From Patescibacteria group bacterium (GTDB lineage Bacteria; Patescibacteriota; Doudnabacteria; UBA920), in NCBI GenBank assembly GCA_036726225.1, contig DAIMCS010000002.1, forward strand, positions 3,994 to 67,993: a stretch of 64,000 bases of DNA, read 5' to 3'. Positions 1-64,000 of this stretch are shown in pieces. Position numbers and translations under genes: made by a program. Below the pieces are notes generated by a model, which saw only the letters and a list, made by a program, of their open reading frames with translations, was not told where the DNA came from and made no database searches. How positions within the stretch are numbered: the first letter of the stretch is position 1; the number at the start of each line of letters is the position of its first letter.

Positions 1-122
1 TTTTTACCATAATTTGGGCTTTTAAGCAAGAGCACGAGAGGAATAAAAAATAAAACCGCTCCAATATGAGGAGCGGTTTCTTAATCTGCGTAATCTATTT
101 TTTATCAGCGTATTTGTGATTT

Positions 123-893
123 TTATTTCCAAACCACAATCAGCATTTTTTTGCTGGTATCCACCGAATGAGTATCGTGGTTAAAGTCGCCGTTGGCGGC
201 ATAGAGAGTGTCGTACGTGTAAGGATAGTTTAAACCTTTGCGCGTGCCCGGGTCGTTGGTTATAAAGCCTGACTGATCATAACCTTTAATTACCAACATA
301 TGGTAAGGAGGGCCGGGGCGCCTGAAATTTGGGTTGCCAAGCATTTGTCCGTTGGCAGGTAATATTACAGCATGGTTTTGCACCAATTCTTCTTTAATAT
401 TTTTTTCGGTTACATCGTAAATTATTTTTGCGTTTAGACCATAAACCTCTTTTATTAAGCGAACCGTTTCTTCGGAGTTAATGTCCAGAAAATAACCAAA
501 AGTATTTTTTTCCCATTCAACCAGTTTGGAAATTTCCGTTTCCACTTCCTCGGCCGGTAAATTTGCCCTGGTGTCGCCGGAAAAATATTTGTAAACCATT
601 ATTGCGCTGGCTTCCTCACAGGCTTCGTTATGGATTTCATCCCAGTTGGCAGTGGGCGCTTGCGGCGTAAACGGGATTTTAAGGGAGAAAGTTTTTGGCA
701 GCTGCGGCGTTGAAGTTGGGGTAGATGGCGAAGGGTTGGGAGGCAAAGGCAGGGGAGCGGGCGGGTAAACAGGGCTAATTGGAGGAGGAGTGCCGGGTTG
801 CCTGTTAGTTTGTTTAAAAAACAAAACGCCTACTCCGGCGCCGGCCAGCAGGCAAACAACAACAAGAAAAAGTTTAAAAATTTTAGAATTCAT
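123..893 (-). CDS. Membrane-anchored protein with a Pro-rich linker and a C39-like (YvpB/BtrH-type) papain-fold peptidase domain
   Basis: N-terminal TM helix (KLFLVVVCLLAGAGVGVLFF), a P-rich low-complexity linker, then a C-terminal domain resembling peptidase_C39_2 (PQAPTANWDEIHNEACEEASAIMVYKYFSG). Paralogous in domain type to the next gene. Confidence 0.45.
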   Translation of the reverse strand: MNSKIFKLFLVVVCLLAGAGVGVLFFKQTNRQPGTPPPISPVYPPAPLPLPPNPSPSTPTSTPQLPKTFSLKIPFTPQAPTANWDEIHNEACEEASAIMVYKYFSGDTRANLPAEEVETEISKLVEWEKNTFGYFLDINSEETVRLIKEVYGLNAKIIYDVTEKNIKEELVQNHAVILPANGQMLGNPNFRRPGPPYHMLVIKGYDQSGFITNDPGTRKGLNYPYTYDTLYAANGDFNHDTHSVDTSKKMLIVVWK

Positions 894-1019
894 TAAAAGT
901 GTATTATAATTATAGCATGCATCCCGTTAGAAAAGGGATGAATTGTTTATGTTTAATACCTGTGAATTTACAGTGACGGCGTTATTAATTGCTAAAAATT
1001 AATTTAGTTTTCTTACGGG

Positions 1020-1787
1020 ATGAATAAGCTATTTAAAAAGCTAGACAGGCGTTTTTTTATTCCCGCTGCTTTTGTTTTGGTGCTGGCAGTAAGTTTTGTT
1101 ATAGCCGGGAATTGGCCGACAGTAGTTTATTTTAAAGGCAAGCTTTTAGCAACGTATTATTGGCAGTCCAAAGTCTTAGGCGCGAGTGTTTTTCGTCTGC
1201 CTGTAATTTACCACCGTCAGGAACACAGTTTAAGCTGCGAAATTGCCGCTTTGAAAATGGCTTTAAACGGGGTAGGGATTACAGTTCCGGAAGGCGAGCT
1301 TTTAAACCAGTTGGCTTTTGACCCAACTCCGCGCGGCAGAAATTTGTGGGGCGACCCTTTTACGGGTTTTGTGGGAGACATAGACGGGAAAATGGGAGTA
1401 ACCGGCTACGGTGTTTATTGGGACCCAATTAAAGATGTGGCCGGCCGCTACACTTACGCGGAAGTTGTGCAAAATGCAATCCCCCAAGATTTAGCCAAAC
1501 ACCTTATAGCGGGCAGGCCTATTGTGTGGTGGGGATACTTTGGCAGAGGCAGGAAACTTGGGTGGGAAACGCCGGACGGCAAACAAATTAACGCGGTTTA
1601 TGGCGAGCACGCCAGGACTATTATTGGTTTTACCGGAAGCGAAGATGACCCAACCGGTTTTATATTAATGGACCCAATTTACGGTGAGCTGTACTGGGAC
1701 ACGGAAAAGCTTTTAAAAAATTCTGAAAATTTTGGGAATAGCGGCGTGGCGGTTTACCCCCGCGAGTCTTTGTTTAGTTTAGAATAA
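1020..1787 (+). CDS. C39-like peptidase domain protein (peptidase_C39_2 family), N-terminal TM
   Basis: N-terminal TM, then HRQEHSLSCEIAALKMALNGVGITVPEGELL, typical of C39-like Cys-peptidase domains. Complete ORF followed by a hairpin terminator. Confidence 0.5.
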   Translation: MNKLFKKLDRRFFIPAAFVLVLAVSFVIAGNWPTVVYFKGKLLATYYWQSKVLGASVFRLPVIYHRQEHSLSCEIAALKMALNGVGITVPEGELLNQLAFDPTPRGRNLWGDPFTGFVGDIDGKMGVTGYGVYWDPIKDVAGRYTYAEVVQNAIPQDLAKHLIAGRPIVWWGYFGRGRKLGWETPDGKQINAVYGEHARTIIGFTGSEDDPTGFILMDPIYGELYWDTEKLLKNSENFGNSGVAVYPRESLFSLE

Positions 1788-1794
1788 TATTTAT

Positions 1795-1832
1795 GTCCCT
1801 GCGTCCAGATTCACTCTGGATGCAGGGACTCT
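1795..1832 (+). terminator. Rho-independent terminator hairpin after the 1020..1787 gene
   Basis: Inverted repeat gtccctgcgtccaga...tctggatgcagggac followed by tcttt. Confidence 0.5.
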
Positions 1833-1834
1833 TT

Positions 1835-1909
1835 GGAAAGGTGAGGCAGCGATCCGCCAAAGGCGGAGAGCGTTGGAGAGGAAAAACCTTTTTGGGTTTT
1901 CCTCTCCAA
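1835..1909. repeat. ~75-bp two-hairpin repeat element, copy 1 (second copy at 8024..8103)
   Basis: ggaaaggtgaggcagcgatccgccaaaggcggagagcgttggagaggaaaaacc...ggttttcctctccaa is near-identical to 8024..8103. It contains hairpins ccgccaaaggcgg and ggagaggaaaacc/ggttttcctctcc. Confidence 0.7.
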
Positions 1910-1916
1910 GATGTTT

Positions 1917-2600
1917 TTAAATGATTTCTTCTCTTTCAATTTTTTTAAATTGCCCCAAAGGTAAACTTTCGGGCAATTTTAATTTGTTTATGCGTATTCG
2001 CTTAAGGGCGGTTACGGTAAGGCCGACAGCGGCGAGCATCCTTCTTATTTGCCTTTTTTTACCCTCGTGAATAGTAATTCGGAGTTTGCCGTCCCGCTGT
2101 TTCACCTGCGCAGGGTAAGTGGTGCCGCTGGAAATTTCCACGCCGGTCCTTAAATTTTCCATTTGGCTTTCATTGGGCTCTTCCTGGGTTTGGATTTCAT
2201 ATTCTTTTTCGTGCTCAAATTTTGGGTGCGCAAGCGCCTGCGTAAGCTCGCCGTCATTGGTTAAAATAAGCAAGCCTTCGGTGTCAAAATCAAGCCTGCC
2301 TACATTCCAAACTTTTTCTCGTAAATTTTCAGGCAGCAAATCGAAAACTGTTCTCCTTCTTGTGGGGTCGCTTTTGCTGACCACGTAGCCTTGCGGCTTA
2401 TTCATTGCAATATAAATTTTTTCATCTTGAGGTTTAACAATTTTTCCGTAGACTTTTACCACGTCATTTTCCGGGTCAACTTTGTCGCCCAGCTTTGCTT
2501 TTTTGCCATTAATAAACACCTGGCCGGATTTTATGAATTCTTCGGCCTTCCTGCGGCTGGCAACGCCGGCACTGGATATGAATTTCTGGACTCTTTCCAT
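1917..2600 (-). CDS. Pseudouridine synthase, RsuA/RluB family (S4 domain plus catalytic domain)
   Basis: N-terminal S4 RNA-binding motif (VQKFISSAGVASRRKAEEFIKSGQVFINGKK) and a PUS catalytic core (GRLDFDTEGLLILTNDGEL). 227 aa is typical of RsuA. Confidence 0.8.
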   Translation of the reverse strand: MERVQKFISSAGVASRRKAEEFIKSGQVFINGKKAKLGDKVDPENDVVKVYGKIVKPQDEKIYIAMNKPQGYVVSKSDPTRRRTVFDLLPENLREKVWNVGRLDFDTEGLLILTNDGELTQALAHPKFEHEKEYEIQTQEEPNESQMENLRTGVEISSGTTYPAQVKQRDGKLRITIHEGKKRQIRRMLAAVGLTVTALKRIRINKLKLPESLPLGQFKKIEREEII

Positions 2601-2741
2601 AGAATTAGATCCCTCGTCCCGATTTCATCGGGACTCGGGACGACAGCTAAAAATAAATAATTATTGTTTGTCGTTTTTTAAACCCGTTCTTGCATATCTA
2701 ATATCATATATTATTTGGCCATTTTGTGCTATAATAAGGGT

Positions 2742-3278
2742 ATGTTTAACAAGAAAAATCTTCCGCTGGCCATTGCGCTGGCAATCCCGCTGTTAATGAT
2801 AGCCTTAGTCGCGGCGTTTATTTATTTGCCGGGAATTGGCAAAAAGCCGCAGTACAATTTTTTGTATATAACAGGCAATACTTACTTATATACTTACAAT
2901 AAGGGACAGTATTTTGTAAGCGGGGACAAACTAGTCCATAACCCGGCGCCGGTCCAAAATGGGTTGCAAAGCTCTGTGTCTTCCACAATTAGGGCAGAGG
3001 ACCAGCAGTCACATTTTTATATTTACAATGTCGCCCAAAATACTGCAACCGAGCTGACTTTTGAGCAAACCCAAAGTTACAGGCTTGACCCGGGCAATAC
3101 TTCGCCCGACGGTTATAGGGTTGAGCGGGGCAGTTCCGGCGGCGGTATATTTTTTGGCGGCTCCTACGATTACAACAGCTGGTATATAAAAGGGCACAAC
3201 CGAAGCTGGAGACTTAATTTGAAATTAACCGGCCAGGATTATTACAATATGCAGTTTTTGGGTTGGGTAATAAATTAA
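2742..3278 (+). CDS. Hypothetical membrane-anchored/secreted protein
   Basis: Internal ATG at 2742 follows an aaggg SD. N-terminal TM (LPLAIALAIPLLMIALVAAFIYL). No recognisable domain. Confidence 0.4.
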   Translation: MFNKKNLPLAIALAIPLLMIALVAAFIYLPGIGKKPQYNFLYITGNTYLYTYNKGQYFVSGDKLVHNPAPVQNGLQSSVSSTIRAEDQQSHFYIYNVAQNTATELTFEQTQSYRLDPGNTSPDGYRVERGSSGGGIFFGGSYDYNSWYIKGHNRSWRLNLKLTGQDYYNMQFLGWVIN

Positions 3279-3295
3279 AATCTAAATGTTTGATT

Positions 3296-3338
3296 CCCCT
3301 CCCTTGAGGGGAGGGGTTAGGGGAGGGTGATGAGAGGT
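3296..3338. repeat. GC-rich palindromic element (family member)
   Basis: cccctcccttgaggggaggggttaggggagggtgat has the same termini and hairpin (cccctccc/ggggaggg) as the elements at 5275, 5330, 59644 and 60298. Confidence 0.7.
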
Positions 3339-3362
3339 TTAAAATTAAACTTTGTAAGTTAA

Positions 3363-4358
3363 ATGGACAAACAACAACTTTTTTTAGAAATCCGCCAAAT
3401 GGCGGCAAGAGGAGAGCTTAACCAGGCCGAAGTTTTGGCTGTTTTTGGCGGCCAAGTCCCGCAGCCCCCGCAAGATGCTGCTACAAAAGGCCTTAGCCTG
3501 TCCGACATTATGTATTACATTGGTGGGGCAATTGTGTTTTTGGGCATTGTGGTTTTGTGCTACCAGAATTGGGATAATTTCTCTCCCGCCTTACGCATTT
3601 TAGTTACTTTAGGCAGCGCCATTGCGTGTTTTATTACTGCCGCGCTTTTGAACAGGTATGAAGATTTTAAAAAAATCTCCCACGCCTTCTTTTTGCTCTC
3701 CGGTATGCTTGCGCCCATGGGCGTGGAAATTACTGCAGACCAAATAGGCTTTGATTTAGACTCTAACTCAATACAGCTTGCCATTTTTTTCATTTTAAGC
3801 GCGGTTTATTTGGGCGCTTTTTATTTTTTCCGCCAAACTATGCTGTTGTTTTTTAGCATAGTGTTTACCACCCTGACATTCCATTTTCTAATTAACATAA
3901 TGATTGGCGACAACCTTATGTACGAAAATTTGGACACAATTTGGAAATACAGGATTTTAGTTTTGGGTTTGGCCTATATGTTTTTGGGCTACTATTTAAG
4001 TTCCACCTCCCAAAAGGCTTTGAGCGGAGTTTTGTATGCCTTTGGCACGAGTTTCTTTTTAGGGGCGGCTATATTTTTAGGCGGTTATTATCCGGACCAC
4101 AATATTTTTTGGGAATTAATTTATCCGGTTTTGGTGTTCGGTGTAATTTTCTTAAGTGTGCACGTAAAAAGCAAAGCTTTTTTAATTTTTGGTTCCCTGT
4201 TTTTAATTAGCTATATTTTAAAACTCACGGGTGAATATTTCAGCGAAGGCCTTGGCTGGCCGTTGGCTTTGGTGTTGGCCGGGTTGGCAATTATGGGCGT
4301 GGGTTATTATGCATTTAGAATAAATAAAAGATATTTAACCAACGCAACGCTTAGTTAA
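3363..4358 (+). CDS. Polytopic integral membrane protein, unknown function
   Basis: Multiple hydrophobic helices across the ORF. SD-like sequence upstream, terminator downstream. Confidence 0.5.
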   Translation: MDKQQLFLEIRQMAARGELNQAEVLAVFGGQVPQPPQDAATKGLSLSDIMYYIGGAIVFLGIVVLCYQNWDNFSPALRILVTLGSAIACFITAALLNRYEDFKKISHAFFLLSGMLAPMGVEITADQIGFDLDSNSIQLAIFFILSAVYLGAFYFFRQTMLLFFSIVFTTLTFHFLINIMIGDNLMYENLDTIWKYRILVLGLAYMFLGYYLSSTSQKALSGVLYAFGTSFFLGAAIFLGGYYPDHNIFWELIYPVLVFGVIFLSVHVKSKAFLIFGSLFLISYILKLTGEYFSEGLGWPLALVLAGLAIMGVGYYAFRINKRYLTNATLS

Positions 4359-4369
4359 TTAAAAAAATA

Positions 4370-4396
4370 AAACCCCCTTTAAGGGGGTTTTTTGTT
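4370..4396 (+). terminator. Rho-independent terminator
   Basis: aaacccccttt aagggggtttttt: perfect hairpin plus T-tract. Confidence 0.7.
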
Positions 4397-4446
4397 AGGG
4401 CTCCAAAAATTTTTTGTACTCGCAGGCCATAAGAACGATTGGCCCG

Positions 4447-4521
4447 TGGTGGTCCCGGTTGGAATCGAACCAACATCAATGCCTTAGAAGAGCACTGCTC
4501 TATCCATTGAGCTACGGAACC
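4447..4521 (-). tRNA. tRNA-Arg (anticodon TCT), CCA encoded
   Basis: Hand-folded reverse complement: acceptor ggttccg/cgggacc, D-arm gctc-aatggata-gagc, anticodon loop CUUCUAA (UCU), T-arm gttgg-ttcgatt-ccaac, discriminator A, then CCA. Confidence 0.8.
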
Positions 4522-4778
4522 GCGTCGTACTTTTCTACGGGCTTTCGCGATTTGTTTAAACAAATCGACTCTAGCCCTCCGCAAAGTACTCCTCTTCCAC
4601 AAAAACGCGTGCTCGCTCCGACTGAAACGTCGTAGCTGCGCTACTCGTTTTTGTGGTTTTAACGTTCGGGGTCCCCAAAAATTCTGAAAGAATTTTTGGG
4701 GAGAGGCACAACATTCTGAAGGCTGAAGTGCCCAAAATATATTTTGGGCACGTAAGCCGAAAGAATGATTGGGCCGAT

Positions 4779-4855
4779 GTGGTGATCGTGGCAGGAGTCG
4801 AACCTGCGACCTTCAGCTCCGCAAGCTGACGCTCTATCCAACTGAGCTACACGAT
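4779..4855 (-). tRNA. tRNA-Arg (anticodon GCG as read), CCA encoded
   Basis: Hand-folded reverse complement: acceptor gatcgtg/cacgatc, D-arm gctc-agttggat-agagc, anticodon stem tcagc/gctga with loop UUGCGGA (GCG), T-arm gcagg-ttcgact-cctgc, ACCA. Confidence 0.7.
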
Positions 4856-5274
4856 CAGGTCACAATTTGCTGCGAGCTTACGGGGCTCGTTAAAGCGAAC
4901 CGCCTGTCGCCCTTTGCAGTTTTTTCTTATCCCAAAAATCCCTTTAATAAATCTCGGGTGGATTTTTTGGGAGACTTAAATATTAAGAAACTTGATGAAC
5001 TATAACACGAATCTCTTTATTTTTCAAGCATTTGGAAACAAATATTATTGCAGGGCGATGTATTTTGTAGAGGCGAGAATTAACTTTGAAAGGGCCGCCT
5101 TATGCAAATGTCCAAATATATATGCGACGATTGCGGTTTTTCCGGACAGAAGTCGGGCGTGTGTATGTTTTGCCAAATACCTTTAACTGCTAATTCAAGA
5201 CGAAAACCGCTTGCAAAAAATACCGGCCAGGTAGTAGGGGAGTATAAGTGGTTTTCTTAAACTGGTTCCCTTTT

Positions 5275-5310
5275 CCCCTCCCTTGATGGGAGGGGCTAGG
5301 GGAGGGTGAT
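5275..5310. repeat. GC-rich palindromic element
   Basis: cccctcccttgatgggaggggctaggggagggtgat. Confidence 0.7.
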
Positions 5311-5329
5311 AAAAATAAGTTGTCTAAAG

Positions 5330-5364
5330 CCCCTCCCTAACCCTCCCCACAAGGGGGAGGGAAT
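5330..5364. repeat. GC-rich palindromic element
   Basis: cccctccctaaccctccccacaagggggagggaat. Same ends as the unit at 60299..60345. Confidence 0.7.
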
Positions 5365-5392
5365 TGAGTGCAAGCTTAATATACTCTAAATT

Positions 5393-6415
5393 TCATTTTT
5401 TATTATGGAATTTTTTGTGAATGTCCCTAAGACCCTGGTTGGTTATGTGGGTGTAAATTTGTGTAGTGGTAATGCTGGCATGCCCCAGTAAAGTTTGCAC
5501 GCTTCTAATGTCCGCCCCGTTTTGCAGCAAATCGGTTGCAAAAGAGTGGCGCAAAGTGTGAGGCGTAACTTTTTTAACAATACCTGCCAGCCGGCAGTAT
5601 TTTTTTATAATTCTTTGAATTTGCCTGGGAGTCAGGCCTAAAATTTTTCGGTCGTCTTTTGTGCCGGAGGCGGATCGGCCTTTGGCGGAATTTTTTACTT
5701 TCGCTCCCTGGCTTTGAATTTGTTTTTCCACGCTTTGGCCAACTGTGGAATGGCCAACAAATAGGGCATTGCTGTTGTCAGGCCTTTTGCTTAAATATTT
5801 TTTAATTGTTTCCGCAGCTTCGTCACTTAAAAAAACTAAACGCAGTTTGCTGCCTTTGCCGCGAACCGTAAATTCTCTGCGGTCTAAATTTATGGAATCG
5901 CGCCTTAGCGAAGCAAGTTCGGAAACGCGCAGGCCTGTGGAAAACAATGTTTGCAAAATTGCGCGGTCGCGCAACTTTGAAAGTTCATCCTTTTCTGCAT
6001 TTGTTGCTTCAAAAAGTCTTTCTAATTCTTCTTTTTCCAAAAACTCCACCTGGCGTTGGGGGTTTTTTGGCAGTTCAATTTTTTCCGGAGACAAAGTTTT
6101 AACATCATTTTTTATTAAATATTTTAAAAACGCCCGCAAAGCAATTAAATGGTAGTTTTGAGTAATTAACTTAAGCTGGTTGCCACGCTCATCTGTTTGC
6201 CGGTTTAAAAACAGCCGGTATTTGTTTATGCTCTGCAAATCAATACCTTTGGGGTCTTTTATATTTAAGCTTTGGGCAAAGGAAAAAAACTTACGCAAAT
6301 AACGCTCGTAAGCCTTAATGGTGTTTAAACTTTGGTTTTTGCCAATTTCGCAGTATTCCAAAAAAGCGCTTATGTAGCTATATAACGGCGAATCTATTTT
6401 TTGTTTGCTGTCCAT
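5393..6415 (-). CDS. Tyrosine site-specific recombinase (XerC/XerD / phage-integrase family)
   Basis: N-terminal core-binding domain and C-terminal catalytic motifs (HTLRHSFATDLLQNGADIRSVQTLLGHASITTTQIYTHI). Lies next to two tRNA-Arg genes. Confidence 0.8.
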   Translation of the reverse strand: MDSKQKIDSPLYSYISAFLEYCEIGKNQSLNTIKAYERYLRKFFSFAQSLNIKDPKGIDLQSINKYRLFLNRQTDERGNQLKLITQNYHLIALRAFLKYLIKNDVKTLSPEKIELPKNPQRQVEFLEKEELERLFEATNAEKDELSKLRDRAILQTLFSTGLRVSELASLRRDSINLDRREFTVRGKGSKLRLVFLSDEAAETIKKYLSKRPDNSNALFVGHSTVGQSVEKQIQSQGAKVKNSAKGRSASGTKDDRKILGLTPRQIQRIIKKYCRLAGIVKKVTPHTLRHSFATDLLQNGADIRSVQTLLGHASITTTQIYTHITNQGLRDIHKKFHNKK

Positions 6416-6634
6416 TAATGTCCAAGTCCGGCAATATTGTGCGATGTTTTAAACGTTGCACAATATTGCAATAATTTGCGACACTTTAAGTGTATCAAAT
6501 TACTACATTGTGCGACTCGTGAGATATCCACAGTATCCCCAGTATATATTACGACTGACCAAAATATGGAAGTTTGGTTTAACGTTTTGCGACATGGTAA
6601 TTGGGCTGAATTTAAGCTAGAATTTAGTAGATTT

Positions 6635-7450
6635 ATGATTTTAGTTGTATCTTCTCCAAATACTTACGCCTCAAAGCGGCTTATGGCGGAGTCAAAAAAA
6701 CTCTCTATCCCCTTAAAAATTGTCCCTGCCAATGAGCTCTCGACTGTAAATTTAGCGCCTTTTAAGGTTTTATATATTAGAAACCCGTTTGTAAATAAAA
6801 GCCCCGAGTTTTTACCGCAAGTAATTGCTTTGGCAAAAAAGTTTAAACGGTCCGGTAAAAAAGTTGTGGATGACGTCGTGGCAAATGGAGATTTAGCTTT
6901 GGGCAAATGGGACAACTACAAACGCTTAAAATTAAGCGGCATCCCTATCCCAAAAACCGAGCTTTTGAGCGACTACCCACTACCTACTACGCACTACCCA
7001 CTAATCCTCAAATGGATTTACGGCTTTAAAGCCCGTGAAGTTTTTTTTGTGGCAAATGAACTTCGGCTCAAAGAAATTTTTAGCAAATTTCCAAAAAATG
7101 AATTGTTAATTCAAGAGTTTATCCCTGCTAAATACGAGTACAAAATTATTACCGTGGGTTATAAAGCTTTGCCTGTGGCAACCAAATTTAAAATTAAAGA
7201 TTTAGGCTTTAAGATAGATTTTAGTTCAGCAAGTAGCGTGCCTATTCGTGGGCTTCCCAGTGAGTTGATTGAGATGGCTGAAACCGCGGCTAAAGTTTTA
7301 GGCCGGCAGCTTTCTAAGGTTGATATTTTAGAGAGCCACGGTAAGTTTTATGTTTTGGAGGTTAACCGCTGCCCGGGGCTTAAATCTTTTGAAAGAATAA
7401 CCAAACATAACGTTGTTAAAGCCTTTTTGGACTATTTATATTCCCTTTAA
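6635..7450 (+). CDS. ATP-grasp domain protein (RimK/alpha-L-glutamate-ligase-like)
   Basis: C-terminal ATP-grasp signature (KIITVGYKALPVATKFKI...SKVDILESHGKFYVLEVNRCPGLKSF). Start placed at internal ATG 6635 (MILVVSS...); the track ORF extends upstream from 6437. Confidence 0.55.
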   Translation: MILVVSSPNTYASKRLMAESKKLSIPLKIVPANELSTVNLAPFKVLYIRNPFVNKSPEFLPQVIALAKKFKRSGKKVVDDVVANGDLALGKWDNYKRLKLSGIPIPKTELLSDYPLPTTHYPLILKWIYGFKAREVFFVANELRLKEIFSKFPKNELLIQEFIPAKYEYKIITVGYKALPVATKFKIKDLGFKIDFSSASSVPIRGLPSELIEMAETAAKVLGRQLSKVDILESHGKFYVLEVNRCPGLKSFERITKHNVVKAFLDYLYSL

Positions 7451-7636
7451 CAATGAATTTTAAACTTGGATCACAAATAATCTTAGCGTAAGTTGAGCAT
7501 AAGGGCAGTAATGCCCGGGATTTACAAATATATTCATTTAAGCTATAATTAAGGCACTAATTTTAACCCACGGATGAATCTGTAATGCGGTTTTTGAACT
7601 TGTGCCGCAATTCATTTCGTGCTGAAAGGCATTGTT

Positions 7637-7909
7637 ATGCTAAGCCCAAAAGAGAAGAATAATTTAATTAAAAAATTCCAGACGCACAAAGACGACACCG
7701 GCAGCCCGGAAGTGCAAATTGCCATTCTCACCAAAGAGATTGAGCAGGTTAGTGAGCACTTAAAAATCCACCGCAAAGACAACCATTCCCGCAGGGGTTT
7801 GCTTAAAATGGTAGGCAACCGCAGAAGGCTTTTAAGGTTCCTAAAAAACGAAGACCAGAAACGCCATGACAAAATTGCGGAGAAATTAAAACTGAAAGTT
7901 TCAGAGTAA
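7637..7909 (+). CDS. rpsO: 30S ribosomal protein S15
   Basis: [70 protein letters not shown] is canonical S15. Start at internal ATG 7637. Confidence 0.9.
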
Positions 7910-8023
7910 TCTGAAACTTTCATCCTGAGCGAAGCGAAGGATCTGTTTAGTATAATAAACCGACGAAGTCGGTATAAAAAAATATCCGAAACGACGGATT
8001 TATTCCGTCATTGAGGATACATT

Positions 8024-8103
8024 GGAAAAGTGAGGCAGCGATCCGCCGAAGGCGGAGAGTGTTGGAGAGGAAAACCCTCTCCCCCTTGGGTTGTCCTCTC
8101 CAA
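8024..8103. repeat. ~75-bp two-hairpin repeat element, copy 2
   Basis: Near-identical to 1835..1909. Sits after additional rpsO-downstream hairpins at 7945..8010. Confidence 0.7.
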
Positions 8104-8113
8104 AATTACCCTT

Positions 8114-8509
8114 ATGGACAGTATAGATTTTCAGGTATTTGATAGGGAGTGGACACGCCTGGGCAGAGAAATTTGCCAGGCGGTTTACACAAACCCCAAA
8201 GTCCAAAAAATTAAAACCGCGTTAATAAAAAACCGTACTTTAAACACCGAAGAGCACAGCGAGTTTATTAATATTTGCAACGAAACCAAGTATAGGCTAA
8301 TTTACGAAAAATATGGCGACGAAAAGAGCCAGGGTTACAAAGATTTTAGTAAAAGGTGGCAGGCGTGGTTTCAACAAAAAGGCGTGCAGAGCCAGCAGGA
8401 ACGCAAGCAACGCAGCAGCGTAGACCATATACTCTTTGGCAGTACACCCGAACCCAACACTTTCCTCCTGCATTTTGAAGAAGAAATGCTTGGAAGTATG
8501 AAACCATAA
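8114..8509 (+). CDS. Hypothetical protein
   Basis: Start moved to ATG 8114 (MDSIDFQ...) because the upstream part of the track ORF overlaps the repeat element. Terminator follows. Confidence 0.4.
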   Translation: MDSIDFQVFDREWTRLGREICQAVYTNPKVQKIKTALIKNRTLNTEEHSEFINICNETKYRLIYEKYGDEKSQGYKDFSKRWQAWFQQKGVQSQQERKQRSSVDHILFGSTPEPNTFLLHFEEEMLGSMKP

Positions 8510-8513
8510 ATTA

Positions 8514-8542
8514 AAAATCCTCCCGAAAGGGAGGATTTTTTT
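8514..8542 (+). terminator. Rho-independent terminator
   Basis: aaaatcctcccgaaagggaggatttttt. Confidence 0.7.
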
Positions 8543-8604
8543 ATGACATGGGTCATGTCACCATTGTTTTGACCAAATTTAGAGAACTTATGTTTCAATG
8601 TAAA

Positions 8605-8628
8605 CTGTCAAATGTCAAGACTTGACCC
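8605..8628 (+). repeat. REP-like palindrome (copy A)
   Basis: ctgtcaaatgtcaagacttgaccc. The core gtcaag-a-cttgac is self-complementary. Same motif at 9377..9425, 9511..9530 (inverted) and 10579..10626. Confidence 0.7.
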
Positions 8629-8880
8629 CCTTTGTTTCTCGGTAAGGCCGTTGACAATAAAACAAAACAGCGGATAGAGCGTGTAAGAACACCTTTCCTA
8701 AACCTCTGCAGGGGCATGGAAGAAAAACCGTGAACTAATCCGCAAGAGCTTACTTACAACAATCTCTTCTTCCACTGCTAATATCTCATCGTCGCTTAAA
8801 CCAGTCTCAAAAGCAACACCAAAATTTTTAAGCTGTGAGTTTACAGATTCTAAATTCATTTTTCGTCTTCTTTTACATAC

Positions 8881-9294
8881 CTAACCATCATTAGGTTTTT
8901 CCTTTTCGAATTTTTCTTGATCTGATTGGTACTTTCCAATTTGCCTGGCGTAACCTTCCGATATATCAAACATGGGGATCTGATGATATTCCCAATGATG
9001 GGGGCCGAAGTAATGAACCCACTCTTTATCTAATTTTTTTATTATCTCTGCATTATTCATATCCCAATACCGTAAAAAAGAGCCGGATTCATTATTAAGA
9101 TTACCCACTCTTATTTTATTTTCTGCTAAAAGCTCTTCAATAGCTTTAAGCATGTACTGCTTTTCTAATTCCTTATCATCTCCAAGACCAGGTATTTCGG
9201 ATTCTAAAATTCCTATATAACCTATATCTGTATAGTCATCAGAAATCTGTGTTAATAAAATATCTTTTATCTTTTTTAATGTCTGGTTGTCCAT
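8881..9294 (-). CDS. Hypothetical acidic protein lying between REP-like copies
   Basis: Complete ORF with no recognisable domain. Flanked by the 8605 and 9377 palindrome copies. Confidence 0.35.
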   Translation of the reverse strand: MDNQTLKKIKDILLTQISDDYTDIGYIGILESEIPGLGDDKELEKQYMLKAIEELLAENKIRVGNLNNESGSFLRYWDMNNAEIIKKLDKEWVHYFGPHHWEYHQIPMFDISEGYARQIGKYQSDQEKFEKEKPNDG

Positions 9295-9376
9295 TATTTT
9301 GTAGCTCCTTCTGCTACATATTTTAATGTTTGTACTGTTTGACCTTGATTATTCATCACTTGGATTGTTGCTTGCG

Positions 9377-10626
9377 AGAAACTTTTTTATTTACCATTGT
9401 GTCAAATGTCAAGACTTGACCCTGTGTTTCCTCCCTGATCTACTCATTCCGAATTGCTGAGTTAGATTCTGCAACTTTTCCATAGCTGTAGGCCTGACTA
9501 TCAGAACAAGGGGTCAAGTCTTGACATTTTACATTTTGCATAACCCATCAACCTTCTCAATTAAACGTTTAATTGCCTTATCTTTTTCTGCCTGCACGCA
9601 CAGCCTTTTAACCGTTTGCGATATAGAAGAATAATGCAAACCATTAAACTGTTCGGCTATTTGTTTTAGGCTAAGGTAAGTATAATGCTTTAAAGCGTAA
9701 ATGATAAGCTTCTTTTCGAGCTTGCGCTCTAGCTTGAGCCTGGTAATTACGGCTGTTATCCCTTCCAGAGTTTTAGTCCTTTGGACAAGTTTTAGGCTAG
9801 GAATCTCAGGATCTGTTTTATTACCTAAATAATCTTCTTGAATTTTAGAGACAAAGTCGCTATTTCCAAGAATTATACCTTTGTAAGCTTCTTTTTCAGG
9901 CCTAAAGTCTTGTTCTTCAGACTCAAACATAAATTCTTTAAATGCTTTAATGGCTTTTCTCTTGGATTTATGGAACTGCGAAAGCAAAAAATCAGTTTTT
10001 AAAAATACAGGCATTTCTGCTTTGCCAATATATGCGGGATAGCTGGAAAATTGATATTCTTCCAGCTGTTTTACAATCTTTGCCTTAAGCGGGTTTAAAT
10101 GAATGTATTTAGACAGTTGTAAAGAATAGCTGTCTTGGTCAACTAAAGTGGCTTTATACCTGCCTTGGAATAGAGGCCCTACTCTTTTGCGGCGCTTGTT
10201 GAATTTTAAAGTGTAGATGCCGTCCAACTGCCTCATAATTTTAGACAGCTGGCCGTTGGGAGTTTCAATATATAGGTGGTAATGGTTAGACATTAGGCAG
10301 TAACAATGAACCCAAAGGCCATACTTTTCGTGCAAATGTTTCAGCAGAAAAAAGAAATATTCTCTATCCTTAGAATCCCTAAATATTTCTCTTCGTTCAA
10401 GGCCACGATTGATTACGTGGTAAAACGCACCTGGATATTCAATTCTAAGAGGTCTGGCCATGCTAATTTACCGTTATTTGGCCAGTTTAATTTAATTAAG
10501 ATTGTTGTCAATGGATAACTTAAAAATACAAGCCTAATCTATTGTTTTAACTTAAATGTTTATTCTTACTGACAGTAAGAAACTTTTTTATTTACCATTG
10601 TGTCAAATGTCAAGACTTGACCCTGT
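9377..10626 (-). mobile_element. IS200/IS605-like or REPtron-type unit: HUH Y1 transposase flanked by ~49-bp direct repeats carrying REP-like hairpins
   Basis: Near-identical 49-bp segments (gaaactttttatttaccattgtgtcaaatgtcaagacttgaccctgt) at 9377..9425 and 10579..10626 bracket the transposase gene. An inverted copy of the hairpin lies at 9511..9530. Confidence 0.65.
9529..10461 (-). CDS. Y1 HUH transposase (IS200 TnpA / REP-associated tyrosine transposase) with a C-terminal DnaA-domain-IV-like HTH
   Basis: YHVINRG...HCYCLMSNHYHLYIETP (HuH motif) and a downstream catalytic-Tyr region. The C-terminal tail SLKQIAEQFNGLHYSSISQTVKRL resembles the DnaA C-terminal HTH. Confidence 0.8.
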   Translation of the reverse strand: MARPLRIEYPGAFYHVINRGLERREIFRDSKDREYFFFLLKHLHEKYGLWVHCYCLMSNHYHLYIETPNGQLSKIMRQLDGIYTLKFNKRRKRVGPLFQGRYKATLVDQDSYSLQLSKYIHLNPLKAKIVKQLEEYQFSSYPAYIGKAEMPVFLKTDFLLSQFHKSKRKAIKAFKEFMFESEEQDFRPEKEAYKGIILGNSDFVSKIQEDYLGNKTDPEIPSLKLVQRTKTLEGITAVITRLKLERKLEKKLIIYALKHYTYLSLKQIAEQFNGLHYSSISQTVKRLCVQAEKDKAIKRLIEKVDGLCKM

Positions 10627-10739
10627 CTGTCCCTATTCCAGTTTGATTAATTCCTTGATCGGCATTTATTAAAATTAATCTATAATATTTTATTTTGTTG
10701 CTAAACAAACAAGCTCTTTTTAGGTATTACCTACAAAAT

Positions 10740-11213
10740 TTATTTATTAGACTTATAGGAACTGGGTACCGAAGCTTCTTCGAAGTCAAATTTGTCTTTA
10801 TTCTTTTTTACTTCTTCTGCCAACAAATTTCCAATCATATTTGGGTCTACTTCTGATGGCACATCAATGGTTACAAAATTTTCAACTACACCGCTAGTTT
10901 CAGTACCGCAGCCAAGAGCATTAATTCTTTTTATTACTGAATTTGTATAATCACCTTTTTCATCCTCAAACACTTTAAACCTAAATGTACTATGGCCGCT
11001 AAACTTTATAGTTTTATCGTACATTAATAAACCATCAGGTGCAGGGGTCGCACTTACTATATCACCCCAACTAACACCAAAGACTCCGAAAGGAATATTT
11101 CTAATTTCATACTCATTTTCGGAGAGTTTTTCTGCAAACATTGTTTCTGTATGAGACCCTAAAAGCGAATCTTCTACATGAAAACCTATTTTTACCAAAT
11201 TATCATTGTTCAT
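10740..11213 (-). CDS. Putative immunity protein for the adjacent orphan Rhs-CT (HNH-like) cassette
   Basis: Small ORF immediately downstream of, and co-directional with, the toxin cassette 11245..12579. No known domain; assigned from position only. Confidence 0.4.
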   Translation of the reverse strand: MNNDNLVKIGFHVEDSLLGSHTETMFAEKLSENEYEIRNIPFGVFGVSWGDIVSATPAPDGLLMYDKTIKFSGHSTFRFKVFEDEKGDYTNSVIKRINALGCGTETSGVVENFVTIDVPSEVDPNMIGNLLAEEVKKNKDKFDFEEASVPSSYKSNK

Positions 11214-11244
11214 ATTTTAAATTCCTTTATTCTATTATAACCTT

Positions 11245-12579
11245 TTATGGCCAAGATGAAAACGGGTTGATATATTTATTTAGTGGGTTATTTGGGCTGT
11301 TTTTAAACTGCTCCTCAGACTGGGCACCCTTCTTTAAATTACAATCCCTACACTTCACGGAATCATTTTGAGGTGAGTTGTCTCCCCCCGCTTTACGCGA
11401 AGTCTTATGATCGTGATTCTTTTCATCCGGTGAAGGAGATTTCCCTTTTTCTGGCTTTCCGGGCTCTGTGACTTCTTTACCACAGTTGTCACATTTCAAC
11501 TTTCCATCATTTCTAGCTCTATTTTCTTCTTCTGTCTTTTCCTTGGTCTTATTTGAAAACTTACCTCCCGGCAAATATTTTTCTAAAGCAATTCCAGTAG
11601 AAGTCTGTGGCGTGGACATTAATGAAGCTGGTGTACTTTGATTTCCGATTGAATCAGGACCAGCTAAAGTCCATCTAATACCATAATACGCCCCAACTGT
11701 GCCGCCAACAACTATGGTTGCTCCCCCTAATACATATGCACCGACAATTACTTCACCACCGAGAGCAGCGCCTCCTCCACCAAATACCAATGTGCCTGCT
11801 GCAGCGTTTTCTCCAGTCGGATCAGTATTCACAATTGGGTTGTTTCTAGCATAACTATAACTATTCCACTGCTGAGGGTCTTGAAGATACTCATCTGGAG
11901 TTTCCCAGAACATAGGATCCTGACTTATAAACTTCGCATTTGTGCCATTGAAATAACGGCTATTCATGTAGGTCAAAGAACTGGTTGGGTCATACTCGTG
12001 TCCGCTAATACCTTTTCTTTGTTCGTTGAATCCAGTTTGTTCATCTATCCTAAAAGTACCGTAGGGATATGTATCGACAATTTGGACCACGGCGCCAGCA
12101 TCTGAGGTCGAGACATTTGCTCCACCGAGATGATCAACATGCACGTAACTTACTGTGGTAGAAGTACCCGTTCCAACTACAGTAGCAATAAGTGTGCCGT
12201 CTGGTAAGAATATATGTTTAGTTGGAACGCTTCCGGTTATATTATATTCCTTCGTTGGATAATAAGTAGTAACTGAGGATGTGGTAGCGACTGTCATCTT
12301 CACACGCTGACCCCAGGGATCATAGCTAAAAGTACTGGTGGCCGTCGTTGAAGTAGCCTGAGTCAGTCTATTGTTGTAATCCCAAGTGTAAGATACAGCT
12401 GGGGTACTGGTTCCTATTCTTTGGGTGAGTAGGTTTCCATTGTTATCATATGTATAAGCATAGGCGCTACCCGCTGTAGTGGTCGCTACAGCATGGGGAT
12501 TCAAATAAGCAGGGGTATTTGTAGCATAGGTATACGTAGTGGTAGTGGACAAGCCGACATCTACTCCAGATTTTAGCAA
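11245..12579 (-). CDS. Orphan Rhs C-terminal cassette (terminal YD repeats + Rhs core end + variable toxin tip with an HNH-like Cys/His motif)
   Basis: Shares TTTYTYATNTPAYLNPHAVATT...RYFNGTNAKFISQDP...NNPIVNTDPTG with the C-terminal part of the 2654-aa Rhs. The divergent tip contains CDNCGK...NHDH...CRDCN. Confidence 0.75.
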   Translation of the reverse strand: MLKSGVDVGLSTTTTYTYATNTPAYLNPHAVATTTAGSAYAYTYDNNGNLLTQRIGTSTPAVSYTWDYNNRLTQATSTTATSTFSYDPWGQRVKMTVATTSSVTTYYPTKEYNITGSVPTKHIFLPDGTLIATVVGTGTSTTVSYVHVDHLGGANVSTSDAGAVVQIVDTYPYGTFRIDEQTGFNEQRKGISGHEYDPTSSLTYMNSRYFNGTNAKFISQDPMFWETPDEYLQDPQQWNSYSYARNNPIVNTDPTGENAAAGTLVFGGGGAALGGEVIVGAYVLGGATIVVGGTVGAYYGIRWTLAGPDSIGNQSTPASLMSTPQTSTGIALEKYLPGGKFSNKTKEKTEEENRARNDGKLKCDNCGKEVTEPGKPEKGKSPSPDEKNHDHKTSRKAGGDNSPQNDSVKCRDCNLKKGAQSEEQFKNSPNNPLNKYINPFSSWP

Positions 12580-12628
12580 TGCTTAAAGGATAATATTAAT
12601 TTGTCAAAGGGCTTTAAGCTGGAATACT

Positions 12629-12853
12629 TTACTCAGTAAACGGTTCCAGCGTTTCTTCTTTTACAAAAGTGTCAGAACCATCGCTAAACTCAATAGTATA
12701 AAAAGCTGCACCTATTGGGGCTTTGAAATGTTTAGACTGATCCTCCGTTTCCACGGTAGTGATCCCGACTATCACCGCATAGGTTTTTAAAATTTTGCCG
12801 TTTTGATCTCTTGTTACTAAATTCACTTGATCATTGTAAGTAAATTTTGTCAT
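12629..12853 (-). CDS. Small immunity-like protein (paralog family of 3)
   Basis: 74 aa, directly downstream of orphan cassette 12868..14163. Paralogous to 14239..14463 and 14468..14704 (shared ...FYTIEF.DGSD.....LEPFTE). Confidence 0.5.
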   Translation of the reverse strand: MTKFTYNDQVNLVTRDQNGKILKTYAVIVGITTVETEDQSKHFKAPIGAAFYTIEFSDGSDTFVKEETLEPFTE

Positions 12854-12867
12854 ATAGTTATGCTTAA

Positions 12868-14163
12868 TTATTTAATCGGTAGCCAAGGAGTGCCGTCTGG
12901 ATTTGTAACTCCAGGCCTATGCGCATGAGGCTGTTGGGATCTGGGGTCTTGGTGCTTTGAAGAAGCAGGATGACCCTTATCTATTCGAGTTCCTGTTTGC
13001 TTGCCCTGAGAATCTTTTACTTGAATAGCCTCTCCATCGGGGGAACCTTGGATCTGCTCTCCCGCCCCCACTGGAATCGCATTACCTTTAGGGTCAACTA
13101 CAATAACAGGTTCTTTCACAGGCCCCACAAAAGGATTAGAATTGTCTGTATCGGTGGTTGAGGTGTCAGCAGTCAGTATAGAACTAGGTGTGGTTTGATT
13201 GCTAATATCTGGACTAGCCAATCCCCACCTAAGAGTTCCGGCAACGCCAATTGCCGCTGCACCACCAATTGCGACTGGCGGAGCATAAACTCCAATGAGA
13301 CCCCCGATGTAACTAAAAATAGGTGCTAATGAAGGAATATTAATTGTTGGAAGTGCTCTGGTAGCTTCACCGACAGCTGCTTGCCCTGTTGGATCTGTGT
13401 TTACTATTGGATTATTCAGTGCGTAACTGTAAGAATTTAGATTTTGAGGATTTGATAAATACTCCTTTAATTCCTGATCAGTCATCTCTTGAAGGTGACG
13501 ATTATCACCCATAGCTAAAAATGCTGGATCTTGGGACAAGAATCTAGTATTGGTTTGATTGTAATAGCGCTGGTTAAGATAGTTTAAATTTGAAGCAGGA
13601 TCAAACTCATAATTTGCAAATTTTCTTTGGCTGTTTAGTCCATTCTGTTCATCTATTCTTGCAGTCCCATACGGATAATAATCGGTTAGTTCAACTACAG
13701 CCGGATTTTCGCCGTCACTTGTTGCTAGATTCATACCACCTAGGTGATCTGTATGCACATACGACACTGTTGTAGTTGTACCAGTTCCAACAACAGTCGC
13801 GATTAAAGTACCGTCGGGTAAGAAGATATTTTTAGTAGGAGTTGAACCTGTTACGTTATACCCCTTGCTTGGATAATATGTTGTGGCGGATGAAGTGGTG
13901 GCTACTGTTTGTTTTATACGCTGTCCCCAAGGATCGTAACTGTATGTTGACGTTGCACTATTTCCCACTGCCTGGGTCATACGGTTATTATAATCCCAGG
14001 TATAGGCAGCTGTAGTTGTAGCACCGACTGCTGAGGAAGTAAGGTTGCCGTTATTATCATAAACGTATGTGGTGGCCGAGGCAGCAGTCGTAGTTGCCAC
14101 AGCGTGAGGATTAAGATAGGCCGCTGTTCCTGTAGCATAGGTATACGTAGTGGTAGCAACCAA
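12868..14163 (-). CDS. Orphan Rhs C-terminal cassette with toxin tip ending ...HAHRPGVTNPDGTPWLPIK
   Basis: Same conserved Rhs-core end (NNPIVNTDPTGQ). The tip is ~80% identical to that of 14729..16033. Confidence 0.75.
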   Translation of the reverse strand: MVATTTYTYATGTAAYLNPHAVATTTAASATTYVYDNNGNLTSSAVGATTTAAYTWDYNNRMTQAVGNSATSTYSYDPWGQRIKQTVATTSSATTYYPSKGYNVTGSTPTKNIFLPDGTLIATVVGTGTTTTVSYVHTDHLGGMNLATSDGENPAVVELTDYYPYGTARIDEQNGLNSQRKFANYEFDPASNLNYLNQRYYNQTNTRFLSQDPAFLAMGDNRHLQEMTDQELKEYLSNPQNLNSYSYALNNPIVNTDPTGQAAVGEATRALPTINIPSLAPIFSYIGGLIGVYAPPVAIGGAAAIGVAGTLRWGLASPDISNQTTPSSILTADTSTTDTDNSNPFVGPVKEPVIVVDPKGNAIPVGAGEQIQGSPDGEAIQVKDSQGKQTGTRIDKGHPASSKHQDPRSQQPHAHRPGVTNPDGTPWLPIK

Positions 14164-14238
14164 GCCAACACCTTCTCCGGGTTTTAGCGAGATTTTATAA
14201 GGCTATTCAGTTGTCAAAGGACTTTAAATTCGCATACC

Positions 14239-14463
14239 TCACTCAGTAAACGGTTCCAGCATATCTTCTGGAGCCAAAGTATCTGAGCCATCTGCAAACT
14301 CAATTGTATAAAATGTTGTACCTATAGACGCATTAAAATGCTTTGAGTCCTGTTCAGTTTTAACAGGCGATATACCGACTACTGCAGCATAAACTTTAGA
14401 AACGACATTTCCGCTTTCATCAAGTTTTTTTAAATAAACACTGTCTCCCCATGTAAATTGCAT
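14239..14463 (-). CDS. Small immunity-like protein (tandem paralog 1)
   Basis: Start placed at internal MQFTWGDSVYLKKLDE. ~75 aa, paralog of 14468..14704 and 12629..12853. Confidence 0.5.
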   Translation of the reverse strand: MQFTWGDSVYLKKLDESGNVVSKVYAAVVGISPVKTEQDSKHFNASIGTTFYTIEFADGSDTLAPEDMLEPFTE

Positions 14464-14467
14464 GTGA

Positions 14468-14704
14468 TTATTCGTTATTAGAAGAAAACGACTCCAGGAC
14501 ATCTTCCCGGACAAATTCCTGCATAGATCCATCACCAAATTCAATATTATACAAATTTGCACCAATAGGAAGTCCAAAGCGTTTTACATCCTCCTCTGTT
14601 TCAACCTGGGTCACCCATATCACTGCCGCAGGAACTTTAGACACTACTTTCCCATGTTCGTCAAGTTTTTTTAAATAAACACTGTCTCCCCATGTAAATT
14701 GCAT
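14468..14704 (-). CDS. Small immunity-like protein (tandem paralog 2)
   Basis: MQFTWGDSVYLKKLDEHGKVV... The 5' DNA (ccatgtaaattgcatgtgatt) is duplicated at 14441 and 14681. Confidence 0.5.
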   Translation of the reverse strand: MQFTWGDSVYLKKLDEHGKVVSKVPAAVIWVTQVETEEDVKRFGLPIGANLYNIEFGDGSMQEFVREDVLESFSSNNE

Positions 14705-14728
14705 GTGATTAAAACTTAAAATTATTAA

Positions 14729-16033
14729 TTATTTTATTGGTAACCAAGGAGTTCCGTCAGGATTTGTAACCCCAGGTCTATGGGCGTGAGGTTGTTGCCC
14801 CCTCGTATCAGGATGGGTACTAGCTGGATGTCCATTATCTATACGAGTTCCTGTGGTAGTCTTTCCATCAGATTGTTTGACATCAACCCACTTTCCATCC
14901 TTTGATGTTTTTATCTGCTCGCCTTTCCCAACGGGAATAGCGTTACCTTTAGGGTCAACTACGGTAACAGGTTCCTTTACCGGCCCTACAAAAGGATTGG
15001 AATTATCGGTATCGGCTTCTGGCTGGGCATTGGCATCACCTTCAGCAGTTAATATTGAACTAGGGGTTGTCTGGTTACTAATATCGGGGCTTGCCAATCC
15101 CCACCTCAGACTTCCCACTATAGCGACTGCTCCTACCCCACCAATAGCGACAGGTGGCGTATAGCTAATTATAACACCGCCGATATAATAAAGAATAGAT
15201 CCGAGAGCGGGAAGCGCAGGAGCAAGTCTCATAGCGCCTTCTGCGGATTGACCTGTAGGATCTGTGTTCACTATCGGATTATTGAGAGCGTAACTGTAAG
15301 AGTTCAGGTTTTGAGGGTTTGATAAGTATTCTTTTAATTTTTGGCCAGTCATTTCTTCGAGGTATTGATTGTCACCCATTGCCAAGAAAGCTGGATCCTG
15401 GCTTAAGAATCTAGCGTTGGTGCCATTGTAGTAGCGCTGGTTAAGATAATTTAAATTGGAGGCCGGGTCAAACTCGTAATTAGCAAACTTACGCTGGCTG
15501 GAAAATCCGCTCTGTTCGTCTATTCTTATATTTCCATAGGGCAGGTAATCTGAAAGTTGCTGGATTTCGCCTTCTTCGGAGGTCGCTACATTCATACCAC
15601 CGAGATGATCGGTATGGATATATGACACGGTTGTAGTTGTGCCGGTTCCAACTATCGTTGCTATCATAGTTCCGTCTGGTAGGAATATGTGCTTGGTCGG
15701 AACGCTGCCGGTAATATTGTATTCTTTGCTTGAATAGATAGTTGTAGTAGCACCTTGGGTCTGTTTTACTCTTTGACCCCAAGGATCGTAAGTGTAAGTT
15801 ACCGAAACTCCGGTAGATGAAGCTTGCGTTAAGCGATTATTATAATCCCAAGTATAGGCAGTTGATGTAGCGCCGCTAGTGATTATACCCGTAAGGTTTC
15901 CGTTGTTGTCATAAGTGCTGGTAGCAGTTCCTATCTTCTGTGGGGCATGGGGGTTTAAGTAAGCAGGAGTGTTTGTAGCATAGGTATACGTAGTGGTAGC
16001 ACCCAAGCCAACAGCTTCTCCCAACTTCAGCAA
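14729..16033 (-). CDS. Orphan Rhs C-terminal cassette (same tip family as 12868..14163)
   Basis: Begins inside YD repeats (TTTYTYATNTPAYLNPHA). Core end DPAFLAMGDNQYLEEM...NNPIVNTDPTGQ, then a GxxxG-rich TM-like segment and the ...HAHRPGVTNPDGTPWLPIK tip. Confidence 0.75.
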   Translation of the reverse strand: MLKLGEAVGLGATTTYTYATNTPAYLNPHAPQKIGTATSTYDNNGNLTGIITSGATSTAYTWDYNNRLTQASSTGVSVTYTYDPWGQRVKQTQGATTTIYSSKEYNITGSVPTKHIFLPDGTMIATIVGTGTTTTVSYIHTDHLGGMNVATSEEGEIQQLSDYLPYGNIRIDEQSGFSSQRKFANYEFDPASNLNYLNQRYYNGTNARFLSQDPAFLAMGDNQYLEEMTGQKLKEYLSNPQNLNSYSYALNNPIVNTDPTGQSAEGAMRLAPALPALGSILYYIGGVIISYTPPVAIGGVGAVAIVGSLRWGLASPDISNQTTPSSILTAEGDANAQPEADTDNSNPFVGPVKEPVTVVDPKGNAIPVGKGEQIKTSKDGKWVDVKQSDGKTTTGTRIDNGHPASTHPDTRGQQPHAHRPGVTNPDGTPWLPIK

Positions 16034-16069
16034 TGTTTGAAAGGTCTTACTAAGATGTTAAAGAACGAT

Positions 16070-16501
16070 TTAGAGGTCTTTAAAAATTTCAGAATCATAT
16101 TCACCTATTGATACCATTACCTGAACATCATCCAATGTGCCACAGTCAAAATATTGATGGAAATCATCACCATCTTTAGCAGAAGCAAAAATATCAAGCT
16201 CATTGATAAATTGTTCAAATTCTTTAGCACCCAAACCCCATTCAAATAAACTATCGTTAATTTTTTTCATACCCGTTACATCAGGAAGAACTTTTAACAG
16301 TACATCGACGTTGGATTTTATAAACATCGGTATTCCTCCAAAATTTACACTTGTTCCGGGTCTTCCTGCATAATCCTTTAATAGATCTCTAAATGAAGCG
16401 AAAGCTAAGGGACTTCCGGAAAACAATAATGTATCTGCGCTTTTAAAATTCTTAAAAAAACCAAAGTAAATTTTATTATCTTGTTTGTTCATATTTATCA
16501 T
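16070..16501 (-). CDS. Putative cognate immunity protein of the full-length Rhs toxin
   Basis: Its start codon overlaps the Rhs stop (ATGA at 16498..16501), implying translational coupling. No known domain. Confidence 0.5.
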   Translation of the reverse strand: MINMNKQDNKIYFGFFKNFKSADTLLFSGSPLAFASFRDLLKDYAGRPGTSVNFGGIPMFIKSNVDVLLKVLPDVTGMKKINDSLFEWGLGAKEFEQFINELDIFASAKDGDDFHQYFDCGTLDDVQVMVSIGEYDSEIFKDL

Positions 16502-19500
16502 TTTTTAGGTGTATTAGAGGACGGATTGTTTTTAAGAGGAGAATCATTACCAATTGGAACATTTCTCCACTCATTTCCCTGTTTTCCATCTGGACCCGGT
16601 GGTTGACCAGGTTTATGAGGATTATAGTCCCAATGAGGATTATGGCGCTCATCACCGGGGAAATATCTCCATTCGCCTCCTTTAGAATCCCAATAACTCT
16701 TCCCTCCTTCCTTTCCTTCAGAAGGACGACTAGCGGGACCCACTTTTAATTCTCCTGGATTTTCTACTGGTGGCGCGACACCGTCAGGTGCCAAACCTCT
16801 GGGAGTCTCAATCTTATCATTTGATTGGTCTGCAGGCATTATTGGCCCTATAAAAGGTTGGGGGGTCATCGCTTCTCTTTCAGCGTCTGTAATTGCTGGT
16901 GCATTAGCTGTACGGGGAAATACCAATACGCCTATTGCCGCGCCTATGCCTAGAGCAGTCGCGGATATTCCCGAAAGGATACCTGCCCCAATTTTAGCAA
17001 ATGGCATAGCAAGTGTGGCGGCGTTACCAGTTGGATCAGTATTGACGATTGGGTTATTTAAAGCATAGCTATAGGTATTTAAGTTTTGAGGATTAGATAA
17101 GTATTCCTTTAGTTGCTGGTTAGTCATTTCTCTTAACTGACGACTATCGCCCATAGCCAAAAACGCGGGATCTTGGGATATAAATTTTGCGTTCGCACCA
17201 TTGAAATAACGGCTGTTCATGTAGGTCAAAGAACTGGTTGGATCATACTCATGACCGCTGATTCCTTTTCTTTGTTCGTTGAACCCGTTTTGCTCATCTA
17301 ATCTGAAAGTACCATAAGGGTACGTATCAACAAGTTGGACTACTTCTCCGGAATCTGAGGTGGAGACGTTTGGTCCGCCAAGATGGTCGGTATGGATGTA
17401 ACTAACAGTTGTGGAAGTGCCGGTTCCAACTATGGTAGCTATCATGGTGCCGTCTGGTAAGAATATATGTTTGGTAGGAACACTTCCAGTTATATTGTAT
17501 TCTTTTGTCGGATAGTAAGTTGTAGCGCTGGATGTTGTCGCAACGGTCATTTTGACCCTCTGGCCCCAGGGGTCATAGGAATATGTACTGGTCGCATTAT
17601 TACCAAGAGCCTGCGTCAGCCTGTTGTTATAGTCCCATGTGTAAGAAGCTTGGGTGGATGTCCCTATCGCAGTAGAGGTTAAATTACCATTGTTATCATA
17701 GGTAAAGCTAGTGCTGGTTGCGACAGTAGTCGTGGCCACAGCGTGAGGATTCAAGTAAGCAGCCGTTCCTGTAGCATAGGTATACGTAGTGGTAGTGCCG
17801 TTTTCAACTCGGGTTAATATATTCCCAACACTGCTATAGGTATAACTATAGTTGTAAGGTGTGGTTGAAGCAGCAGTCGTGGAAGCATTGGTTAGCCTGT
17901 TTAAGTCGTCGTAAGAATAGGTAACCACCCTTTCTAAGGTCGTGCTGGCAGATTCCCTTATTTGGGTAATATTGCCGTTGTTATCGTAAGTGTAAGTTAA
18001 GTCCTGAATGGCAGGGCCCGGGGAGGGTGGCACCGGCCAATCACCCGTGTAAAGGTCAGAAATTTCTTCATCTGTCAGAGCGCGGTTAAATATGGAAAAG
18101 TCATCCACAATTCCGTCTGCTTTATTACCACCGTGAATAGCAGCCCCTACAACAGCTCCGGAAACTCCATAAGTTCCGCTCCCTCCACCGCTCACTGAAA
18201 TAGTGCCCAAATAGGTGCCGTTTATATAGGCTTTGGTAGATGAACCGTTATAGGATAAAGTTAGCATACTGAAGTAACTGGTGGGTACGGTTGTACTGTA
18301 AGATACCTGGTTGTCTGATACAGAATTCTTTTGGTAGATATAAAGCAGCTTTGGCGTACCACTGTCGTCGTAGTAGTCTATACGCATATTTACCTTGTCA
18401 GTGTCGGAAAACGCACCACCAAGTTCCCATCTCGCTCCGCCTGTTGGGGCGGCCGGCGGCTTGTACCAGAAATTCAAAGTAAAACCGGAAAGGAAGGAGT
18501 AGCCGTTTGGGTCGTTGGTATTGTTAAGCCATTTGCTGCTGTTAGAGCTACCCATATCCGCGCCATTGTTAAATTTAGCGGAATTGAAGGGTGTACTGCC
18601 ATTGTTCGTAAGGTTGCTGCCGACTGAGGCAGTGGTATTTTCAAGCCGGAAATATTCTTGAATGTTAGGGTCTGTGTAAAGTGAAGTTTCGTAAAGCTCA
18701 ACTGCCGCTGCGTTGGCTGTTTTGGGAGTAAATTGGGCAATAAGAAAACCAAAAGCTTTGCTAACGCCATTTGCAAAAGCGCGATAAATCTTGGACAAAA
18801 CCCCTTCCTCTTGAATTTCCTGAGGCAAAACTTCTTCCGGTTGTGGTGTGAGCTGCGATTCGGGCGTAGTTAAATTTGTAGGCTGGGGTGTAATTATTTC
18901 AGGGCTGGTTGTAGCCTCGACAACTTCAGGAACAGGCATTACGGGTTCTTCTAAAACACTTCCCTGTGTTGAGGTTGGAGTCGCTTCTTCCTCTTGTGAG
19001 GAAGTGGATGTTGCGGTGTTATTTTCAGCGGCCGGAGCCTGGTCTATTAAGTTTTCGGGCGTGTCGCTGGCAATATATTCTGGCGGTGGGTCTGCGACTA
19101 TTACTTCGGCTTTGCCTAGAGTCTCTTTTTGTTTTAATTCTTCTTCCTCTTTTATTTTTTCATCTTCATTATTAGGCAAGAGCTCTGGAGTTGCTTCTTC
19201 GTCAACAATGGCCGGTTCTTGAACTTGACCTAAGCTCTCTTGGGCATCCATTTGGGATTCTTCCTGTCCTGACTCTCCCTCACCAAACATCATAGATTCT
19301 TCTGAGGGCAGCCTTGTAACTTTTTGCTGCAGCCGGTACATATGGGCGACATCGTAAGTGTTTGTAGTAATAGCCCCATTGGCAAAAGTAATTACAGTGG
19401 GTTGTTCTAGAGGTGAGTAATCGTAACTGCTGACTACATCTGTATAAGAGCCGTCTGTGCTTTCTTTTCTTTGAACCTGGTCTAAAAGTCCCGCGCTGTT

Positions 19501-22500
19501 GTAAATATATTTAACCTGCGAGCTGTCAGGATTAGTTATGGTTAACCGGTTCCCGGCTCGGTCGTAAGTATAGGAAGTTGTGTAGCTGCTGCCCGTTATG
19601 ATTTTTACCTCCTGCGTAAGCTGACCTAAGGCGTTGTAGGTGTTGGTAAGGTTTACTGTCGTGGAGGAAGCCGTGCATAAACGCCCTTTGCCCTGGGTGC
19701 AGGAATCGTAGGTGTAGGTAACTTCTGTGCCACCGCTAGTGCCGGTGTGATCTTCCGTGAGTTGGCGATTAATGTCGTCGTAAGTGTAGTTAATGGTTTG
19801 AGACTTAGGGTCAATTTTTTGCGTAAGATTGCCCGCGTCGTCGTAGGTGTAAGTATAGGTGCCGTAAGTGGCGTCTGACGGCGAGTGCAAGTCTTGGGCA
19901 GTAAGTCTTCTGCCTAAACCGTCATAAGTAAAGCTTCGGGTGCTGCTGGCAGAATCCGTAATAGTTAAAAGATTACCCAAATAGTCGTAAGTGTAAGCGG
20001 TTGGGTGGATGGAAGCGCCGTTGCGCTCATCTACCTGTTTTAAATTACCATAGGCATCGCTATGTAAATCTTTAAGTTTGCCGTTGGGGTCTGTGACGGT
20101 AGTTTTCCAATCCTGAAAAGCTGTAGTGGTGGTGCCGTTGGCATTGGTGGTTGTTCCCACCCGGTATAAAGCGTCGTAAGTATAGTTTATAAATAAGGCA
20201 GATGTGGAAGTCGCGGTCGTGCTGGCTAAGCCGGACGAAAAATAAGGCAAAGATTCTTTTTGCAAAGAACCAATGTTATTGTAAACATAATCTTTAACAG
20301 AATAGTTGCTGCCTTCCGCCTCTTTGCGCTCCTGCTTTTTTCTGCCCAAGCCGTCCAGATATAAGTAGCTGTCTGTACTCGTGCTGGTGTCTAAGTAGAC
20401 TGACTTTTTTACGCTAAATGAACTGGTGGCGTTAGTGTAAGTAAAAGTTACTGCGGTCAGTAAAGTGGAAGTGGCGCTCGGGTCCGGCTGTTTTTGTTCA
20501 ATTACCCGGTCTAAGCCGTCGTACACATTTACAAAAATGTTTCCGTTTGGGTCTGTTGTGGTGGCAATTTTACCCGAAGAATAGTCGTAAGTCAGCTGAG
20601 TTGCCTGGCTAAGCGGGTTTAAAACCGTTGCGGGATAAAGATTAAAGCTGTCGTAGGTGTAAGTTGTAGTTTTGTCCCTTGGGTCTTTTTCCGAAGTAAC
20701 CAGACCGTAAGCGTTGTAAGTTTTTTCAATATCAACATAGGTAGAACTTGCCTTCCACATTTCTTGCTTGGTCAAATTTCCCTTATTTACAAGTCCTAAG
20801 TTTAAACTGTCATAATAATATTTATTCTCCTTAACTTTAGTGCTCCCGTTGTTAACTGTGGATTCAGTTGCCAATAAACTCATGGCAGAGGTCGTTGAAC
20901 TTGTGGCGTATGTATAAGTGGTGGTAAAATCGTCTGTTCCGGAATCGCTGAAGGTGCCGTCATCGCTGCCGGTTACTTCCCCATATTCAATTTTTTGGGT
21001 AATATTGCCTTTAGAATTGTTATAAGTGTAGCTTTCGGCTTTGTCCTTGTGGCTTGCGTCGCCGTCGTAAGTAAATTCCACTGTTTGGGCAAGCTTAACA
21101 AAGCCTGCCAGACCGTTAGCAGTGGTTGTTGCGCTATCCCATTTGTTAATTGTCTTTTTGAATAAGTTACTGTTTGCGTTGTATTGTTCAACCCTGTAAG
21201 GCTTGCCGATTTTAAAATAGTTGTCAGAAAATTCGCCGGTGGAGGTGGCGCTTGTGTTGCCCTGATGAAAAAAGGTTTTGGTCACATTTCCGGCCGCGTC
21301 GGTCTTGTCTACCTGGTTAAAGCCAGCAAAGCGCCTGTCAAAAGGACCGTTGAAATAATACTTGCCTCCACTGTAAGTAAAAGATTCTGCTGTACTGGTT
21401 GCTCCGTTTTCGCTTGTGGTAATTTGACTTACAGTCTGAACAATTAAGGGTAAGGTATTTAACTGAGTAGTGCTGGCATAATATTGGGAGGATGGTTTGT
21501 AGCTAATTTCGGTTTTACCGCCTGTTGGGTAAGTGATTCGGGTAAGTACATCTACCGGTTTTATATTGTTAACATTACTGCCTGATATATCATTAAAATA
21601 ATAAAAAGAATCGGCTAAGCCATTTCCATCTAAATCTCCGATTAATGAATGAGTGTAATGTGGTACGGAGTTATCGCTAAACTGGGCATAGCTTCCGTCG
21701 CCAATATCATCACTCCAACCATTACCTGTGTTTAAATAAGTTCTACGCGTCAGTTCGCCATCCCGTAAAGACTGGTTAATATCGGGTAAACCATCACCAT
21801 TGTACTCAAATACTCTTACGCCGTCATCGCCCCAGGTAGTTTGCAAATTTAGGGGTGGGGCGTAGCGAGAATAGCTATCCCAAGTGCTTGAGCTGTTGTT
21901 TATGTAAGCTTGTTTTTCGCTGCTACTGCCATCGTGGTAACCTCGTAAAAAGTCTGTTAATGTGTCCCCATTTAAATCAGCATTTATTCTTCCGCTTTTC
22001 GGGACTAACGGAAGAGTCCAGCTATTGCTTTGGGTCCAACCTTGACCGTTGTTTAAATAGACATGGTAATAAACAAAAGCCCCGTCTTCTAACATCCTAA
22101 AAATGTCCGGTAAACTGTCACCGTTAATATCACCAATTTCAGCGAACCTCTGATTACCCACGTTGGTAGTACCGTCTGAAAAGGACAAAAGAGGATTCCA
22201 GGTAGAACTGGCGGTCCAGCCTGCACCGGTATTTAAATAGGCTGCGCCTCCATAAGCATTGCTGGCACTAAGCATATCTTCCAATCCATCTCCGTTAACA
22301 TCCGCCATCCTGACACCCAAATCACACCACGGGTCTGTACAGCTACCTCCGTAAGCATAAAAATCGATAGGAGGCTGGTAAGTACTGGTGGCCGTAAAAA
22401 TACTTTGACCATTGTTTAACCACGCAACCCGTGTGGAACTCGCGCTTTGGTCTTTTGCCGCGTACATAATGTCAGTAAAACCATCCCCGTTAATGTCGCT

Positions 22501-24462
22501 GGCTATGGCGTAGTTTAAAGCGCTAGGCGGAGTGAAACTGGCATTACTAGACCAGCCCCCTTGTCGGGCTTGATAAGTAAATAGCGTTGAAGGCAAGCTC
22601 GTAGTACTGCCGTTATCGTCAATGCCGTTTTCGGTAACGCCGCTTAAAAGAGACCTGTAACCATTGTCACCGGTTGTGTAACTAAGAGAATATTTTTTAT
22701 GTAAACTTGTATCCTTCTTAATGTTTATTTCTTTTATACGTGAATTGGTTACTACTTGAAAACCAGTTTTTGTAGATGTAGAAGTGTCTGTCCTCGTTTC
22801 CCGGTTAAATTCAATATTATATAGAGGTGTGCTCGTGGTATTGCCGGCGTAATAAATGTTGGAAGGATAAATTTGAGAGCCGGATTTATAATAGCCGTAC
22901 TTTATTTGGTTACCATTGGTGTCCAGAACTCTGTCTAACAGCCATTTATAAATACGGCTTGGATTTTGCGGGTCTGCAAGTGTTGGTGATACACTTTGCC
23001 CCGACCCGCCGGACGGATATAGACTAAGGACTTCAGAACCACTTAAGTTTCTGTTAAAAGCAGCAACATCGTCTACAATGCCGCTGGCTTTGTTGCCTCC
23101 GTGGATTGCAGCGCCGACAACATAGCCTGAAGCTCCATAAGTCCCGCTTCCGCCCCCACTGGCCGACACATTTCCAACGTCAACCCCATTCATATAACCG
23201 CGCAGAGTAGAGCCGTTATACGTTACGGTCAGCATTGTAAAAATGCTGGTTGGCAGCGTGGTGGCATAAGTAACAGCAGTATCAGACACCCCTGTTTTTT
23301 GGTATATAAACTGTACTTTAGGAGTTCCGCTGTCATCAAAGTAGTCTATGCGAATATTTACTTTGTCAGTATCGGAAAATGCTCCGCCTAACTCCCATCT
23401 TGCGCTCCCGGTTGGTGAAGACGGGGGTTTGTACCACAGGTTTAAACTAAAGCCGCTTAAAAATGAATCCGAGTTTGGGTCCCGGCTATTCGTTAAATAA
23501 CGAGTTGAGTTACTAAAACCAAAATCAGAGCCATTGGCAAACTGTCCCGGGTTAAAAGGTGTTGAGCCGTTATTGGTCAGGTTATTACCAATTGTGGCAG
23601 ACGTGTTTTCGAGCCTAAAATATTGTTTTAAATTCGCGTCGTTGTAAAGCGAAGTTGAATACAATTCCACCGGCAAGCTTGCTTCAGGGTCACCAAAATA
23701 AAACCGGTTTCCTTTTTTGTCCGTAGCAGTCCAAACATTATTAGAAAAGACATAATTTAAAAATTCGCCGTTGTCTACTCTTGAAACATAAGTCGTGCTG
23801 GCGGTTGTGCTGGCAACAAGCTCGCCTGACAAAGACGAACTGAAATAACTCGTTGTGGAAATATTATTGTAGATGTTGTTAAGGCCGCTTTTATTTAATC
23901 TTTCAATATAAGGTATATTAATGCCCCAACCGGCGCCAAATTGGGAATCTATTTCTTTACTGTTTTGGCTGTTGTATTGAAGTTTTAAATCGGGCTGAAA
24001 GCCGTTGCGTCCGGGAGGCACAGCAATGGGGTATTCAGTCAGCAAAGAACCGCTGCTTTCATCGGCGTGGACAGGGGAAGCGGGTTTATAACCGGTTTCA
24101 ATTCTCGGATCCGGGTCCGAAGAGTCTAATAGCATTTCCGGTGGGGGTTCTTCGCTTTCGAGCTGTTGGTCAATCTGGCCGCTTTCTTCCGTAGGCTGTA
24201 GTTGTTCTTGGGGTAAAGGGTTAGGTTCGGGTGTGGGGGTAATTAATTCCGTTTCAGGCGTTGTTGTATTGTTCGATTCTAAGGAGGGGATAGTTGTAGT
24301 TGTTTGTGCAAAAGCGGAGGCTAAGGGAGTGAATAAAAAAGAAAAAGCTAACAAAATTGCTGTTAGCTTTTTAACTGCGTTAAATTTTAATACTTCAAAA
24401 AAGTCTTCTATAGAGGGCCCGGGAGCTTCGGGAAAGAGTTTTGTAATTTGATTCTCTTTCAT
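16498..24462 (-). CDS. Giant Rhs/YD-repeat polymorphic toxin (2654 aa): signal-like N-terminus, LamG-like domain, FG-GAP/VCBS-like repeats, YD repeats, P/E-rich linker, second LamG + YD-repeat/Rhs core, C-terminal toxin tip
   Basis: Numerous YD repeats (YTYDALYRV, YTYDYLGNL, FTYDGLGRRL, YTYDDAGNL). FG-GAP-like DINGDGFTDI/DVNGDGLEDM motifs. Rhs core end RYFNGANAKFISQDP...NLNTYSYALNNPIVNTDPTG followed by a ~210-aa unique tip. The LamG-like block (WELGGAFSDTDKVN...GIVDDVAAFNR) occurs twice. Confidence 0.85.
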   Translation of the reverse strand: MKENQITKLFPEAPGPSIEDFFEVLKFNAVKKLTAILLAFSFLFTPLASAFAQTTTTIPSLESNNTTTPETELITPTPEPNPLPQEQLQPTEESGQIDQQLESEEPPPEMLLDSSDPDPRIETGYKPASPVHADESSGSLLTEYPIAVPPGRNGFQPDLKLQYNSQNSKEIDSQFGAGWGINIPYIERLNKSGLNNIYNNISTTSYFSSSLSGELVASTTASTTYVSRVDNGEFLNYVFSNNVWTATDKKGNRFYFGDPEASLPVELYSTSLYNDANLKQYFRLENTSATIGNNLTNNGSTPFNPGQFANGSDFGFSNSTRYLTNSRDPNSDSFLSGFSLNLWYKPPSSPTGSARWELGGAFSDTDKVNIRIDYFDDSGTPKVQFIYQKTGVSDTAVTYATTLPTSIFTMLTVTYNGSTLRGYMNGVDVGNVSASGGGSGTYGASGYVVGAAIHGGNKASGIVDDVAAFNRNLSGSEVLSLYPSGGSGQSVSPTLADPQNPSRIYKWLLDRVLDTNGNQIKYGYYKSGSQIYPSNIYYAGNTTSTPLYNIEFNRETRTDTSTSTKTGFQVVTNSRIKEINIKKDTSLHKKYSLSYTTGDNGYRSLLSGVTENGIDDNGSTTSLPSTLFTYQARQGGWSSNASFTPPSALNYAIASDINGDGFTDIMYAAKDQSASSTRVAWLNNGQSIFTATSTYQPPIDFYAYGGSCTDPWCDLGVRMADVNGDGLEDMLSASNAYGGAAYLNTGAGWTASSTWNPLLSFSDGTTNVGNQRFAEIGDINGDSLPDIFRMLEDGAFVYYHVYLNNGQGWTQSNSWTLPLVPKSGRINADLNGDTLTDFLRGYHDGSSSEKQAYINNSSSTWDSYSRYAPPLNLQTTWGDDGVRVFEYNGDGLPDINQSLRDGELTRRTYLNTGNGWSDDIGDGSYAQFSDNSVPHYTHSLIGDLDGNGLADSFYYFNDISGSNVNNIKPVDVLTRITYPTGGKTEISYKPSSQYYASTTQLNTLPLIVQTVSQITTSENGATSTAESFTYSGGKYYFNGPFDRRFAGFNQVDKTDAAGNVTKTFFHQGNTSATSTGEFSDNYFKIGKPYRVEQYNANSNLFKKTINKWDSATTTANGLAGFVKLAQTVEFTYDGDASHKDKAESYTYNNSKGNITQKIEYGEVTGSDDGTFSDSGTDDFTTTYTYATSSTTSAMSLLATESTVNNGSTKVKENKYYYDSLNLGLVNKGNLTKQEMWKASSTYVDIEKTYNAYGLVTSEKDPRDKTTTYTYDSFNLYPATVLNPLSQATQLTYDYSSGKIATTTDPNGNIFVNVYDGLDRVIEQKQPDPSATSTLLTAVTFTYTNATSSFSVKKSVYLDTSTSTDSYLYLDGLGRKKQERKEAEGSNYSVKDYVYNNIGSLQKESLPYFSSGLASTTATSTSALFINYTYDALYRVGTTTNANGTTTTAFQDWKTTVTDPNGKLKDLHSDAYGNLKQVDERNGASIHPTAYTYDYLGNLLTITDSASSTRSFTYDGLGRRLTAQDLHSPSDATYGTYTYTYDDAGNLTQKIDPKSQTINYTYDDINRQLTEDHTGTSGGTEVTYTYDSCTQGKGRLCTASSTTVNLTNTYNALGQLTQEVKIITGSSYTTSYTYDRAGNRLTITNPDSSQVKYIYNSAGLLDQVQRKESTDGSYTDVVSSYDYSPLEQPTVITFANGAITTNTYDVAHMYRLQQKVTRLPSEESMMFGEGESGQEESQMDAQESLGQVQEPAIVDEEATPELLPNNEDEKIKEEEELKQKETLGKAEVIVADPPPEYIASDTPENLIDQAPAAENNTATSTSSQEEEATPTSTQGSVLEEPVMPVPEVVEATTSPEIITPQPTNLTTPESQLTPQPEEVLPQEIQEEGVLSKIYRAFANGVSKAFGFLIAQFTPKTANAAAVELYETSLYTDPNIQEYFRLENTTASVGSNLTNNGSTPFNSAKFNNGADMGSSNSSKWLNNTNDPNGYSFLSGFTLNFWYKPPAAPTGGARWELGGAFSDTDKVNMRIDYYDDSGTPKLLYIYQKNSVSDNQVSYSTTVPTSYFSMLTLSYNGSSTKAYINGTYLGTISVSGGGSGTYGVSGAVVGAAIHGGNKADGIVDDFSIFNRALTDEEISDLYTGDWPVPPSPGPAIQDLTYTYDNNGNITQIRESASTTLERVVTYSYDDLNRLTNASTTAASTTPYNYSYTYSSVGNILTRVENGTTTTYTYATGTAAYLNPHAVATTTVATSTSFTYDNNGNLTSTAIGTSTQASYTWDYNNRLTQALGNNATSTYSYDPWGQRVKMTVATTSSATTYYPTKEYNITGSVPTKHIFLPDGTMIATIVGTGTSTTVSYIHTDHLGGPNVSTSDSGEVVQLVDTYPYGTFRLDEQNGFNEQRKGISGHEYDPTSSLTYMNSRYFNGANAKFISQDPAFLAMGDSRQLREMTNQQLKEYLSNPQNLNTYSYALNNPIVNTDPTGNAATLAMPFAKIGAGILSGISATALGIGAAIGVLVFPRTANAPAITDAEREAMTPQPFIGPIMPADQSNDKIETPRGLAPDGVAPPVENPGELKVGPASRPSEGKEGGKSYWDSKGGEWRYFPGDERHNPHWDYNPHKPGQPPGPDGKQGNEWRNVPIGNDSPLKNNPSSNTPKK

Positions 24463-24602
24463 GCAAATATTCTAACTTAGGCTTAACTAAAAGTAAAATA
24501 AGCATTGTGGATAACTTTATAAATAATGTTAGCTCTTGTAAACGAAATTTTAGGAACCTTTAGTAATTCAGCATAAATTATTGTTAACAGATAACAACAA
24601 AT

Positions 24603-26030
24603 TTAAGTTTGGGTTTTGGTAAGGTCCACCAAAGTAGTTTCGGTAAGGCCGTTATGTATTGGCACGGTAAAAATAAAACTTGAGCCTTTGTCTAGCCCTT
24701 GGCTTTCCGCCCAAAGCTTTCCTTTATGCTGCTCTACAATAACTTTGGCAACATAAAGGCCAAGCCCAAGGCCTGCACTTTGCTTGGAAGACTCTTTTCC
24801 ACGTTTGAATTTTTCAAAAATTTCATCTTTTTCGTCTTCCGACATCCCTTTGCCCGTATCGGTAACACTAAAACGTATTTCTTCGTCAGTAGAAGAAAGG
24901 TCAACTGTAATACTTCCCTTTTTGGTGTATTTAATGGAGTTGTCTATAAAGTTGTTCATAACCTGCCTAATTTTTTCTTTGTCTGCCATTATTTGCGGTA
25001 CAGATTTTGGCATGTTGAATGCCAGCTTTAATCCTTTTTCCTTCGCAATGGGTTGAAGCTGCTCAAAAGTTATTTTGGCTAGGTCTAAAAGGTTGACCTC
25101 TTGGAATAAAAATTCCATTTTGCCGCGTTCAATACGGGAGACATTTAACATATCGTCAATAAGCGCAATAAGTGAGTTGTTGGTGCGTGCAGTCTTTTCC
25201 AGGGTCTCTTTTAGGCCGTCGTCAACTTTGCCGTAGTCTCCGGCTAAAATTGAGCTTAAAAACCACTTTATAGTTGCCGGCGGCGTGCGCAGCTGATGGC
25301 TGGCAATGGTAATAAACTCCGACCTGGCTTTGTCTAATGCTTCGAGCTGTTCGTTGGCTTTTTGTAATTCTTCGTAGAGTATTGCTTTGTCTAATGCAAC
25401 AGCAATTACGTCGACACAGTTTTTCACAGATTCTTTTTCAAAATCACTTAAGCCACTGTATTCTCGGTTAATTGCTAAAACTAAAAGCCCAGTTGTCCGA
25501 TTCTGGCTCAATAGTGGGTATAAGAGCACATTTTTTATATGAGATTCTTCCGCAATAGTTTTTAAATTGGAGTCGTTTATAATTCCGCCCCACACGTCAT
25601 TTAATCTGGAATTTAAAGATGGAATTTTATTTCGTATTACATTGGTTAAAACAGGTTTGGCCGATACAGAGTTAATAATAAAATCTCTAAACATAAAGCC
25701 CGTATGTTTTAAAGCTGTAAGAAGGCGTTCAGATTTAGAAAAAATAAAAGGGTAGAGGGTGTCATCTGCTTCGTGAAAGGAAAAAACCCCTACCGTTTCC
25801 ATATTTAAATCGACCCTGACCTCTTCCGACATTTTTTCGGAAAGCGAGGCTGGGTCTAAAGTTAAAAGGCTAACTTGATAAAGCTTTCGCAAAAGCGAAA
25901 GCGTTTTATTTACGACTGCTAGCTCAATGTTGCGCCTGTAGATTTCTTCGTTTATTTCTTGAAGATGTTGATCCATGGGAGCTTCGGTGGTTACTGACTT
26001 GTCTTTTTTTACTTCCTTACGTTTCGGCAT
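24603..26030 (-). CDS. Cytoplasmic sensor histidine kinase (GAF-like sensor + HisKA + HATPase_c)
   Basis: H-box ASHQLRTPPATIKW. ATPase G-boxes DTGKGMSEDE and GLGLGLYVAKVIVEQHKGKL. No TM segments and no adjacent response regulator. Confidence 0.8.
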   Translation of the reverse strand: MPKRKEVKKDKSVTTEAPMDQHLQEINEEIYRRNIELAVVNKTLSLLRKLYQVSLLTLDPASLSEKMSEEVRVDLNMETVGVFSFHEADDTLYPFIFSKSERLLTALKHTGFMFRDFIINSVSAKPVLTNVIRNKIPSLNSRLNDVWGGIINDSNLKTIAEESHIKNVLLYPLLSQNRTTGLLVLAINREYSGLSDFEKESVKNCVDVIAVALDKAILYEELQKANEQLEALDKARSEFITIASHQLRTPPATIKWFLSSILAGDYGKVDDGLKETLEKTARTNNSLIALIDDMLNVSRIERGKMEFLFQEVNLLDLAKITFEQLQPIAKEKGLKLAFNMPKSVPQIMADKEKIRQVMNNFIDNSIKYTKKGSITVDLSSTDEEIRFSVTDTGKGMSEDEKDEIFEKFKRGKESSKQSAGLGLGLYVAKVIVEQHKGKLWAESQGLDKGSSFIFTVPIHNGLTETTLVDLTKTQT

Positions 26031-26107
26031 ATGCCTATAAACTTTATTTCTTATTTACATAGAGAAAGTCTGGATGTCAATAATATTAATGGGCTAAATT
26101 TTAGGGT

Positions 26108-26395
26108 TTATTTAAGGGAGGATGGTACTTCTGAAGGTGGAAGATCTGCCACTAAACTCATTACGGCCTCTTTGCAAACTTCGCGTGCGGCTCTTCCGAA
26201 TAGACTGCCGTATTGGTTTACTAGGTTATCAACTATATTAATAGCATTAGCGGTTTCTTCTATTGATATTAATCCGTTTTTTTGATCAACAATTTTTAAG
26301 CCTTTTACTTTACCTGCCTCATGCCAAGCCACAGGACCCATAAGTAATTCCTGTTCTCTTATAATTTTTATGGCTATTTGATCGTATTTGCTCAT
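26108..26395 (-). CDS. Hypothetical small protein
   Basis: Complete 95-aa ORF, no recognisable motif. Confidence 0.35.
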   Translation of the reverse strand: MSKYDQIAIKIIREQELLMGPVAWHEAGKVKGLKIVDQKNGLISIEETANAINIVDNLVNQYGSLFGRAAREVCKEAVMSLVADLPPSEVPSSLK

Positions 26396-26421
26396 ACAGT
26401 GTAACTTTTGATTCCGGTTTT

Positions 26422-27240
26422 TTAAGATTCTTTAAGTTCGCAAAACCCAAGGACGCCGAAAGTTAAAAGGAAAGTGCCTGTGGTTAGAAGCAAATCCCCC
26501 CAATTACCATTGTAGTAAGTTCCAGCGGTCGTAGCGTAAGAAAAAGCAGTATCACCCAAAAACATTACAGCGAGTCCTAAAAGAACAGATGCTATATCGA
26601 GCGTGTATTTGCCCCCCATGTATTTAAACGAAAGACCTGAAATTATTGTCGCAATTGCCAGCGCTACAAAGTCCCCAAGTGGGTATGCGATATCAAGAAT
26701 TGTTTTTAGTGCTGTTTCTCCCGCAGGAACCAGTACGCCTCCACGCGCAACTATAACTTGTAAATAATAAGTAGCGAACAAAATCACAAAAGGGGCTATG
26801 ATTACGAAAACTTTGGAAATTTTGTTACGCAGGCCGAATTTGGCTCCTGTCACTTTAGACAGGTAAAATGCCCCTAGCCCGTAGAAAAATATACTTGGAG
26901 CGAAGCCAAGGTCAGCCAAAGAGGGATAAGGGGCTGGTTGGTTTAAAAAAAAGTTATAGTACGACCAAATCATTTCTCCGCATCCCCACAAAAAAATGCC
27001 AATGCCAATAAAAAAGATAGCCTTTCCTAAGGCAGTTTTAAGGCCTCCCCAGACTTTGGAGTTGAACATGGCCATTAGTCCTCCCAACAAAGGAACCAGG
27101 CCAAAAAGAAAAGAGTAAAGGTAATTATAAAAACCTTCCGTGCTTTTTGTTGCAAAAAGGGTAGTCCAAAAAATGAGCAAAAAAATGTAAAAACCAAGAC
27201 TGATTCTTTGTGGAAGATTTAGATTTGCTTCTTTAAACAT
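26422..27240 (-). CDS. Polytopic membrane protein, unknown function
   Basis: About 8 hydrophobic segments. Confidence 0.45.
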   Translation of the reverse strand: MFKEANLNLPQRISLGFYIFLLIFWTTLFATKSTEGFYNYLYSFLFGLVPLLGGLMAMFNSKVWGGLKTALGKAIFFIGIGIFLWGCGEMIWSYYNFFLNQPAPYPSLADLGFAPSIFFYGLGAFYLSKVTGAKFGLRNKISKVFVIIAPFVILFATYYLQVIVARGGVLVPAGETALKTILDIAYPLGDFVALAIATIISGLSFKYMGGKYTLDIASVLLGLAVMFLGDTAFSYATTAGTYYNGNWGDLLLTTGTFLLTFGVLGFCELKES

Positions 27241-27324
27241 AAAGCTTTGTTTATTTTTTAGGCTGATATTCTTCCGATGCCAAGAATATTTAACATTTTA
27301 ATTATATAGTTTTGATTTTTGGTG

Positions 27325-28464
27325 TCAAATGATATACACAGATGGTTTGGGAAATCCATTCATTCTGGTTGACACCACTAAATTGTATGCCCCTGTATCA
27401 TGGAAGACCAGTTTATCTCCTACGGCTATATCTTGGGGGAGTAAAGCTTCGTGAGTAATAATATCAGGCGAATCGCCGGTGGGGCCGGCTAAGGCGAAAA
27501 ATGCTTCCCCGGAATCAAAGGAAGATCTGAGGCTGGTTACTTTGTAGCGGACTGAGCCTTGGTAAGCCATAGCCTCAAAGAGAGCGCTATATACCCCAGC
27601 GTCTAAAAAGAGCCAGGTGCTTTCTTTCCTTTCAACTTTTCCAATTATGCTGGTGACAACTACGCTGGTCGAGGCAATAATCCCTCTTCCAGGTTCCAAG
27701 ATAAGCTTAGGTTGGTATGGTAATTTTTTGTATTGTTCCAAGGTATTTTGTGCTATCTCCTTTAAGGTCAAAATTTTGTCTGTGGAAGCGTAGGGACAGG
27801 GGAAGCCGCCTCCAATATTTAAAATTTCTATTTTAATCCCTACTTTTTTTAATTCAATCAGGATTTCGCGTAAACTTTCTAAAGCTTCTGCCCAAGCCAT
27901 AGGATTGCTTGCTTGGGAGCCTACATGAAAACTTATACCGTAAGGTGTAAGGCCTAATTCTTTAGCCCTTATTAACAAAGGGACTGCATTTTTTTTGTCT
28001 GTACCAAATTTTTCCGAGAATTTGTAAACGCTGCCTGTGTCATTAACAATCACCCTTACATAAACCTTTGAATGTGGTGCCATGGCGGCTATTTTTTCCA
28101 GTTCAGGCAAGGAGTCGAAAGCGAATTTGTCTACCCCATATGCAGCGAATTCCTTTATATGCTCAGCCGGTTTTACCGATGTGCCATAAATCATTTTATG
28201 TGGAGGTATTTTGATTGCTTTGAGCATAGTCAATTCATATACTGATGCAATTTCAAATCCACATCCCGCTTTGGCTATTATTTTTAGAATTTCTGTTTCC
28301 GCGTTTGCTTTTAAGGCGTAGTAAATTCCCGCACCCGGAAAGTATTTTTTAAACTCGTTGATTTTATCAAGGAGATTTTTTTTTGAAAAAATAAAAAACG
28401 GAGTTTCGTATTTTAAACTTTCTAAAAAAGCATGCTCGAACACTTGGTTTCCCTTGGTTGGCAT
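27325..28464 (-). CDS. Type III PLP-dependent enzyme of the Orn/DAP/Arg decarboxylase family
   Basis: PLP-lysine motif IYYALKANAE, EPGRGIIA motif, and a C-terminal GPTGDSPD block that aligns with the family GPxC(D/E)xxD motif. Confidence 0.75.
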   Translation of the reverse strand: MPTKGNQVFEHAFLESLKYETPFFIFSKKNLLDKINEFKKYFPGAGIYYALKANAETEILKIIAKAGCGFEIASVYELTMLKAIKIPPHKMIYGTSVKPAEHIKEFAAYGVDKFAFDSLPELEKIAAMAPHSKVYVRVIVNDTGSVYKFSEKFGTDKKNAVPLLIRAKELGLTPYGISFHVGSQASNPMAWAEALESLREILIELKKVGIKIEILNIGGGFPCPYASTDKILTLKEIAQNTLEQYKKLPYQPKLILEPGRGIIASTSVVVTSIIGKVERKESTWLFLDAGVYSALFEAMAYQGSVRYKVTSLRSSFDSGEAFFALAGPTGDSPDIITHEALLPQDIAVGDKLVFHDTGAYNLVVSTRMNGFPKPSVYII

Positions 28465-28482
28465 AAAGAACGGTTAAATTTT

Positions 28483-29379
28483 TTATTTAAAGGACACAGC
28501 CATTATTCCAGCAATAATAATAAGACCGCCGATTGTCTGTGCAGCGGTAATTTTTTCTTTTAAAAATAGTCGAGCAAGAATAATGGTTGGCAAAGAAAAT
28601 GCCCCTGACAAAAGTGCTACCAAGCTGGTTAGTGATGTAGCGCTATACCCTAGACTTATTGCCAGGTAAGCGCCAATCTCACAAATGCCGATTAGAGCCA
28701 AAAACTTCCAAAGCTGTGGTTCGACAGACAGCAGATTTGTACGGCGCAGTTTGGCGACTGCCAAAAGGGCGATTGTCATAAAAACGTACATTAGCAAAGC
28801 GTAAGGTAGCCAATCTTTACCGCTTACAAACCGATCCCAAAATAAAGTCCAAAAACCGGCCATAAGGGTTGCTAGGCCAATTTCTTTAAACCCTGGGACA
28901 TGCGCTAAACTCAAGCGCTTCAGGCGCAACGCTTGAATGTCAGTATTAATTAATAAAATTCCCAAAAATAGCACGCATAGACCAATAAGCATGGTCATAT
29001 TAATGACTTCTCCAAAAATAGCGATTGACAAAATAGCTGTTAGGCCTGAGAAAGAAGCAAATATAGGGCTTAGTACGCCAACTTGGCCTTTGCCAAAACC
29101 TTTATATACAAAAAGATAAACCAACGCCTGTATTATTCCAAAAATTGCCAATGAAAAGTAGCTTTTTGTGTCTTTCGGCCACAAAATTTCATTTTGATTT
29201 ATAAAAGTTTGGTATAAAACAATACCAAATAATACTAAACAACCAAAAATATGCCCCCAAACCAAGCTGGCAACTGTCCCGACTTTATCAATAGTTTTTT
29301 TGGCAAAAAAATCTGCAAAACCCCAACCCAACATACCTCCCAGTCCAGCGAGTAGGGCAACCATTAATTCTTGATTCAT
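28483..29379 (-). CDS. EamA/DMT-superfamily transporter (10 TM)
   Basis: Two EamA-like halves of ~5 TM helices each. Confidence 0.6.
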   Translation of the reverse strand: MNQELMVALLAGLGGMLGWGFADFFAKKTIDKVGTVASLVWGHIFGCLVLFGIVLYQTFINQNEILWPKDTKSYFSLAIFGIIQALVYLFVYKGFGKGQVGVLSPIFASFSGLTAILSIAIFGEVINMTMLIGLCVLFLGILLINTDIQALRLKRLSLAHVPGFKEIGLATLMAGFWTLFWDRFVSGKDWLPYALLMYVFMTIALLAVAKLRRTNLLSVEPQLWKFLALIGICEIGAYLAISLGYSATSLTSLVALLSGAFSLPTIILARLFLKEKITAAQTIGGLIIIAGIMAVSFK

Positions 29380-29464
29380 TTTTTTGTATCAAATTTTACT
29401 GTGTATGAAAATAACAAAAATATTATAGCATCTTATACATTTTTTGGCAAAGCCTATGCTTTAT

Positions 29465-30247
29465 TTAGTTTTTGATTTGTTTACTTAATCTTTTTGCTTC
29501 TTCCCATGCTAAATCGAAGCTATTCTTTAAAATTTCTGCTATTTCTTTATTTTCAATAATAATTCCAAAATTTTCTTTCGAGGATACGAACGCAACCTTG
29601 TTTCCATATATACCGATATCAGAAGAAAAATTAAATTTTTCTTCAGGAATCATAAGGGCTTCAGCTGGTTGTGAAGGTTTAACGCGCTTGTATAACTCAA
29701 TGACTTCTTTGGATGCTGGATTTATCGCGAACATTTTTATCCCCCTTTTACCTCTTTCCTTATCTTGATTTTGAAAATCAGGCACACGTTCAAAAATAAG
29801 AAAAGGATTTGCAAAAGTTCTTAATTCCTTAGTGTTGTTTGTGGAAAAAAGATCAAAATACACTTCTTTCGCTGCATTTTCACCCTCAAATATTTTTACT
29901 ATTGGCCTAGTTTTAGTGGCTTTGTGTAAAGCCTTTAGCTCGGGAATAATAGATTCAACTCCAAGCGTCACCTCATCTTGTCGTTTGGCTGCTATCCTTG
30001 CCGAATGAAGTAATGTATCCGGAGAGACGGCAATATACCTTTGAACCTTCTTTTCGTTGGAAATACTAACAAAGCCTTTTTTTATCAAAGCTTCCAATAC
30101 AACGTAGGTTGAACTACGGTTTATCTCGGCATGTTTAGCAATTTCAAAAACCGTAGACACTTCTAATTCAAGCAAGGAAAGGTAAATTCTTGCTTCTTTT
30201 TCCGAGAGCCCAAAATTAACTAGCTGTTTTAAAAAATTTTCTTGCAT
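29465..30247 (-). CDS. TrmB-family transcriptional regulator (paralog 1)
   Basis: N-terminal wHTH LSEKEARIYLSLLELEVSTVFEIAKHAEINRSSTYVVLEALIKKGF plus a TrmB-like C-terminal domain. ~65% identical to its neighbour. Confidence 0.65.
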   Translation of the reverse strand: MQENFLKQLVNFGLSEKEARIYLSLLELEVSTVFEIAKHAEINRSSTYVVLEALIKKGFVSISNEKKVQRYIAVSPDTLLHSARIAAKRQDEVTLGVESIIPELKALHKATKTRPIVKIFEGENAAKEVYFDLFSTNNTKELRTFANPFLIFERVPDFQNQDKERGKRGIKMFAINPASKEVIELYKRVKPSQPAEALMIPEEKFNFSSDIGIYGNKVAFVSSKENFGIIIENKEIAEILKNSFDLAWEEAKRLSKQIKN

Positions 30248-30250
30248 ATA

Positions 30251-31066
30251 TTATTTTTTCTTGCGCAAGCTTATTTTTACCTCTCTATCCAGCCTTTTTG
30301 CTTCCTCCCAAGCAAGGTCAAAAATATTGTTTAACATGCCAACTATTTCTTTATTTTCTAGAATGATCCCAAAATTATCTTTTGGAGAGGTAAATGCGAC
30401 TTCGTCACCGTAAATTCCCATATCTGAAGAGAATTTAAATTTATCTTCTGGAATTAAAGCTATTTCGTAAGGGTGTTGGGGGCGAACTTTTTTGCCCAGT
30501 TCAAGTAATTGTTTTGTGGCTGGGTTTATTGCGTACATTTTTATTCCCTTTTTGCCCCTTTCTTTGTCATGATTAATAAAATTAGGCACTTTTTTAAAAA
30601 TCGCAATTGGATCAGAGATGGTTTTTAATTCCTTTGTTTTTGAGAATACAGAAAAAAGCAGATCGTAAACCTGTTTAACGGCGTCGTCTCCTTCAAAAAC
30701 TTTTACAACAGGTTTTCTTTTTGTATCTTTATGCAGGGACTTTAATTCTGGAACTATAGATTCAACCCCTTCTTTTATGCTGTCTTGTTTTTTGGCAGCA
30801 GCTTTAGCGGAATACATTAGGGTTTCGGGAGAGGCGGCTATATATTGCCTAACTTTTTTTTCGTCGGAAATACCAACTAAACCTTTTTCCTTTAAGGCTT
30901 CTAAAACAACATAAGCCGAGCTTCTGTTAATTCCCGAATGTTTTGCAGTTTCGAAGACCGTGGCTATTTCTAACTCCAGCAAGGAAAGGTAAATTCTTGC
31001 TTCTTTTTCGGAAAGACCGAAATTTATAAGTTGTTTAAGTAGTATGTCTGTCATATGTTTATCCAC
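30251..31066 (-). CDS. TrmB-family transcriptional regulator (paralog 2)
   Basis: Same architecture as paralog 1. The N-terminal coding DNA is nearly identical to 30170..30235. Confidence 0.65.
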   Translation of the reverse strand: MDKHMTDILLKQLINFGLSEKEARIYLSLLELEIATVFETAKHSGINRSSAYVVLEALKEKGLVGISDEKKVRQYIAASPETLMYSAKAAAKKQDSIKEGVESIVPELKSLHKDTKRKPVVKVFEGDDAVKQVYDLLFSVFSKTKELKTISDPIAIFKKVPNFINHDKERGKKGIKMYAINPATKQLLELGKKVRPQHPYEIALIPEDKFKFSSDMGIYGDEVAFTSPKDNFGIILENKEIVGMLNNIFDLAWEEAKRLDREVKISLRKKK

Positions 31067-31363
31067 CCCAACAATAGGGGATAAAAATAATATTTTAAAA
31101 TTTACTGTTAGAGTATAACAACAAACTTTATCATAAGCAAGGGCTTAAATAAAGCACTTTTGTCACCTATTTTAAACACGTTTATCAACAACATCTTTGC
31201 TGTTAGTTATTGACAACAATACTATATATTCTAATCTGCCATTATAAACTGACCTTTGAAAAATTTTAGGAGGTTAAATAACGAAGTTAGTTGAATATTC
31301 ATAAAATTCGAAAAATGTGTATAATTGACTTAATTGAATGTAAATTAAGTATTGAACTAAACT

Positions 31364-32026
31364 ATGAATAACAAGTATTTATTAACGGGAATAGTTGTGA
31401 CAGTTATGCTAGTTGCCACCGGAGTTATTTATCATTTTCGACAAAATAACGTTTATCGAAATGAACAAAAGGCTAATACTGACCAAATTAACTCAAGTTC
31501 TTCGCCACTGATCTATTACTCAAGTAGTCCTAAAGTTATAGGAAAGGAATTAAATGGACTTTTGTCTATTCCTGAACAATACAAACCACAGGATGTAATT
31601 ATAGATATTGACGCTTTGGCAGAACCATATTTAGAGCAAGACAAAAATAGGCCGGCTACAAGCGGTCGCCTGCAATTACTAAAAGATCCCGAAGGTTTGT
31701 TTAGTGTGATGGGTTACGGCATTTACCAAAATTACAACAGTCTCTTCTTTGAGTATGCTTTAAATTGGGAAATAGCCGTTGAGAAGGCAAACAACGCTAC
31801 AGTACCAGCTTATAAGTTCAAAAGTCAAAACATTGAAGGTTACATAAATAGGAGTTTGACTGAAATGGTAATTAAAAAAGAAGATTTAGTTTATACAATT
31901 TCTTATTCGTCAAAGGCGTTTAACCCAAACTTCGAAGGGGAAATTGACCTTGAAGATTTTCCTGGAAAAAGTAGGCCGGCTTCCGAACTTTTTATTTTTG
32001 GAAGTACTTTCCGGTTTCTGAAATAG
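31364..32026 (+). CDS. Hypothetical membrane-anchored protein
   Basis: N-terminal TM (LLTGIVVTVMLVATGVIYHF), no known domain. Confidence 0.4.
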   Translation: MNNKYLLTGIVVTVMLVATGVIYHFRQNNVYRNEQKANTDQINSSSSPLIYYSSSPKVIGKELNGLLSIPEQYKPQDVIIDIDALAEPYLEQDKNRPATSGRLQLLKDPEGLFSVMGYGIYQNYNSLFFEYALNWEIAVEKANNATVPAYKFKSQNIEGYINRSLTEMVIKKEDLVYTISYSSKAFNPNFEGEIDLEDFPGKSRPASELFIFGSTFRFLK

Positions 32027-32193
32027 TATAAAGAACTAAAAAACAAATACCGTTTTAAGAACAGAATGTTTTCTGTTTTTTTGCGGTATTTGTTTGTTCA
32101 AATCGGCGCACTAAAAAAGGAGAGGGCATGAACTAAATAATCTGAATCTGAATTTGGTTGTTTTGGAATTTTCTGTAAAAAAGGAGAAAGAGT

Positions 32194-35100
32194 ATGAGTC
32201 GGATGAAAAGAGTTCTGAAGGTTTCGGCGGTTTTTATTGGAATAGTTTTTTCACAAACCCTAGCGTTTGGGCAGCAGTGCACAGCCGCCAGAGTTACGAA
32301 CGCACAGTTCTCAAGCCCGTTCGGCAATGGAACAGTTTTTAAGACTGGTAGCCCTGGCAGTTGGCATGACGAAAACGCTCACATAGATAATGCAGGTACA
32401 AATGTTTATAGCGCCTGCGCCGTGGATATGAATGTAGGGACAGGTAGCGATGATGAAGGTATGCCTTTGGTTGCGGTTGCAGACGGAACGGTTGTCTACG
32501 CCGACATCAGAAGTGGTTTTGGCAATACTGTCATTATCCAACATTCTCCAAATACACGGAGTCAGCTTTCTCATTTGTATTACAATCCCAAAATCAAACC
32601 TGGTTTGAAAGTTGGGGATATGGTGAGGAAAGCTTCGGTAATTGGGTTTTTGGGTAACACGGGTGGATCGTCTAGCCCTCACCTACATTTCGAATGGCAA
32701 GAGATTGACTCTTTAGATCCGGTAATTCGGGATGATAAAGGTAACACAAGCGACAAATGGAAGTCTTATCACTTTCCACATATGGATGGGCAAATGGTGA
32801 CCAATGGCGGGACGGTTTCTTCTTTCAATGGGAGAATTGTTCCTGATATTGCGGTTACATATGCCGACGGTACATTCGTTAAAGACATTAATAGCACTGA
32901 TATTTACTATGTGGATGGAGGAAAACTGAGAAAATTTGGTTCTTTGGACCACTTTCGTTCTTGGTTTCCGTTCTATACCAATAGTGTTCCTATTGGGGCT
33001 GCAGTGGCTTTGGCAGGAGCTTCGACTATTTCGGCCTACCCAAAGGGAAGCGATATGTCTTTTCGGCCTGGAGTTCTACTGCGGTCCGATAAATTTGCGG
33101 AAAATATTCCCAATTCCATGTTTTATCAAGTCGTCTACGACAATAGCTTAGCCAAAAAAAAGTCCCTAACGTTTGCTCAAATAAATGCTATGGGTTTTGA
33201 AGAAGGCTCTGCTTTGATAGTTAAGGACGCGTTGATTTTAACACTGCCCGAAGCCCCCGATGTAATTATCCCTCCTTATTGCCCTGCAATCACAGCCCTT
33301 CCCGGCGGGAAATTCATGGATGAGAGTGTGGTTTTTACTGTTTCATCTTGCACCACTCCACCTGCGCTCACAGCCATGTGTTCGCCGGCCAGCTCAATTT
33401 TGGTAGCTGGCGACAGCAAGCAGTTCACACTCACCCCCACGGGAGGCACACCGCCGTACAATTATTCTTGGAGCACGGCTAGTTCTGGCATCTTCGTTTC
33501 GGGTTCAGACTCAACTACCAACGTTAGTTTTCCTGCCATGGGTAGTTATATAATTACTGGCAAGATAACAGACAGCGGTAGCGTTTCGGCCGGAACTCAG
33601 CAGACAACCCAGAGTTCATGTTCAGTCCAGGTCAACGGGGTGGTGCCGATTGGGCCGACGGAGTTTTCCAAAACTTCTTTGGCTGCCGATCCAAGCCTTA
33701 TCTCGTATTGGCCGCTTGAAAACACTTCGGACGTCAAAGCAAAAAATCCGCTTACAAACAACGGAGCAAGTTTTGAACCCGCCCAGTTTGGCAATGGCGC
33801 GAATTTAGGTTCAAACAATACAGTCCGTTATTTGACCAGCAAGAACGACCCTCGCTCATACGCTTTTTTGAGCGGGTTTGCCTACAACTTGTGGTACAAA
33901 CCTTCTTTTGCCCCAAGCGGTGGGGCCAGGTGGGAATTAGGCGGCGGCTTTTCTGACCAGGATAAAGTTAACATTCGGATAGACTATTTGGATGACGGTG
34001 GAGTTGCAAAACTGCTGTTCATCTACCAAAAAAATGGCGTGTCCGATACCCAGGTTGCTTATCCAACCACATTGCCCACCAACCTCTTTACCATGTTAAC
34101 TATTACTTACGACGGTTTTACCGTCCGGGGTTTTGTTAACGGCAATGAAGTTGGAAACGTTGCGGCAAGCGGCAGTGGCGTAGGTTTGTACGGTGAGTCG
34201 GGTTTTTCCGTTGGCGCGGCAATCCATGGAGGAAACAAAGCCAGCGGAATAATAGACGACGTAACAGCTTTCAGCCGGCCGCTTAGCGCTTCGGAGGTAG
34301 CGCAAGTTTTTGGCGGGGGCGGAGCTCCAGTTACACCGATTACAGGTCCGGTTGAGCTTTCCGCATCATCCTTGTCAACAGACCCAAACCTCGTTGCCTA
34401 TTACCGTTTTGAGGGTAACAGCAACGACAGCCGCGGCTCTAACCACGGCAGCGGCAATTCGGTTGCCTACTCTACAGCAAACGGCAAATTCGGCCAGGGC
34501 GCGGGCTTTAACGGCCTGTCTTCGAAGGTCGATTTTGGCAACCCCTTAGGTCTACAAATCACCGGTGCCATAAGCATCCATTTTTGGCTTAAGGACAACG
34601 GTTCATTTACAAATCCTGACGTCGTGGTTATGAAGAGCAATGACAGCAACTTGCGTTCCTACGCTGTCTATTTTGACTCCGGTTCGCTTACTGCTAATTT
34701 TTCTAGCGACGGCGGAGGCTCCAATAACTTTATTTTTTGGACGACGGTTAGTTGGGATCAGCAATGGCATATGTGGGATATTGTATTTGTTCCTAACGGC
34801 AGTAATTCCGTCCACAAAATTTACAAGGATGGGGTGCTCCAGCCAGACAACATTAGTTCCAGTAGTTTTAGCGGTACTGCCGTCTACAATTCTGGTTCTA
34901 ACCTGGTTGTTGGCCAAAAGAGCAACGGTGGATGGCAAATGCACGGTGCTTTGGATGACGTGGCAGTTTTTAACAGGGCATTGAGCGCTTCGGAGGTAGC
35001 GCAAGTTTTTAGTGGGGGCGGAGCTCCAGTTACACCGAGTACAGGTACGGTCAAGGTTGATGTCAGCGGCTACAGCGGAACTATTAACTGTAAGCTTAAC

Positions 35101-36120
35101 AGCAACGATCTTTCTGCGCCTGTAACCTGGAACAGCCAGCCCGCGGTTAGTTACACTTTGTCCTGCACAGCTCCCAGCGGTTATTCGATTACTTCAATTA
35201 CGCCTGATCCTACTCAAATGCTTTCTGCGGGAGCAACCGTGACTTTTATGGTAAATTTGGCGGCCGCCCCTACCCCGAGCTTTACGTTTGTTACTTTAAA
35301 CGCCAGCAAAACGGTAGAGGCCGGAAAAAATATCGGGTTTGATTTAAGCTTAAATCCGGTAACAGGTTTTTTTGCCGAGGTTTCGGTGTTCGTCGCCGGT
35401 TTGCCTGCAAACACGGCGGTAGTCAATGCCACTTTAAAATTTTCTGTAGGTCCGGTAAACGGCGCGAATTTTACGCTGACTTTACAGACCTCAGGCAACA
35501 CACCGGTCGGCACACACCCGTTGACGCTTACGGCTCTGGGCGGAGGAATTTCTAAAACCCTGTCGTTAAGCTTAACGGTCACGCCTGCCCCGCCTGCCCC
35601 GCTTTCGGTTAGCTGCTACTTGTCTCCCAATCCTGTTAATTTGGGACAGGGCACTACGCTGTTTGTAAGCGCAACCGGCGGCAGCGGCAGCTATGTTTAC
35701 AGTCTAAACGGAGGAGTTTTCCAGTCCGGCAACAGTTCGGTAGTTATCCCTCCAAATGCCGGAACAGTTAGCTATTCGGCTGTGGCAAAAGACAGTAGCG
35801 GCATTACCGCTTCTGCAAACTGCAGCGTTAATGTCACGGGGGTTGCCCCGGGCATTAGCGGCTCTATTTGGGACAGCCAGCCGACCGGCGGCGTACAGTT
35901 TTCCGGCAATCTTTCCGGAAATGCTTTTACATCCGCCGCAAGCGTTTGGTTTTACGGTCCCGGTTGTAGCAACGGTTGCCAGCATCCTTCGGCCGGAGTA
36001 AGCGTGCTGTCGCTTACGAACATTCGGCTTACCAATGTCCAGTTAGCTTCGGGCAATTGGCAAGCGGAGGTGCGTACGGTTTACGGCACGGCTAAGTCTA
36101 ACATTTTCACTGTAAGGTAG
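32194..36120 (+). CDS. Secreted 1308-aa protein: M23 (LytM-type) peptidase domain + two LamG-like domains + Ig-like domains
   Basis: Signal peptide. M23 motifs (HIDNAGTNVYSACAVDM ... GNTVIIQH ... GNTGGSSSPHLHFEWQ). LamG-like blocks (WELGGGFSDQDKVNIRIDYLDD...IIDDVTAFSRPLSASEV and ...LDDVAVFNRALSASEV). aaggag SD at 32180. Confidence 0.75.
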   Translation: MSRMKRVLKVSAVFIGIVFSQTLAFGQQCTAARVTNAQFSSPFGNGTVFKTGSPGSWHDENAHIDNAGTNVYSACAVDMNVGTGSDDEGMPLVAVADGTVVYADIRSGFGNTVIIQHSPNTRSQLSHLYYNPKIKPGLKVGDMVRKASVIGFLGNTGGSSSPHLHFEWQEIDSLDPVIRDDKGNTSDKWKSYHFPHMDGQMVTNGGTVSSFNGRIVPDIAVTYADGTFVKDINSTDIYYVDGGKLRKFGSLDHFRSWFPFYTNSVPIGAAVALAGASTISAYPKGSDMSFRPGVLLRSDKFAENIPNSMFYQVVYDNSLAKKKSLTFAQINAMGFEEGSALIVKDALILTLPEAPDVIIPPYCPAITALPGGKFMDESVVFTVSSCTTPPALTAMCSPASSILVAGDSKQFTLTPTGGTPPYNYSWSTASSGIFVSGSDSTTNVSFPAMGSYIITGKITDSGSVSAGTQQTTQSSCSVQVNGVVPIGPTEFSKTSLAADPSLISYWPLENTSDVKAKNPLTNNGASFEPAQFGNGANLGSNNTVRYLTSKNDPRSYAFLSGFAYNLWYKPSFAPSGGARWELGGGFSDQDKVNIRIDYLDDGGVAKLLFIYQKNGVSDTQVAYPTTLPTNLFTMLTITYDGFTVRGFVNGNEVGNVAASGSGVGLYGESGFSVGAAIHGGNKASGIIDDVTAFSRPLSASEVAQVFGGGGAPVTPITGPVELSASSLSTDPNLVAYYRFEGNSNDSRGSNHGSGNSVAYSTANGKFGQGAGFNGLSSKVDFGNPLGLQITGAISIHFWLKDNGSFTNPDVVVMKSNDSNLRSYAVYFDSGSLTANFSSDGGGSNNFIFWTTVSWDQQWHMWDIVFVPNGSNSVHKIYKDGVLQPDNISSSSFSGTAVYNSGSNLVVGQKSNGGWQMHGALDDVAVFNRALSASEVAQVFSGGGAPVTPSTGTVKVDVSGYSGTINCKLNSNDLSAPVTWNSQPAVSYTLSCTAPSGYSITSITPDPTQMLSAGATVTFMVNLAAAPTPSFTFVTLNASKTVEAGKNIGFDLSLNPVTGFFAEVSVFVAGLPANTAVVNATLKFSVGPVNGANFTLTLQTSGNTPVGTHPLTLTALGGGISKTLSLSLTVTPAPPAPLSVSCYLSPNPVNLGQGTTLFVSATGGSGSYVYSLNGGVFQSGNSSVVIPPNAGTVSYSAVAKDSSGITASANCSVNVTGVAPGISGSIWDSQPTGGVQFSGNLSGNAFTSAASVWFYGPGCSNGCQHPSAGVSVLSLTNIRLTNVQLASGNWQAEVRTVYGTAKSNIFTVR

Positions 36121-36189
36121 AGATGGCGAATATCTGCTACTTTTACAAAAGGCCGCCTCCTCTTTGGAGACGGCCTGTTTTTTTCTTTT

Positions 36190-37800
36190 TTACGGCACTT
36201 CAATTATTGTAGGGATTCCGGGGCCGGTTTGGAAAGGCAAAATGGGAGTGCAGGCGGAGGTAAATGTCATACCGCTGCCGTTGTTGTAATCTGCCCTAAA
36301 ACAGTTTTGCATTCTTCCGGTTGCGGCAGAATAGCCGGTGGGTATTGCAAGCTGGCCTTCAAAAGTAATTCTGCGAATGCTGGGTAAAGCCCCTCCCGCA
36401 GGAATATTGGGAATGCCGGTAAAGGTAAGCCTTTGGTTGGGCGGTGAGCCCGTAACACTTAAATTAATGCCCACGCTGGCAATGTTAACTTCTCCTGAAC
36501 CGGAATCGTACTTTGCGTTCCATCCGCCCGGAGGCTGTTTTAAGTTGAGCAAATTGTCAGTGAGGGTTATTGTGCTGGCTTGTAAGTTGCCGGTATTACA
36601 CAGGTTAATGGAAAATTTTAAAATATCGTTGAGTTTTAATTTGGTACCGGCAGGCAGGCTGTCGGTTATGCCGCATTGGTTAAAACCAAGCACGTCCCCG
36701 TTTATGGCAACAATGTCTTTGTCAGAAGTGGACAAATTAGCCGCGCAAATGGTATCTGCCAAACCGGCAAATTCAAGCAGGCTAGATTCCCCAACAGCAT
36801 TGTAGGCGCTTGCCCAGTAATAGTAGACAGTGCCCGAAGGCGTGGGCGTGTAGGTGTGGGTTAGTATGCCTGAAACTCCGGCCGAAGGCCCAAAAGTTTG
36901 AAGCAGGTAAGGGGAGCCGGCTCCGGTTGGGCTTGGTGGTGTGCTGTTGTTGGTTCGGTACAAATAAAAGCCGTCTTCGTCATTTGCCTGGTCTTTAAAG
37001 GTCAGCCTTACCTGGCCGCAAGGCACCACGCCTCCGGAAGTCGCCCAGTTGTCTCCCGTGGGGTCGGTTGGAGGGTTTGGCCCTAAAGTGTAAGAAGGAT
37101 AGGAGGGGTAGGTTGGGTAACCCGGGTAGGTTGGATATCCCGGATAAGTGGGGTAGGAAGGATATGTGGGATAAGCAGGATAGCTGGGGTACGAGGGGTT
37201 TCCGTAACTTGGGTAAGAAGGATAGGCCGGGTAGGAAGGGTATGCGGGGTAGGCCGGATAGGTGGGGTAACCGGGATAGGTTGGGTAAACGGGGTAAGCA
37301 GGATAAACAGGATACGTGGGCGCGTATGCCGGATAGGAAGGACAGGCGCCCGTGTTGCTACAGGCTGCTGTGGGTGTTCCCGGGTCGGTACAGGTGTCTG
37401 TTGTGCAAGCGTCGTTGTCGTCACAATCTGCGTCTGTGCTGCAGGCATAGGTTGGGTAAGTGGGGTAAGTTGGAGGATAGGTTGGGTACGAGGGGTAGGT
37501 GGGATAAGTAGGATATGTAGGATAAGAAGGATATGTAGGTGAAGGGCAACCGGGAGGCGGTGGGGTGTCGAAACAGTTGGGGGTGCATTCCCAAATATCA
37601 CACACCGGTGGGCTCACACCGTCACAACCAAGAGGCTCTCCGGCACGACCCATACAGGCCGGTTCGCAGGTCCATTGGTCATCCAAATGGCAAGCATTTG
37701 CGGTTTTGGCAGAAGTTAAAAATAAGAACGTAAAAAAAGCAAAGCAGGAAAGCAACAGTGTAAAAATTTTAATGTTTTTAGCCATAAAGTTAGCCTTCAA
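36190..37800 (-). CDS. Secreted Cys-rich protein with (S/T/A)YP tandem repeats, an FN3-like domain and a DUF11-like C-terminal domain
   Basis: Signal/TM at the N-terminus. Runs of PTYPTYPSYPTYP. C-terminal ~190 aa is homologous to the C-terminus of 44236..47826 (NLSTSDKDIVAING...RRITFE.QL...MQNCFR.DYN.G.GMTF..ACTP.LPF....GTPTIIEVP). Confidence 0.6.
   Translation of the reverse strand: MKANFMAKNIKIFTLLLSCFAFFTFLFLTSAKTANACHLDDQWTCEPACMGRAGEPLGCDGVSPPVCDIWECTPNCFDTPPPPGCPSPTYPSYPTYPTYPTYPSYPTYPPTYPTYPTYACSTDADCDDNDACTTDTCTDPGTPTAACSNTGACPSYPAYAPTYPVYPAYPVYPTYPGYPTYPAYPAYPSYPAYPSYPSYGNPSYPSYPAYPTYPSYPTYPGYPTYPGYPTYPSYPSYTLGPNPPTDPTGDNWATSGGVVPCGQVRLTFKDQANDEDGFYLYRTNNSTPPSPTGAGSPYLLQTFGPSAGVSGILTHTYTPTPSGTVYYYWASAYNAVGESSLLEFAGLADTICAANLSTSDKDIVAINGDVLGFNQCGITDSLPAGTKLKLNDILKFSINLCNTGNLQASTITLTDNLLNLKQPPGGWNAKYDSGSGEVNIASVGINLSVTGSPPNQRLTFTGIPNIPAGGALPSIRRITFEGQLAIPTGYSAATGRMQNCFRADYNNGSGMTFTSACTPILPFQTGPGIPTIIEVP
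37080..37340. repeat. Imperfect 9-bp tandem repeats (coding for YP-triplet repeats)
   Basis: Periodic ggRtaDgNN units on the + strand (ggataggag gggtaggtt gggtaaccc gggtaggtt...). A second shorter block lies at ~37455..37545. Confidence 0.6.
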
Positions 37801-38317
37801 TTAAATCTATATTCGCCTGGGTTTTACCGTTTTGGCTTGGGCCGAGCAGAATTTTTACCTGATATTTTATATTGCTTAGTTCCATTAAAGAGTATAAATG
37901 ATTCTTAAAAAAAGTAACGCCTAACCAGCCGCCGTTGTCGGGATTTTCAATTTGTTCAAAGTAATTGTTAAAAAGCTCTACCACAGGAGTGTTAGTGGTA
38001 AGTTTTATTTGGTAGCCTGTTTTGCCCCCCTGATAGGTGACTTCAGATACGGTTTTTTCAATGGTGTCTTTGGGCACAAAAATTTCCAAAAATGAAGGCA
38101 GGGTAGCAGCCCTTTTAGAAGCTGCGGCCGGAATATTGACGGTGGATTTAGCCAGCGCGGTTTTTAAAATCTGCTCTTTAAAGCCCGAAGTTTGAATTTG
38201 TTTTTCTACGGCAAGTAAGTCCTGCTTTTTTTGGTTTTTGTAGTAAACAAAAATAAGCACGGCAGCAGCTGCGGCCAGGATGAGAATTACAACAATTATT
38301 TTATTTTTGCCTGCCAT
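37790..38317 (-). CDS. Hypothetical membrane-anchored protein
   Basis: N-terminal TM (IIVVILILAAAAAVLIFVYY). Confidence 0.4.
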   Translation of the reverse strand: MAGKNKIIVVILILAAAAAVLIFVYYKNQKKQDLLAVEKQIQTSGFKEQILKTALAKSTVNIPAAASKRAATLPSFLEIFVPKDTIEKTVSEVTYQGGKTGYQIKLTTNTPVVELFNNYFEQIENPDNGGWLGVTFFKNHLYSLMELSNIKYQVKILLGPSQNGKTQANIDLIEG

Positions 38318-38455
38318 TATATTGCTGTATTTGTTTCTTTTAGCTTGAGGTCTCTCTCTTTAAATTATACAACGAAGTAAATTTTTGTCAAAAAAAAAGA
38401 GGGTTTGCGGTTTTTTGGCCGCTAACCCATCTTTTCGAGTTGTTTTCTTATCGCT

Positions 38456-39001
38456 TTATCGGTTGAAGCTGATTTGCTCCGCTTCAAACGTCTTCTTGAC
38501 GTTTGAAAGGTAAGCATCGGCCTCCTTGCCTGTAAACCTACCTTGTTGTTGCAGGTCTTCCAGGTACTGAATTTCAACCGACCTACAGCTGTTTTCGTCA
38601 GGTTGCCCTAAGGCATGGCACAGCTCATGGAGCAGTACCGAGGCTACAGACCCGACTGCCGCAGAACGATTTTGCAGATTTTGTGCTTCACGCCAGAATT
38701 TGGTGTCCTGCCTGACGAAAAGCGGAAAATGGATATGGGCTTTCTTGCCGGGCTCTTTGACAAGAACAAAAGCATTCTTGTCTTTGAGTTCAGACAGGCT
38801 CTTTTCCATGCCCGATTCTTTCGCCCACGTCTTGAGGTCTTTTATCAGAAAAATATCCTGCTGTGTGATTGTGATGCCCGTCAGTCCGACGTTCAACAGA
38901 GTAATGGCTTCATCAATCAGCTCCGTTGCTTTGTCCGCAGCACCCAAGGAGGGCGCGCAGATAAAGAACAACAGCACGATGAGTGCGATAATCTTTTTCA
39001 T
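38456..39001 (-). CDS. Small secreted putative Zn-metallopeptidase (HExxH)
   Basis: Signal peptide plus VLLHELCHALGQPDE. Confidence 0.45.
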   Translation of the reverse strand: MKKIIALIVLLFFICAPSLGAADKATELIDEAITLLNVGLTGITITQQDIFLIKDLKTWAKESGMEKSLSELKDKNAFVLVKEPGKKAHIHFPLFVRQDTKFWREAQNLQNRSAAVGSVASVLLHELCHALGQPDENSCRSVEIQYLEDLQQQGRFTGKEADAYLSNVKKTFEAEQISFNR

Positions 39002-39292
39002 TTTTTTGCCCTCCTAAGGGTTTTACTGTGGTTTTACCTTGGCTGGCCTAAACTCACAAAAGAAAAGTCTGTTTTATAAAACTGCTCTTTTGTACGTTTG
39101 GCCGAAAAAAACAAAATAAAAAGCCCTAAAGCGCAAGTTAAAAACTTGTCTTTAGGACAAAAGGAAAATTGTTAAATTTAATTGTTTTTTCCCTCATTTT
39201 ACCCACCATAAAATCTAATTTTATTATATCAGGTAATAAATTAATCGCCTATTTAATATAGGTAGTTTCAGGCTTGTATAATAGCATAAATT

Positions 39293-40570
39293 TTGGTTTT
39301 TGTCAATCCCGCCGTAGAAGAAATTTTAAAATTAGTTATGGTATACTTTAATTCTGAAATGTTAAATTATTTTACAAAAAATCCAAAAAAAGTTTTGCTG
39401 TTGCTAAATATAATTTTGGCTTTGGGGTTGGTTTTTAGTCTGCAAATTATTTGGAAAAATTATCCTCAAAACGAAAATGAAACCGAAAACCTTTTGTTAA
39501 GTTCCGAAGTTTCTAAAATGGCCGGGGAAATTTTTTCAGAGTGCAAAAAATCCAACAGCTGGCACGAGTGCTACAAAGTGGAGCTTTCTAAAACCACCAA
39601 AACTTACGGCCTTAAAACCGGCACTGAAATTTTAAACCTGGTCCAGGCGCAAGACCCCAACAGCAGGAACTGCCATGTCATTTCCCATTTTATGTCCAGG
39701 GAGGCCATAAAAAGAAACCCAAATAATTTAGACCAACTTTTAGACGAGCTGGACGTAAACGCGTGCGGCAGCGGTTTTTTGCACGGGGTTTTGGAAGCTT
39801 ACGTGGGCATGCATCCGGAGCTTAAGATAGAAGACTTTGCCAACGAGGTTTGCAACCGCGGCACAGAGTACAAAAAAAGGATGTGCGCGCATTTTATTGG
39901 CCATGTTTTTTTGCTAAACACAGAAGGGGATTTACAGCTGGCTGTCGGCCTGTGCCATAAGCTACAAGATGCCTGGTTGTTTGACTGTTTAGACGGAGCG
40001 TTTATGGAAGACCATCAAAAACTTGCTTTGGTGGAACACGAAGTGGCCAAGCAGCCGGTGTTAAATGACGAATATATTAAACAAATGGAAAATACATGCG
40101 CTAAATTTAAGCAAAGAGCGGAACTTATGGCTTGCTGGACAGAAATGGCCGAAATGTATGCGCATACTTACGGCTATGACGCGGAAATTATTTACAAAAA
40201 TTGTTTAAGAGCCAAAGATTTGCAGGACCAAAGGGCGTGTTACGGCAAAGGCGTGGTGGTTATGGCAATTTATATGGGCTTTGAAAGTGAGCAAAAAATT
40301 CAAAGTTTATGCAAGCATTACAAAACTTCCCCGCAAGATGAGCAATGGTGCGTTAGCAGCGTTCTTTCGGCATTAATTTATTATTCGCCAAAATTTGTGG
40401 ACCGAGGCATTACCGCGTGCGGTTTAGTTTCACCCGATTTGCAAGCCTGGTGCTTTGAAAAATTGAAAAATGAATTAAAGACTGTTATGCCCGACGCAAA
40501 AGCCCGCCAAGATTTGTGTAACGGATTAAGCGAGGCCGACAAACAAATTTGTCTGAAGTATGAAATATAG
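39293..40570 (+). CDS. Cys-rich repeat protein, paralog A (N-terminal TM anchor, unknown family)
   Basis: TM helix, then a periodic C-x-[HA]-x(2)-[GSA]-H motif (NCHVISHF, MCAHFIGHVF). Paralogous to 40560..41705 and 41702..42919. The true start may be an internal ATG (39338 or 39359). Confidence 0.5.
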   Translation: MVFVNPAVEEILKLVMVYFNSEMLNYFTKNPKKVLLLLNIILALGLVFSLQIIWKNYPQNENETENLLLSSEVSKMAGEIFSECKKSNSWHECYKVELSKTTKTYGLKTGTEILNLVQAQDPNSRNCHVISHFMSREAIKRNPNNLDQLLDELDVNACGSGFLHGVLEAYVGMHPELKIEDFANEVCNRGTEYKKRMCAHFIGHVFLLNTEGDLQLAVGLCHKLQDAWLFDCLDGAFMEDHQKLALVEHEVAKQPVLNDEYIKQMENTCAKFKQRAELMACWTEMAEMYAHTYGYDAEIIYKNCLRAKDLQDQRACYGKGVVVMAIYMGFESEQKIQSLCKHYKTSPQDEQWCVSSVLSALIYYSPKFVDRGITACGLVSPDLQAWCFEKLKNELKTVMPDAKARQDLCNGLSEADKQICLKYEI

Positions 40571-41705
40571 GCTTATTGCATTAATAATTTTACTGGCCGG
40601 GGGTTTTTTGCTAATGAAATTTTTTCCGGCAAAAAAAGTTGAGGGGCCCAAAGTGGAAGCGTCTTTTGAGCAGGCGGAAATTTATATTTCCGAAAAAATG
40701 TTAGCTTGTAAAGACCAACCCCAAAAGAGCTGCTATGAGCTGGCCGCAAAAGATTTTTTAAGCAAATTTTCTTTACCCCAGGTTTTGGAAGTTTTTGCGG
40801 CCAATGAAAAAAAACCGGAATTTTTTACCAAGTGCCATTTAGTGGCCCACTATTTAGGCCAGGAAGCCTACCGGCTTTCCGGCAGCGTGAGAAAAGTTTT
40901 TGAACAAAGCAGCCGCTCCTGTTTGGGCGGTTCGTACCACGGCGCGGTGGAAGGCTACTTTATAGCCAAGGGGCTGAATATAGATATTGATACCAATCCA
41001 AATTTGGGAAAAGAAGTGGCCGGTATGTGCGGCAAGCGGGAAGAATATGCCGCGCCCCAGCAATTTACCGAATGCAATCATGGCCTTGGCCATGCGTTAA
41101 TGTTTATTACCAATAACGATCTTATTAAAGCCTTAAATTTGTGTGACAATTTGGAGAGTTTAAATGAGCGCGAACTGTGTTATACCGGATCGCTTATGGC
41201 CAATTCTGACGGGGGAAAAGACACAGACCATCCTTCTAAATATTTAGACCCCAAAGATCCTTTATATCCCTGCCCGATTTTAGAGAAAAAATACCAAAAC
41301 CAATGTTACACTTATGGCGTGCTTTCGCAGTTCCAGTCAGACTTGGACAAAGCAATTGAACTTTGCACAAAAATTCCGGACGAATTCCAAAGCGCGTGCT
41401 TTAGGACAATTGGCCGGGACCGCACTATGGTGTCTGCAGATGTAAATGAACTTACGGCGCAGTGCCAAAAAGCCCCGGATGAATTTAAAACAGAATGTAT
41501 GAAAGGCACGGCGTATAATTTGGTAATCCGGTTTGGCCCGGGTTCGGAGCTGCCTTTTGAATATTGCGGCATACAAACCCAAAGCAAGGCTGAATGCTAT
41601 GAACAAATTGTCATAGCCACAAGCGGGCAATCGCAGGATAAAACTTTTGTGTCAGCTGTTTGCGGCAAAATACCCGTTGAATTTAAAAACGAGAGGTGCA
41701 ATTAA
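40560..41705 (+). CDS. Cys-rich repeat protein, paralog B
   Basis: KCHLVAHYLGQEA, ECNHGLGHALMF and repeated C-x(3-4)-G motifs. Its start overlaps the stop of paralog A. Confidence 0.5.
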   Translation: MKYRLIALIILLAGGFLLMKFFPAKKVEGPKVEASFEQAEIYISEKMLACKDQPQKSCYELAAKDFLSKFSLPQVLEVFAANEKKPEFFTKCHLVAHYLGQEAYRLSGSVRKVFEQSSRSCLGGSYHGAVEGYFIAKGLNIDIDTNPNLGKEVAGMCGKREEYAAPQQFTECNHGLGHALMFITNNDLIKALNLCDNLESLNERELCYTGSLMANSDGGKDTDHPSKYLDPKDPLYPCPILEKKYQNQCYTYGVLSQFQSDLDKAIELCTKIPDEFQSACFRTIGRDRTMVSADVNELTAQCQKAPDEFKTECMKGTAYNLVIRFGPGSELPFEYCGIQTQSKAECYEQIVIATSGQSQDKTFVSAVCGKIPVEFKNERCN

Positions 41706-42919
41706 AAGGCTGAAAATATATCTTCGTCCGGTTTGGGCGTTAGGCAAAGGTGTAAATAATTTTTTGGGAAATTTTCGCAGGCAGTTTGCAAATTTTTTGC
41801 ATCCAGCCTTTGGCTTAGCATAAAGCCAACGGCTTTAAAACATCCTTCCTGTGCCTCATACAGCAGACCTAAACAATAGTCTGCGGTTTTTTGAGCGTAA
41901 GTGGTTGAATGGTAAATAAGTGTGGCGGCAACGTACCTTGCGCATTTGCTGTAAGCTTTAAGGTCCTCTGCGTAAGGGGTGCACAGGGAGAGTTTTTCGG
42001 CAGTTGGTGAAAATTTTTCAGAAATTACAAGCGAAGAAATAGCCCTAAAATAACAAAGGCGTGCCTGGGCTTTGTGGGGGGCTTTTTGGCAGGCAGAGTA
42101 AACCTGCTTTTGGTCGTATTGGTAATATTCCGCAATAATATGTCCTAAATTGGACCAGCAGGCTTCACTTGCCTCGAGGTTGTTTTTAAAATTTTCGCAT
42201 TGTTTTTTAACTTGCGCAAAACTTTGGGCGTCTTTAGTGGGATTGGGGTGGTTAGTAATGAGCCCGTGTTCAAACAGCATATCTTTAAATGCGTTTTCCA
42301 TAAACATACCGTTGTAACATTCAAAAGCAAGCGGCCCAACCTGCCCGCAGACAGCAGCGGCTTTTTCAATGTCATCTTCAGTTTGGAAAATTAGCATATG
42401 GCCAAAGCCGTGAGCGCAGGCAGTGGAAGTAAGTTTGGGCAGGCTGCCGCAAGTTTGGGTTAAGCTTTGGGCATTAATTGTAAAACTGCTGTCAAAAGCC
42501 AAATGGCCCTCCACTATGCCGTGCAAAAAACCGCCGGCGCAGCCTTCCATAGAAATGTCGGCTTTTTTAATTAGCTGCTGCCAGGAATTAGGGTCTCTTT
42601 TGACTGCGGCAATAGAAATAATATGCGCCAGCCCGTGGCATTGGCGGGTTTGGGAATCCAGTAACTGCAATTCTTTAAGGGTTTGGCTTGCAAATTCAAA
42701 ACCATTTTCTAAAGCCAGCTTGCTGAATTTTTGGCGGTAGCAGTTTTGTTTTTGCGCATCTTGCGCACATTGCTCCTGCAGGTTTTTTGCTTCTGCCGCA
42801 AAATCTAAAAGCTTAACAGGTTGTTTATTTATTTTAAAAAACGCAACCGTTGCAAAAGCAAGAACGGCAGCGAAAAGCAGAACAATTATTTTAATTTTTA
42901 TCGGTCGGGATATAAACAT
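41702..42919 (-). CDS. Cys-rich repeat protein, paralog C
   Basis: QCHGLAHIISIA, ACAHGFGHMLIF. Convergent with paralog B; the two stops overlap by 4 nt. Confidence 0.5.
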   Translation of the reverse strand: MFISRPIKIKIIVLLFAAVLAFATVAFFKINKQPVKLLDFAAEAKNLQEQCAQDAQKQNCYRQKFSKLALENGFEFASQTLKELQLLDSQTRQCHGLAHIISIAAVKRDPNSWQQLIKKADISMEGCAGGFLHGIVEGHLAFDSSFTINAQSLTQTCGSLPKLTSTACAHGFGHMLIFQTEDDIEKAAAVCGQVGPLAFECYNGMFMENAFKDMLFEHGLITNHPNPTKDAQSFAQVKKQCENFKNNLEASEACWSNLGHIIAEYYQYDQKQVYSACQKAPHKAQARLCYFRAISSLVISEKFSPTAEKLSLCTPYAEDLKAYSKCARYVAATLIYHSTTYAQKTADYCLGLLYEAQEGCFKAVGFMLSQRLDAKNLQTACENFPKNYLHLCLTPKPDEDIFSAF

Positions 42920-43367
42920 CTCTTACTATCCACGCTTTGCTTCGAAGGTCGTATTCCGCAGAAATAATTATATTTAAGCCGGCTTTTAGCTCGTTTCTGG
43001 CTTCAGCCATACTGCTTTGGGCGCCGTAGGGAGGGGTGAGTTTGGAAACCCTGCTCTCGCCGCTTAAAGTAAATTTAGGCAGCGAAGCATTGTCTAAAAC
43101 AATTATGTTGTTGCCGCTTTCAAGCGCGGCTATTTTTCCGTTTATGAAATAATGTACGAAAGCCTGGCCAATGCTTGGGTCTGAAAGGGAAATGGGAAAG
43201 TTTGATGTTTCTTCCTGTTTAACTTTTTCCTGGTTGCCGGTTTGTGTGTTTGAAGCCGGAGGCGCTTTTATTTTTAGTTTTGGGCCGGCAATAATTGCCA
43301 GGCTCACTAAGAAAGCTGCCCCTAATATGATAGCAGAAATAATTAAGGGTTTTTTTGAGTCTAACAT
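42891..43367 (-). CDS. Small N-terminally anchored protein (paralog pair with 43376..43819)
   Basis: N-terminal TM. C-terminal WIVRDVYIPTDKN is similar to the neighbour's WIFRDIYILK. Confidence 0.4.
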   Translation of the reverse strand: MLDSKKPLIISAIILGAAFLVSLAIIAGPKLKIKAPPASNTQTGNQEKVKQEETSNFPISLSDPSIGQAFVHYFINGKIAALESGNNIIVLDNASLPKFTLSGESRVSKLTPPYGAQSSMAEARNELKAGLNIIISAEYDLRSKAWIVRDVYIPTDKN

Positions 43368-43375
43368 TAGTCTTA

Positions 43376-43819
43376 TTATTTTAAAATATAGATGTCCCTA
43401 AAAATCCAAAACCCCTGGGTATCTTCTTTGTCTAACTGCAGGTCCACATGGCTGCCAACTTTTATTTCGCTTGCCGCGGCTTTTTCAAATTGGGTTCCGG
43501 CTTTTTTCCAAATGCGAGTGTCGCTTTTTATGGTAAAATCGGGCAGGCTTAGCTTGCCGGCGTTTTCTAAAATAATTTGCTTGCCGGCATCGGTTGCATT
43601 AACGGCTTTTACGTCGCCTTCAAAACTATACCTTGTAAGACCGGGGCCGGGTTTTTCCGGAAAAACTACCTGTTTGACTGTTGACTCACCCCCTTCATTT
43701 ACTACGGGCGGCGGTTGAGGCGGCGGGTTTACATTTCCGTCCTGGCGGTTTTTTGTAAATATAAACGCTGCTAAAGCAACAACAACTATTACTATTATAG
43801 ATAAGGTTTTTTTGTCCAT
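43376..43819 (-). CDS. Small N-terminally anchored protein (paralog)
   Basis: N-terminal TM, Pro-rich linker, C-terminal domain similar to 42891..43367. Confidence 0.4.
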   Translation of the reverse strand: MDKKTLSIIVIVVVALAAFIFTKNRQDGNVNPPPQPPPVVNEGGESTVKQVVFPEKPGPGLTRYSFEGDVKAVNATDAGKQIILENAGKLSLPDFTIKSDTRIWKKAGTQFEKAAASEIKVGSHVDLQLDKEDTQGFWIFRDIYILK

Positions 43820-43829
43820 AATTTTTATT

Positions 43830-44222
43830 TTAATTCTCTACCGTAATTATACCACGGATTTGGGCATTTAGGTGGTCATGGAATTTCCAGCTGCCGTTTT
43901 TTTCAAAAACAAAGCTCCATTCCGCATTGGGAGCTATGGGTTTTTGCGGGTCGAACTCGGGGTAAATCCCATGGGTTGGATGCAGGTCGGAAGCCGGCCA
44001 ATGCTCTTTTTCTCCCAAATTTTGGAAAACTACTTTAGTGCACTTTTTTATGTTAAGCGAAGAAGGGTCAAAGCTACTGTCCTTAAGCGCAATTTTAACT
44101 TCTGCATAAATTTGCGGGCAAGCGGTCGGGTTTTGTGGCGGCTTAGTCTCTTTGCTGCAGCCGGCAGCCAGAAAAAATATAAAACTAAAGACTAAAATAA
44201 ATTTTAAGGTTTGAATATACAT
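43830..44222 (-). CDS. Small secreted/lipoprotein-like protein with conserved His/Cys residues
   Basis: Signal-like N-terminus ending LAAGCSKE (a possible lipobox). Residues C...H..H...HDH are present, but no confident family could be assigned. Confidence 0.35.
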   Translation of the reverse strand: MYIQTLKFILVFSFIFFLAAGCSKETKPPQNPTACPQIYAEVKIALKDSSFDPSSLNIKKCTKVVFQNLGEKEHWPASDLHPTHGIYPEFDPQKPIAPNAEWSFVFEKNGSWKFHDHLNAQIRGIITVEN

Positions 44223-44235
44223 TCACTCCTGGGCT

Positions 44236-47200
44236 TTACGGCACTTCAATTATAGTAGGCGTGCCAAGATTTGTAGTAAACGGCAGGAGCGGGGTGCAGG
44301 CGGTTGCAAAGGTCATACCGCCCCCGTAGTTGTAATCAACCCTAAAGCAGTTTTGCATGCGCGCGGTTGAAGCTTTATAACCGGGGGACACCGTTAACTG
44401 GGCTTCAAAGGTAATTCTGCGAATGCCCGGCGGCGGGGCTGCGGCCGGAACGTTGGGCATACCGCTAAAAGTAAGGGTTTGGTTAGGTTCGCTGCCGGAA
44501 ACGCTTAAGCTTATGCCGCTGGCGCCTCCGCTACCCAGGGCGTCTTCTCCTGCGCCGTCGTCGTATTTGGCATTCCAGCCGCCGGCCGGCTCTTTTAAGT
44601 TGAGCAGGGTATCCGCTAAACTTATGGCCGTTGCATCTACCACGCCGGAATTACACAGGTTAACTGAAAACTTAAGCACATCGCCAAGAGCTAAAGTTAG
44701 TCCTGAAGGCAGGGCGTCGGTGACTCCGCACTGGTTGCCCAGGCCGTTGCCAATATTTACCCCGTTTATGGCAACAATGTCTTTGTCCGATGTGTTTAAA
44801 TTTGCGCTGCAAGCGGTTGGCGAAATTGAGGTGTAGGCATAATTGTTTGGATTGGAGCTTAAGACAGAAGGTTCGGTTACGGCGTAAGACTGTACCCAGT
44901 AATGGTAAAGTATGCCCGTTGGCAGCGCCTCGTCTGTGTAAGTGTAAACAGAGCCGGTTAAAGGTTTGGTGGAAGAAGTAATTGTGGTAATTTTGGTTGC
45001 CGTGGACGTGCTGTTTGAAGTATTGCGGAAAATAACCCAGCCGTCTTCGTTGGTTGACTGGTCGGTTATAAGCAGGCGGATGTCTGAACATTCCACAGCA
45101 GCGTTTATTGATGTGTTTTGAGGGACGACTCCCGGAGCCTCAGGGATACCCGGTGTAGTAAAGTTTATGGTAAAGGTTAGGGTTGGTTTTACTGCCAAAT
45201 TTCCGGGAAGCGTCTGGGTTTGGCTGGGAGTGATGGAAGTTAAGTTTGAACCGGCAGGGCCCCCGGTGAAATAAGTTACCGTCCAGTTTCCTTGGGTCAG
45301 ATTTAGGTAGGTGCCGGTGCGGTTTGCAAATTTAACAAAACCCGGATTGCCATCTAAAGGGTTATCATCGCAATAGATATCATCACCATAAATAGTGTCA
45401 GATCCGCTGTCATAGTAAGGAGCGTCTACTCCACACCAGACCGTTTGCCCGCCAAAGTACGAGGGGTTGTTAAAGAGCCACCAGCAAAGAGTTGGCTCAT
45501 TAACGTCACATTCATAGTCGTTTGCGCCCGCCTGTTGGGTAATAATTGCGCCGGGGGACGGCAAGCTAACATCGTCGTTGCCGCTTTCGGCAACCGACGG
45601 GCCGGTTAGCGAATACCTAATATTGCCTCCCCACGGAGCGCCGTCTAAGGTTGCGTTAACGGTTACATTGCCCACGCAATACGGCGTGGTAAAGGACCTG
45701 AAAGTGGGGCTGGCGGTCGCTATTTGCAAGCCGCTGCTGTTATAGGCCCTTACTGCGTAAAATCCAAAGCCGCCGTTGCTCGAATTAACAGTATAAGTGG
45801 TTACGTTGCCGACATTAACGTTAGATGCTTGGGGGGTATCTACCCGGTAATGGTCAACTCCCGGATGCGCGGCCCAGGACATAGTTACGCGGGGTGTGGA
45901 GCCATTGCAGGTTGAGGTTAGGGGGTTAAAAGTAAAGGCAGGCATAGTCACGTTTACAGTTGCCGTATCTGTGTATATTACAGTGTTGGAATTAAAACCG
46001 CTGCCATAAGCGTTAACCCTGAGGGTAAAGAATCCGGCATTGTTGTAGTTGCACCTGTCCCAAAATTCGGTGAAAGCATTTATGCCGTCTACCGATGCGT
46101 TGTAAATATCCTGGTTTGCGCTGTTGGCGCACTGTAGTTGGATGTGGTTGGTATAGAAAGAAACAGCAAAGCCGTTGCTAAAGTAAACTTTCATATCAAC
46201 ACCGGAAATCGGGACGTTGCCGGAGATGTCGTCGCTCCAGTTGGTGTGGTCTGTGGAAAGCTTGAGCACTATGTTTGTGGCTTGTGGGGGCTCGACGAAC
46301 GTTACGTTCACACTGCAGGAAGCGTTTGAGCCCGTGTTATCGGTAACCCCAAATGAGTGGACGCCCGCCGCGTTAAAGGTAGAGGAAAATGTGTTGCCTA
46401 TGTTTTGCCAGTTCGGGTCGCTAACGCCGTCGCGGGTCCAGTCATACGGGCCGGTGCCGCCAACTGCCGTTGCGGTAACGCTTTGGCCGGTTTGGGAAGG
46501 GTTGGGGGAAACGCTGCAGCTAATACCACCGGGCTGGGGAGTTGGGGTTGGCGTGGGGCTTGCGCAAGTGCCGACGCAGAGGTTAGAGCCGCTGCAGACG
46601 GTGTTGTCGGACAAAATTGCGTAACGGTTGTAACTCGCGTCCTGGTTATAAGTTAGCGGACCGGTACTATAATTAGTGGTTCCTCCGGCAACCGGGCCAA
46701 CGTTTTGCGGGCCGCTGCCAAAATTGTCAGTTCCGTACCAGTCAAAAGTAAAGCCGGGCGGGACAGAATTTACTGACCAGGTTGCCGAACCCCCAATTGG
46801 AATAGACGAGGGATCAACAGTAACAGAGCAGGTGCTGCTGTTGGATGATACAGTAACATTACAAGTGCCGGATGTTGATCCATCAGTAACTGTTACTGTA
46901 TAATTTCCTGCCGCGCCATACTGGGCTGCAAAATTATCTCCTGAACCGGAAGAAGGAGTGCCCCCTGGAGCTGACCAATTATATGAGGAGCCTCCACCAG
47001 CTGTAAAGTTTGCAGAAGAGCCAGGTAATACTGTTTGAATATCAGGCGAGCAGGTCACAACCCCCCCCGGTACTGCATTCACAGTTACCTCTACGTCATC
47101 AACCGGATACGGTTCTCCAAATCCGTCCACAACAAATAATGTGTATGTGTAATTTCCTGCAGACAGGTTTGAGTGAACTTCAGAGCCGCTGTCGCCTTCA

Positions 47201-47826
47201 AACAGCTGTGTGCCGTTAACATGGACCGAAGCGCTTTGTCCGGAAGTTTTGTTCCAGGTTATGGTCGGGCTGCAGGGCGCGTTGCAATTTATGGGGTCTG
47301 CGCTTATGGTTCCGCCAATGTCAACGCAGGAATTATTTACTACAATTTCTTGGCTGTTGCAAGTAACAACAGAATAACCAAAGGAAACACTGCCCCAGAA
47401 ATAATTTGGTTCAGTGGTTCGTTTTTGTTGGGCAACCAATGCCAGGGTAATACTGTCGTTAGCTGTGCCGCTGTTGCCGTTAAAAAAGGTTACCGGAATC
47501 CAAACGCCATTTCCTGCGGCTACGTCGCCGCAAGCCTGAGGTGGGTTGGGCTGGTTTACATTCATAACAGTGTTGCCGTTTACCACCGCAGAGTATCCAA
47601 CCTGGTCGTCCCAGGAAATTCCGCTGCCTCGCCAGGCGCTGGATATATAAGAATAGGGGGTTTCCGTTATTGTTTCCGACGCAACGCATTGCTGGTTACA
47701 AATGTCTGTCATAAAACCGTTACACTGCAAAGCCTTAGCGTTGTATTTTACAAAAAATATCAAAAAAGCGGGCAAAACAAAAGCCGCCAGCAACAGTAAT
47801 TTTTTATTCAATGACAACATAGTCAA
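44236..47826 (-). CDS. Giant secreted surface protein (1196 aa) with Ig/PKD-like and FN3-like repeats and a DUF11-like C-terminal domain
   Basis: Signal peptide and many Thr/Ser/Asn/Gly-rich beta-rich repeats. The C-terminal ~190 aa is homologous to the C-terminus of 36190..37800. Its start overlaps the stop of the TPR gene (same-strand gene run). Confidence 0.65.
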   Translation of the reverse strand: MTMLSLNKKLLLLAAFVLPAFLIFFVKYNAKALQCNGFMTDICNQQCVASETITETPYSYISSAWRGSGISWDDQVGYSAVVNGNTVMNVNQPNPPQACGDVAAGNGVWIPVTFFNGNSGTANDSITLALVAQQKRTTEPNYFWGSVSFGYSVVTCNSQEIVVNNSCVDIGGTISADPINCNAPCSPTITWNKTSGQSASVHVNGTQLFEGDSGSEVHSNLSAGNYTYTLFVVDGFGEPYPVDDVEVTVNAVPGGVVTCSPDIQTVLPGSSANFTAGGGSSYNWSAPGGTPSSGSGDNFAAQYGAAGNYTVTVTDGSTSGTCNVTVSSNSSTCSVTVDPSSIPIGGSATWSVNSVPPGFTFDWYGTDNFGSGPQNVGPVAGGTTNYSTGPLTYNQDASYNRYAILSDNTVCSGSNLCVGTCASPTPTPTPQPGGISCSVSPNPSQTGQSVTATAVGGTGPYDWTRDGVSDPNWQNIGNTFSSTFNAAGVHSFGVTDNTGSNASCSVNVTFVEPPQATNIVLKLSTDHTNWSDDISGNVPISGVDMKVYFSNGFAVSFYTNHIQLQCANSANQDIYNASVDGINAFTEFWDRCNYNNAGFFTLRVNAYGSGFNSNTVIYTDTATVNVTMPAFTFNPLTSTCNGSTPRVTMSWAAHPGVDHYRVDTPQASNVNVGNVTTYTVNSSNGGFGFYAVRAYNSSGLQIATASPTFRSFTTPYCVGNVTVNATLDGAPWGGNIRYSLTGPSVAESGNDDVSLPSPGAIITQQAGANDYECDVNEPTLCWWLFNNPSYFGGQTVWCGVDAPYYDSGSDTIYGDDIYCDDNPLDGNPGFVKFANRTGTYLNLTQGNWTVTYFTGGPAGSNLTSITPSQTQTLPGNLAVKPTLTFTINFTTPGIPEAPGVVPQNTSINAAVECSDIRLLITDQSTNEDGWVIFRNTSNSTSTATKITTITSSTKPLTGSVYTYTDEALPTGILYHYWVQSYAVTEPSVLSSNPNNYAYTSISPTACSANLNTSDKDIVAINGVNIGNGLGNQCGVTDALPSGLTLALGDVLKFSVNLCNSGVVDATAISLADTLLNLKEPAGGWNAKYDDGAGEDALGSGGASGISLSVSGSEPNQTLTFSGMPNVPAAAPPPGIRRITFEAQLTVSPGYKASTARMQNCFRVDYNYGGGMTFATACTPLLPFTTNLGTPTIIEVP

Positions 47827-48532
47827 AAGTTAAAGATGTATCCCAAAAAGTAATGGCGTAAGCGTGCTTACTGTCGGCCTTTATTTCCCAATTTTCCGGG
47901 CCGCCCTGGGCGTGGATTGTGTAGTTTAAGTGAGCTGCGGCAAGGGATTTTTTTAGCGCCTGTTTTACCGCGGAAGTCGATTGCAAAAATTCATAGTTAG
48001 CGGCAATGTATTCGGTTATGCCCGTTTCAATGGGGCGCTTTATGGCGTCTTTAAAGCTTAACAGTTTGGGGTCGATTGTAATTTTAAGGCGGGATTCAAA
48101 ATCTTGGCGGCTTATTTGGTATTGCGAAATGTTGGCGTCGTTTAAAACCTGCCGGCCTTGTTTTTGGGTAAGCAGTTCAAGATGGTTTTTGGCAGATACA
48201 TTATTTGGCTCCAGGCTTAACACTTTTTCAAAGCTAATTTTGGCTTCGTCAAATTTGCCCAGGTCAAATTCACACGTGCCTTTAATGACCCAAACGTCGG
48301 AAGCTTCGGGGTAATCTTCAAGAAATTTTGTTGCTTCTGCAATAATCTCCGGTGAGCATTTTTTTTCCACCATTGTTTGCTTGAGCGCCAGAGTCTTGTC
48401 TGAAATTTGCTTTGTTTCCTCGTCTTTATTGCGGTTTAGAAACAAAAAAACAGCAACCGCAATTATTAGCGCTACGCCTAAAATAATAAGAAGATTTTTT
48501 TTATTTTCCATTCCTTTTAGTTTCGTCTCCAA
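47804..48532 (-). CDS. TPR-repeat protein with N-terminal TM
   Basis: TM helix plus TPR-like helical repeats (VIKGTCEFDLGKFDEAKISFEKVLSLEPNNVSAKNHLELL). Confidence 0.55.
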   Translation of the reverse strand: METKLKGMENKKNLLIILGVALIIAVAVFLFLNRNKDEETKQISDKTLALKQTMVEKKCSPEIIAEATKFLEDYPEASDVWVIKGTCEFDLGKFDEAKISFEKVLSLEPNNVSAKNHLELLTQKQGRQVLNDANISQYQISRQDFESRLKITIDPKLLSFKDAIKRPIETGITEYIAANYEFLQSTSAVKQALKKSLAAAHLNYTIHAQGGPENWEIKADSKHAYAITFWDTSLTFDYVVIE

Positions 48533-48680
48533 TGCACTTTTTATACAATTTTATTATAATATGAGCGTGCAAGTTAAGTCAAGATTTTTAAAAGTGGATA
48601 TTTAGCCAAAATAAAAGACCCTGTTCTTCGCAAAAACCGCGAAAAAATGAACAGGGTCTAAAGGCTTTCAAGCGCAAACG

Positions 48681-50249
48681 TTAAGGGTGTAAGTTGACCC
48701 ATGTCATGGTTTCTTTACCGTCGACAACCACTTGTTTTGTTACGGGCTGGTCGTTTTCATATTGCCGACCAAATATCTCCCGCATAATTCCCGGACAAGT
48801 ATATTTTGAGCTTTGGACTATCATGCCCGGCATTGCGCCGCGCATGGCATTTTCTACATCGCTATACTGTTGTTCCATGGTAAGGGAGTGGTAAGGTGAA
48901 TCAGGGGTTCCGCTTCCACTAAGACCGACCATATGGCCAATCTCATGGACAGCGTAACAGAAGGTGTTTTGCCAAACCCCCCCCCGGATGGTTGTTGACC
49001 ATTTTTGGCCTTCCGTTGCCAAAAATTTTGTTGGGTCGTGGAAATCCCTCCATGTTGTATGCCCGGCTGTCGGTCCGCCAATATAACCTATGGATCCCAA
49101 AATCGCAACGTCACCGCTCCAATCAGGTCCTGGCCAAACCAGAAAATGTTTTACTCCGGGAAATTCTTCTCTGAGCTGAGCTGCGATGCTTGGAAATCCA
49201 ATCGAGGATTCGGCGCGGTATTCTGCTGATGTTTTTTTGCCCCGTAGAGTGTCTACATGTATCTGGTTGGTAGGCAAGTCATAAAGAAAGGTCACTCTTT
49301 GGGTAAAGCTTCCCTGATTGTTGGCTGACATCTGTCCATCCCAGTAGAGCAAGGCGTTTTTAGCTACCTGGCCAAGACCGCGAGGACAATCCGGATCTTC
49401 CGGAATATCAGATGGGGTAACACATACCACCCGACTGACAGCAGCTGCCTGGACTGTGTCCATTGCAGGTGACGAAGGGAAGTTGTCCATCCTGAAGCCC
49501 CTTTCGTCTAGCGTGGATTTAATCCCCATTACAGCCGTCAGGTCTCCGGAATCAATGTTAACGACCCCGTTGAACTCTGACATTGCCTTTATCTGGGGAA
49601 AAATCTCTTCAACAAACTTGGGCAGGTTACCGTATGGCGGAAGGGTGGTGTTGTAGGTTCCGACCGGGGTTTTTGCGCTGTCGTAGAGCGTGATGCGTAC
49701 GTTGTTTGGGGTTTGCTCTACGTTGGCAATTGCCATTCCAGTCGAAATTGTCAGTTGCGGGGTTTTGGCATAGTTGACGAATAGGGAGTGTCCTCTGCGC
49801 CACGGCTCAACATTAACGCTGGTTGAGATGGTCGTTCCGCCGTACGGAGAGGTGAAAGTCAGTGTTCCCGTGACCTTTTGGTCCATTGCCCAAAATCGGG
49901 CTGCTCCGGGAATTACCTGGCTTCCTTCGCACATTGTGGTGACAGAAGCAACTGCCGCAATTGTTAAATCGACAGTTCCTTCCGGGGCTACAACTATCCT
50001 GGTGCCGTTAGCGTCCCTCACTTTGAAAGTTAAGGGCTGGGAAATGCCGTCGGAATTGAAAAATTTTATCGCCGTACCGACTGCAAACTTTCCCAAGTTC
50101 CTTAACTGCGCTTCAGAGCTGTATCCACCCCCGCAAGCCCATTGCGGGAATACTCCAAAGCCGCCAACTGACACCTGTCCCTCCAAAGAAGGGACAAAAA
50201 CCAATGCTAAAAATACAACAAACAGAATCCTTTTCACGTTTGCGTTCAT
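48681..50249 (-). CDS. Secreted zincin-type metalloprotease (HExxH)
   Basis: Signal peptide. HEIGHMVGL near the C-terminus. Confidence 0.5.
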   Translation of the reverse strand: MNANVKRILFVVFLALVFVPSLEGQVSVGGFGVFPQWACGGGYSSEAQLRNLGKFAVGTAIKFFNSDGISQPLTFKVRDANGTRIVVAPEGTVDLTIAAVASVTTMCEGSQVIPGAARFWAMDQKVTGTLTFTSPYGGTTISTSVNVEPWRRGHSLFVNYAKTPQLTISTGMAIANVEQTPNNVRITLYDSAKTPVGTYNTTLPPYGNLPKFVEEIFPQIKAMSEFNGVVNIDSGDLTAVMGIKSTLDERGFRMDNFPSSPAMDTVQAAAVSRVVCVTPSDIPEDPDCPRGLGQVAKNALLYWDGQMSANNQGSFTQRVTFLYDLPTNQIHVDTLRGKKTSAEYRAESSIGFPSIAAQLREEFPGVKHFLVWPGPDWSGDVAILGSIGYIGGPTAGHTTWRDFHDPTKFLATEGQKWSTTIRGGVWQNTFCYAVHEIGHMVGLSGSGTPDSPYHSLTMEQQYSDVENAMRGAMPGMIVQSSKYTCPGIMREIFGRQYENDQPVTKQVVVDGKETMTWVNLHP

Positions 50250-50571
50250 ATTTCCCTCCTTTCAAGGGATGTACAAGAACAATGCGTGCGCTTTGAATCG
50301 AGCTAGCGCAACACACAAAAAAACACTTGAATTGCTCTAATTCAAGCGCTTTTTTGTAGGCTGCCCCAAAGTTAAACTGCCGATATTTTGGCAATCGGCC
50401 GGTAATGGGTGAAAGTTATTGGATTTTTTGTAAGCTAACATTATTTAACAACAGCTTAATTTTCCGGCACAATCATAGCATAAAAGTGGTATTCTGTCAA
50501 ATTTTACAAACTTTTATTATCTGTGCTATAATATAGAACAGTTTTTAGGGATAATTCATTTCAAAAACTAA

Positions 50572-50973
50572 ATGGCAGACAAAAATAAAAAGCTAATACT
50601 CATAGCCGAGGACGACCCGGCCATGGCTGAAATTGTCAGCCACAAGCTTAGCATCCATGGTTTTAGTGTTAATCATGCGGAAGACGGCCTTAAGGCCATT
50701 GCTATGTTCGAGGAAAATCCGCCAGATTTAGTGCTTTTGGACCTTATGATGCCCGAGCTGGACGGCTTTGGAGTTTTGGAAAAAATTCGCAATAACAAAA
50801 ACAAGAAAATAGCAGAAACGCCGGTTATTGTTTTAAGCAACTTGTGGAGCAACCAGGACATTTTAAAAACCCAGGGGCTTAGGGCAAACGGCTATATGGT
50901 GAAGGCATATTTTACCCCGGAGGAAATTGTGGCAAAGATAAGCGAGGTGCTGCAAGGAAAAACCAAAAGTTAA
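50572..50973 (+). CDS. Stand-alone response-regulator receiver (CheY-like)
   Basis: LIAEDDPAMAEIV...DLVLLDLMMPELDGFGVL with a conserved Asp pocket. No output domain. Confidence 0.75.
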   Translation: MADKNKKLILIAEDDPAMAEIVSHKLSIHGFSVNHAEDGLKAIAMFEENPPDLVLLDLMMPELDGFGVLEKIRNNKNKKIAETPVIVLSNLWSNQDILKTQGLRANGYMVKAYFTPEEIVAKISEVLQGKTKS

Positions 50974-51067
50974 TGCATATAAATAATTAATTCGATGGTT
51001 TGCGGATATCGCGAAGACTTATTAAGTCATCGTTAATCTGTAAATCATCGTGAGTAAAGGTAATTAA

Positions 51068-53305
51068 ATGGAAGCAAAAAAGATTGCTTGTAAAATCGGC
51101 GAGGCTGATTTTACTTTTGAAACCGGCAAACTGGCCTCACAGGCCGACGGTGCAGTTTTGGCGCGCCTTGGTGACACTGTAGTTTTAGCCACAGCCATGA
51201 TGAGCGCAAATGTCAGGAGCGGTATAGATTATTTTCCTCTTTTGCTGGATTACGAGGAACGGCTTTACGCTGCCGGCAAAATTAAGGGCAGCCGCTGGAT
51301 TAAGCGCGAAGGCAGGGCAACTGACGAAGCCATTTTAAAAGGCCGTGTTATAGACAGAACTTTAAGGCCAATGTTCCCGGACGGTATGAGAAATGACGTC
51401 CAGGTTATTGCCACGGTCTTGTCTATTGACGGCGTAAACGAACCCGACATTTTAGCGGTCAACGCCGCTTCTATGGCTTTGGCTATTTCCCGCGTACCTT
51501 ACGACGGCCCGGTGGCCGGCGTGCGCGTAGGAAAAATTGGTGAGCAGTATGTAGTAAACCCAACCCAAGAGCAGCAAGTCCAATCCAGTATGGATTTAAT
51601 TGTCTGCGGCACGGCAGACAGTATTATTATGGTAGAAATGGGCGCCAAGCTGGTTAAGGAAGAAGAAATTGTAGAAGCAATTAAATTCGCCCAGCCGTTT
51701 TTGGGTGAATTGGTAAAAACACAGATTGAATTTGCAAAACAGCTTGGAGTTAGCAAAGCCGAGCCGACAATTGTTAAACCTAACGAACAGGTTTACGAAA
51801 AAGTTAAAGAACTTTTAACGGCCGAAAAAATTGATGCTGCGGTTTATGTGGTGAGCAAGGAAGAACGCGCTCACAAAACCGATGCCCTTATTAAAGAAAT
51901 TACAGAAGCCGTTAAAACTGCCTTAGGTGAAATGGAAGGCGTATCTATAGAGAAGGAAGTATTTTCTTCGGTAGATAAAATTTTAAAGAAATACCAGCAA
52001 AAGCAAATTTTGGAAAAAGAACGCAGAGTAGACGGACGCAAACTTACAGAAACCCGTCCTATTACCTGCGAGGTTGGTGTTTTGCCCCGCACCCACGGCA
52101 GCGCTTTGTTCACGCGCGGCGAGACCCAGGCCTTAACTATTATTACTTTAGGCAGCAAAGGCGACGAGCAATTACTGGACGGTATGGAAGACCCGCTGGA
52201 CGGGCGCTCTAAGCGCTACATTCACCACTATAATATGCCGGGTTACTCGGTGGGCGAAGTTACGCCTATTCGCGGTCCGGGTAGGCGTGAAATTGGCCAC
52301 GGTATGCTGGCCGAACGCGCGGTGGAAATTGCTCTTCCGGAGCAGGAAACTTTTCCGTACACTATGCGTTTGGTTTCTGAAATTTTGTCCAGCAACGGTT
52401 CCACCTCTATGGCCTCCACTTGCGGATCTACACTCGCTTTAATGGACGCGGGCGTCCCAATAAAACAAATTATTGGCGGCTGCGCTATGGGTTTGGTAAT
52501 TGACGAACAAAATCCGTCCCACTTTAAAGTGTTAACTGACATTGCCGGCATAGAAGATTTTAACGGACATATGGATTTTAAAGTTGCGGGAAGTGATGAA
52601 GGCGTAAGCGCGCTTCAGTTGGATATGAAAGTCAAAGGGCTTTCCGCCGACATTTTGGCCCAGGCGCTGGAGCAGGCAAAACCTGCGCGTATTCACATCC
52701 TTTCCAAAATGAAAGAAGCTATTGCTGCGCCGCGCCCCGACCTTTCCCCGTATGCGCCAAGAATTACATCTTTCAAAATTAAACCCGACAAAATTCGCGA
52801 AGTTATCGGCAGCGGCGGCAAGACAATTAACGAAATTATTGCCAACTGTCCGGGCGTTAAAATTGACATTGAAGACGACGGTTTGGTTATGGTAACATCT
52901 ACCGATGCAGAATCCAGCGCAAAAGCCGTAAAGTGGATTCAGGATATTGTGCGCGAAGTGGAAGCCGGAGAAATTTTTGAAGGCAAAGTTACCAGGCTTA
53001 TGGACTTTGGCGCGTTTGTAGAAGTGTTGCCGGGCAAAGAAGGCCTGGTGCACATTTCCCAGCTGGCCAACTATCGCGTGGGAAGAGTGGAAGATGTTGT
53101 TAAAGTTGGTGACACTTTGAAAGTTCAGGTTTCTGAAATTGACGACCAGGGCAGAATTAATTTAACCCACAAACCTTTTGCCGCTCCGGCTCCGGAGGGC
53201 GCTGCCGGCGCGTTTGGCGGCAATGACGACTTTAGGCCGCGCAGGCCAATGGGCGGCCATCGCAGTAACGGCTCAAGGCCCCCAAGAAGGAATTTTGACC
53301 GGTAA
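51068..53305 (+). CDS. pnp: Polyribonucleotide nucleotidyltransferase (PNPase)
   Basis: Full-length: two RNase PH domains, KH and S1 domains (MEAKKIACKIGEADFTFETGKLASQADGAVLARLGDTVVL...). Confidence 0.95.
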   Translation: MEAKKIACKIGEADFTFETGKLASQADGAVLARLGDTVVLATAMMSANVRSGIDYFPLLLDYEERLYAAGKIKGSRWIKREGRATDEAILKGRVIDRTLRPMFPDGMRNDVQVIATVLSIDGVNEPDILAVNAASMALAISRVPYDGPVAGVRVGKIGEQYVVNPTQEQQVQSSMDLIVCGTADSIIMVEMGAKLVKEEEIVEAIKFAQPFLGELVKTQIEFAKQLGVSKAEPTIVKPNEQVYEKVKELLTAEKIDAAVYVVSKEERAHKTDALIKEITEAVKTALGEMEGVSIEKEVFSSVDKILKKYQQKQILEKERRVDGRKLTETRPITCEVGVLPRTHGSALFTRGETQALTIITLGSKGDEQLLDGMEDPLDGRSKRYIHHYNMPGYSVGEVTPIRGPGRREIGHGMLAERAVEIALPEQETFPYTMRLVSEILSSNGSTSMASTCGSTLALMDAGVPIKQIIGGCAMGLVIDEQNPSHFKVLTDIAGIEDFNGHMDFKVAGSDEGVSALQLDMKVKGLSADILAQALEQAKPARIHILSKMKEAIAAPRPDLSPYAPRITSFKIKPDKIREVIGSGGKTINEIIANCPGVKIDIEDDGLVMVTSTDAESSAKAVKWIQDIVREVEAGEIFEGKVTRLMDFGAFVEVLPGKEGLVHISQLANYRVGRVEDVVKVGDTLKVQVSEIDDQGRINLTHKPFAAPAPEGAAGAFGGNDDFRPRRPMGGHRSNGSRPPRRNFDR

Positions 53306-53319
53306 AAATTTGTGCAAAA

Positions 53320-53979
53320 ATGAAAAAAACACCAAAAACAAAAAACAAACAGAGCGGGTTTACCTTAATTGAATTGATGGTGGTGGTGGCCATAGTCGGC
53401 TTGCTGGCTTCGGTGGCTTTAACTTTAATTAGGAACGCCCGTTCCCGCGCTTACGACGTCAGGCGCTACAGCGATATGCAAACCCTGCAAAAAGCCATTG
53501 AGCTGTATTACCAGGACAACGGAGCTTTCCCAAACGCTCCCATTGCCTGCTGCTTTGGTTGGGGTGTGATTCTGTACGATAAAGATTCCAGATGGGACAG
53601 CCAGCTGGGCGCTGCCTTGGCCCCTTATATTCAAAATATCCCTCATTCTTTGGGCCCAAATGATTCAGTTTTTATAGACGCCGGGGGCGAGCCTTACGAT
53701 GCTTACTACGAGGGCGGCGGGTTTGTTTATATAAAGTTAGGGGCGGGGGCTAAGTTTAAACTGCCTATATACAAAAACGGGGTGCAGGATCACGCCGTGT
53801 GCCTAAGGTCAGGTTCTTATGTATTGTTTGGTTTTATGAATCAGACTGAAAAATATAAGAATGCCGCTTTGTTAGCCGATGACGGCTCAGGAGGGATTGC
53901 TAAGTATTTCAATTTTGTGCTTTATGGGGGTAATAAAATTGCTCCTTTTCCGATTGGGCCGCCAGAATGCCCGGTGTAA
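53320..53979 (+). CDS. Type IV pilin / pseudopilin with prepilin-type N-terminal cleavage-methylation motif
   Basis: KQSGFTLIELMVVVAIVGLLASVAL. Confidence 0.75.
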   Translation: MKKTPKTKNKQSGFTLIELMVVVAIVGLLASVALTLIRNARSRAYDVRRYSDMQTLQKAIELYYQDNGAFPNAPIACCFGWGVILYDKDSRWDSQLGAALAPYIQNIPHSLGPNDSVFIDAGGEPYDAYYEGGGFVYIKLGAGAKFKLPIYKNGVQDHAVCLRSGSYVLFGFMNQTEKYKNAALLADDGSGGIAKYFNFVLYGGNKIAPFPIGPPECPV

Positions 53980-54046
53980 GCAAATGGACATGCAAAAGAA
54001 GTTTTGGTATATTTAAGCTGAATTTTATAAATTAATTATTAAATTT

Positions 54047-54313
54047 ATGTCCAAAGAAACCGGGCCTAATTTACCGCCAAAAAATATTGATGAAATTTTG
54101 TCGGCGAATTTGGGTTTGCAACAGCTTTATGACCGGCTCGATGACGGAGAGAAATCCGCGGTAAGGGTAAATTATTCTCAATTAAGCCTTATGATATCCA
54201 TGCCCGGAGCCGCTCTCTTAGAAAATATAATTTCCCAATATGGGTCGGCCAATAACGAACACATTAATTTCAACACCAAGCGCCAAGCTAAGTCGGCGGG
54301 CGGATCGGCATAA
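54047..54313 (+). CDS. Hypothetical small protein
   Basis: Complete ORF, first of a run of five co-directional small ORFs. Confidence 0.3.
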   Translation: MSKETGPNLPPKNIDEILSANLGLQQLYDRLDDGEKSAVRVNYSQLSLMISMPGAALLENIISQYGSANNEHINFNTKRQAKSAGGSA

Positions 54314-54343
54314 GTGTGAGAAAGAATTTTAACTGGTGAATTT

Positions 54344-54691
54344 ATGGCGGAAATTTTAGAGCATCCAAATCAGGCGAAAGAAACAAAGCCTGAGATTGTA
54401 ATACCAGAGGAGATGAAAAAATTGTTGGCGACAAAAGATGCGTATCCTTTAAATGAAAGATTTTTCAAACTAAACAGGGCGGAAAAAATTCAGGTAATAA
54501 GGGAGTTTGTAGAATTGAGGGAAGCGCAGAAGAACGAATTTACGCGTTTAAACGATTCTATGCAGCGCCTGGAAAATATGAAGCCTATGCCGTTTAATGA
54601 AAAATACTTTGAGGAAAATGTCTGGAATAAAAATTCCCAACCGCCAAAGCCCCTGCGCGCCAGAGAAGTAGATAAAGATGAGTTAAACTAA
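54344..54691 (+). CDS. Hypothetical small protein
   Basis: Complete ORF, no domain recognised. Confidence 0.3.
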   Translation: MAEILEHPNQAKETKPEIVIPEEMKKLLATKDAYPLNERFFKLNRAEKIQVIREFVELREAQKNEFTRLNDSMQRLENMKPMPFNEKYFEENVWNKNSQPPKPLRAREVDKDELN

Positions 54692-54730
54692 AGTATAGGA
54701 TATTCAAAGTTTCAGCAGTCAGAAGAAACT

Positions 54731-55102
54731 TTGACAGATAAATTTATGATTGAATCTCCCTCCTCATATGAAAATTTAGCAGAATTTCTTCAAGTATCTG
54801 GAGCAAGTCCCGAAAGGATTAATCGTATAAGAGATATGCTAAATAAAGGACATACTTTAGCTTTTTTGGTTACGCCCAATTTTAATATCCATATAGGTAC
54901 GACAGGTATGCATAAGGATATTCCTGTGCGTGGGGAGGTTATGGAAAAGGGCAGGATAGTAGGTTCAAGTAAACAAATTACCTGGGAAACATCAGATAAT
55001 AATAGAAGTGTAGAGATTAATTCTGCTGATTTGCAAAAACTGAGATCCGCCATAAGACAAAAGATAAATAACACTTTAGATTTAACCTTTTATCTGCAAT
55101 AG
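54731..55102 (+). CDS. Hypothetical small protein
   Basis: Complete ORF, no domain recognised. Confidence 0.3.
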   Translation: MTDKFMIESPSSYENLAEFLQVSGASPERINRIRDMLNKGHTLAFLVTPNFNIHIGTTGMHKDIPVRGEVMEKGRIVGSSKQITWETSDNNRSVEINSADLQKLRSAIRQKINNTLDLTFYLQ

Positions 55103-55284
55103 TATTAAATTTATCGGCGGCAGTCATGGCAGCAGGCACAGACGAAATTTTTTGCTATAATTTAAGCATATGTCTGAAGTTTTAAAGTCCCAATACAAAT
55201 ACCGGAAGTAAGAGAAATACAACCTGAGCTTAAAAGGCCTTGTAAAACTTTTGACAGATATAAGCGTTATGTTAGTATATAACT

Positions 55285-55527
55285 ATGGGAAGATATGATA
55301 TAGAAAAATCTTTAAGTTTTTACCTATTTTCCAAACCTGGTTTTAACGAAGGTATGGGTAGAATTTTGGATATGGGTGCTACCTTAGATTCTTACAATGA
55401 GAACCTTACAGGCGCCCAAGCCGATTATAAAGCCTTATTAGCTGATTGGATAACGGTTGGAAATGATATAAAAAATTCTATTCATCAGTATGAACGAGAA
55501 TCAGCAGCAACTTCAAAAGCAAAATAA
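55285..55527 (+). CDS. Hypothetical small protein
   Basis: Complete ORF. Its 3' end overlaps the next ORF. Confidence 0.3.
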   Translation: MGRYDIEKSLSFYLFSKPGFNEGMGRILDMGATLDSYNENLTGAQADYKALLADWITVGNDIKNSIHQYERESAATSKAK

Positions 55528-55921
55528 CAGCTCCTTGAATAGGCAGGTAAGCGTTCAGTTGGAAAGTTTTTCTGGTCCTTTGCCTCCACCGCAAATTCTT
55601 TCAGATTATGAAAGAATCGTGCCAGGATCAGCCGCAAAAATTTTAGATATGGCCGTAAGTCAGTCTGAGCATAGGAAGTCTTTGGAAACTAAAGTGATTA
55701 ATTCAAATGTTAGTAATTCTAAATTAGGACTGTGGTTTGGGTTAGTCATCGGTTTAGTCGGAATAGGGGCAGGAGCTTTTTTGGCCTTGTATGATAAACA
55801 GATAGCTGGCAGTGTAATTGGCGGCGGTTCATTGGCTTCTTTAGTAGGTGTTTTTATTTACGGTTCTCAACAGAGACAAAAAGAAAGAATTCTTAGAGAA
55901 AGAGAATTACAGAAAAAGTAG
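55490..55921 (+). CDS. Membrane protein, possibly DUF2335-like
   Basis: GPLPPPQILSDYERIVPGSAAKIL motif followed by a Gly-rich TM region. Family assignment is from memory and unverified. Confidence 0.35.
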   Translation: MNENQQQLQKQNNSSLNRQVSVQLESFSGPLPPPQILSDYERIVPGSAAKILDMAVSQSEHRKSLETKVINSNVSNSKLGLWFGLVIGLVGIGAGAFLALYDKQIAGSVIGGGSLASLVGVFIYGSQQRQKERILRERELQKK

Positions 55922-55965
55922 TAATAATTAACCTTTAAAAACCACCAAAAGGTGGTTTTTCTATC

Positions 55966-57141
55966 ATGTCATATTTTGAAATTCTAAAAAAAGATCCGGC
56001 ATCAGCAGCAAGAGCCGGGGTAATTCATACGGCGCACGGCGACATTAGCACGCCGGCGTTTTTGCCAATTGGTACCAAAGGCGCTATAAAATCCGTTACA
56101 TCCGAGGAGTTAAAGTTTTGGGGAGCGCAAATAATTTTGGCCAATACATACCATTTGTGGCAGCGGCCCGGGGACGCGCTAATTTACAAAGCCGGAGGCT
56201 TGCACAAATTTATGAACTGGCAGGGGCCAATTTTTACGGACAGCGGCGGTTTCCAGGTTTTTAGCTTGGCTAAAATGCGTAAAGTTATGGAAGCAGGGGT
56301 AACTTTTCAGTTCGACTTAGACGGCAGAACTGAAATTTTGTCACCGGAAAAGTCAGTCCAAATCCAGGCAAATTTAGGCAGTGACATTGCTTTAATTTTG
56401 GACGATTTTCCCGGATATCCTTTTGAATATGAACGGTCAAAGGAATCCATTGGGCTCACCAAAAGATGGGCCCAGCGCGCGGTTAAAGAACATAAAAAAA
56501 TAATGGAGTTTGGCGACCCTATAAACCAGGGCCAGAAATTGTGGGGGATTGTGCAAGGGGCTTCTTTTCCCGATTTACGCGAAAAATCCGCTCGCGATAT
56601 GGTGGATTTTGGCTTTGAAGGTTTTGCCATTGGCGGCGTGGCAGTAGGCGAGCCGCACACCGAAATGATGAAAGCCGTCTCCTATGCCATTCCCCATTTG
56701 CCCGAAAATTCACCCAAACATTTACTCGGCGTGGGAACGCCGTATGATATTGTGCAGGCTGCTGCTTTGGGCTGTGACACTTTTGACTGTGTCATTCCGA
56801 CGCGCGAGGCAAGGCACGGCAGGTTGTATATAAGTACACAGTATACAGCAGACAGTAATCAGAAAGCGGAAGGGTATTCTACTATTAATATAGACAACGA
56901 AAAGTACAGGGAAGATTTTACGCCCGTAGACAACCAGTGTGATTGTTATTTGTGCCTAAACCACACGAAAGGTTATCTCCGCCATCTTTTTGCCACCGGC
57001 GAGCCTTTGGCAATTCGTTTGGCAACAATGCATAATTTGAAATTTTATTTGCGGCTTATGAAAAAAATCCGCACAGCAATCCAGTATGAGCATTTTGACG
57101 AAATGGTAAAGAGTTATAAGGAAATAGGAAATAGGAGTTAG
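55966..57141 (+). CDS. tgt: Queuine tRNA-ribosyltransferase
   Basis: Canonical TGT motifs including the Zn site CDCYLCLNHTKGYLRHL and DCVIPTREARHGRLY. Confidence 0.9.
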   Translation: MSYFEILKKDPASAARAGVIHTAHGDISTPAFLPIGTKGAIKSVTSEELKFWGAQIILANTYHLWQRPGDALIYKAGGLHKFMNWQGPIFTDSGGFQVFSLAKMRKVMEAGVTFQFDLDGRTEILSPEKSVQIQANLGSDIALILDDFPGYPFEYERSKESIGLTKRWAQRAVKEHKKIMEFGDPINQGQKLWGIVQGASFPDLREKSARDMVDFGFEGFAIGGVAVGEPHTEMMKAVSYAIPHLPENSPKHLLGVGTPYDIVQAAALGCDTFDCVIPTREARHGRLYISTQYTADSNQKAEGYSTINIDNEKYREDFTPVDNQCDCYLCLNHTKGYLRHLFATGEPLAIRLATMHNLKFYLRLMKKIRTAIQYEHFDEMVKSYKEIGNRS

Positions 57142-57155
57142 AAATTAGTTTTACA

Positions 57156-57197
57156 AAACCCCCTCTTTATAGAGACAGCGAATTTAGGGGGTTTTTC
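57156..57197 (+). terminator. Rho-independent terminator after tgt
   Basis: aaccccctc...gagggggttttt hairpin. Confidence 0.6.
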
Positions 57198-57199
57198 TA

Positions 57200-57228
57200 T
57201 TGACAAAACACCCCTTTTTTGTTATGAT
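57200..57228 (+). promoter_or_regulatory. Consensus sigma70-type promoter (TTGACA-17-TATGAT)
   Basis: ttgaca at 57200..57205, a 17-nt spacer, tatgat at 57223..57228. Confidence 0.5.
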
Positions 57229-57309
57229 GTTGGGCTTATCTGTTGAATGCTTTTATCTTGGTTTTCAGAAACAGCTACGCAAAAAGAGAAAAAGGAAAGG
57301 GAGGAGTCA

Positions 57310-57807
57310 GTGAAACGAAAGGCTTCAAAGAAAGTAGTGCGCCGGACTGAAATCGTCGAGCTCGATCGATTGACGTTATTTGAGGTCCGCTCTTTGAGGA
57401 AAAAGGAAGAGAAGGCGGCAAAAAGAGCTGGGACGCTGAAAGACAAGCACCAGCGAAAGGTCTACGCAACAGAGGTCTGGTACTTGATTTCGCTCTGCGT
57501 CAAAGCCATGCTCTGGCAGATTGAGCAAGAGGGCCGGAGCAGGTACGATCCTATGACTCTTAGCGGAATCACGGAGCATATCCGTGAACAGGTCGAGGCT
57601 TGGGTTATCAAGATCCGTATAGAGTGCGGCATGGAATTCGATAACCCGTTTCGCCTCTATTCTTCTCACGTAAGAAGAGTTCTGGGGAAAATGAAGGTTG
57701 ACGGCCGCTACTTTCGGATCGAGGGACAGGCTGTGGTCTTACCGGAAGGCGAGAACCTTACACCCTTACTCGATATTCAACGTCGCCACCGCAACAGGAG
57801 CAGGTAA
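57310..57807 (+). CDS. Hypothetical basic protein in a compositionally distinct (higher-GC) single-gene cassette
   Basis: GTG start at 57310 follows a strong SD (aaagggaggag). The track ORF begins at 57247 without an SD. A strong terminator follows. Visibly higher GC than the flanks. Confidence 0.4.
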   Translation: MKRKASKKVVRRTEIVELDRLTLFEVRSLRKKEEKAAKRAGTLKDKHQRKVYATEVWYLISLCVKAMLWQIEQEGRSRYDPMTLSGITEHIREQVEAWVIKIRIECGMEFDNPFRLYSSHVRRVLGKMKVDGRYFRIEGQAVVLPEGENLTPLLDIQRRHRNRSR

Positions 57808-57816
57808 ACCCGCGCA

Positions 57817-57858
57817 AGGGTCGGAGAGATTTCAAACTTCCGACCCGCGCATTTTTTA
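57817..57858 (+). terminator. Rho-independent terminator
   Basis: gggtcgga...tccgaccc hairpin followed by gcgcattttttatt. Confidence 0.65.
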
Positions 57859-57895
57859 TTTGTCCAAAAATAGCGGCTTTGATATAATAAATATT

Positions 57896-59188
57896 ATGCA
57901 AAACAGCGATTTAATGGATAAAATAGTTTCCCTTTGCAAGCGCCGCGGCTTTGTTTTTCCGGGAAGCGAAATTTACGGCGGACTGGCCAACTCTTTTGAC
58001 TACGGCCCATTGGGAGTTGAGCTCAAAAATAATATAAAAAATCTTTGGTGGGAGCGGTTTGTGCATCGCCGTGACGATATAGTAGGCCTGGACGCGGCTT
58101 TAATAATGAATACAAAAGTGTGGGAAGCCAGCGGACACGTCGGCGCTTTTAATGACCCAATGGTGGAATGCAAAAATTGCCACGAACGTTACCGAGCGGA
58201 TCAAATTAATACCAACGAGCCCTGCCAAAAGTGCGGTAAAAAAACTTTTACCGGCGTTAAGCAGTTTAATACAATGTTTAAGACAAATCTTGGCCCGGTT
58301 GAGGACGAAAAATCAACAGTATATTTGCGCCCCGAAACTGCCCAGGGTATGTTTGTGAATTTTAAAAATATTTTAGATACAACCAGAAAAACTTTGCCTT
58401 TTGGTATCGCTCAGATCGGACAGGTGTTTAGGAATGAAATCACTCCCGGGAATTTTATTTTCCGTACGCGCGAATTTGAACAAATGGAAATTGAGTATTT
58501 TGTAAAGCCCGATGAGTGGGAGAAATGGTTTGAATATTGGATGGAAGAACAAAAAGAATGGCTTAAAGAAGTTGGAATTTTTGAGCAGGCGGTCTTTGTT
58601 GAAATCTCGGAAGCCGACCGGGCGCATTACAGCAAACGCAGCGTTGATACTGAATACAAGTTTCCATTTGGCCAAAAAGAACTTTACGGATTGGCTTACA
58701 GAACAGATTACGATTTAGCGCGCCACCAGGAAATGTCCGGCCAAAGTTTGGAATATACCGACCCCCAGACTAATGAGAAATTTTTGCCGCACGTGGTAGA
58801 GCCGACTTGGGGAGTCAGTCGAACATTTTTGGCAGTCTTGTGTTCCGCTTACCGCGAGGAAGAAGACCGTGTGTATTTATCACTTCCGCCAAAATTAGCC
58901 CCGTACAAAGTTGCCGTATTTCCGCTTTTAAAAAACAAGCCCGAATTGGTTACAAAAGCTCGCGAAATTTATCACGATTTACAAAAAGACTTTACGGTTG
59001 CGTGGGATGACCGAGGCAATGTGGGCAAGCGTTATTACAGCCAGGACGAAATTGGCACGCCGTTTTGTGTGACGGTTGACTTTGACTCTTTGGAAGACGG
59101 AAGTGTAACTGTGCGCGACCGCGACACAAAAGAGCAGCCTAGGGTTAAAATCGCAGAGTTAAAAGAATATCTGCTAAATAAAATTTAA
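57896..59188 (+). CDS. glyQS: Glycine--tRNA ligase (alpha2 class II GlyRS)
   Basis: MDKIVSLCKRRGFVFPGSEIYGGLANSFDYGPLGVELKNNIKNLWWERFV. Start chosen at ATG 57896. Confidence 0.9.
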   Translation: MQNSDLMDKIVSLCKRRGFVFPGSEIYGGLANSFDYGPLGVELKNNIKNLWWERFVHRRDDIVGLDAALIMNTKVWEASGHVGAFNDPMVECKNCHERYRADQINTNEPCQKCGKKTFTGVKQFNTMFKTNLGPVEDEKSTVYLRPETAQGMFVNFKNILDTTRKTLPFGIAQIGQVFRNEITPGNFIFRTREFEQMEIEYFVKPDEWEKWFEYWMEEQKEWLKEVGIFEQAVFVEISEADRAHYSKRSVDTEYKFPFGQKELYGLAYRTDYDLARHQEMSGQSLEYTDPQTNEKFLPHVVEPTWGVSRTFLAVLCSAYREEEDRVYLSLPPKLAPYKVAVFPLLKNKPELVTKAREIYHDLQKDFTVAWDDRGNVGKRYYSQDEIGTPFCVTVDFDSLEDGSVTVRDRDTKEQPRVKIAELKEYLLNKI

Positions 59189-59190
59189 AC

Positions 59191-59502
59191 ATGCCCGAAA
59201 ACGAACCTAATTTGAAGGAGTTTTTAAGGAACTCTTTATCTTTATGTATGGATAAGGTTTCGGAAGCGCTTTTAAACAGTGTAGACATAGCTGAAGAGAA
59301 CGAGGACCCTGAATTAACAGATGCTTTAGAAAAGTATCATGACAAAATCTCGGAAGCCAAAGTACTCATTGAAGAGGGTGCAAAAGAAGCAGAATCTAAA
59401 ATAAAAGAAATAGAGGTGGAAGTTGAGGTGATTTTACATTTATTGGAGGAAGAAAAAAATAAGTTCAAGGTCCGCAGGCGCTTTATTAAAAAACCCAACT
59501 AG
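59191..59502 (+). CDS. Hypothetical acidic coiled-coil-like protein
   Basis: Complete ORF, E/K-rich. Confidence 0.35.
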   Translation: MPENEPNLKEFLRNSLSLCMDKVSEALLNSVDIAEENEDPELTDALEKYHDKISEAKVLIEEGAKEAESKIKEIEVEVEVILHLLEEEKNKFKVRRRFIKKPN

Positions 59503-59520
59503 AGAGTTAAATTATTTTAC

Positions 59521-60714
59521 ATGGAAGCTTCCAGGCTTAAAGCACTTCAAAAGACGCTGAACAATCCGATTTTAATTAAGAAAAAAGAAAACCTGCTTTA
59601 TTTAACGGGCAGGAGTTTTATGCACGGGTACTTGCTAATAAAACCCCTCACCCCGGCCCTCTCCCGCAAGGGGAGAGGGGGTGAAGTAGTATTTTTGGGA
59701 GATGGGTTGGAAAAAATTGAAGGCGTAAAGACGGATTTTTTAAAAAATGTGGGAAAATATATTTCAAAAAAAGAAGTTTTGGAAATTTTTGGAGAGTTTA
59801 CTTATGCCGAAGCTAAATATATTAGAGCAAAGAATAAAGATTTAAGATTAAAGATTACAGTCAAGCACGACCCCGTAGACTATCAGCGTGTCATAAAAGA
59901 GCCGGAAGAAATAGAAAATGTGAAAAAGTCCATGCAAATTGTGGAAAGAGTTTTTAAATTGGTAAGAGGCAAACTGAAGGACACGGACGGGAAACGGATT
60001 AACACGGAGATAGGATTGGCAAAATTTATAGAAACATCCGGCTTAAAAATGGGCGCAAATGATTTGGCTTTTCCTGCCATCGTCGCTTCTGGCCCAAACG
60101 CGGCTATTCCTCACCACGTTCCATCTTCCAAAAAAATAAAATCAAACGAATCTATAATTTTAGACTTTGGTTTTAAGTATAAAAATTATTGCTCCGATTT
60201 TACAAGAACAGTATTTTTAAAATCAGCACCCAAAAGATTGGCAGAAGCTTATAACCAAACTGAAAAAGCTTATAATGGATCCATTAAATTCTGTAACACC
60301 CCCTCCCTAACCCTCCCCACGTCGGATGCACTCCGGGGGAGGGAATCTAAGCCTTTCCTCCCCCTTGATGGGGGAGGAATAAAAACCCCCTCTTACAATA
60401 AGAGGGGGTTAGGGGGTGATATTACCGGTAACGATGTTTACCAAAAATCCGTTAGTATTTTAAAAGAAAAACATCTCGAAAAATATTTCATCCATTCCTT
60501 GGGCCACGGGACGGGTTTGGAAATTCACGAACTTCCGAATTTATCACCTAATTCTAAGGATGTGTTAAAAGATAATATGATTTTTAGCATTGAACCCGGA
60601 GTTTATATTCCCAAAGTCGGTGGTATACGCATTGAGGATTTGGTATACTTGCAGGGCGGCAAAGTGAAAAAATTCATTAATATCTCGACTAAGCTAGAAG
60701 ATAATGTCATCTAA
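59521..60714 (+). CDS. M24-family Xaa-Pro aminopeptidase/dipeptidase carrying in-frame GC-rich repeat insertions
   Basis: M24 motifs (IVASGPNAAIPHHVPS, HSLGHGTGLEIHELP, IRIEDLVY). Two GC-rich palindromic elements are embedded in-frame (KPLTPALSRKGRGGE and TPSLTLPTSDALRGRESKPFLPLDGGGIKTPSYNKRGLGGD). Confidence 0.8.
   Translation: MEASRLKALQKTLNNPILIKKKENLLYLTGRSFMHGYLLIKPLTPALSRKGRGGEVVFLGDGLEKIEGVKTDFLKNVGKYISKKEVLEIFGEFTYAEAKYIRAKNKDLRLKITVKHDPVDYQRVIKEPEEIENVKKSMQIVERVFKLVRGKLKDTDGKRINTEIGLAKFIETSGLKMGANDLAFPAIVASGPNAAIPHHVPSSKKIKSNESIILDFGFKYKNYCSDFTRTVFLKSAPKRLAEAYNQTEKAYNGSIKFCNTPSLTLPTSDALRGRESKPFLPLDGGGIKTPSYNKRGLGGDITGNDVYQKSVSILKEKHLEKYFIHSLGHGTGLEIHELPNLSPNSKDVLKDNMIFSIEPGVYIPKVGGIRIEDLVYLQGGKVKKFINISTKLEDNVI
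59644..59686. repeat. GC-rich palindromic element inside a CDS, in-frame
   Basis: cccctcaccccggccctctcccgcaaggggagagggggtgaag, with inverted repeat ccctctcc/ggagaggg. Confidence 0.7.
60298..60419. repeat. Composite GC-rich palindromic element (3 hairpin units) inside a CDS, in-frame
   Basis: Units cccctccctaaccctcccc...gggggagggaat, cctccccc-ttgat-gggggagg and ccccctctt-acaat-aagaggggg. The first unit matches 5330..5364. Confidence 0.7.
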
Positions 60715-61003
60715 TCCCGAATCACCATATATGCAAAGAAATAGAGAAAAAATGACTCCTGAAAATGGTCGTTTACTTATTTCATTGGTTGAATTATCAA
60801 AAAGTGTTTTGATAGAAATTAATGAGTTGGACGAAGCAGATACAAATCAAGCAAGATTATTGGAACGGGGTAAAGATTTAATTCGTGAAATTGGAGAAGC
60901 CGTGGATAGCTTGTCAAATTTAGTTTCTTTATCTTCCGGACAAAGTATTGAATATTTCGAAGATAAAGTCGCTGCTCTTATAAAATCCATAAAAGAATTA
61001 TGA
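60704..61003 (+). CDS. Hypothetical small protein
   Basis: Complete ORF overlapping its neighbours by a few nt. Confidence 0.3.
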   Translation: MSSNPESPYMQRNREKMTPENGRLLISLVELSKSVLIEINELDEADTNQARLLERGKDLIREIGEAVDSLSNLVSLSSGQSIEYFEDKVAALIKSIKEL

Positions 61004-62268
61004 AATTTACAAAAAGAATTTTATCTAACGGTTTAACTATTTTAGAGGTCCCCAGTCAGGACGCCGAAAGCGTAGTGGTGGATTTTTTTGTTAAAACCGG
61101 TTCCAGGTCCGAGACACCCAAAGAAAACGGCATTTCCCACTTTTTGGAGCATTTTTTATTTAAGGGCACTAAAAAGTATCCCACCGCGCTTTCCATTTCA
61201 TCACTCGTAGACAGCATTGGCGGGGAAATGAATGCCAACACCGGCAAAGAACACACCCAATATTACATTAAAGCGGCAAGCAAACAACTGCCGCTTATCT
61301 TCGAAATTTTGACAGAAATGCTGCAAAATCCTTTGCTGGACGAAAAAGAGCTGGAGAGGGAAAAAGGCGTAATTATAGAGGAGATTAATATGTACAAAGA
61401 CACGCCTATGTATGAGGTGGAAAATATTTTAGAGCAAACTATGTGGCCGAAAGACGCGCTGGGGCGGGACATTGCCGGCAGCCGCGGAGCGGTGTCTAAA
61501 TTTAGCAGGGCGATGTTTGTGGATTATATAAATCGGCACTACCAAACTTCCAATATGATTTTAGGAGTTTCCGGCAAATACAATTCCGGCGATTTAAATA
61601 AACTTATTTCCAAATATTGGACAAAATATCCTAAAAAAAGATTTTATGGCTGGCAAAAAGCCCGCGACAAGCAAAACCGACCGCGGTTAGCTGTGCAGTT
61701 TAAACAGACCGAGCAGGCACATTTGTCCTTGGGTTTTAAAGGTTTTGCTTATGGTGACAAACAGAACCCGGCGCAATCGGTACTCTCGGCTATTTTGGGC
61801 GGCGGTATGTCATCCAGGTTATTTATAGAAGTCCGGGAAAGGCGGGGACTGGCATATTACGTTAGGGCAAGCGGAAGCAATTACCAGGATACCGGAGTTT
61901 TTACCGTGGGCAGCGGCGTGCAGGTGGGAAAAATTCAAGACGCTATAAAAGTTATTTTGCAGGAATTAAAAAAAGCCACCGTAACTTTGGCCAATGAAAA
62001 AGAAATGCAAAAGGCAAAAGAATACATAAAAGGCAAAACCACTCTGGCTTTAGAAGACAACCAGGTGCGTTTAGACTGGTTTTTAGACCGCGTAGCCTTC
62101 CACAAAAAAATTGAAAGACCCGCAGAGGCGTTTAATAAAATTGACTCTGTGACCGCAGAGCAGGTTAGGAGTGTGGCGCGGGATTTGTTTAAAAGCAAAA
62201 ATTTAAGCTTAGCGGTAATTGGCCCTTATAAAAGCGAAAAAACTTTTAAAAAGCTTTTAGCTATTTAA
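61000..62268 (+). CDS. M16-family (pitrilysin/insulinase-like) zinc peptidase
   Basis: Inverted zincin motif HFLEHFLFKGT, with ~420 aa typical two-domain organisation. Confidence 0.8.
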   Translation: MKFTKRILSNGLTILEVPSQDAESVVVDFFVKTGSRSETPKENGISHFLEHFLFKGTKKYPTALSISSLVDSIGGEMNANTGKEHTQYYIKAASKQLPLIFEILTEMLQNPLLDEKELEREKGVIIEEINMYKDTPMYEVENILEQTMWPKDALGRDIAGSRGAVSKFSRAMFVDYINRHYQTSNMILGVSGKYNSGDLNKLISKYWTKYPKKRFYGWQKARDKQNRPRLAVQFKQTEQAHLSLGFKGFAYGDKQNPAQSVLSAILGGGMSSRLFIEVRERRGLAYYVRASGSNYQDTGVFTVGSGVQVGKIQDAIKVILQELKKATVTLANEKEMQKAKEYIKGKTTLALEDNQVRLDWFLDRVAFHKKIERPAEAFNKIDSVTAEQVRSVARDLFKSKNLSLAVIGPYKSEKTFKKLLAI

Positions 62269-62326
62269 AGTGTATTAGTTGTGGATAATTTAGAAAATCA
62301 ATCTTAATTATGGTAAATAATTTTTG

Positions 62327-62355
62327 TTGACACATAAATTTTATTCGGTTAATAT
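62327..62355 (+). promoter_or_regulatory. Consensus sigma70-type promoter (TTGACA-17-TAATAT) driving a ~100-nt structured leader that ends in a terminator-like hairpin
   Basis: ttgaca at 62327..62332, a 17-nt spacer, taatat at 62350..62355. Downstream lie hairpins ccgcaag...cttgcgg and aaaccgg...gcggtttttt (~62440..62470). Confidence 0.45.
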
Positions 62356-62809
62356 AAAAATCTAACTAAATATAGTAGACCCAAGATCCGCAAGTTAGTA
62401 TATGGTCGCCTTAAGCTTGCGGGAAGGTCAATGGCGAAACCGGACAAGAGATTTGTGCGGTTTTTTGTTTATTAGTTGGTTTGAGAGGGGGTGAAATATA
62501 TGAATGAGTATAATTATGCGGACGACCGCAGTATGGAAAAAGACAAGAACGAACTTGATTATGAGAGCGTAGGTAAAGAATAAATAAATTCCTGCCTTTT
62601 GTTGGAGGGCTAAGGCGGTTTAGAGGGATAAAAGCTAGTATGGCAATATTACAGAAGCGCCTTTGGGCTAAAAGAGCCCGAGGCCGAGCCAAAAAGGAAT
62701 TACTTGTTGAAATTTATGGCTTGTAGAGCATTTATAAGGAGGCGGGAGTCTCCAGGAAATTTTTGGAGACTCCCATTTAAAAAACTAACGGTAATTAATT
62801 TCTAAAGGG

Positions 62810-63097
62810 ATGGATATTATTTTTCAAATTATTTTTGGCGGTTTTACCGGCTGGATGCTCTCAAAAAGAACACAAATTAGCGTGCTATACGTTATATTTG
62901 GTGTAAGTGGGGCAATGTTTTCCAGTTTGTTAATGAATGTTTTAAACTTGCCGGGGGTTTATGGCTACAATGTTTACAGTTTTTTTGTGGCCATGAGCGG
63001 AGCCGTTTGTATTATATTAGCCGGACATTTTTTTTATAGTTTTTTAAGAAGGTCAAATTTTTTAACTGAACGACGTTTAGTTCCAAGAGAAAATTAA
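62810..63097 (+). CDS. GlsB/YeaQ/YmgE-family small membrane protein
   Basis: IIFGGFTGWMLSKR...GVSGAMFSSLLMNVL: two to three Gly-rich TM helices typical of this family. Confidence 0.55.
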   Translation: MDIIFQIIFGGFTGWMLSKRTQISVLYVIFGVSGAMFSSLLMNVLNLPGVYGYNVYSFFVAMSGAVCIILAGHFFYSFLRRSNFLTERRLVPREN

Positions 63098-63112
63098 TTA
63101 GCTTTTTAGGGG

Positions 63113-63355
63113 GTGATATTTATGTCACAAGAACAAGTAATGCAGCCGCTCTTTGGAGGAATTTCAGATCAGGATATTAATGAGCTGGAGGAGCTGCATT
63201 TGGACCATAAAATGGAAACGGCAGAAGAGAATGTTGCCCGTTTTAGTTTGTTGGGCAACCATATAAGTAAATTGTTTGCTTTAAAATCACATAGCTTGCA
63301 CGCTGCGGCAGAAATTAAAGCCAGGCAAAATAACAAACTTAAAGAAGAAAATTAA
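63113..63355 (+). CDS. Hypothetical small protein
   Basis: ORF with a gggggtga SD upstream. Confidence 0.3.
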   Translation: MIFMSQEQVMQPLFGGISDQDINELEELHLDHKMETAEENVARFSLLGNHISKLFALKSHSLHAAAEIKARQNNKLKEEN

Positions 63356-63404
63356 AATTAATTAGCAGTTAACAAAAATTTAATTGCTAAAGGAGCGAGT
63401 GGTT

Positions 63405-63794
63405 ATGCAAAAAAAGATTCCTACAATATTAGTAGTAGAAGACGAAAAAACGCTTTTAAAAACCTGGGCACAAAAATTTAAGCAGGAAGGCCTGGAAGTT
63501 TTAACCGCGCAAGACGGAGAGGCCGCGCTCAAAGTTGCCTTACAGAATCACCCCGACTTGATTGTTTTAGATTTAGTTATGCCCAGCACGGACGGGCTAA
63601 TGTTTATAAAAAAGCTTAGGGAAGACAAATGGGGCAACCGCGTGGCGGTGACCTTTTTAAACAGCTGGAGGGATCCGGAAAGCTTTAGTAAGCAGGAGCC
63701 AAAGGAGTACCATATAGACCAAAATTGGGGCCTGGACCAGGTTGTGCAAAGTATTGCCGGAAAATTGGAAGTAATGAAATTGGGGCTTGCATAA
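63405..63794 (+). CDS. Stand-alone response-regulator receiver (CheY-like)
   Basis: ILVVEDEKTLL...DLIVLDLVMPSTDG. aaggagcgagtgg SD before ATG 63405. Confidence 0.7.
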   Translation: MQKKIPTILVVEDEKTLLKTWAQKFKQEGLEVLTAQDGEAALKVALQNHPDLIVLDLVMPSTDGLMFIKKLREDKWGNRVAVTFLNSWRDPESFSKQEPKEYHIDQNWGLDQVVQSIAGKLEVMKLGLA

Positions 63795-63806
63795 AGAGGA
63801 CAAGTT

Positions 63807-63842
63807 AAAATCCGTCCCGATGTTCAATCGGGACGGATTTTT
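63807..63842 (+). terminator. Rho-independent terminator
   Basis: aaaatccgtcccgatgttcaatcgggacggatttt. A similar gtcccga...tcgggac hairpin also occurs at 2618..2645. Confidence 0.7.
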
Positions 63843-63856
63843 GGTATAATAGGGTT

Positions 63857-64000
63857 ATGAAATCATCCCAAGTCTTACAAATAGGCTGCCATGTTAGTGC
63901 TGCCGGGGGAGTATGGAACGCGCCAAAGAACGCGGCGGATTTAAAATGCGAAACTTTCCAAATTTTTACGCGTCCGCCAATGGGCGGGCCGGCGTCTAAA
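63857..64000 (+). CDS. nfo: Endonuclease IV, N-terminal fragment (runs off the window)
   Basis: MKSSQVLQIGCHVSAAGGVWNAPKNAADLKCETFQIFTRPP matches the Nfo N-terminus. Confidence 0.6.
   Translation, partial: MKSSQVLQIGCHVSAAGGVWNAPKNAADLKCETFQIFTRPPMGGPASK

Follow-up and report, generated by a model that had tools for sequence, protein, structure and literature searches.

HcpB and HcpC of Helicobacter (Sel1-like) are exported alpha/alpha solenoids that repeat about every 34-36 aa; one Cys pair per repeat, spaced C-x7-C, staples the helices. EfeO joins an extracytoplasmic Cupredoxin_1-type domain to an all-helical domain with a short His/Glu motif, and the imelysin fold consists of paired four-helix bundles. 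Amicyanin and plastocyanin use a His-Cys-His-Met ligand set, while peptidylglycine alpha-hydroxylating monooxygenase (PHM) and dopamine beta-monooxygenase have one 3-His and one 2-His + Met copper site. The locus described here shares some traits with each of these. It encodes three anchored Cys-rich paralogs (A, B and C) with a conserved His/Met/Glu core, next to a cupredoxin-like protein. The genes concerned, within the window (the whole 64-kb stretch of DNA that was analyzed), were as follows.

39293..40570, plus strand: paralog A (A/C-type), 425 aa from a TTG start
40560..41705, plus strand: paralog B (B-type, 'PLYPC' motif), 381 aa
41702..42919, minus strand: paralog C (A/C-type), 405 aa
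42891..43367, minus strand: 158-aa small protein with an N-terminal anchor, encoded between C and the cupredoxin gene
43376..43819, minus strand: 147-aa anchored protein, paralog of the 158-aa protein
43830..44222, minus strand: 130-aa cupredoxin-like protein with a possible lipobox (FLAAGC), the partner
44236..48532, minus strand: 1196-aa Cys-rich PKD-containing surface protein and 242-aa anchored TPR protein, upstream in the same apparent operon

The initial annotation had described A, B and C as paralogous ORFs of 425, 381 and 405 aa, and both their coordinates and their mutual homology (19-28% identity) agreed with this. The start/stop overlap of A and B (11 nt) and the overlap of the convergent stop codons of B and C (4 nt) were likewise found. 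The same-strand gene run proposed for C was confirmed, and it ends with C (TPR protein, 1196-aa giant, cupredoxin-like protein, 147-aa protein, 158-aa protein, C) with intergenic gaps of at most 13 nt or overlapping genes. However, the DUF11 assignment of the giant did not stand, as Pfam showed PKD domains only. The 147-aa and 158-aa proteins were 32% identical, and homologs of the 158-aa protein occupied the same position in loci L007, L009 and L025. Promoter-like sites were found at 48582-48553, for the minus-strand operon of C, and ending at 39282, before the TTG of A (39293). The latter makes the TTG start doubtful, and ATG 39359 (M23) is the more plausible true start. Public gene calls give B as 363 aa, which loses the anchor, and homologs favor the 381-aa form. 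A search of 36-51 kb against Rfam gave no match, and no riboswitch was found. The window also encodes an M23 peptidase-LamG protein and two small HExxH proteins.

Each of A, B and C contained exactly 18 Cys, all aligned at family-conserved positions, giving a Cys content of 4.2-4.7% compared to 0.86% in the 36 other ORFs of the window. At the N-terminus each had a single, strongly hydrophobic segment free of Cys (residues 35-53 in A, 5-23 in B and 9-27 in C), in keeping with the transmembrane anchor predicted earlier, and the C-Y pair noted then was conserved (C60-Y61 in C). A and C belonged to one subtype and B to a second, which is also present outside CPR. Pfam and NCBIfam gave no match for A, B and C or for distant relatives from Methylocystis and Solirubrobacterales, Pfam gave nothing useful for seven multi-domain relatives, and the family profile had zero matches to PDB sequences at E<=10. 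These results upheld the view that the family was unrecognized.

The helical family is large and without annotation in databases. It comprised 5,488 representative 50%-identity clusters at E<=1e-3 and 480 at E<=1e-30. None of 43 close relatives was named or had a Pfam domain, and the source records of >200 relatives held only the names 'hypothetical', 'Uncharacterized protein' or 'plastocyanin'. Hosts were mostly Patescibacteria and DPANN, with sporadic members in Rubrobacter, Solirubrobacterales, Longimicrobium and Methylocystis. The usual form was a tandem array of 2-5 paralogs, with a conserved gene order of A-type then B-type, or a multi-domain fusion of 2 to about 10 helical domains, with giants of up to 3,580 aa. 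Because they occur in gene arrays or fused multi-domain proteins, the paralogous helical domains probably act together. Literature searches on PF03640/COG4315, cupredoxin in Patescibacteria and cysteine-rich CPR/DPANN proteins returned nothing useful.

Frequent neighbors were giant surface proteins (PKD, SdrD_B, DUF5667), a TPR protein and PilB/PilC genes. PilB was present in 10 and PilC in 9 of about 55 loci, and NusA in 4; we dropped these as functional links, since only a minority of the loci have them, in what looks like synteny shared by lineage. Among 144 immediate neighbors no metal transporter, chaperone or metal-sensing regulator was recurrent. In non-CPR genomes (Rubrobacter, Longimicrobium, Gemmatimonadota) the neighbors were unrelated housekeeping genes.

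The AlphaFold model of C (pLDDT 90.4, pTM 0.84) was all-alpha with about 22 helices, and that of the core fragment had a pLDDT of 87.6. On these models each paralog is predicted to be an alpha-solenoid of about 9-10 helix hairpins, instead of the roughly eight repeats counted initially. Each hairpin carried one C-x(9-13)-C pair, whose first Cys ends the short helix and whose second Cys is residue seven of the long helix that follows. The second Cys residues of C (60, 94, 127, 168, 201, 254, 289, 326, 360 and 392) had a period of about 34 aa. The pair of each hairpin probably forms a disulfide staple. The Cys count was even in 252 of 312 family sequences; pair 51/60 had lost both Cys in 14 sequences and a single Cys in 5, and pair 94/127 had lost both in 16, some with a replacement pair gained. 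Profile-profile comparison of the ten hairpins (hhalign) gave only two modest matches, with probabilities of 88% and 59% and the rest <40%. We therefore dropped the idea of internal sequence repeats; it is the periodicity of helices and Cys, not sequence, that supports a repeat architecture.

Foldseek against the PDB, a check proposed with the initial annotation, returned generic solenoids only and no specific neighbor for the full model of C. The best match had E = 0.011, with query-normalised TM of 0.17-0.27 to TPR, HEAT and ARM proteins, and no significant superposition on a solved member of these solenoids was found. The His-rich core fragment matched generic solenoid fragments at best E = 1.4. 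Clear HEAT- or Sel1-like homology, which had been named in advance as the contrary outcome, was not seen. The generic fold, the TPR, HEAT and ARM matches, the 34-aa period, the multi-domain giants and the surface-protein, TPR and PilB/PilC neighbors are consistent with a structural or adhesive scaffold, that is, a disulfide-stabilised TPR/Sel1-like interaction module that would organize or anchor the large surface proteins and pili of an episymbiont, with the His residues serving in packing or interfaces. We consider this unlikely. The Sel1 (PF08238) and TPR profiles did not match A, B or C even at E<=1, the Pil and NusA genes show the minority pattern described above, and two further observations, on the core and on the partner, argue against a scaffold and are given below.

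The initial annotation had read C-x-[HA]-x2-[GSA]-H as a signature recurring in many repeats. It resolved into two motifs, each present once per protein and seen in all three paralogs: C-H-x3-H (NCHVISH, KCHLVAH, QCHGLAH) and C-x-H-x2-G-H (MCAHFIGH, ECNHGLGH, ACAHGFGH). Both belong to an invariant set of six His, one Met, two Glu and four Gly in hairpins 2-5, whose cluster residues are H95, H99, H133, H170, H174, H218, M207, E137 and E208 in C numbering. The cores were located as follows.

39671..40039, plus strand: core of A (C127-H128...H132; H164/E168; C198-x-H200..H204; M238-E239; H249)
40833..41231, plus strand: core of B (C92-H93..H97; H127-G; C172-x-H174..H178; L-M213-A; H224)
42266..42640, minus strand: core of C (C94-H95..H99; C127..G130..H133-G134..E137; C168-x-H170..G173-H174; C201..G204..F206-M207-E208; H218)

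Conservation was counted in 312 diverse family sequences (C numbering). H95 and H99 were each present in 299/299, H170 in 310/310, H174 in 309/310 and M207 in 307/310, followed by H133 (284/302, with Met occasionally in its place), E208 (295/309), E137 (262/303) and H218 (240/298). G130, G134, G173 and G204 were each conserved in >96%. E208 was absent in B, where it is Ala, and in its close orthologs. All six His of B were the six family-conserved positions, and B has no others. The core was conserved more strongly than the remainder of the protein, and in the hairpins outside it (the C-terminal ones) the Cys pair alone was conserved. Judged by this pattern, the His cluster of hairpins 2-5 looks like a functional site. 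The earlier idea of a Cys/His-stabilised extracellular repeat fold was thus partly retained: anchoring, an extracytoplasmic location, a helical, repeat-like build and regular Cys spacing all stand, but the His form one cluster and do not occur in every repeat. That six His, Met and four Gly stay invariant at about 20% identity while the other surface drifts is unusual for interaction scaffolds.

Conservation of the core above the rest of the protein is also seen in enzymes. The spacings H170-x3-H174 ... E208 and H95-x3-H99 ... H133/E137 resemble two-His-plus-Glu zinc sites, as in thermolysin-type sites, and the M23 peptidase-LamG and HExxH proteins lie in the same window. An extracellular enzyme acting on an envelope or host polymer (peptidoglycan, polysaccharide or protein), by His/Glu acid-base chemistry or with a single gluzincin-like Zn site (H-x3-H and a Glu on the next helix), is nevertheless quite doubtful. 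The first His is not followed by a catalytic Glu (H-G/F-x-G-H and not H-E-x-x-H), E208 is missing in B-type proteins, no peptidase, lyase or glycosidase matched by family or fold, and cupredoxin fusion is unusual for hydrolases.

Other assignments were tried and rejected. Membership of the gluzincins or of imelysin/EfeO M75 was a motif resemblance without profile or fold support, as was a LanC-like alpha/alpha toroid (typified by G-x-x-G, H-G and C-H-G motifs), which had no LANC_like Pfam match at E<=1. Hemerythrin/HHE di-iron, type-3 copper (tyrosinase/hemocyanin) and ferritin-like bundles, considered for the H-x3-H / H-x3-E motifs, gave no Pfam match and no PDB fold that was significant or ranked high in either Foldseek search; one ferritin construct stood at ranks 40-41 of the core-fragment Foldseek search (E = 5.2, TM <=0.19).

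The 130-aa cupredoxin-like protein matched PF13473 (Cupredoxin_1) at 1.3e-7, and the cupredoxin profile matched amicyanin at E = 2.4e-7. In the amicyanin alignment Cys92 was replaced by D116 and His95 by Leu, and the Met98 position was variable (I/M/V/H). H81, H84, H115 and H117 were invariant in the partner subfamily, within the motif HWPAS-x2-HPTH-x-IYPEFDP ... WSF-x-F ... G-x-W-x-[FY]-HDHL. Judged by its aligned residues, the partner is a member of an amicyanin-related subfamily with the type-1 Cys replaced by Asp, and this ligand set rules it out as a classical blue copper electron carrier. The initial annotation had listed this gene as a mere neighbor, and it turned out to be a regular partner, fused in many lineages.

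The cupredoxin domain was fused to a helical family member in 27 of 59 other loci, N-terminal to the helical domain in many lineages, and adjacent in 8 more. Fusion-bearing lineages included DPANN archaea, Methanosarcinales, Rubrobacter and Saccharibacteria. Separate Cupredoxin_1 genes stood beside arrays in the window and in loci L007, L008, L009, L010, L015, L025 and L050. The cupredoxin domain is thus a regular partner of the helical family, with none seen within reach of 24 of the 59 loci, including all Longimicrobium, Solirubrobacterales and Methylocystis examples. A scaffold role would leave the repeated fusion to a His-rich cupredoxin derivative unexplained.

The association with a cupredoxin-derived domain, the invariant Met and His and the Gly beside the His residues could also fit an electron-transfer partner of the cupredoxin holding haem or another cofactor, with His/His or His/Met axial ligation between adjacent helices and Gly making room for the porphyrin. 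This is highly unlikely. A CxxCH motif was not found, and neither family nor fold searches matched a cytochrome. The type-1 copper ligands that rapid electron transfer requires are gone from the partner. Haem synthesis and respiratory chains are, to our knowledge, generally missing from CPR and DPANN genomes. In favor, one Patescibacteria genome survey assumes that single-cupredoxin 'plastocyanin' proteins are electron carriers (PMC12931201). Several partner-subfamily members are named 'plastocyanin' in JGI annotation.

The invariant His/Met cluster and the altered copper-protein partner together point to a probably new cell-surface metal-handling module of CPR and DPANN. We tentatively propose, as a serious possibility, that A, B and C and the partner make up a two-part module outside the cytoplasm for metal handling or redox chemistry, with copper as the likeliest metal. 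The paralogs would be membrane-anchored, extracytoplasmic all-alpha solenoids with each hairpin stapled by a disulfide. At matching helical positions of hairpins 2-5, H95-x3-H99, H133-G-x2-E137, H170-x2-G-H174, M207-E208 and H218 would form a ladder flanked by invariant Gly, and this ladder may provide one or two metal sites, of 3 His + Glu and of 3 His + Met (+ Glu). In the solenoid the four ligand-bearing helices run next to one another, and their ligands need not converge on one compact site. The partner would be a derived amicyanin-type cupredoxin in which Asp has taken the place of the blue-copper Cys and the invariant H-P-x-H / H-D-H set has been acquired. Paired with it, the helical domain would act in cell-surface metal handling or metal-dependent redox chemistry, with several paralogous helical domains acting jointly. 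As the partner lacks the canonical copper ligands, copper is suggested by ancestry and His/Met chemistry only.

A more specific form of the metal-handling proposal, which we put forward as speculation and think rather unlikely, is a previously unknown class of extracellular metalloenzyme. A non-coupled binuclear center (3 His / 3 His + Met, probably copper) would sit on a disulfide-stapled alpha-solenoid, be fed or gated by the type-2-like Asp-for-Cys cupredoxin, occur in multiple copies, in arrays and in giants with as many as about 10 domains, and be used by CPR/DPANN at the host interface.

Despite their very small genomes, many CPR bacteria and DPANN archaea retain the module in 2-5 tandem copies, and in some it has been fused into giants, which suggests a needed role at the cell surface. 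About 5,500 clusters at 50% identity are without any database description, and the six-His/one-Met cluster with an Asp-for-Cys blue-copper domain points to metal chemistry undescribed on such a fold. Once solved, the function would provide annotation for thousands of 'hypothetical' genes, correct the 'plastocyanin' label on partner-subfamily genes that the survey reads as electron carriers, and possibly reveal the means by which episymbionts acquire or use extracellular metals.

Compared with the described systems, the helical family resembles HcpB/HcpC in its solenoid period and in having one Cys pair per hairpin, probably a staple. The spacing differs (C-x(9-13)-C here, C-x7-C in Hcp), and Hcp proteins have neither an invariant His/Met cluster nor a cupredoxin partner. 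Homology of the partner to amicyanin and plastocyanin is detectable and the ligand loop is of equal length. In contrast, their ligand set is replaced by Asp, Leu and a variable Met position, and H-P-x-H and H-D-H are invariant instead. The likeness to PHM and dopamine beta-monooxygenase lies in ligand counts only; these enzymes have a beta-sandwich fold and no homology to the helical family. EfeO shares the union of a Cupredoxin_1 domain with a helical domain, present here as the PF13473 gene in the operon of C and as the fusions in other loci. However, the helical family is a solenoid with 9 Cys pairs and not paired four-helix bundles, it has no Pfam match to Peptidase_M75 (PF09375), and its H-G-x2-E (H-x3-E) and H-x3-H motifs differ from G-x-H-x-x-E of EfeO/imelysin. 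EfeU (FTR1) and EfeB (DyP) were absent from the 25 most frequent of 98 Pfam families among the 144 immediate neighbors. By analogy, EfeO may still be the best model for the module, in which one domain would process the metal and the other would hold it.

Three paralogous Cys-rich helical proteins, here called A, B and C, are encoded in the window at the positions proposed in the initial annotation.

39293-40570, plus strand: A, ORF of 425 aa
40560-41705, plus strand: B, ORF of 381 aa
41702-42919, minus strand: C, ORF of 405 aa

The arrangement proposed for them also held, with 11 nt common to A and B, B and C converging on stop codons that overlap by 4 nt, and C in a same-strand gene run. C is the final gene of a dense minus-strand series in the order TPR protein, 1196-aa protein, 130-aa cupredoxin-like protein, 147-aa protein, 158-aa protein and C, with a promoter-like site upstream of the TPR gene. 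The DUF11 assignment of the 1196-aa protein was not recovered, as Pfam detects PKD domains instead. The TTG start of A sits immediately downstream of a promoter-like -10 box, and because of this M23 (ATG 39359) is the likelier start. In public gene calls B starts at 40614 and has 363 aa, which removes its membrane anchor (window 40560-40614). The 381-aa form, which overlaps the stop of A and whose N-terminus agrees with the homologs, is supported by them.

A, B and C align end to end at 19-28% identity with 41 invariant columns, which include all the Cys. Each protein contains exactly 18 Cys, none of them in the N-terminal segment, and the Cys content of 4.2-4.7% compared with 0.86% in the 36 other ORFs of the window cannot be chance. 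A single strongly hydrophobic N-terminal stretch was found in each (A 35-53, B 5-23, C 9-27), in agreement with the transmembrane anchor suggested earlier.

Searches with A and B against Pfam and NCBIfam returned no matches even at E<=1, and C gave a few chance-level matches (E 0.04-0.23), well under the curated cut-offs of the families. The relatives from Methylocystis rosea and one Solirubrobacterales genome had no Pfam match and one chance-level NCBIfam match. The family profile found zero PDB sequences at E<=10, no description of the family was found in the literature, and its named relatives are called 'hypothetical' or 'Uncharacterized protein' throughout. The view that the family is unrecognised was therefore confirmed by the lack of any meaningful Pfam, NCBIfam or PDB sequence match. 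When 1.84 billion cluster representatives were searched exhaustively with an HMM, 5,488 passed E<=1e-3, 2,976 of them passed E<=1e-10 and 480 passed E<=1e-30. The scan of GTDB species genomes gave 58 family loci, most of them in Patescibacteria (labelled Saccharibacteria, Paceibacterota, Ryan-, Doudna-, Nomura-, Davies- and Zambryskibacteria), with archaeal carriers in DPANN and Methanosarcinales. Sporadic carriers were Rubrobacter, Solirubrobacterales, Longimicrobium, Nitrospirae, Chitinophagaceae and the cultured Methylocystis rosea SV97. The family of A, B and C is large and lacks annotation, and its members are exported alpha-solenoids with an anchor and nine conserved Cys pairs.

The AlphaFold2 model of C, built from 45 input sequences, was all-alpha with about 22 helices (pLDDT 90.4, pTM 0.84). 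In eight Cys pairs of C (51/60, 157/168, 191/201, 241/254, 277/289, 313/326, 349/360 and 381/392) the first Cys closes a short helix and its mate occupies position seven in the long helix that follows, the second Cys returning every ~34 residues. The ninth pair, 94/127, lies at the N-termini of two adjacent long helices. Among 312 diverse family members, 252 had an even Cys total. Both Cys of the 51/60 pair were lost in 14 sequences and one alone in 5, while both Cys of the 94/127 pair were missing in 16; in Methylocystis and Longimicrobium a new Cys pair close by substitutes for 94/127. These patterns speak for genuine pairing. By analogy with the Sel1-like Hcp proteins, we infer that each hairpin is held by one disulfide staple. 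Profile-profile comparison of the ten hairpins showed weak likeness (top probabilities 88% and 59%), and therefore the repeat character is structural and not sequence-based.

The periodic C-x-[HA]-x2-[GSA]-H signature described in the initial annotation dissolved on alignment, since its six instances are two orthologous motifs in three paralogs; A, B and C each have one C-H-x3-H and one C-x-H-x2-G-H. We counted residue conservation in the 312-sequence alignment.

Conservation of core residues in the family (numbering of C)
H95, H99: 299/299
H133: 284/302
H170: 310/310
H174: 309/310
H218: 240/298
M207: 307/310
E137: 262/303
E208: 295/309
G130: 290/296
G134: 288/300
G173: 306/310
G204: 309/310

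This invariant His6-Met-Glu2-Gly4 cluster is restricted to hairpins 2-5, where 18 columns have an entropy below 1 bit; hairpins 6-10 keep the Cys pair only. The His signature is not periodic and looks like a functional site. The six His of B are all at the six family-conserved positions; Met occasionally replaces H133, and Ala stands at the E208 position in the B clade. Counted from the second Cys of each hairpin, the ligand-like residues are at +1/+5, +6/+10, +2/+6 and +6/+7, which places them at equal heights on four successive long helices with i/i+4 spacing. This ladder of His, Met and Glu would plausibly bind metal, at a putative 3His+Glu site and a putative 3His+Met(+Glu) site. That the family serves purely as a scaffold or adhesin is unlikely, and a Zn or acid-base hydrolase built on these His and Glu residues is somewhat less probable again. 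A role as carrier of haem or another cofactor is improbable.

An hmmsearch over the ORFs of every locus showed family genes nearly always as 2-5 tandem paralogs; L007, L008, L009 and L037, for example, have four each, and L018 and L020 have five. There are two clear subtypes, of which that of A and C is CPR-restricted, and that of B, with the 'PLYPC' motif, is found outside CPR too. In the window, as in L007-L010 and L025, the order A-type then B-type is kept. Two family domains are present in many proteins, and others have four, ~6 or ~9-10, up to a protein size of 3,580 aa. Because of the tandem arrays and multi-domain proteins, the paralogs probably act together.

The apparent operon of C also encodes the cupredoxin-like partner, 0.9 kb from C.

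43830-44222, minus strand: 130-aa partner, Cupredoxin_1 match

Its motif, HWPAS-x2-HPTH-x-IYPEFDP...WSF-x-F...G-x-W-x-[FY]-HDHL, is sharply conserved. The partner gene directly adjoins the arrays in L007, L008 (two copies), L009 and L010, and the layout of L007 is that of the window, two small anchored proteins included. In Rubrobacter the partner domain is joined N-terminally to the family domain, and fusions were also found in Saccharibacteria-labelled, Davies-, Zambryski- and Limnocylindrales genomes, DPANN archaea and Methanosarcinales. The domain was fused in 27 of 59 distinct loci and encoded by a separate gene nearby in 8 more. This is a classic Rosetta-stone link, and it ties the helical family to a ligand-swapped cupredoxin domain in an obligate-looking manner.

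The cupredoxin profile showed homology both to amicyanin, with E = 2e-7, and, with E = 1e-8, to a nitrite reductase in its extra cupredoxin domain. Alignment shows that the type-1 ligands have been lost (the copper-binding Cys92 of amicyanin is D116, His95 is Leu and Met98 is I/M/V/H), and H81, H84, H115 and H117 are invariant across the partner subfamily (alignment A3). Plastocyanin was ruled out as the identity of the partner because the type-1 ligands are gone and the four His are invariant; judged from the alignment, the partner is a blue-copper descendant with a predicted harder His/Asp site. About 990 close relatives carry the label 'plastocyanin' at most, and models that take such cupredoxin genes for electron carriers (PMC12931201) may need another look.

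Among 144 immediate neighbours of family genes, the commonest Pfam family was PF03640 (Lipoprotein_15), seen 8 times; next came Cupredoxin_1, PilB-type ATPases and NusA. The PF03640 proteins are membrane-anchored, uncharacterised and ~170 aa long; one is in a Chitinophagaceae genome. They include the following, among others.

L052, 9186-9698
L022, 10341-10907
L023, 2411-2920
L064, 986-1495

PilB-type ATPases and NusA adjoin a minority of loci only, and their presence seems to reflect lineage synteny more than a functional link. Neither a metal transporter nor a chaperone or regulator recurred among the 144, no Rfam element was present over 36-51 kb of the window, and the non-CPR gene contexts gave nothing informative. 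At L008, near the four-gene array, a 606-aa HTTM-DCC1-like thiol-disulfide oxidoreductase fusion (8433-10250, plus strand) lies immediately 3' of a cupredoxin-like gene and could be an oxidative-folding helper for the Cys-rich proteins. A domain without Pfam match opens with A-H-G right behind the signal sequence (AHGxGGxIxKxVDNYxIDxxY) and is, at a guess, a beta domain.

L044, 7305-8930 and 8884-11796: A-H-G domain preceding family domains, Methanosarcinales genome
L008, 7448-8002: A-H-G domain as a stand-alone gene near the array

Several large or exported proteins surround the cluster in the window.

11245-16033, minus strand: three ORFs of 431-444 aa, after the 2,654-aa protein, one with an RHS repeat
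16498-24462, minus strand: 2,654-aa protein with SpvB, FG-GAP, RHS-repeat and LamG
32194-36120, plus strand: 1,308-aa Peptidase_M23, SprB-repeat and LamG protein, just upstream of the cluster
36190-37800, minus strand: 536-aa protein
38456-39001, minus strand: exported 181-aa protein with HELCH
44236-47826, minus strand: 1196-aa protein
48681-50249, minus strand: exported 522-aa protein with HEIGH

The 2,654-aa protein resembles a Tc/Rhs-type toxin, and the three ORFs that follow it may be spare toxin-tip cassettes. Large proteins of a surface or lytic kind are concentrated here, and the 1,308-aa protein adds one more. Cys is abundant in the 536-aa protein (3.9%) and in the 1196-aa protein (2.5%), and the two have in common a C-terminal domain of ~290 aa (52% identity, ending ...PTIIEVP). 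A long P-[ST]-Y-P repeat run is present in the 536-aa protein; similar Y/P/T-rich repeats occur in a family member from Methylocystis, as its TPYETPYP tail, and in a protein encoded next to the L004 array. Both flanking HExxH proteins had weak Matrixin-like Pfam matches only.

Defining features of known families were found only in the cupredoxin fold of the partner. A reading in which the helical and cupredoxin domains handle metal together has a little less than an even chance of being correct. Copper would be the likeliest metal, since the partner descends from cupredoxins, the chemistry is that of His and Met, Met now and then replaces a His, and the proteins lie outside the cytoplasm. Cooperation between the two domains might resemble that of the Cup and helical metal-binding domains of EfeO, or they might act as a redox enzyme; there is a small but real chance that they form a new class of extracellular metalloenzyme. 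The nearest analogies are Hcp as a stapled solenoid and EfeO as a Cup and helical pair, and both describe a possible way of working rather than identity.

Follow-up and report, generated by a model that had tools for sequence, protein, structure and literature searches.

GC-rich hairpin repeats in frame inside an M24 peptidase gene of candidate Doudnabacteria

Rickettsia palindromic elements (RPEs) are restricted to that genus, are about 100–150 bp long and encode a peptide that is conserved within each family (PMC10969869); some RPE families carry a CGTC tag (PMC3733652). REP, BIME and REPIN repeats are described together with their RAYT transposases and include the intragenic GTAG/CGTC REPs of 'O. 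terrae', Thauera and R. conorii. Where REPs lie inside ORFs, dimers encode 20–30 aa and clusters 43–82 aa (PMC3733652, PMC2817692). In-frame fusions are also made by MITEs, namely ERIC, the Coxiella QMITE and the Anabaena MITEs (PMC10969869).

Here we describe short GC-rich hairpin elements from candidate Doudnabacteria, a group of Patescibacteria, found in a 64-kb window (the whole stretch of DNA analysed). Like RPEs, they are palindromes that occupy intergenic DNA as well as in-frame positions in unrelated housekeeping genes, they are predicted to add peptide segments at fold-compatible positions (here by an AlphaFold model), and they have no obvious transposase of their own. Unlike RPEs, their units are 35–49 nt long and untagged, use several reading frames, fall into a number of unrelated sequence types and occur in another phylum. 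With REPs they share the form of imperfect GC-rich palindromes of 20–40 nt, dispersed, mostly downstream of ORFs and occasionally inside them; inverted doublets and clusters are frequent in REP/BIME/REPIN systems and are represented here by B–C and E1–E2–E3 (listed below), and a RAYT-like gene is present in the window. In contrast to REPs, they have no GTAG/CGTC tag, and it is a different repeat that flanks the RAYT-like gene. Beyond the M24 gene, about half of their copies lie in ORFs, and one set of loops recurs as the insert site in more than 100 orthologs. Like MITEs, they are non-autonomous repeats that sit inside ORFs without breaking them, whereas MITEs are 70–300 bp long with terminal inverted repeats (15–30 bp) and target-site duplications, neither of which is seen here. 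Short GC-rich palindromes also invade the AT-rich protein genes of yeast mitochondria, as GC clusters and 'byp' elements. Ribosomes skip over byps, which interrupt the frame, as happens with the GC-rich byp elements of Magnusiomyces mitochondria and with the gap of phage T4 gene 60; in the genes studied here the frame is always kept.

A preliminary description of this DNA had compared the elements to RPEs, as selfish palindromes inserted in frame into a conserved gene. Orthologs, structure and a census of related DNA support the comparison as a likeness of behaviour only, and the sequences are better described as REP/REPIN-like hairpins without a tag whose behaviour resembles that of RPEs. In the literature searched, neither these elements nor in-frame repeats in Patescibacteria are described, and the element motif is absent from the REP survey PMC3733652. 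We propose, with a probability of roughly 0.7, that short non-autonomous GC-rich repeats of REP/REPIN type keep inserting, are translated, and persist only where a loop tolerates them.

Hairpin elements of the window

Seven GC-rich hairpin units, each 35–49 nt long, occupy five loci within the 64 kb, all at the coordinates given in the preliminary description. They are listed here with the host gene and with one further patch in that gene.

3296–3331 (+): element A, intergenic, sequence CCCCTCCCTTGAGGGGAGGGGTTAGGGGAGGGTGAT
5275–5310 (+): element B, intergenic, near copy of A with 2 mismatches in 36 positions; forms an inverted doublet as its first half
5330–5364 (−): element C, intergenic, A/B design in inverse orientation
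59521–60714 (+): host gene, M24 family Xaa-Pro peptidase, 397 aa, ORF intact
59644–59685 (+): element D at hot spot 1 (site 1), 42 nt or 14 codons, starting on a codon boundary and reading PLTPALSRKGRGGE
59980–60009 (+): patch at hot spot 3, non-palindromic direct repeat ACACGGA..ACACGGA, reading DTDGKRINTE
60298–60420 (+): site-2 composite, 123 nt or 41 codons, made of the three hairpins E1, E2 and E3
60298–60346 (+): E1, first site-2 unit, of the C design (C block, TAA, hairpin with a 17-nt loop)
60347–60384 (+): E2, middle hairpin TTCCTCCCCC TTGAT GGGGGAGGAA with a 10-bp stem, RNA z −3.96
60385–60420 (+): E3, third unit, CCCCCTCTT..AAGAGGGGG TTA GGGGGTGAT, reading TPSYNKRGLGGD

Element A consists of a hairpin CCCCTCCC/GGGAGGGG, a spacer TTA, and a second G block with a TGAT tail; it begins 18 nt after the stop of ORF 2715..3278. 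B and C form a REPIN-like inverted doublet directly downstream of a XerC/D-like recombinase gene (5393..6415, minus strand), and all three forward frames of the intergenic A and B contain stop codons. Element D is a nested hairpin, TCACC..CCCTCTCCC GCAA GGGAGAGGG..GGTGA. The GC content of the elements is 0.50–0.74, against 0.353 in the remainder of the M24 gene. The motif GGGGAGGG has 8 copies in the window where 1.47 are expected, and none of 100 shuffles reached 8 or more.

Both the B–C doublet and the site-2 composite adopt multi-stem folds in which a third block pairs with the partner element. The doublet forms three stems, the G tail of B being paired with the C head of C (DNA z −3.5), and the folding energy of the composite is −76.9 kcal/mol in RNA form (z −7.1); in DNA form it is −40.9 (z −7.0). 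The z values of single units, −0.8 to −4.0, are weak taken alone because the shuffles preserve G/C runs.

The common end of the elements is GGG(G)TGAT or GGGAAT, and a GTAG/CGTC tag is found at neither end of A, B, C, D or E1–E3. The comparison with RPEs was made against their published descriptions. No terminal CGTC is visible in the sequences of the window's elements; the only CGTC among them lies in the loop of E1. The elements had been regarded as one family. This holds for the design and for the GGGGGTGA tail of D, which are common to D and the others, but not for the arm sequence of D, which differs, and A to E would be better read as a loose superfamily.

Several other assignments were considered. 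Rfam matches, with the whole window searched at the gathering threshold and the element regions at E ≤ 1, were tRNAs and chance hairpins only, the latter including miRNA hairpins across 5273–5363. Four G runs in A and in B suggested G-quadruplexes, which were dropped as a general explanation because D, E2 and E3 do not qualify. The GGAGG(G)TGAT end looks like a Shine-Dalgarno sequence, but a ribosome-binding role does not fit the distance to the next start (31 nt for A).

The RAYT-like Y1 transposase gene lies at 9529..10461 on the minus strand (PF01797, E 3e-14; NF047646, 73.9 bits, below the cutoff of 80). Its flanks carry four copies of a different repeat, GGGTCAAGTCTTGAC, not the GC-rich hairpin elements, and no RAYT homolog was found in 330 fetched loci (2.78 Mb), about 240 of them selected around A-type elements. 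No link between the hairpin elements and a RAYT gene was found in the window or in these loci.

Insert sites of the M24 peptidase and its orthologs

The host protein matches PF00557 (E 6e-50) and prolidases in the PDB (E about 1e-39), and its gene stands in a conserved order of GlyRS, small ORF, M24, small ORF and M16 peptidase. D215, D226, H329, E358 and E372 are invariant in an alignment of 108 M24 sequences, and we take them to be the metal ligands of the pita-bread domain. As the preliminary description had it, the inserts leave the frame of the gene unbroken. They had also been placed between catalytic blocks, which is correct for site 2 (between D226 and H329) but not for site 1, which is in the N-terminal domain. 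In an AlphaFold model every insertion site falls between secondary-structure elements, with D between strands 36–40 and 56–60 and hot spot 3 between helices 128–154 and 163–176. Site 2 has a pLDDT of 41–54, compared with a mean of about 95 elsewhere in the model, and its 41-aa insert is predicted to be disordered. The structure prediction suggested in the preliminary description maps the segments to loops.

Syntenic orthologs without inserts, from candidate Doudnabacteria, are about 343 aa long, against 397 aa for the query (the M24 protein of the window), and PDB relatives have 22 residues at site 2 where the query has 61, that is, about 40 fewer. The insert-free orthologs and the shorter solved relatives at site 2 bear out the earlier view of these segments as insertions. 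Empty sites occur in each of the two M24 subclades; all sites are empty in L126, and site 1 is empty in L130. At the junctions read against insert-free orthologs, 2–3 host codons are replaced, and neither a target-site duplication nor a common flanking motif was found there. In the query, D takes the place of the K-N-x turn of the insert-free orthologs.

At hot spot 3, the query reads DTDGKRINTE where insert-free orthologs read KPGMTE, and the query form is common to the closest relatives L124 and L132. It is a third repeat-derived patch of the gene, which the preliminary description had missed. No further repeat of its RINTD-type motif was found in the window (2 matches, 2.8 expected).

Most other orthologs have different GC-rich repeats at the same four loop positions, and in L132, the closest relative (77% identity), sites 1 and 2 are occupied by other elements. 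Near-identical copies of E3 occupy the same position in the L208, L209 and L210 orthologs, and the same hairpin occurs in the L136 ortholog. L125, L127 and L130 have a homologous composite in common at site 2, and some inserts are therefore vertically inherited for a while. At least about 21 close orthologs were among the 80 loci listed in a metagenome scan. Among close strains no presence/absence polymorphism was found, the 90% cluster of the query protein being a single sequence.

We placed the element types on a neighbour-joining tree of 119 orthologs. The numbers of tips and changes for the types are 6/6, 3/3, 17/16, 8/8, 8/7 and 19/18, and presence/absence changes number at least 28 at site 1 and at least 33 at site 2; these parsimony counts are rough because the tree rests on a single protein. 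Almost each time a type occurs, a separate change is required, and the types are distributed almost randomly over the ortholog tree.

Contigs break or turn chimeric exactly at site 2 in L132, L143 and L150, and the contig of L139 ends about 20 codons past it, so repeats do disturb assemblies here. Such breaks would be expected if the inserts were artefacts of metagenome assembly or binning, arising from chimeric joins at repeats or from contaminating GC-rich DNA. The identical 397-aa protein, however, is present on 19 contigs, and the three places examined come from three different samples (JGI, ENA), which argues against an assembly artefact. Both flanks of the inserts belong to the same gene in the same frame, and dozens of independent orthologs present the same phenomenon. 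We regard the probability of an artefact as negligible.

Element DNA within and beyond the M24 gene

Element D is read differently in different hosts. At site 1 it gives PLTPALSRKGRG in the query and in P0028, P0039, P0053, P0068 and P0080, and in frame +1 it gives SPRPSPRGRG in P0010, P0011 and P0034; inside the AP-endonuclease gene of L208 it gives PSPQPSPARGEGV. The reading frames point to D as a DNA-level element and not a protein module. E3 identity is 78–100% (67–100% at third codon positions), compared with 63–74% (43–57%) over 289 core codons, and D identity is 76–81%, compared with 63–68% in the host core.

These figures bear on the idea that the segments are ancestral, fast-evolving loops of M24 proteins whose palindromic, GC-rich look is a by-product of Pro/Gly/Arg low-complexity coding. 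The same loops are variable in most of the 120 orthologs, some distant orthologs have the same peptide at the same place, and the site-2 composite of L125, L127 and L130 would also fit. Segments common to some orthologs, which the preliminary description had named as a sign of ancestry, do exist (PLTP[AT]LS.KGRG at site 1; SPSYYKRGLGGD at site 2). They do not imply ancestry, because their carriers are scattered on the tree (6 tips with 6 changes; 8 tips with 7), because two reading frames occur at the same loop, and because the host's synonymous sites are saturated, whereas conservation of the element DNA is far higher. The insert-free orthologs of both subclades and the occurrence of identical elements between genes and, read in other frames, within further genes also stand against an ancestral origin, a very improbable explanation that is already largely refuted.

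The frame is open in every one of the 17 M24 genes examined as DNA, 12 of them full genes that were obtained independently of gene calls, and it is kept through every insert in all 120 predicted proteins. One of the three forward frames is open in the 123-nt composite, and likewise in E3, and in both it is the frame in use. It is from this conservation of the frame that we infer translation of the inserts. If they were instead cut from the mRNA or bypassed by the ribosome, as their byp-like appearance of GC-rich hairpins in an AT-rich gene could suggest, skipping would free their length and stop codons; the constant frame and the exclusive use of stop-free frames make removal or bypass scarcely credible. 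The sole frameshift, at locus L145, is away from the insert sites.

The census of the element motif suggested in the preliminary description located the same elements both between genes and within other genes of related genomes. GC-hairpin clusters number 50 in 292 kb of clade DNA, 34 in long ORFs and 16 outside, a count that is approximate because some in-ORF hairpins are ordinary coding sequence and biased toward M24 because this gene was the selection criterion of every locus. The ORFs concerned include TGT, AP-endonuclease and TatD genes and one tRNA-synthetase-sized ORF.

The A-type hairpin architecture also occurs in many other phyla and in viral contigs. The pattern CCCCTCCC-loop-GGGAGGGG-YTR-GGGGAGGG(TGA) is near-identical in genomes of many phyla, with 34–77% GC, and in viral contigs; copies on both strands were seen at 18 genome loci and 14 viral loci, each out of 120. 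Rhizobium cremeum S302 and Sphingomonas mali NBRC 15500 are examples of complete genomes with many A-type copies. The exact E3-type pattern is absent from the viral contigs. TTG is contained in the loop of 68 of the 148 matches across phyla, where about 14 are expected. The loops are GCAA in D copies and contain CTTG or TTCG in matches from other phyla, and RNA tetraloops of these classes are unusually stable.

The very stable stems, the loop types, the excess of TTG and the intergenic copies directly downstream of ORFs, as with REPs, would all suit hairpins that are retained for a function in RNA or DNA (a pause or processing site, a translation regulator or a protein-binding site) and are not recent insertions. 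That the element nucleotides are more conserved than the host gene could likewise reflect selection on such a function of the hairpin in the gene. Many orthologs, however, have no insert at all, no Rfam family matches, and unrelated element types occupy the same loop of close relatives, so that a gene-specific function is hard to reconcile with the data. We consider this explanation unlikely.

Proposed mechanism and meaning

All the above can be arranged as repeated insertion followed by selection. In candidate Doudnabacteria, hairpin repeats would land in intergenic DNA and inside housekeeping genes, and the comparative data suggest that a genic insertion would survive only if it is in frame, stop-free as read, and in a loop that tolerates extra residues. 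Surviving copies would become loops rich in Pro/Ser/Leu/Thr and then in Gly/Arg/Glu, like the 14 aa at site 1 and the 41 aa at site 2 of the query. Either a high flux of insertions meets few permissive loops, or loops already occupied attract more copies; under either scenario the same four M24 loops would be struck repeatedly and turned over in different lineages. Some factor that works on nucleic acid would preserve the consensus of each type in the long run. The likeliest such factor is the specificity of a trans-acting enzyme which copies hairpins as single strands, for example a RAYT or another HUH/Y1 transposase.

A bolder proposal, possible but doubtful, is that the CCCCTCCC-loop-GGGAGGGG-YTR-GGGGAGGG(TGA) pattern represents one very widespread, unnamed family of about 35 nt, its consensus fixed by a conserved trans-acting enzyme or by horizontal circulation, and that in Patescibacteria it inserts at specific protein loops and is not merely filtered by selection. 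If true, such elements would be a major and rapid source of variation in length and surface in otherwise streamlined proteomes. The architecture seen across phyla raises the question of what holds a 35-nt sequence constant in bacteria that lie 40% apart in GC.

Selfish DNA tolerated inside essential-looking genes of Patescibacteria is unexpected because their genomes are very small. For annotation, length differences of 10–20% among the orthologs compared here come from repeat insertions and not from gains of domains, and the insert sites are places where contigs break. The M24 gene is a natural experiment, with more than 100 orthologs carrying independent inserts at four loops. These orthologs could show which loops of a pita-bread enzyme accept 10–60 additional residues, and how fast short repeats turn over.

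GC-rich hairpins in the M24 peptidase gene

The names of its protein hits assign the window to Patescibacteria, candidate Doudnabacteria, and its GC content is ~43% on average (34–51% in 2-kb windows). ORF 59521..60714 encodes an M24 peptidase of 397 aa (PF00557, E 6e-50). The GC content of this gene is 0.353 outside two inserts, which are much richer in GC.

GC-rich elements and repeat-derived patches in the window
3296-3331: element A, intergenic
5275-5310: element B, intergenic
5330-5364: element C, intergenic, inverted
59644-59685: element D, site-1 stretch of the M24 gene, 42 nt, GC 0.74
59980-60009: third repeat-derived patch of the M24 gene, RINTD type
60298-60420: site-2 stretch of the M24 gene, hairpins E1, E2 and E3, 123 nt, GC 0.58

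The site-1 stretch is a nested hairpin, TCACC..CCCTCTCCC-GCAA-GGGAGAGGG..GGTGA. The site-2 stretch consists of three hairpins in tandem, and its two ends base-pair together; this composite folds with -76.9 kcal/mol as RNA (z -7.1) and -40.9 kcal/mol as DNA (z -7.0). Elements A, B and C have one layout: C-rich arm, short loop, G-rich arm, 3-base spacer and a repeat of the G-rich arm that ends in TGAT. B and C are arranged as an inverted doublet, with pairing between B's additional G block and C's additional C block. Since the inserts, the intergenic copies and an excess of GGGGAGGG (8 copies vs 1.47 expected) are all seen in the window, the preliminary description of a five-locus family of shared design is correct in its coordinates and content. 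It named two stretches in the M24 gene, both of which stand, and missed the RINTD-type patch. The inserts are not an artefact, as the identical 397-aa protein is found on 19 contigs, with three different JGI / ENA samples behind the three places shown.

The G-rich strand of A and B (3308-3327 and 5288-5306) carries four G runs, GGGG A GGGG TTA GGGG A GGG, with loops of 1, 3 and 1 nt. This is a canonical G-quadruplex motif, whose folding would be in competition with that of the hairpin; D, E2 and E3 do not have it. The same arm/loop/arm/repeated-arm layout occurs with a different sequence at 2614-2643 (TCGTCCCGA-TTTCA-TCGGGAC-TCGGGACGA), directly upstream of a pseudouridine synthase gene, 1917..2600(-).

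Other genes of note are a minus-strand run of RHS-repeat proteins at 11245-24462, apparently a polymorphic-toxin locus, with a 2654-aa ORF (16498..24462) and a 444-aa protein that weakly matches an HNH nuclease at its C-terminus (11245..12579); a DUF4265 protein is its neighbour (10740..11213). At 123-893 and 1020-1787, two paralogs in divergent orientation have a C39-like peptidase domain (PF13529).

Loop occupancy and reading frame

We retrieved 120 M24 relatives (52–70% identity, 298–414 aa), among which full-length insert-free forms have ~342–347 aa. The gene order GlyRS / small ORF / M24 / small ORF / M16 peptidase is kept in every fetched locus, which indicates that these relatives are orthologs. 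Aligning them bears out the proposal that the segments are insertions: one locus (L126) has an insert-free gene of 343 aa, reading 'YLLIK-KNQVVF' and 'SIQYITL-GKNAGDAY', and the alignment of solved prolidases and aminopeptidases P falls into two blocks, with 22 residues in place of the query's 61. An AlphaFold model from 108 sequences (mean pLDDT 88.7) places sites 1–3 in predicted loops between secondary-structure elements.

Insert sites of the M24 peptidase (structural positions predicted)
Site 1: after query residue 42; extended in 60/119 orthologs, about half; between strands 36-40 and 56-60, N-terminal domain
Site 2: residues 260-300; insert columns filled in 77/120 orthologs; between helices 238-259 and 303-315
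Site 3: residues 153-161; extended in 26/119 orthologs; between helices 128-154 and 163-176
Site 4: near residue 108; extended in a minority of orthologs

The site-2 insert is modeled at pLDDT 41-54, against ~95 to either side. It lies between the invariant residues D226 and H329, metal ligands in this family; the claim that the inserts lie between catalytic blocks thus holds for site 2 and fails for site 1, which belongs to the N-terminal domain. Read as DNA, the loop occupants in relatives are again GC-rich repeats, of several unrelated types.

Types of loop occupant
D type: CCCCTCACCCC..CCCTCTCCC..GGGAGAGGG
E3 type: CCCCCTCTTATTATAAGAGGGGGTTAGGGGGTGAT
Long palindrome: reads LRG..TKQS..LLRSARND
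Direct repeat: ACACGGAT (..RINTD..) or CGCGGAA (..RKHAE..)
Small palindrome: reads SAGHRPA

The M24 inserts had been described as in-frame, and each of the 17 full M24 genes read as DNA is open through all inserts, 12 of them from a search independent of gene calling. One further locus (L145) is frameshifted, but away from the insert sites. Only one of the three forward frames of the 123-nt composite is open, and it is the frame in use; the same goes for E3, whose one open frame is the one that all copies use. Every forward frame of intergenic A and B contains stops. Trimming of the RNA or ribosome hopping would leave length and stop codons free, and neither is free; this comparison is evidence that the inserts are translated.

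Repeated gain and loss of the elements

Element D at site 1 reads PLTP[AT]LS.KGRG in six orthologs and, in another frame, SPRPSPRGRG in three; the latter frame is also used within the AP-endonuclease gene of another locus (L208). D is present in both M24 subclades, 'MHGYLL' and 'DYRAEEYLL', each of which has insert-free members. On a neighbour-joining tree of 119 orthologs (310 core columns of a single protein, so that change counts are rough), the element types occupy 6, 3, 17, 8, 8 and 19 tips and need 6, 3, 16, 8, 7 and 18 changes, respectively. Scored simply as present or absent, inserts need no fewer than 28 changes at site 1 and no fewer than 33 at site 2. Rough as these counts are, the scatter of element types over the tree is extreme. 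In L132, the closest relative found (77% identity), sites 1 and 2 hold other elements and site 3 holds the patch seen in the query. A homologous site-2 composite common to three loci (L125, L127, L130) points to some vertical inheritance.

Nucleotide identity of elements and host gene
E3 element: overall 78-100%; third codon positions 67-100%
D element: overall 76-81%; third codon positions 71-79%
289 core codons, same genome pairs: overall 63-74%; third codon positions 43-57%

The element copies are either much younger than the genes or constrained in nucleotide sequence. Either reading points to a unit whose identity lies in its nucleic acid. Sequence comparison establishes recurrent gain and loss at a small number of loops, filtering for frame and stops, and nucleotide-level conservation. 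The reuse of these loops may stem from tolerance alone or also from targeting of sites that are occupied or structured.

Spread, candidate mobilization and relation to known repeats

A scan of 292 kb of clade DNA for hairpins (stem of at least 8 bp, at least 75% GC) gave an approximate census of genic and intergenic copies: 50 clusters, 34 within long ORFs, which make up 79% of the DNA, and 16 outside. By the cluster listing M24 holds 17 of the 34, a count subject to ascertainment bias because every scanned locus was picked for M24. The other 17 genic clusters and the 16 outside correspond to a roughly 3.5-fold intergenic preference per base, yet about half of the non-M24 copies are in ORFs. 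In-frame elements also occur in TGT, AP-endonuclease and TatD genes and in one ORF of tRNA-synthetase size; in-frame hairpin insertion is not special to M24.

TGT (queuine tRNA-ribosyltransferase) orthologs adjoining M24 carry in-frame GC-rich palindromic inserts such as SSAEALAKAD, RSLHSPSDALGFGRDDK and SRSAGHPSLAGGE (L124 5994-7517; L125 6467-7766; L209 3369-4770). The window's own TGT (55966..57141) is without them.

As expected of dispersed repeats, contigs stop or turn chimeric at M24 site 2 in L132, L143 and L150, and L139 stops ~20 codons past it. L150 (771-1200) has a GIY-YIG nuclease gene, then the long palindrome CATTGCGAG...CTCGCAATGAC, of the type read LRG..ARND in other orthologs, followed without a gap, from site 2 on, by M24's C-terminal half; the N-terminal half is missing. 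The M24 gene of L132 (1129-1350) runs into unrelated DNA just past a SRFRGNDK-type element at site 2. Each junction is either a real rearrangement at the repeat or an assembly chimera.

A transposase gene is also encoded in the window:
9529..10461 (-): RAYT-like HUH/Y1 transposase (PF01797 E 3e-14; NF047646 73.9 bits, just below the cutoff of 80)

Its protein shows HUH-like (NHYHL) and Tyr (GRYK) motifs and ends in a DnaA-C-like helix-turn-helix tail. Four copies of the hairpin GGGTCAAGTCTTGAC bracket the gene (8614, 9408, 9511 inverted, 10609), two of them within ~48-nt direct repeats. This REPtron-like arrangement (8614-10623) involves a repeat unrelated to the GC-rich family and not found in the 210 loci searched. 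The GC-rich elements would be copied by an enzyme to which the RAYT-like gene, flanked by a different hairpin, is at best an indirect lead. No target-site duplication was seen at the junctions read, and no RAYT homolog was found near A-type elements in the fetched loci.

The architecture CCCCTCCC-loop-GGGAGGGG-YTR-GGGGAGGG recurs in many bacterial phyla and IMG/VR contigs. The A-type pattern (CCCTCCC, 4-20 nt, GGGAGGG, 3-5 nt, GGGAGGG; one genome scanned per species) matches at least 120 genome loci (L001-L120; locus GC 34-77%, cultured isolates included) and at least 120 IMG/VR contigs (L211-L330). The matches listed include Chloroflexota, Alpha-, Beta- and Gammaproteobacteria, Planctomycetota, Nitrospirota, Thermodesulfobacteriota, Bacteroidota, Cyanobacteria, Actinomycetota and Firmicutes. 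Several are nearly identical to the window copies, for example CCCCTCCCTTGATGGGAGGGGTTAGGGGAGGGTGA in L082. Two features that the pattern does not require recur among the matches listed: TTG in the loop (68/148 vs ~14 expected) and inverted doublets, which are common. No name for the family was found in Rfam or the literature searched.

The behaviour matches that of Rickettsia palindromic elements (RPE; PMC10969869), and the RPE-like interpretation is supported; RPE size and conserved peptide are lacking. There is also a match to the intragenic GTAG/CGTC REPs of 'O. terrae', Thauera and R. conorii, in which a dimer codes for 20-30 aa and a cluster for 43-82 aa (PMC3733652); the elements here have no GTAG/CGTC tag, and no RAYT gene bordered by their own repeat was found. 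Membership in either family fails for want of these defining features. A MITE was rejected, with terminal inverted repeats and target duplication absent, and bypass elements were ruled out by the frame data. We therefore file the elements as untagged REP/REPIN-like hairpins with RPE-like behaviour. The principle is known; in the phylum Patescibacteria such elements seem undescribed so far. A specialist would be surprised that four loops are reused again and again in more than 100 orthologs, that the elements are better conserved than their host gene, and that the hairpin architecture is shared across phyla.
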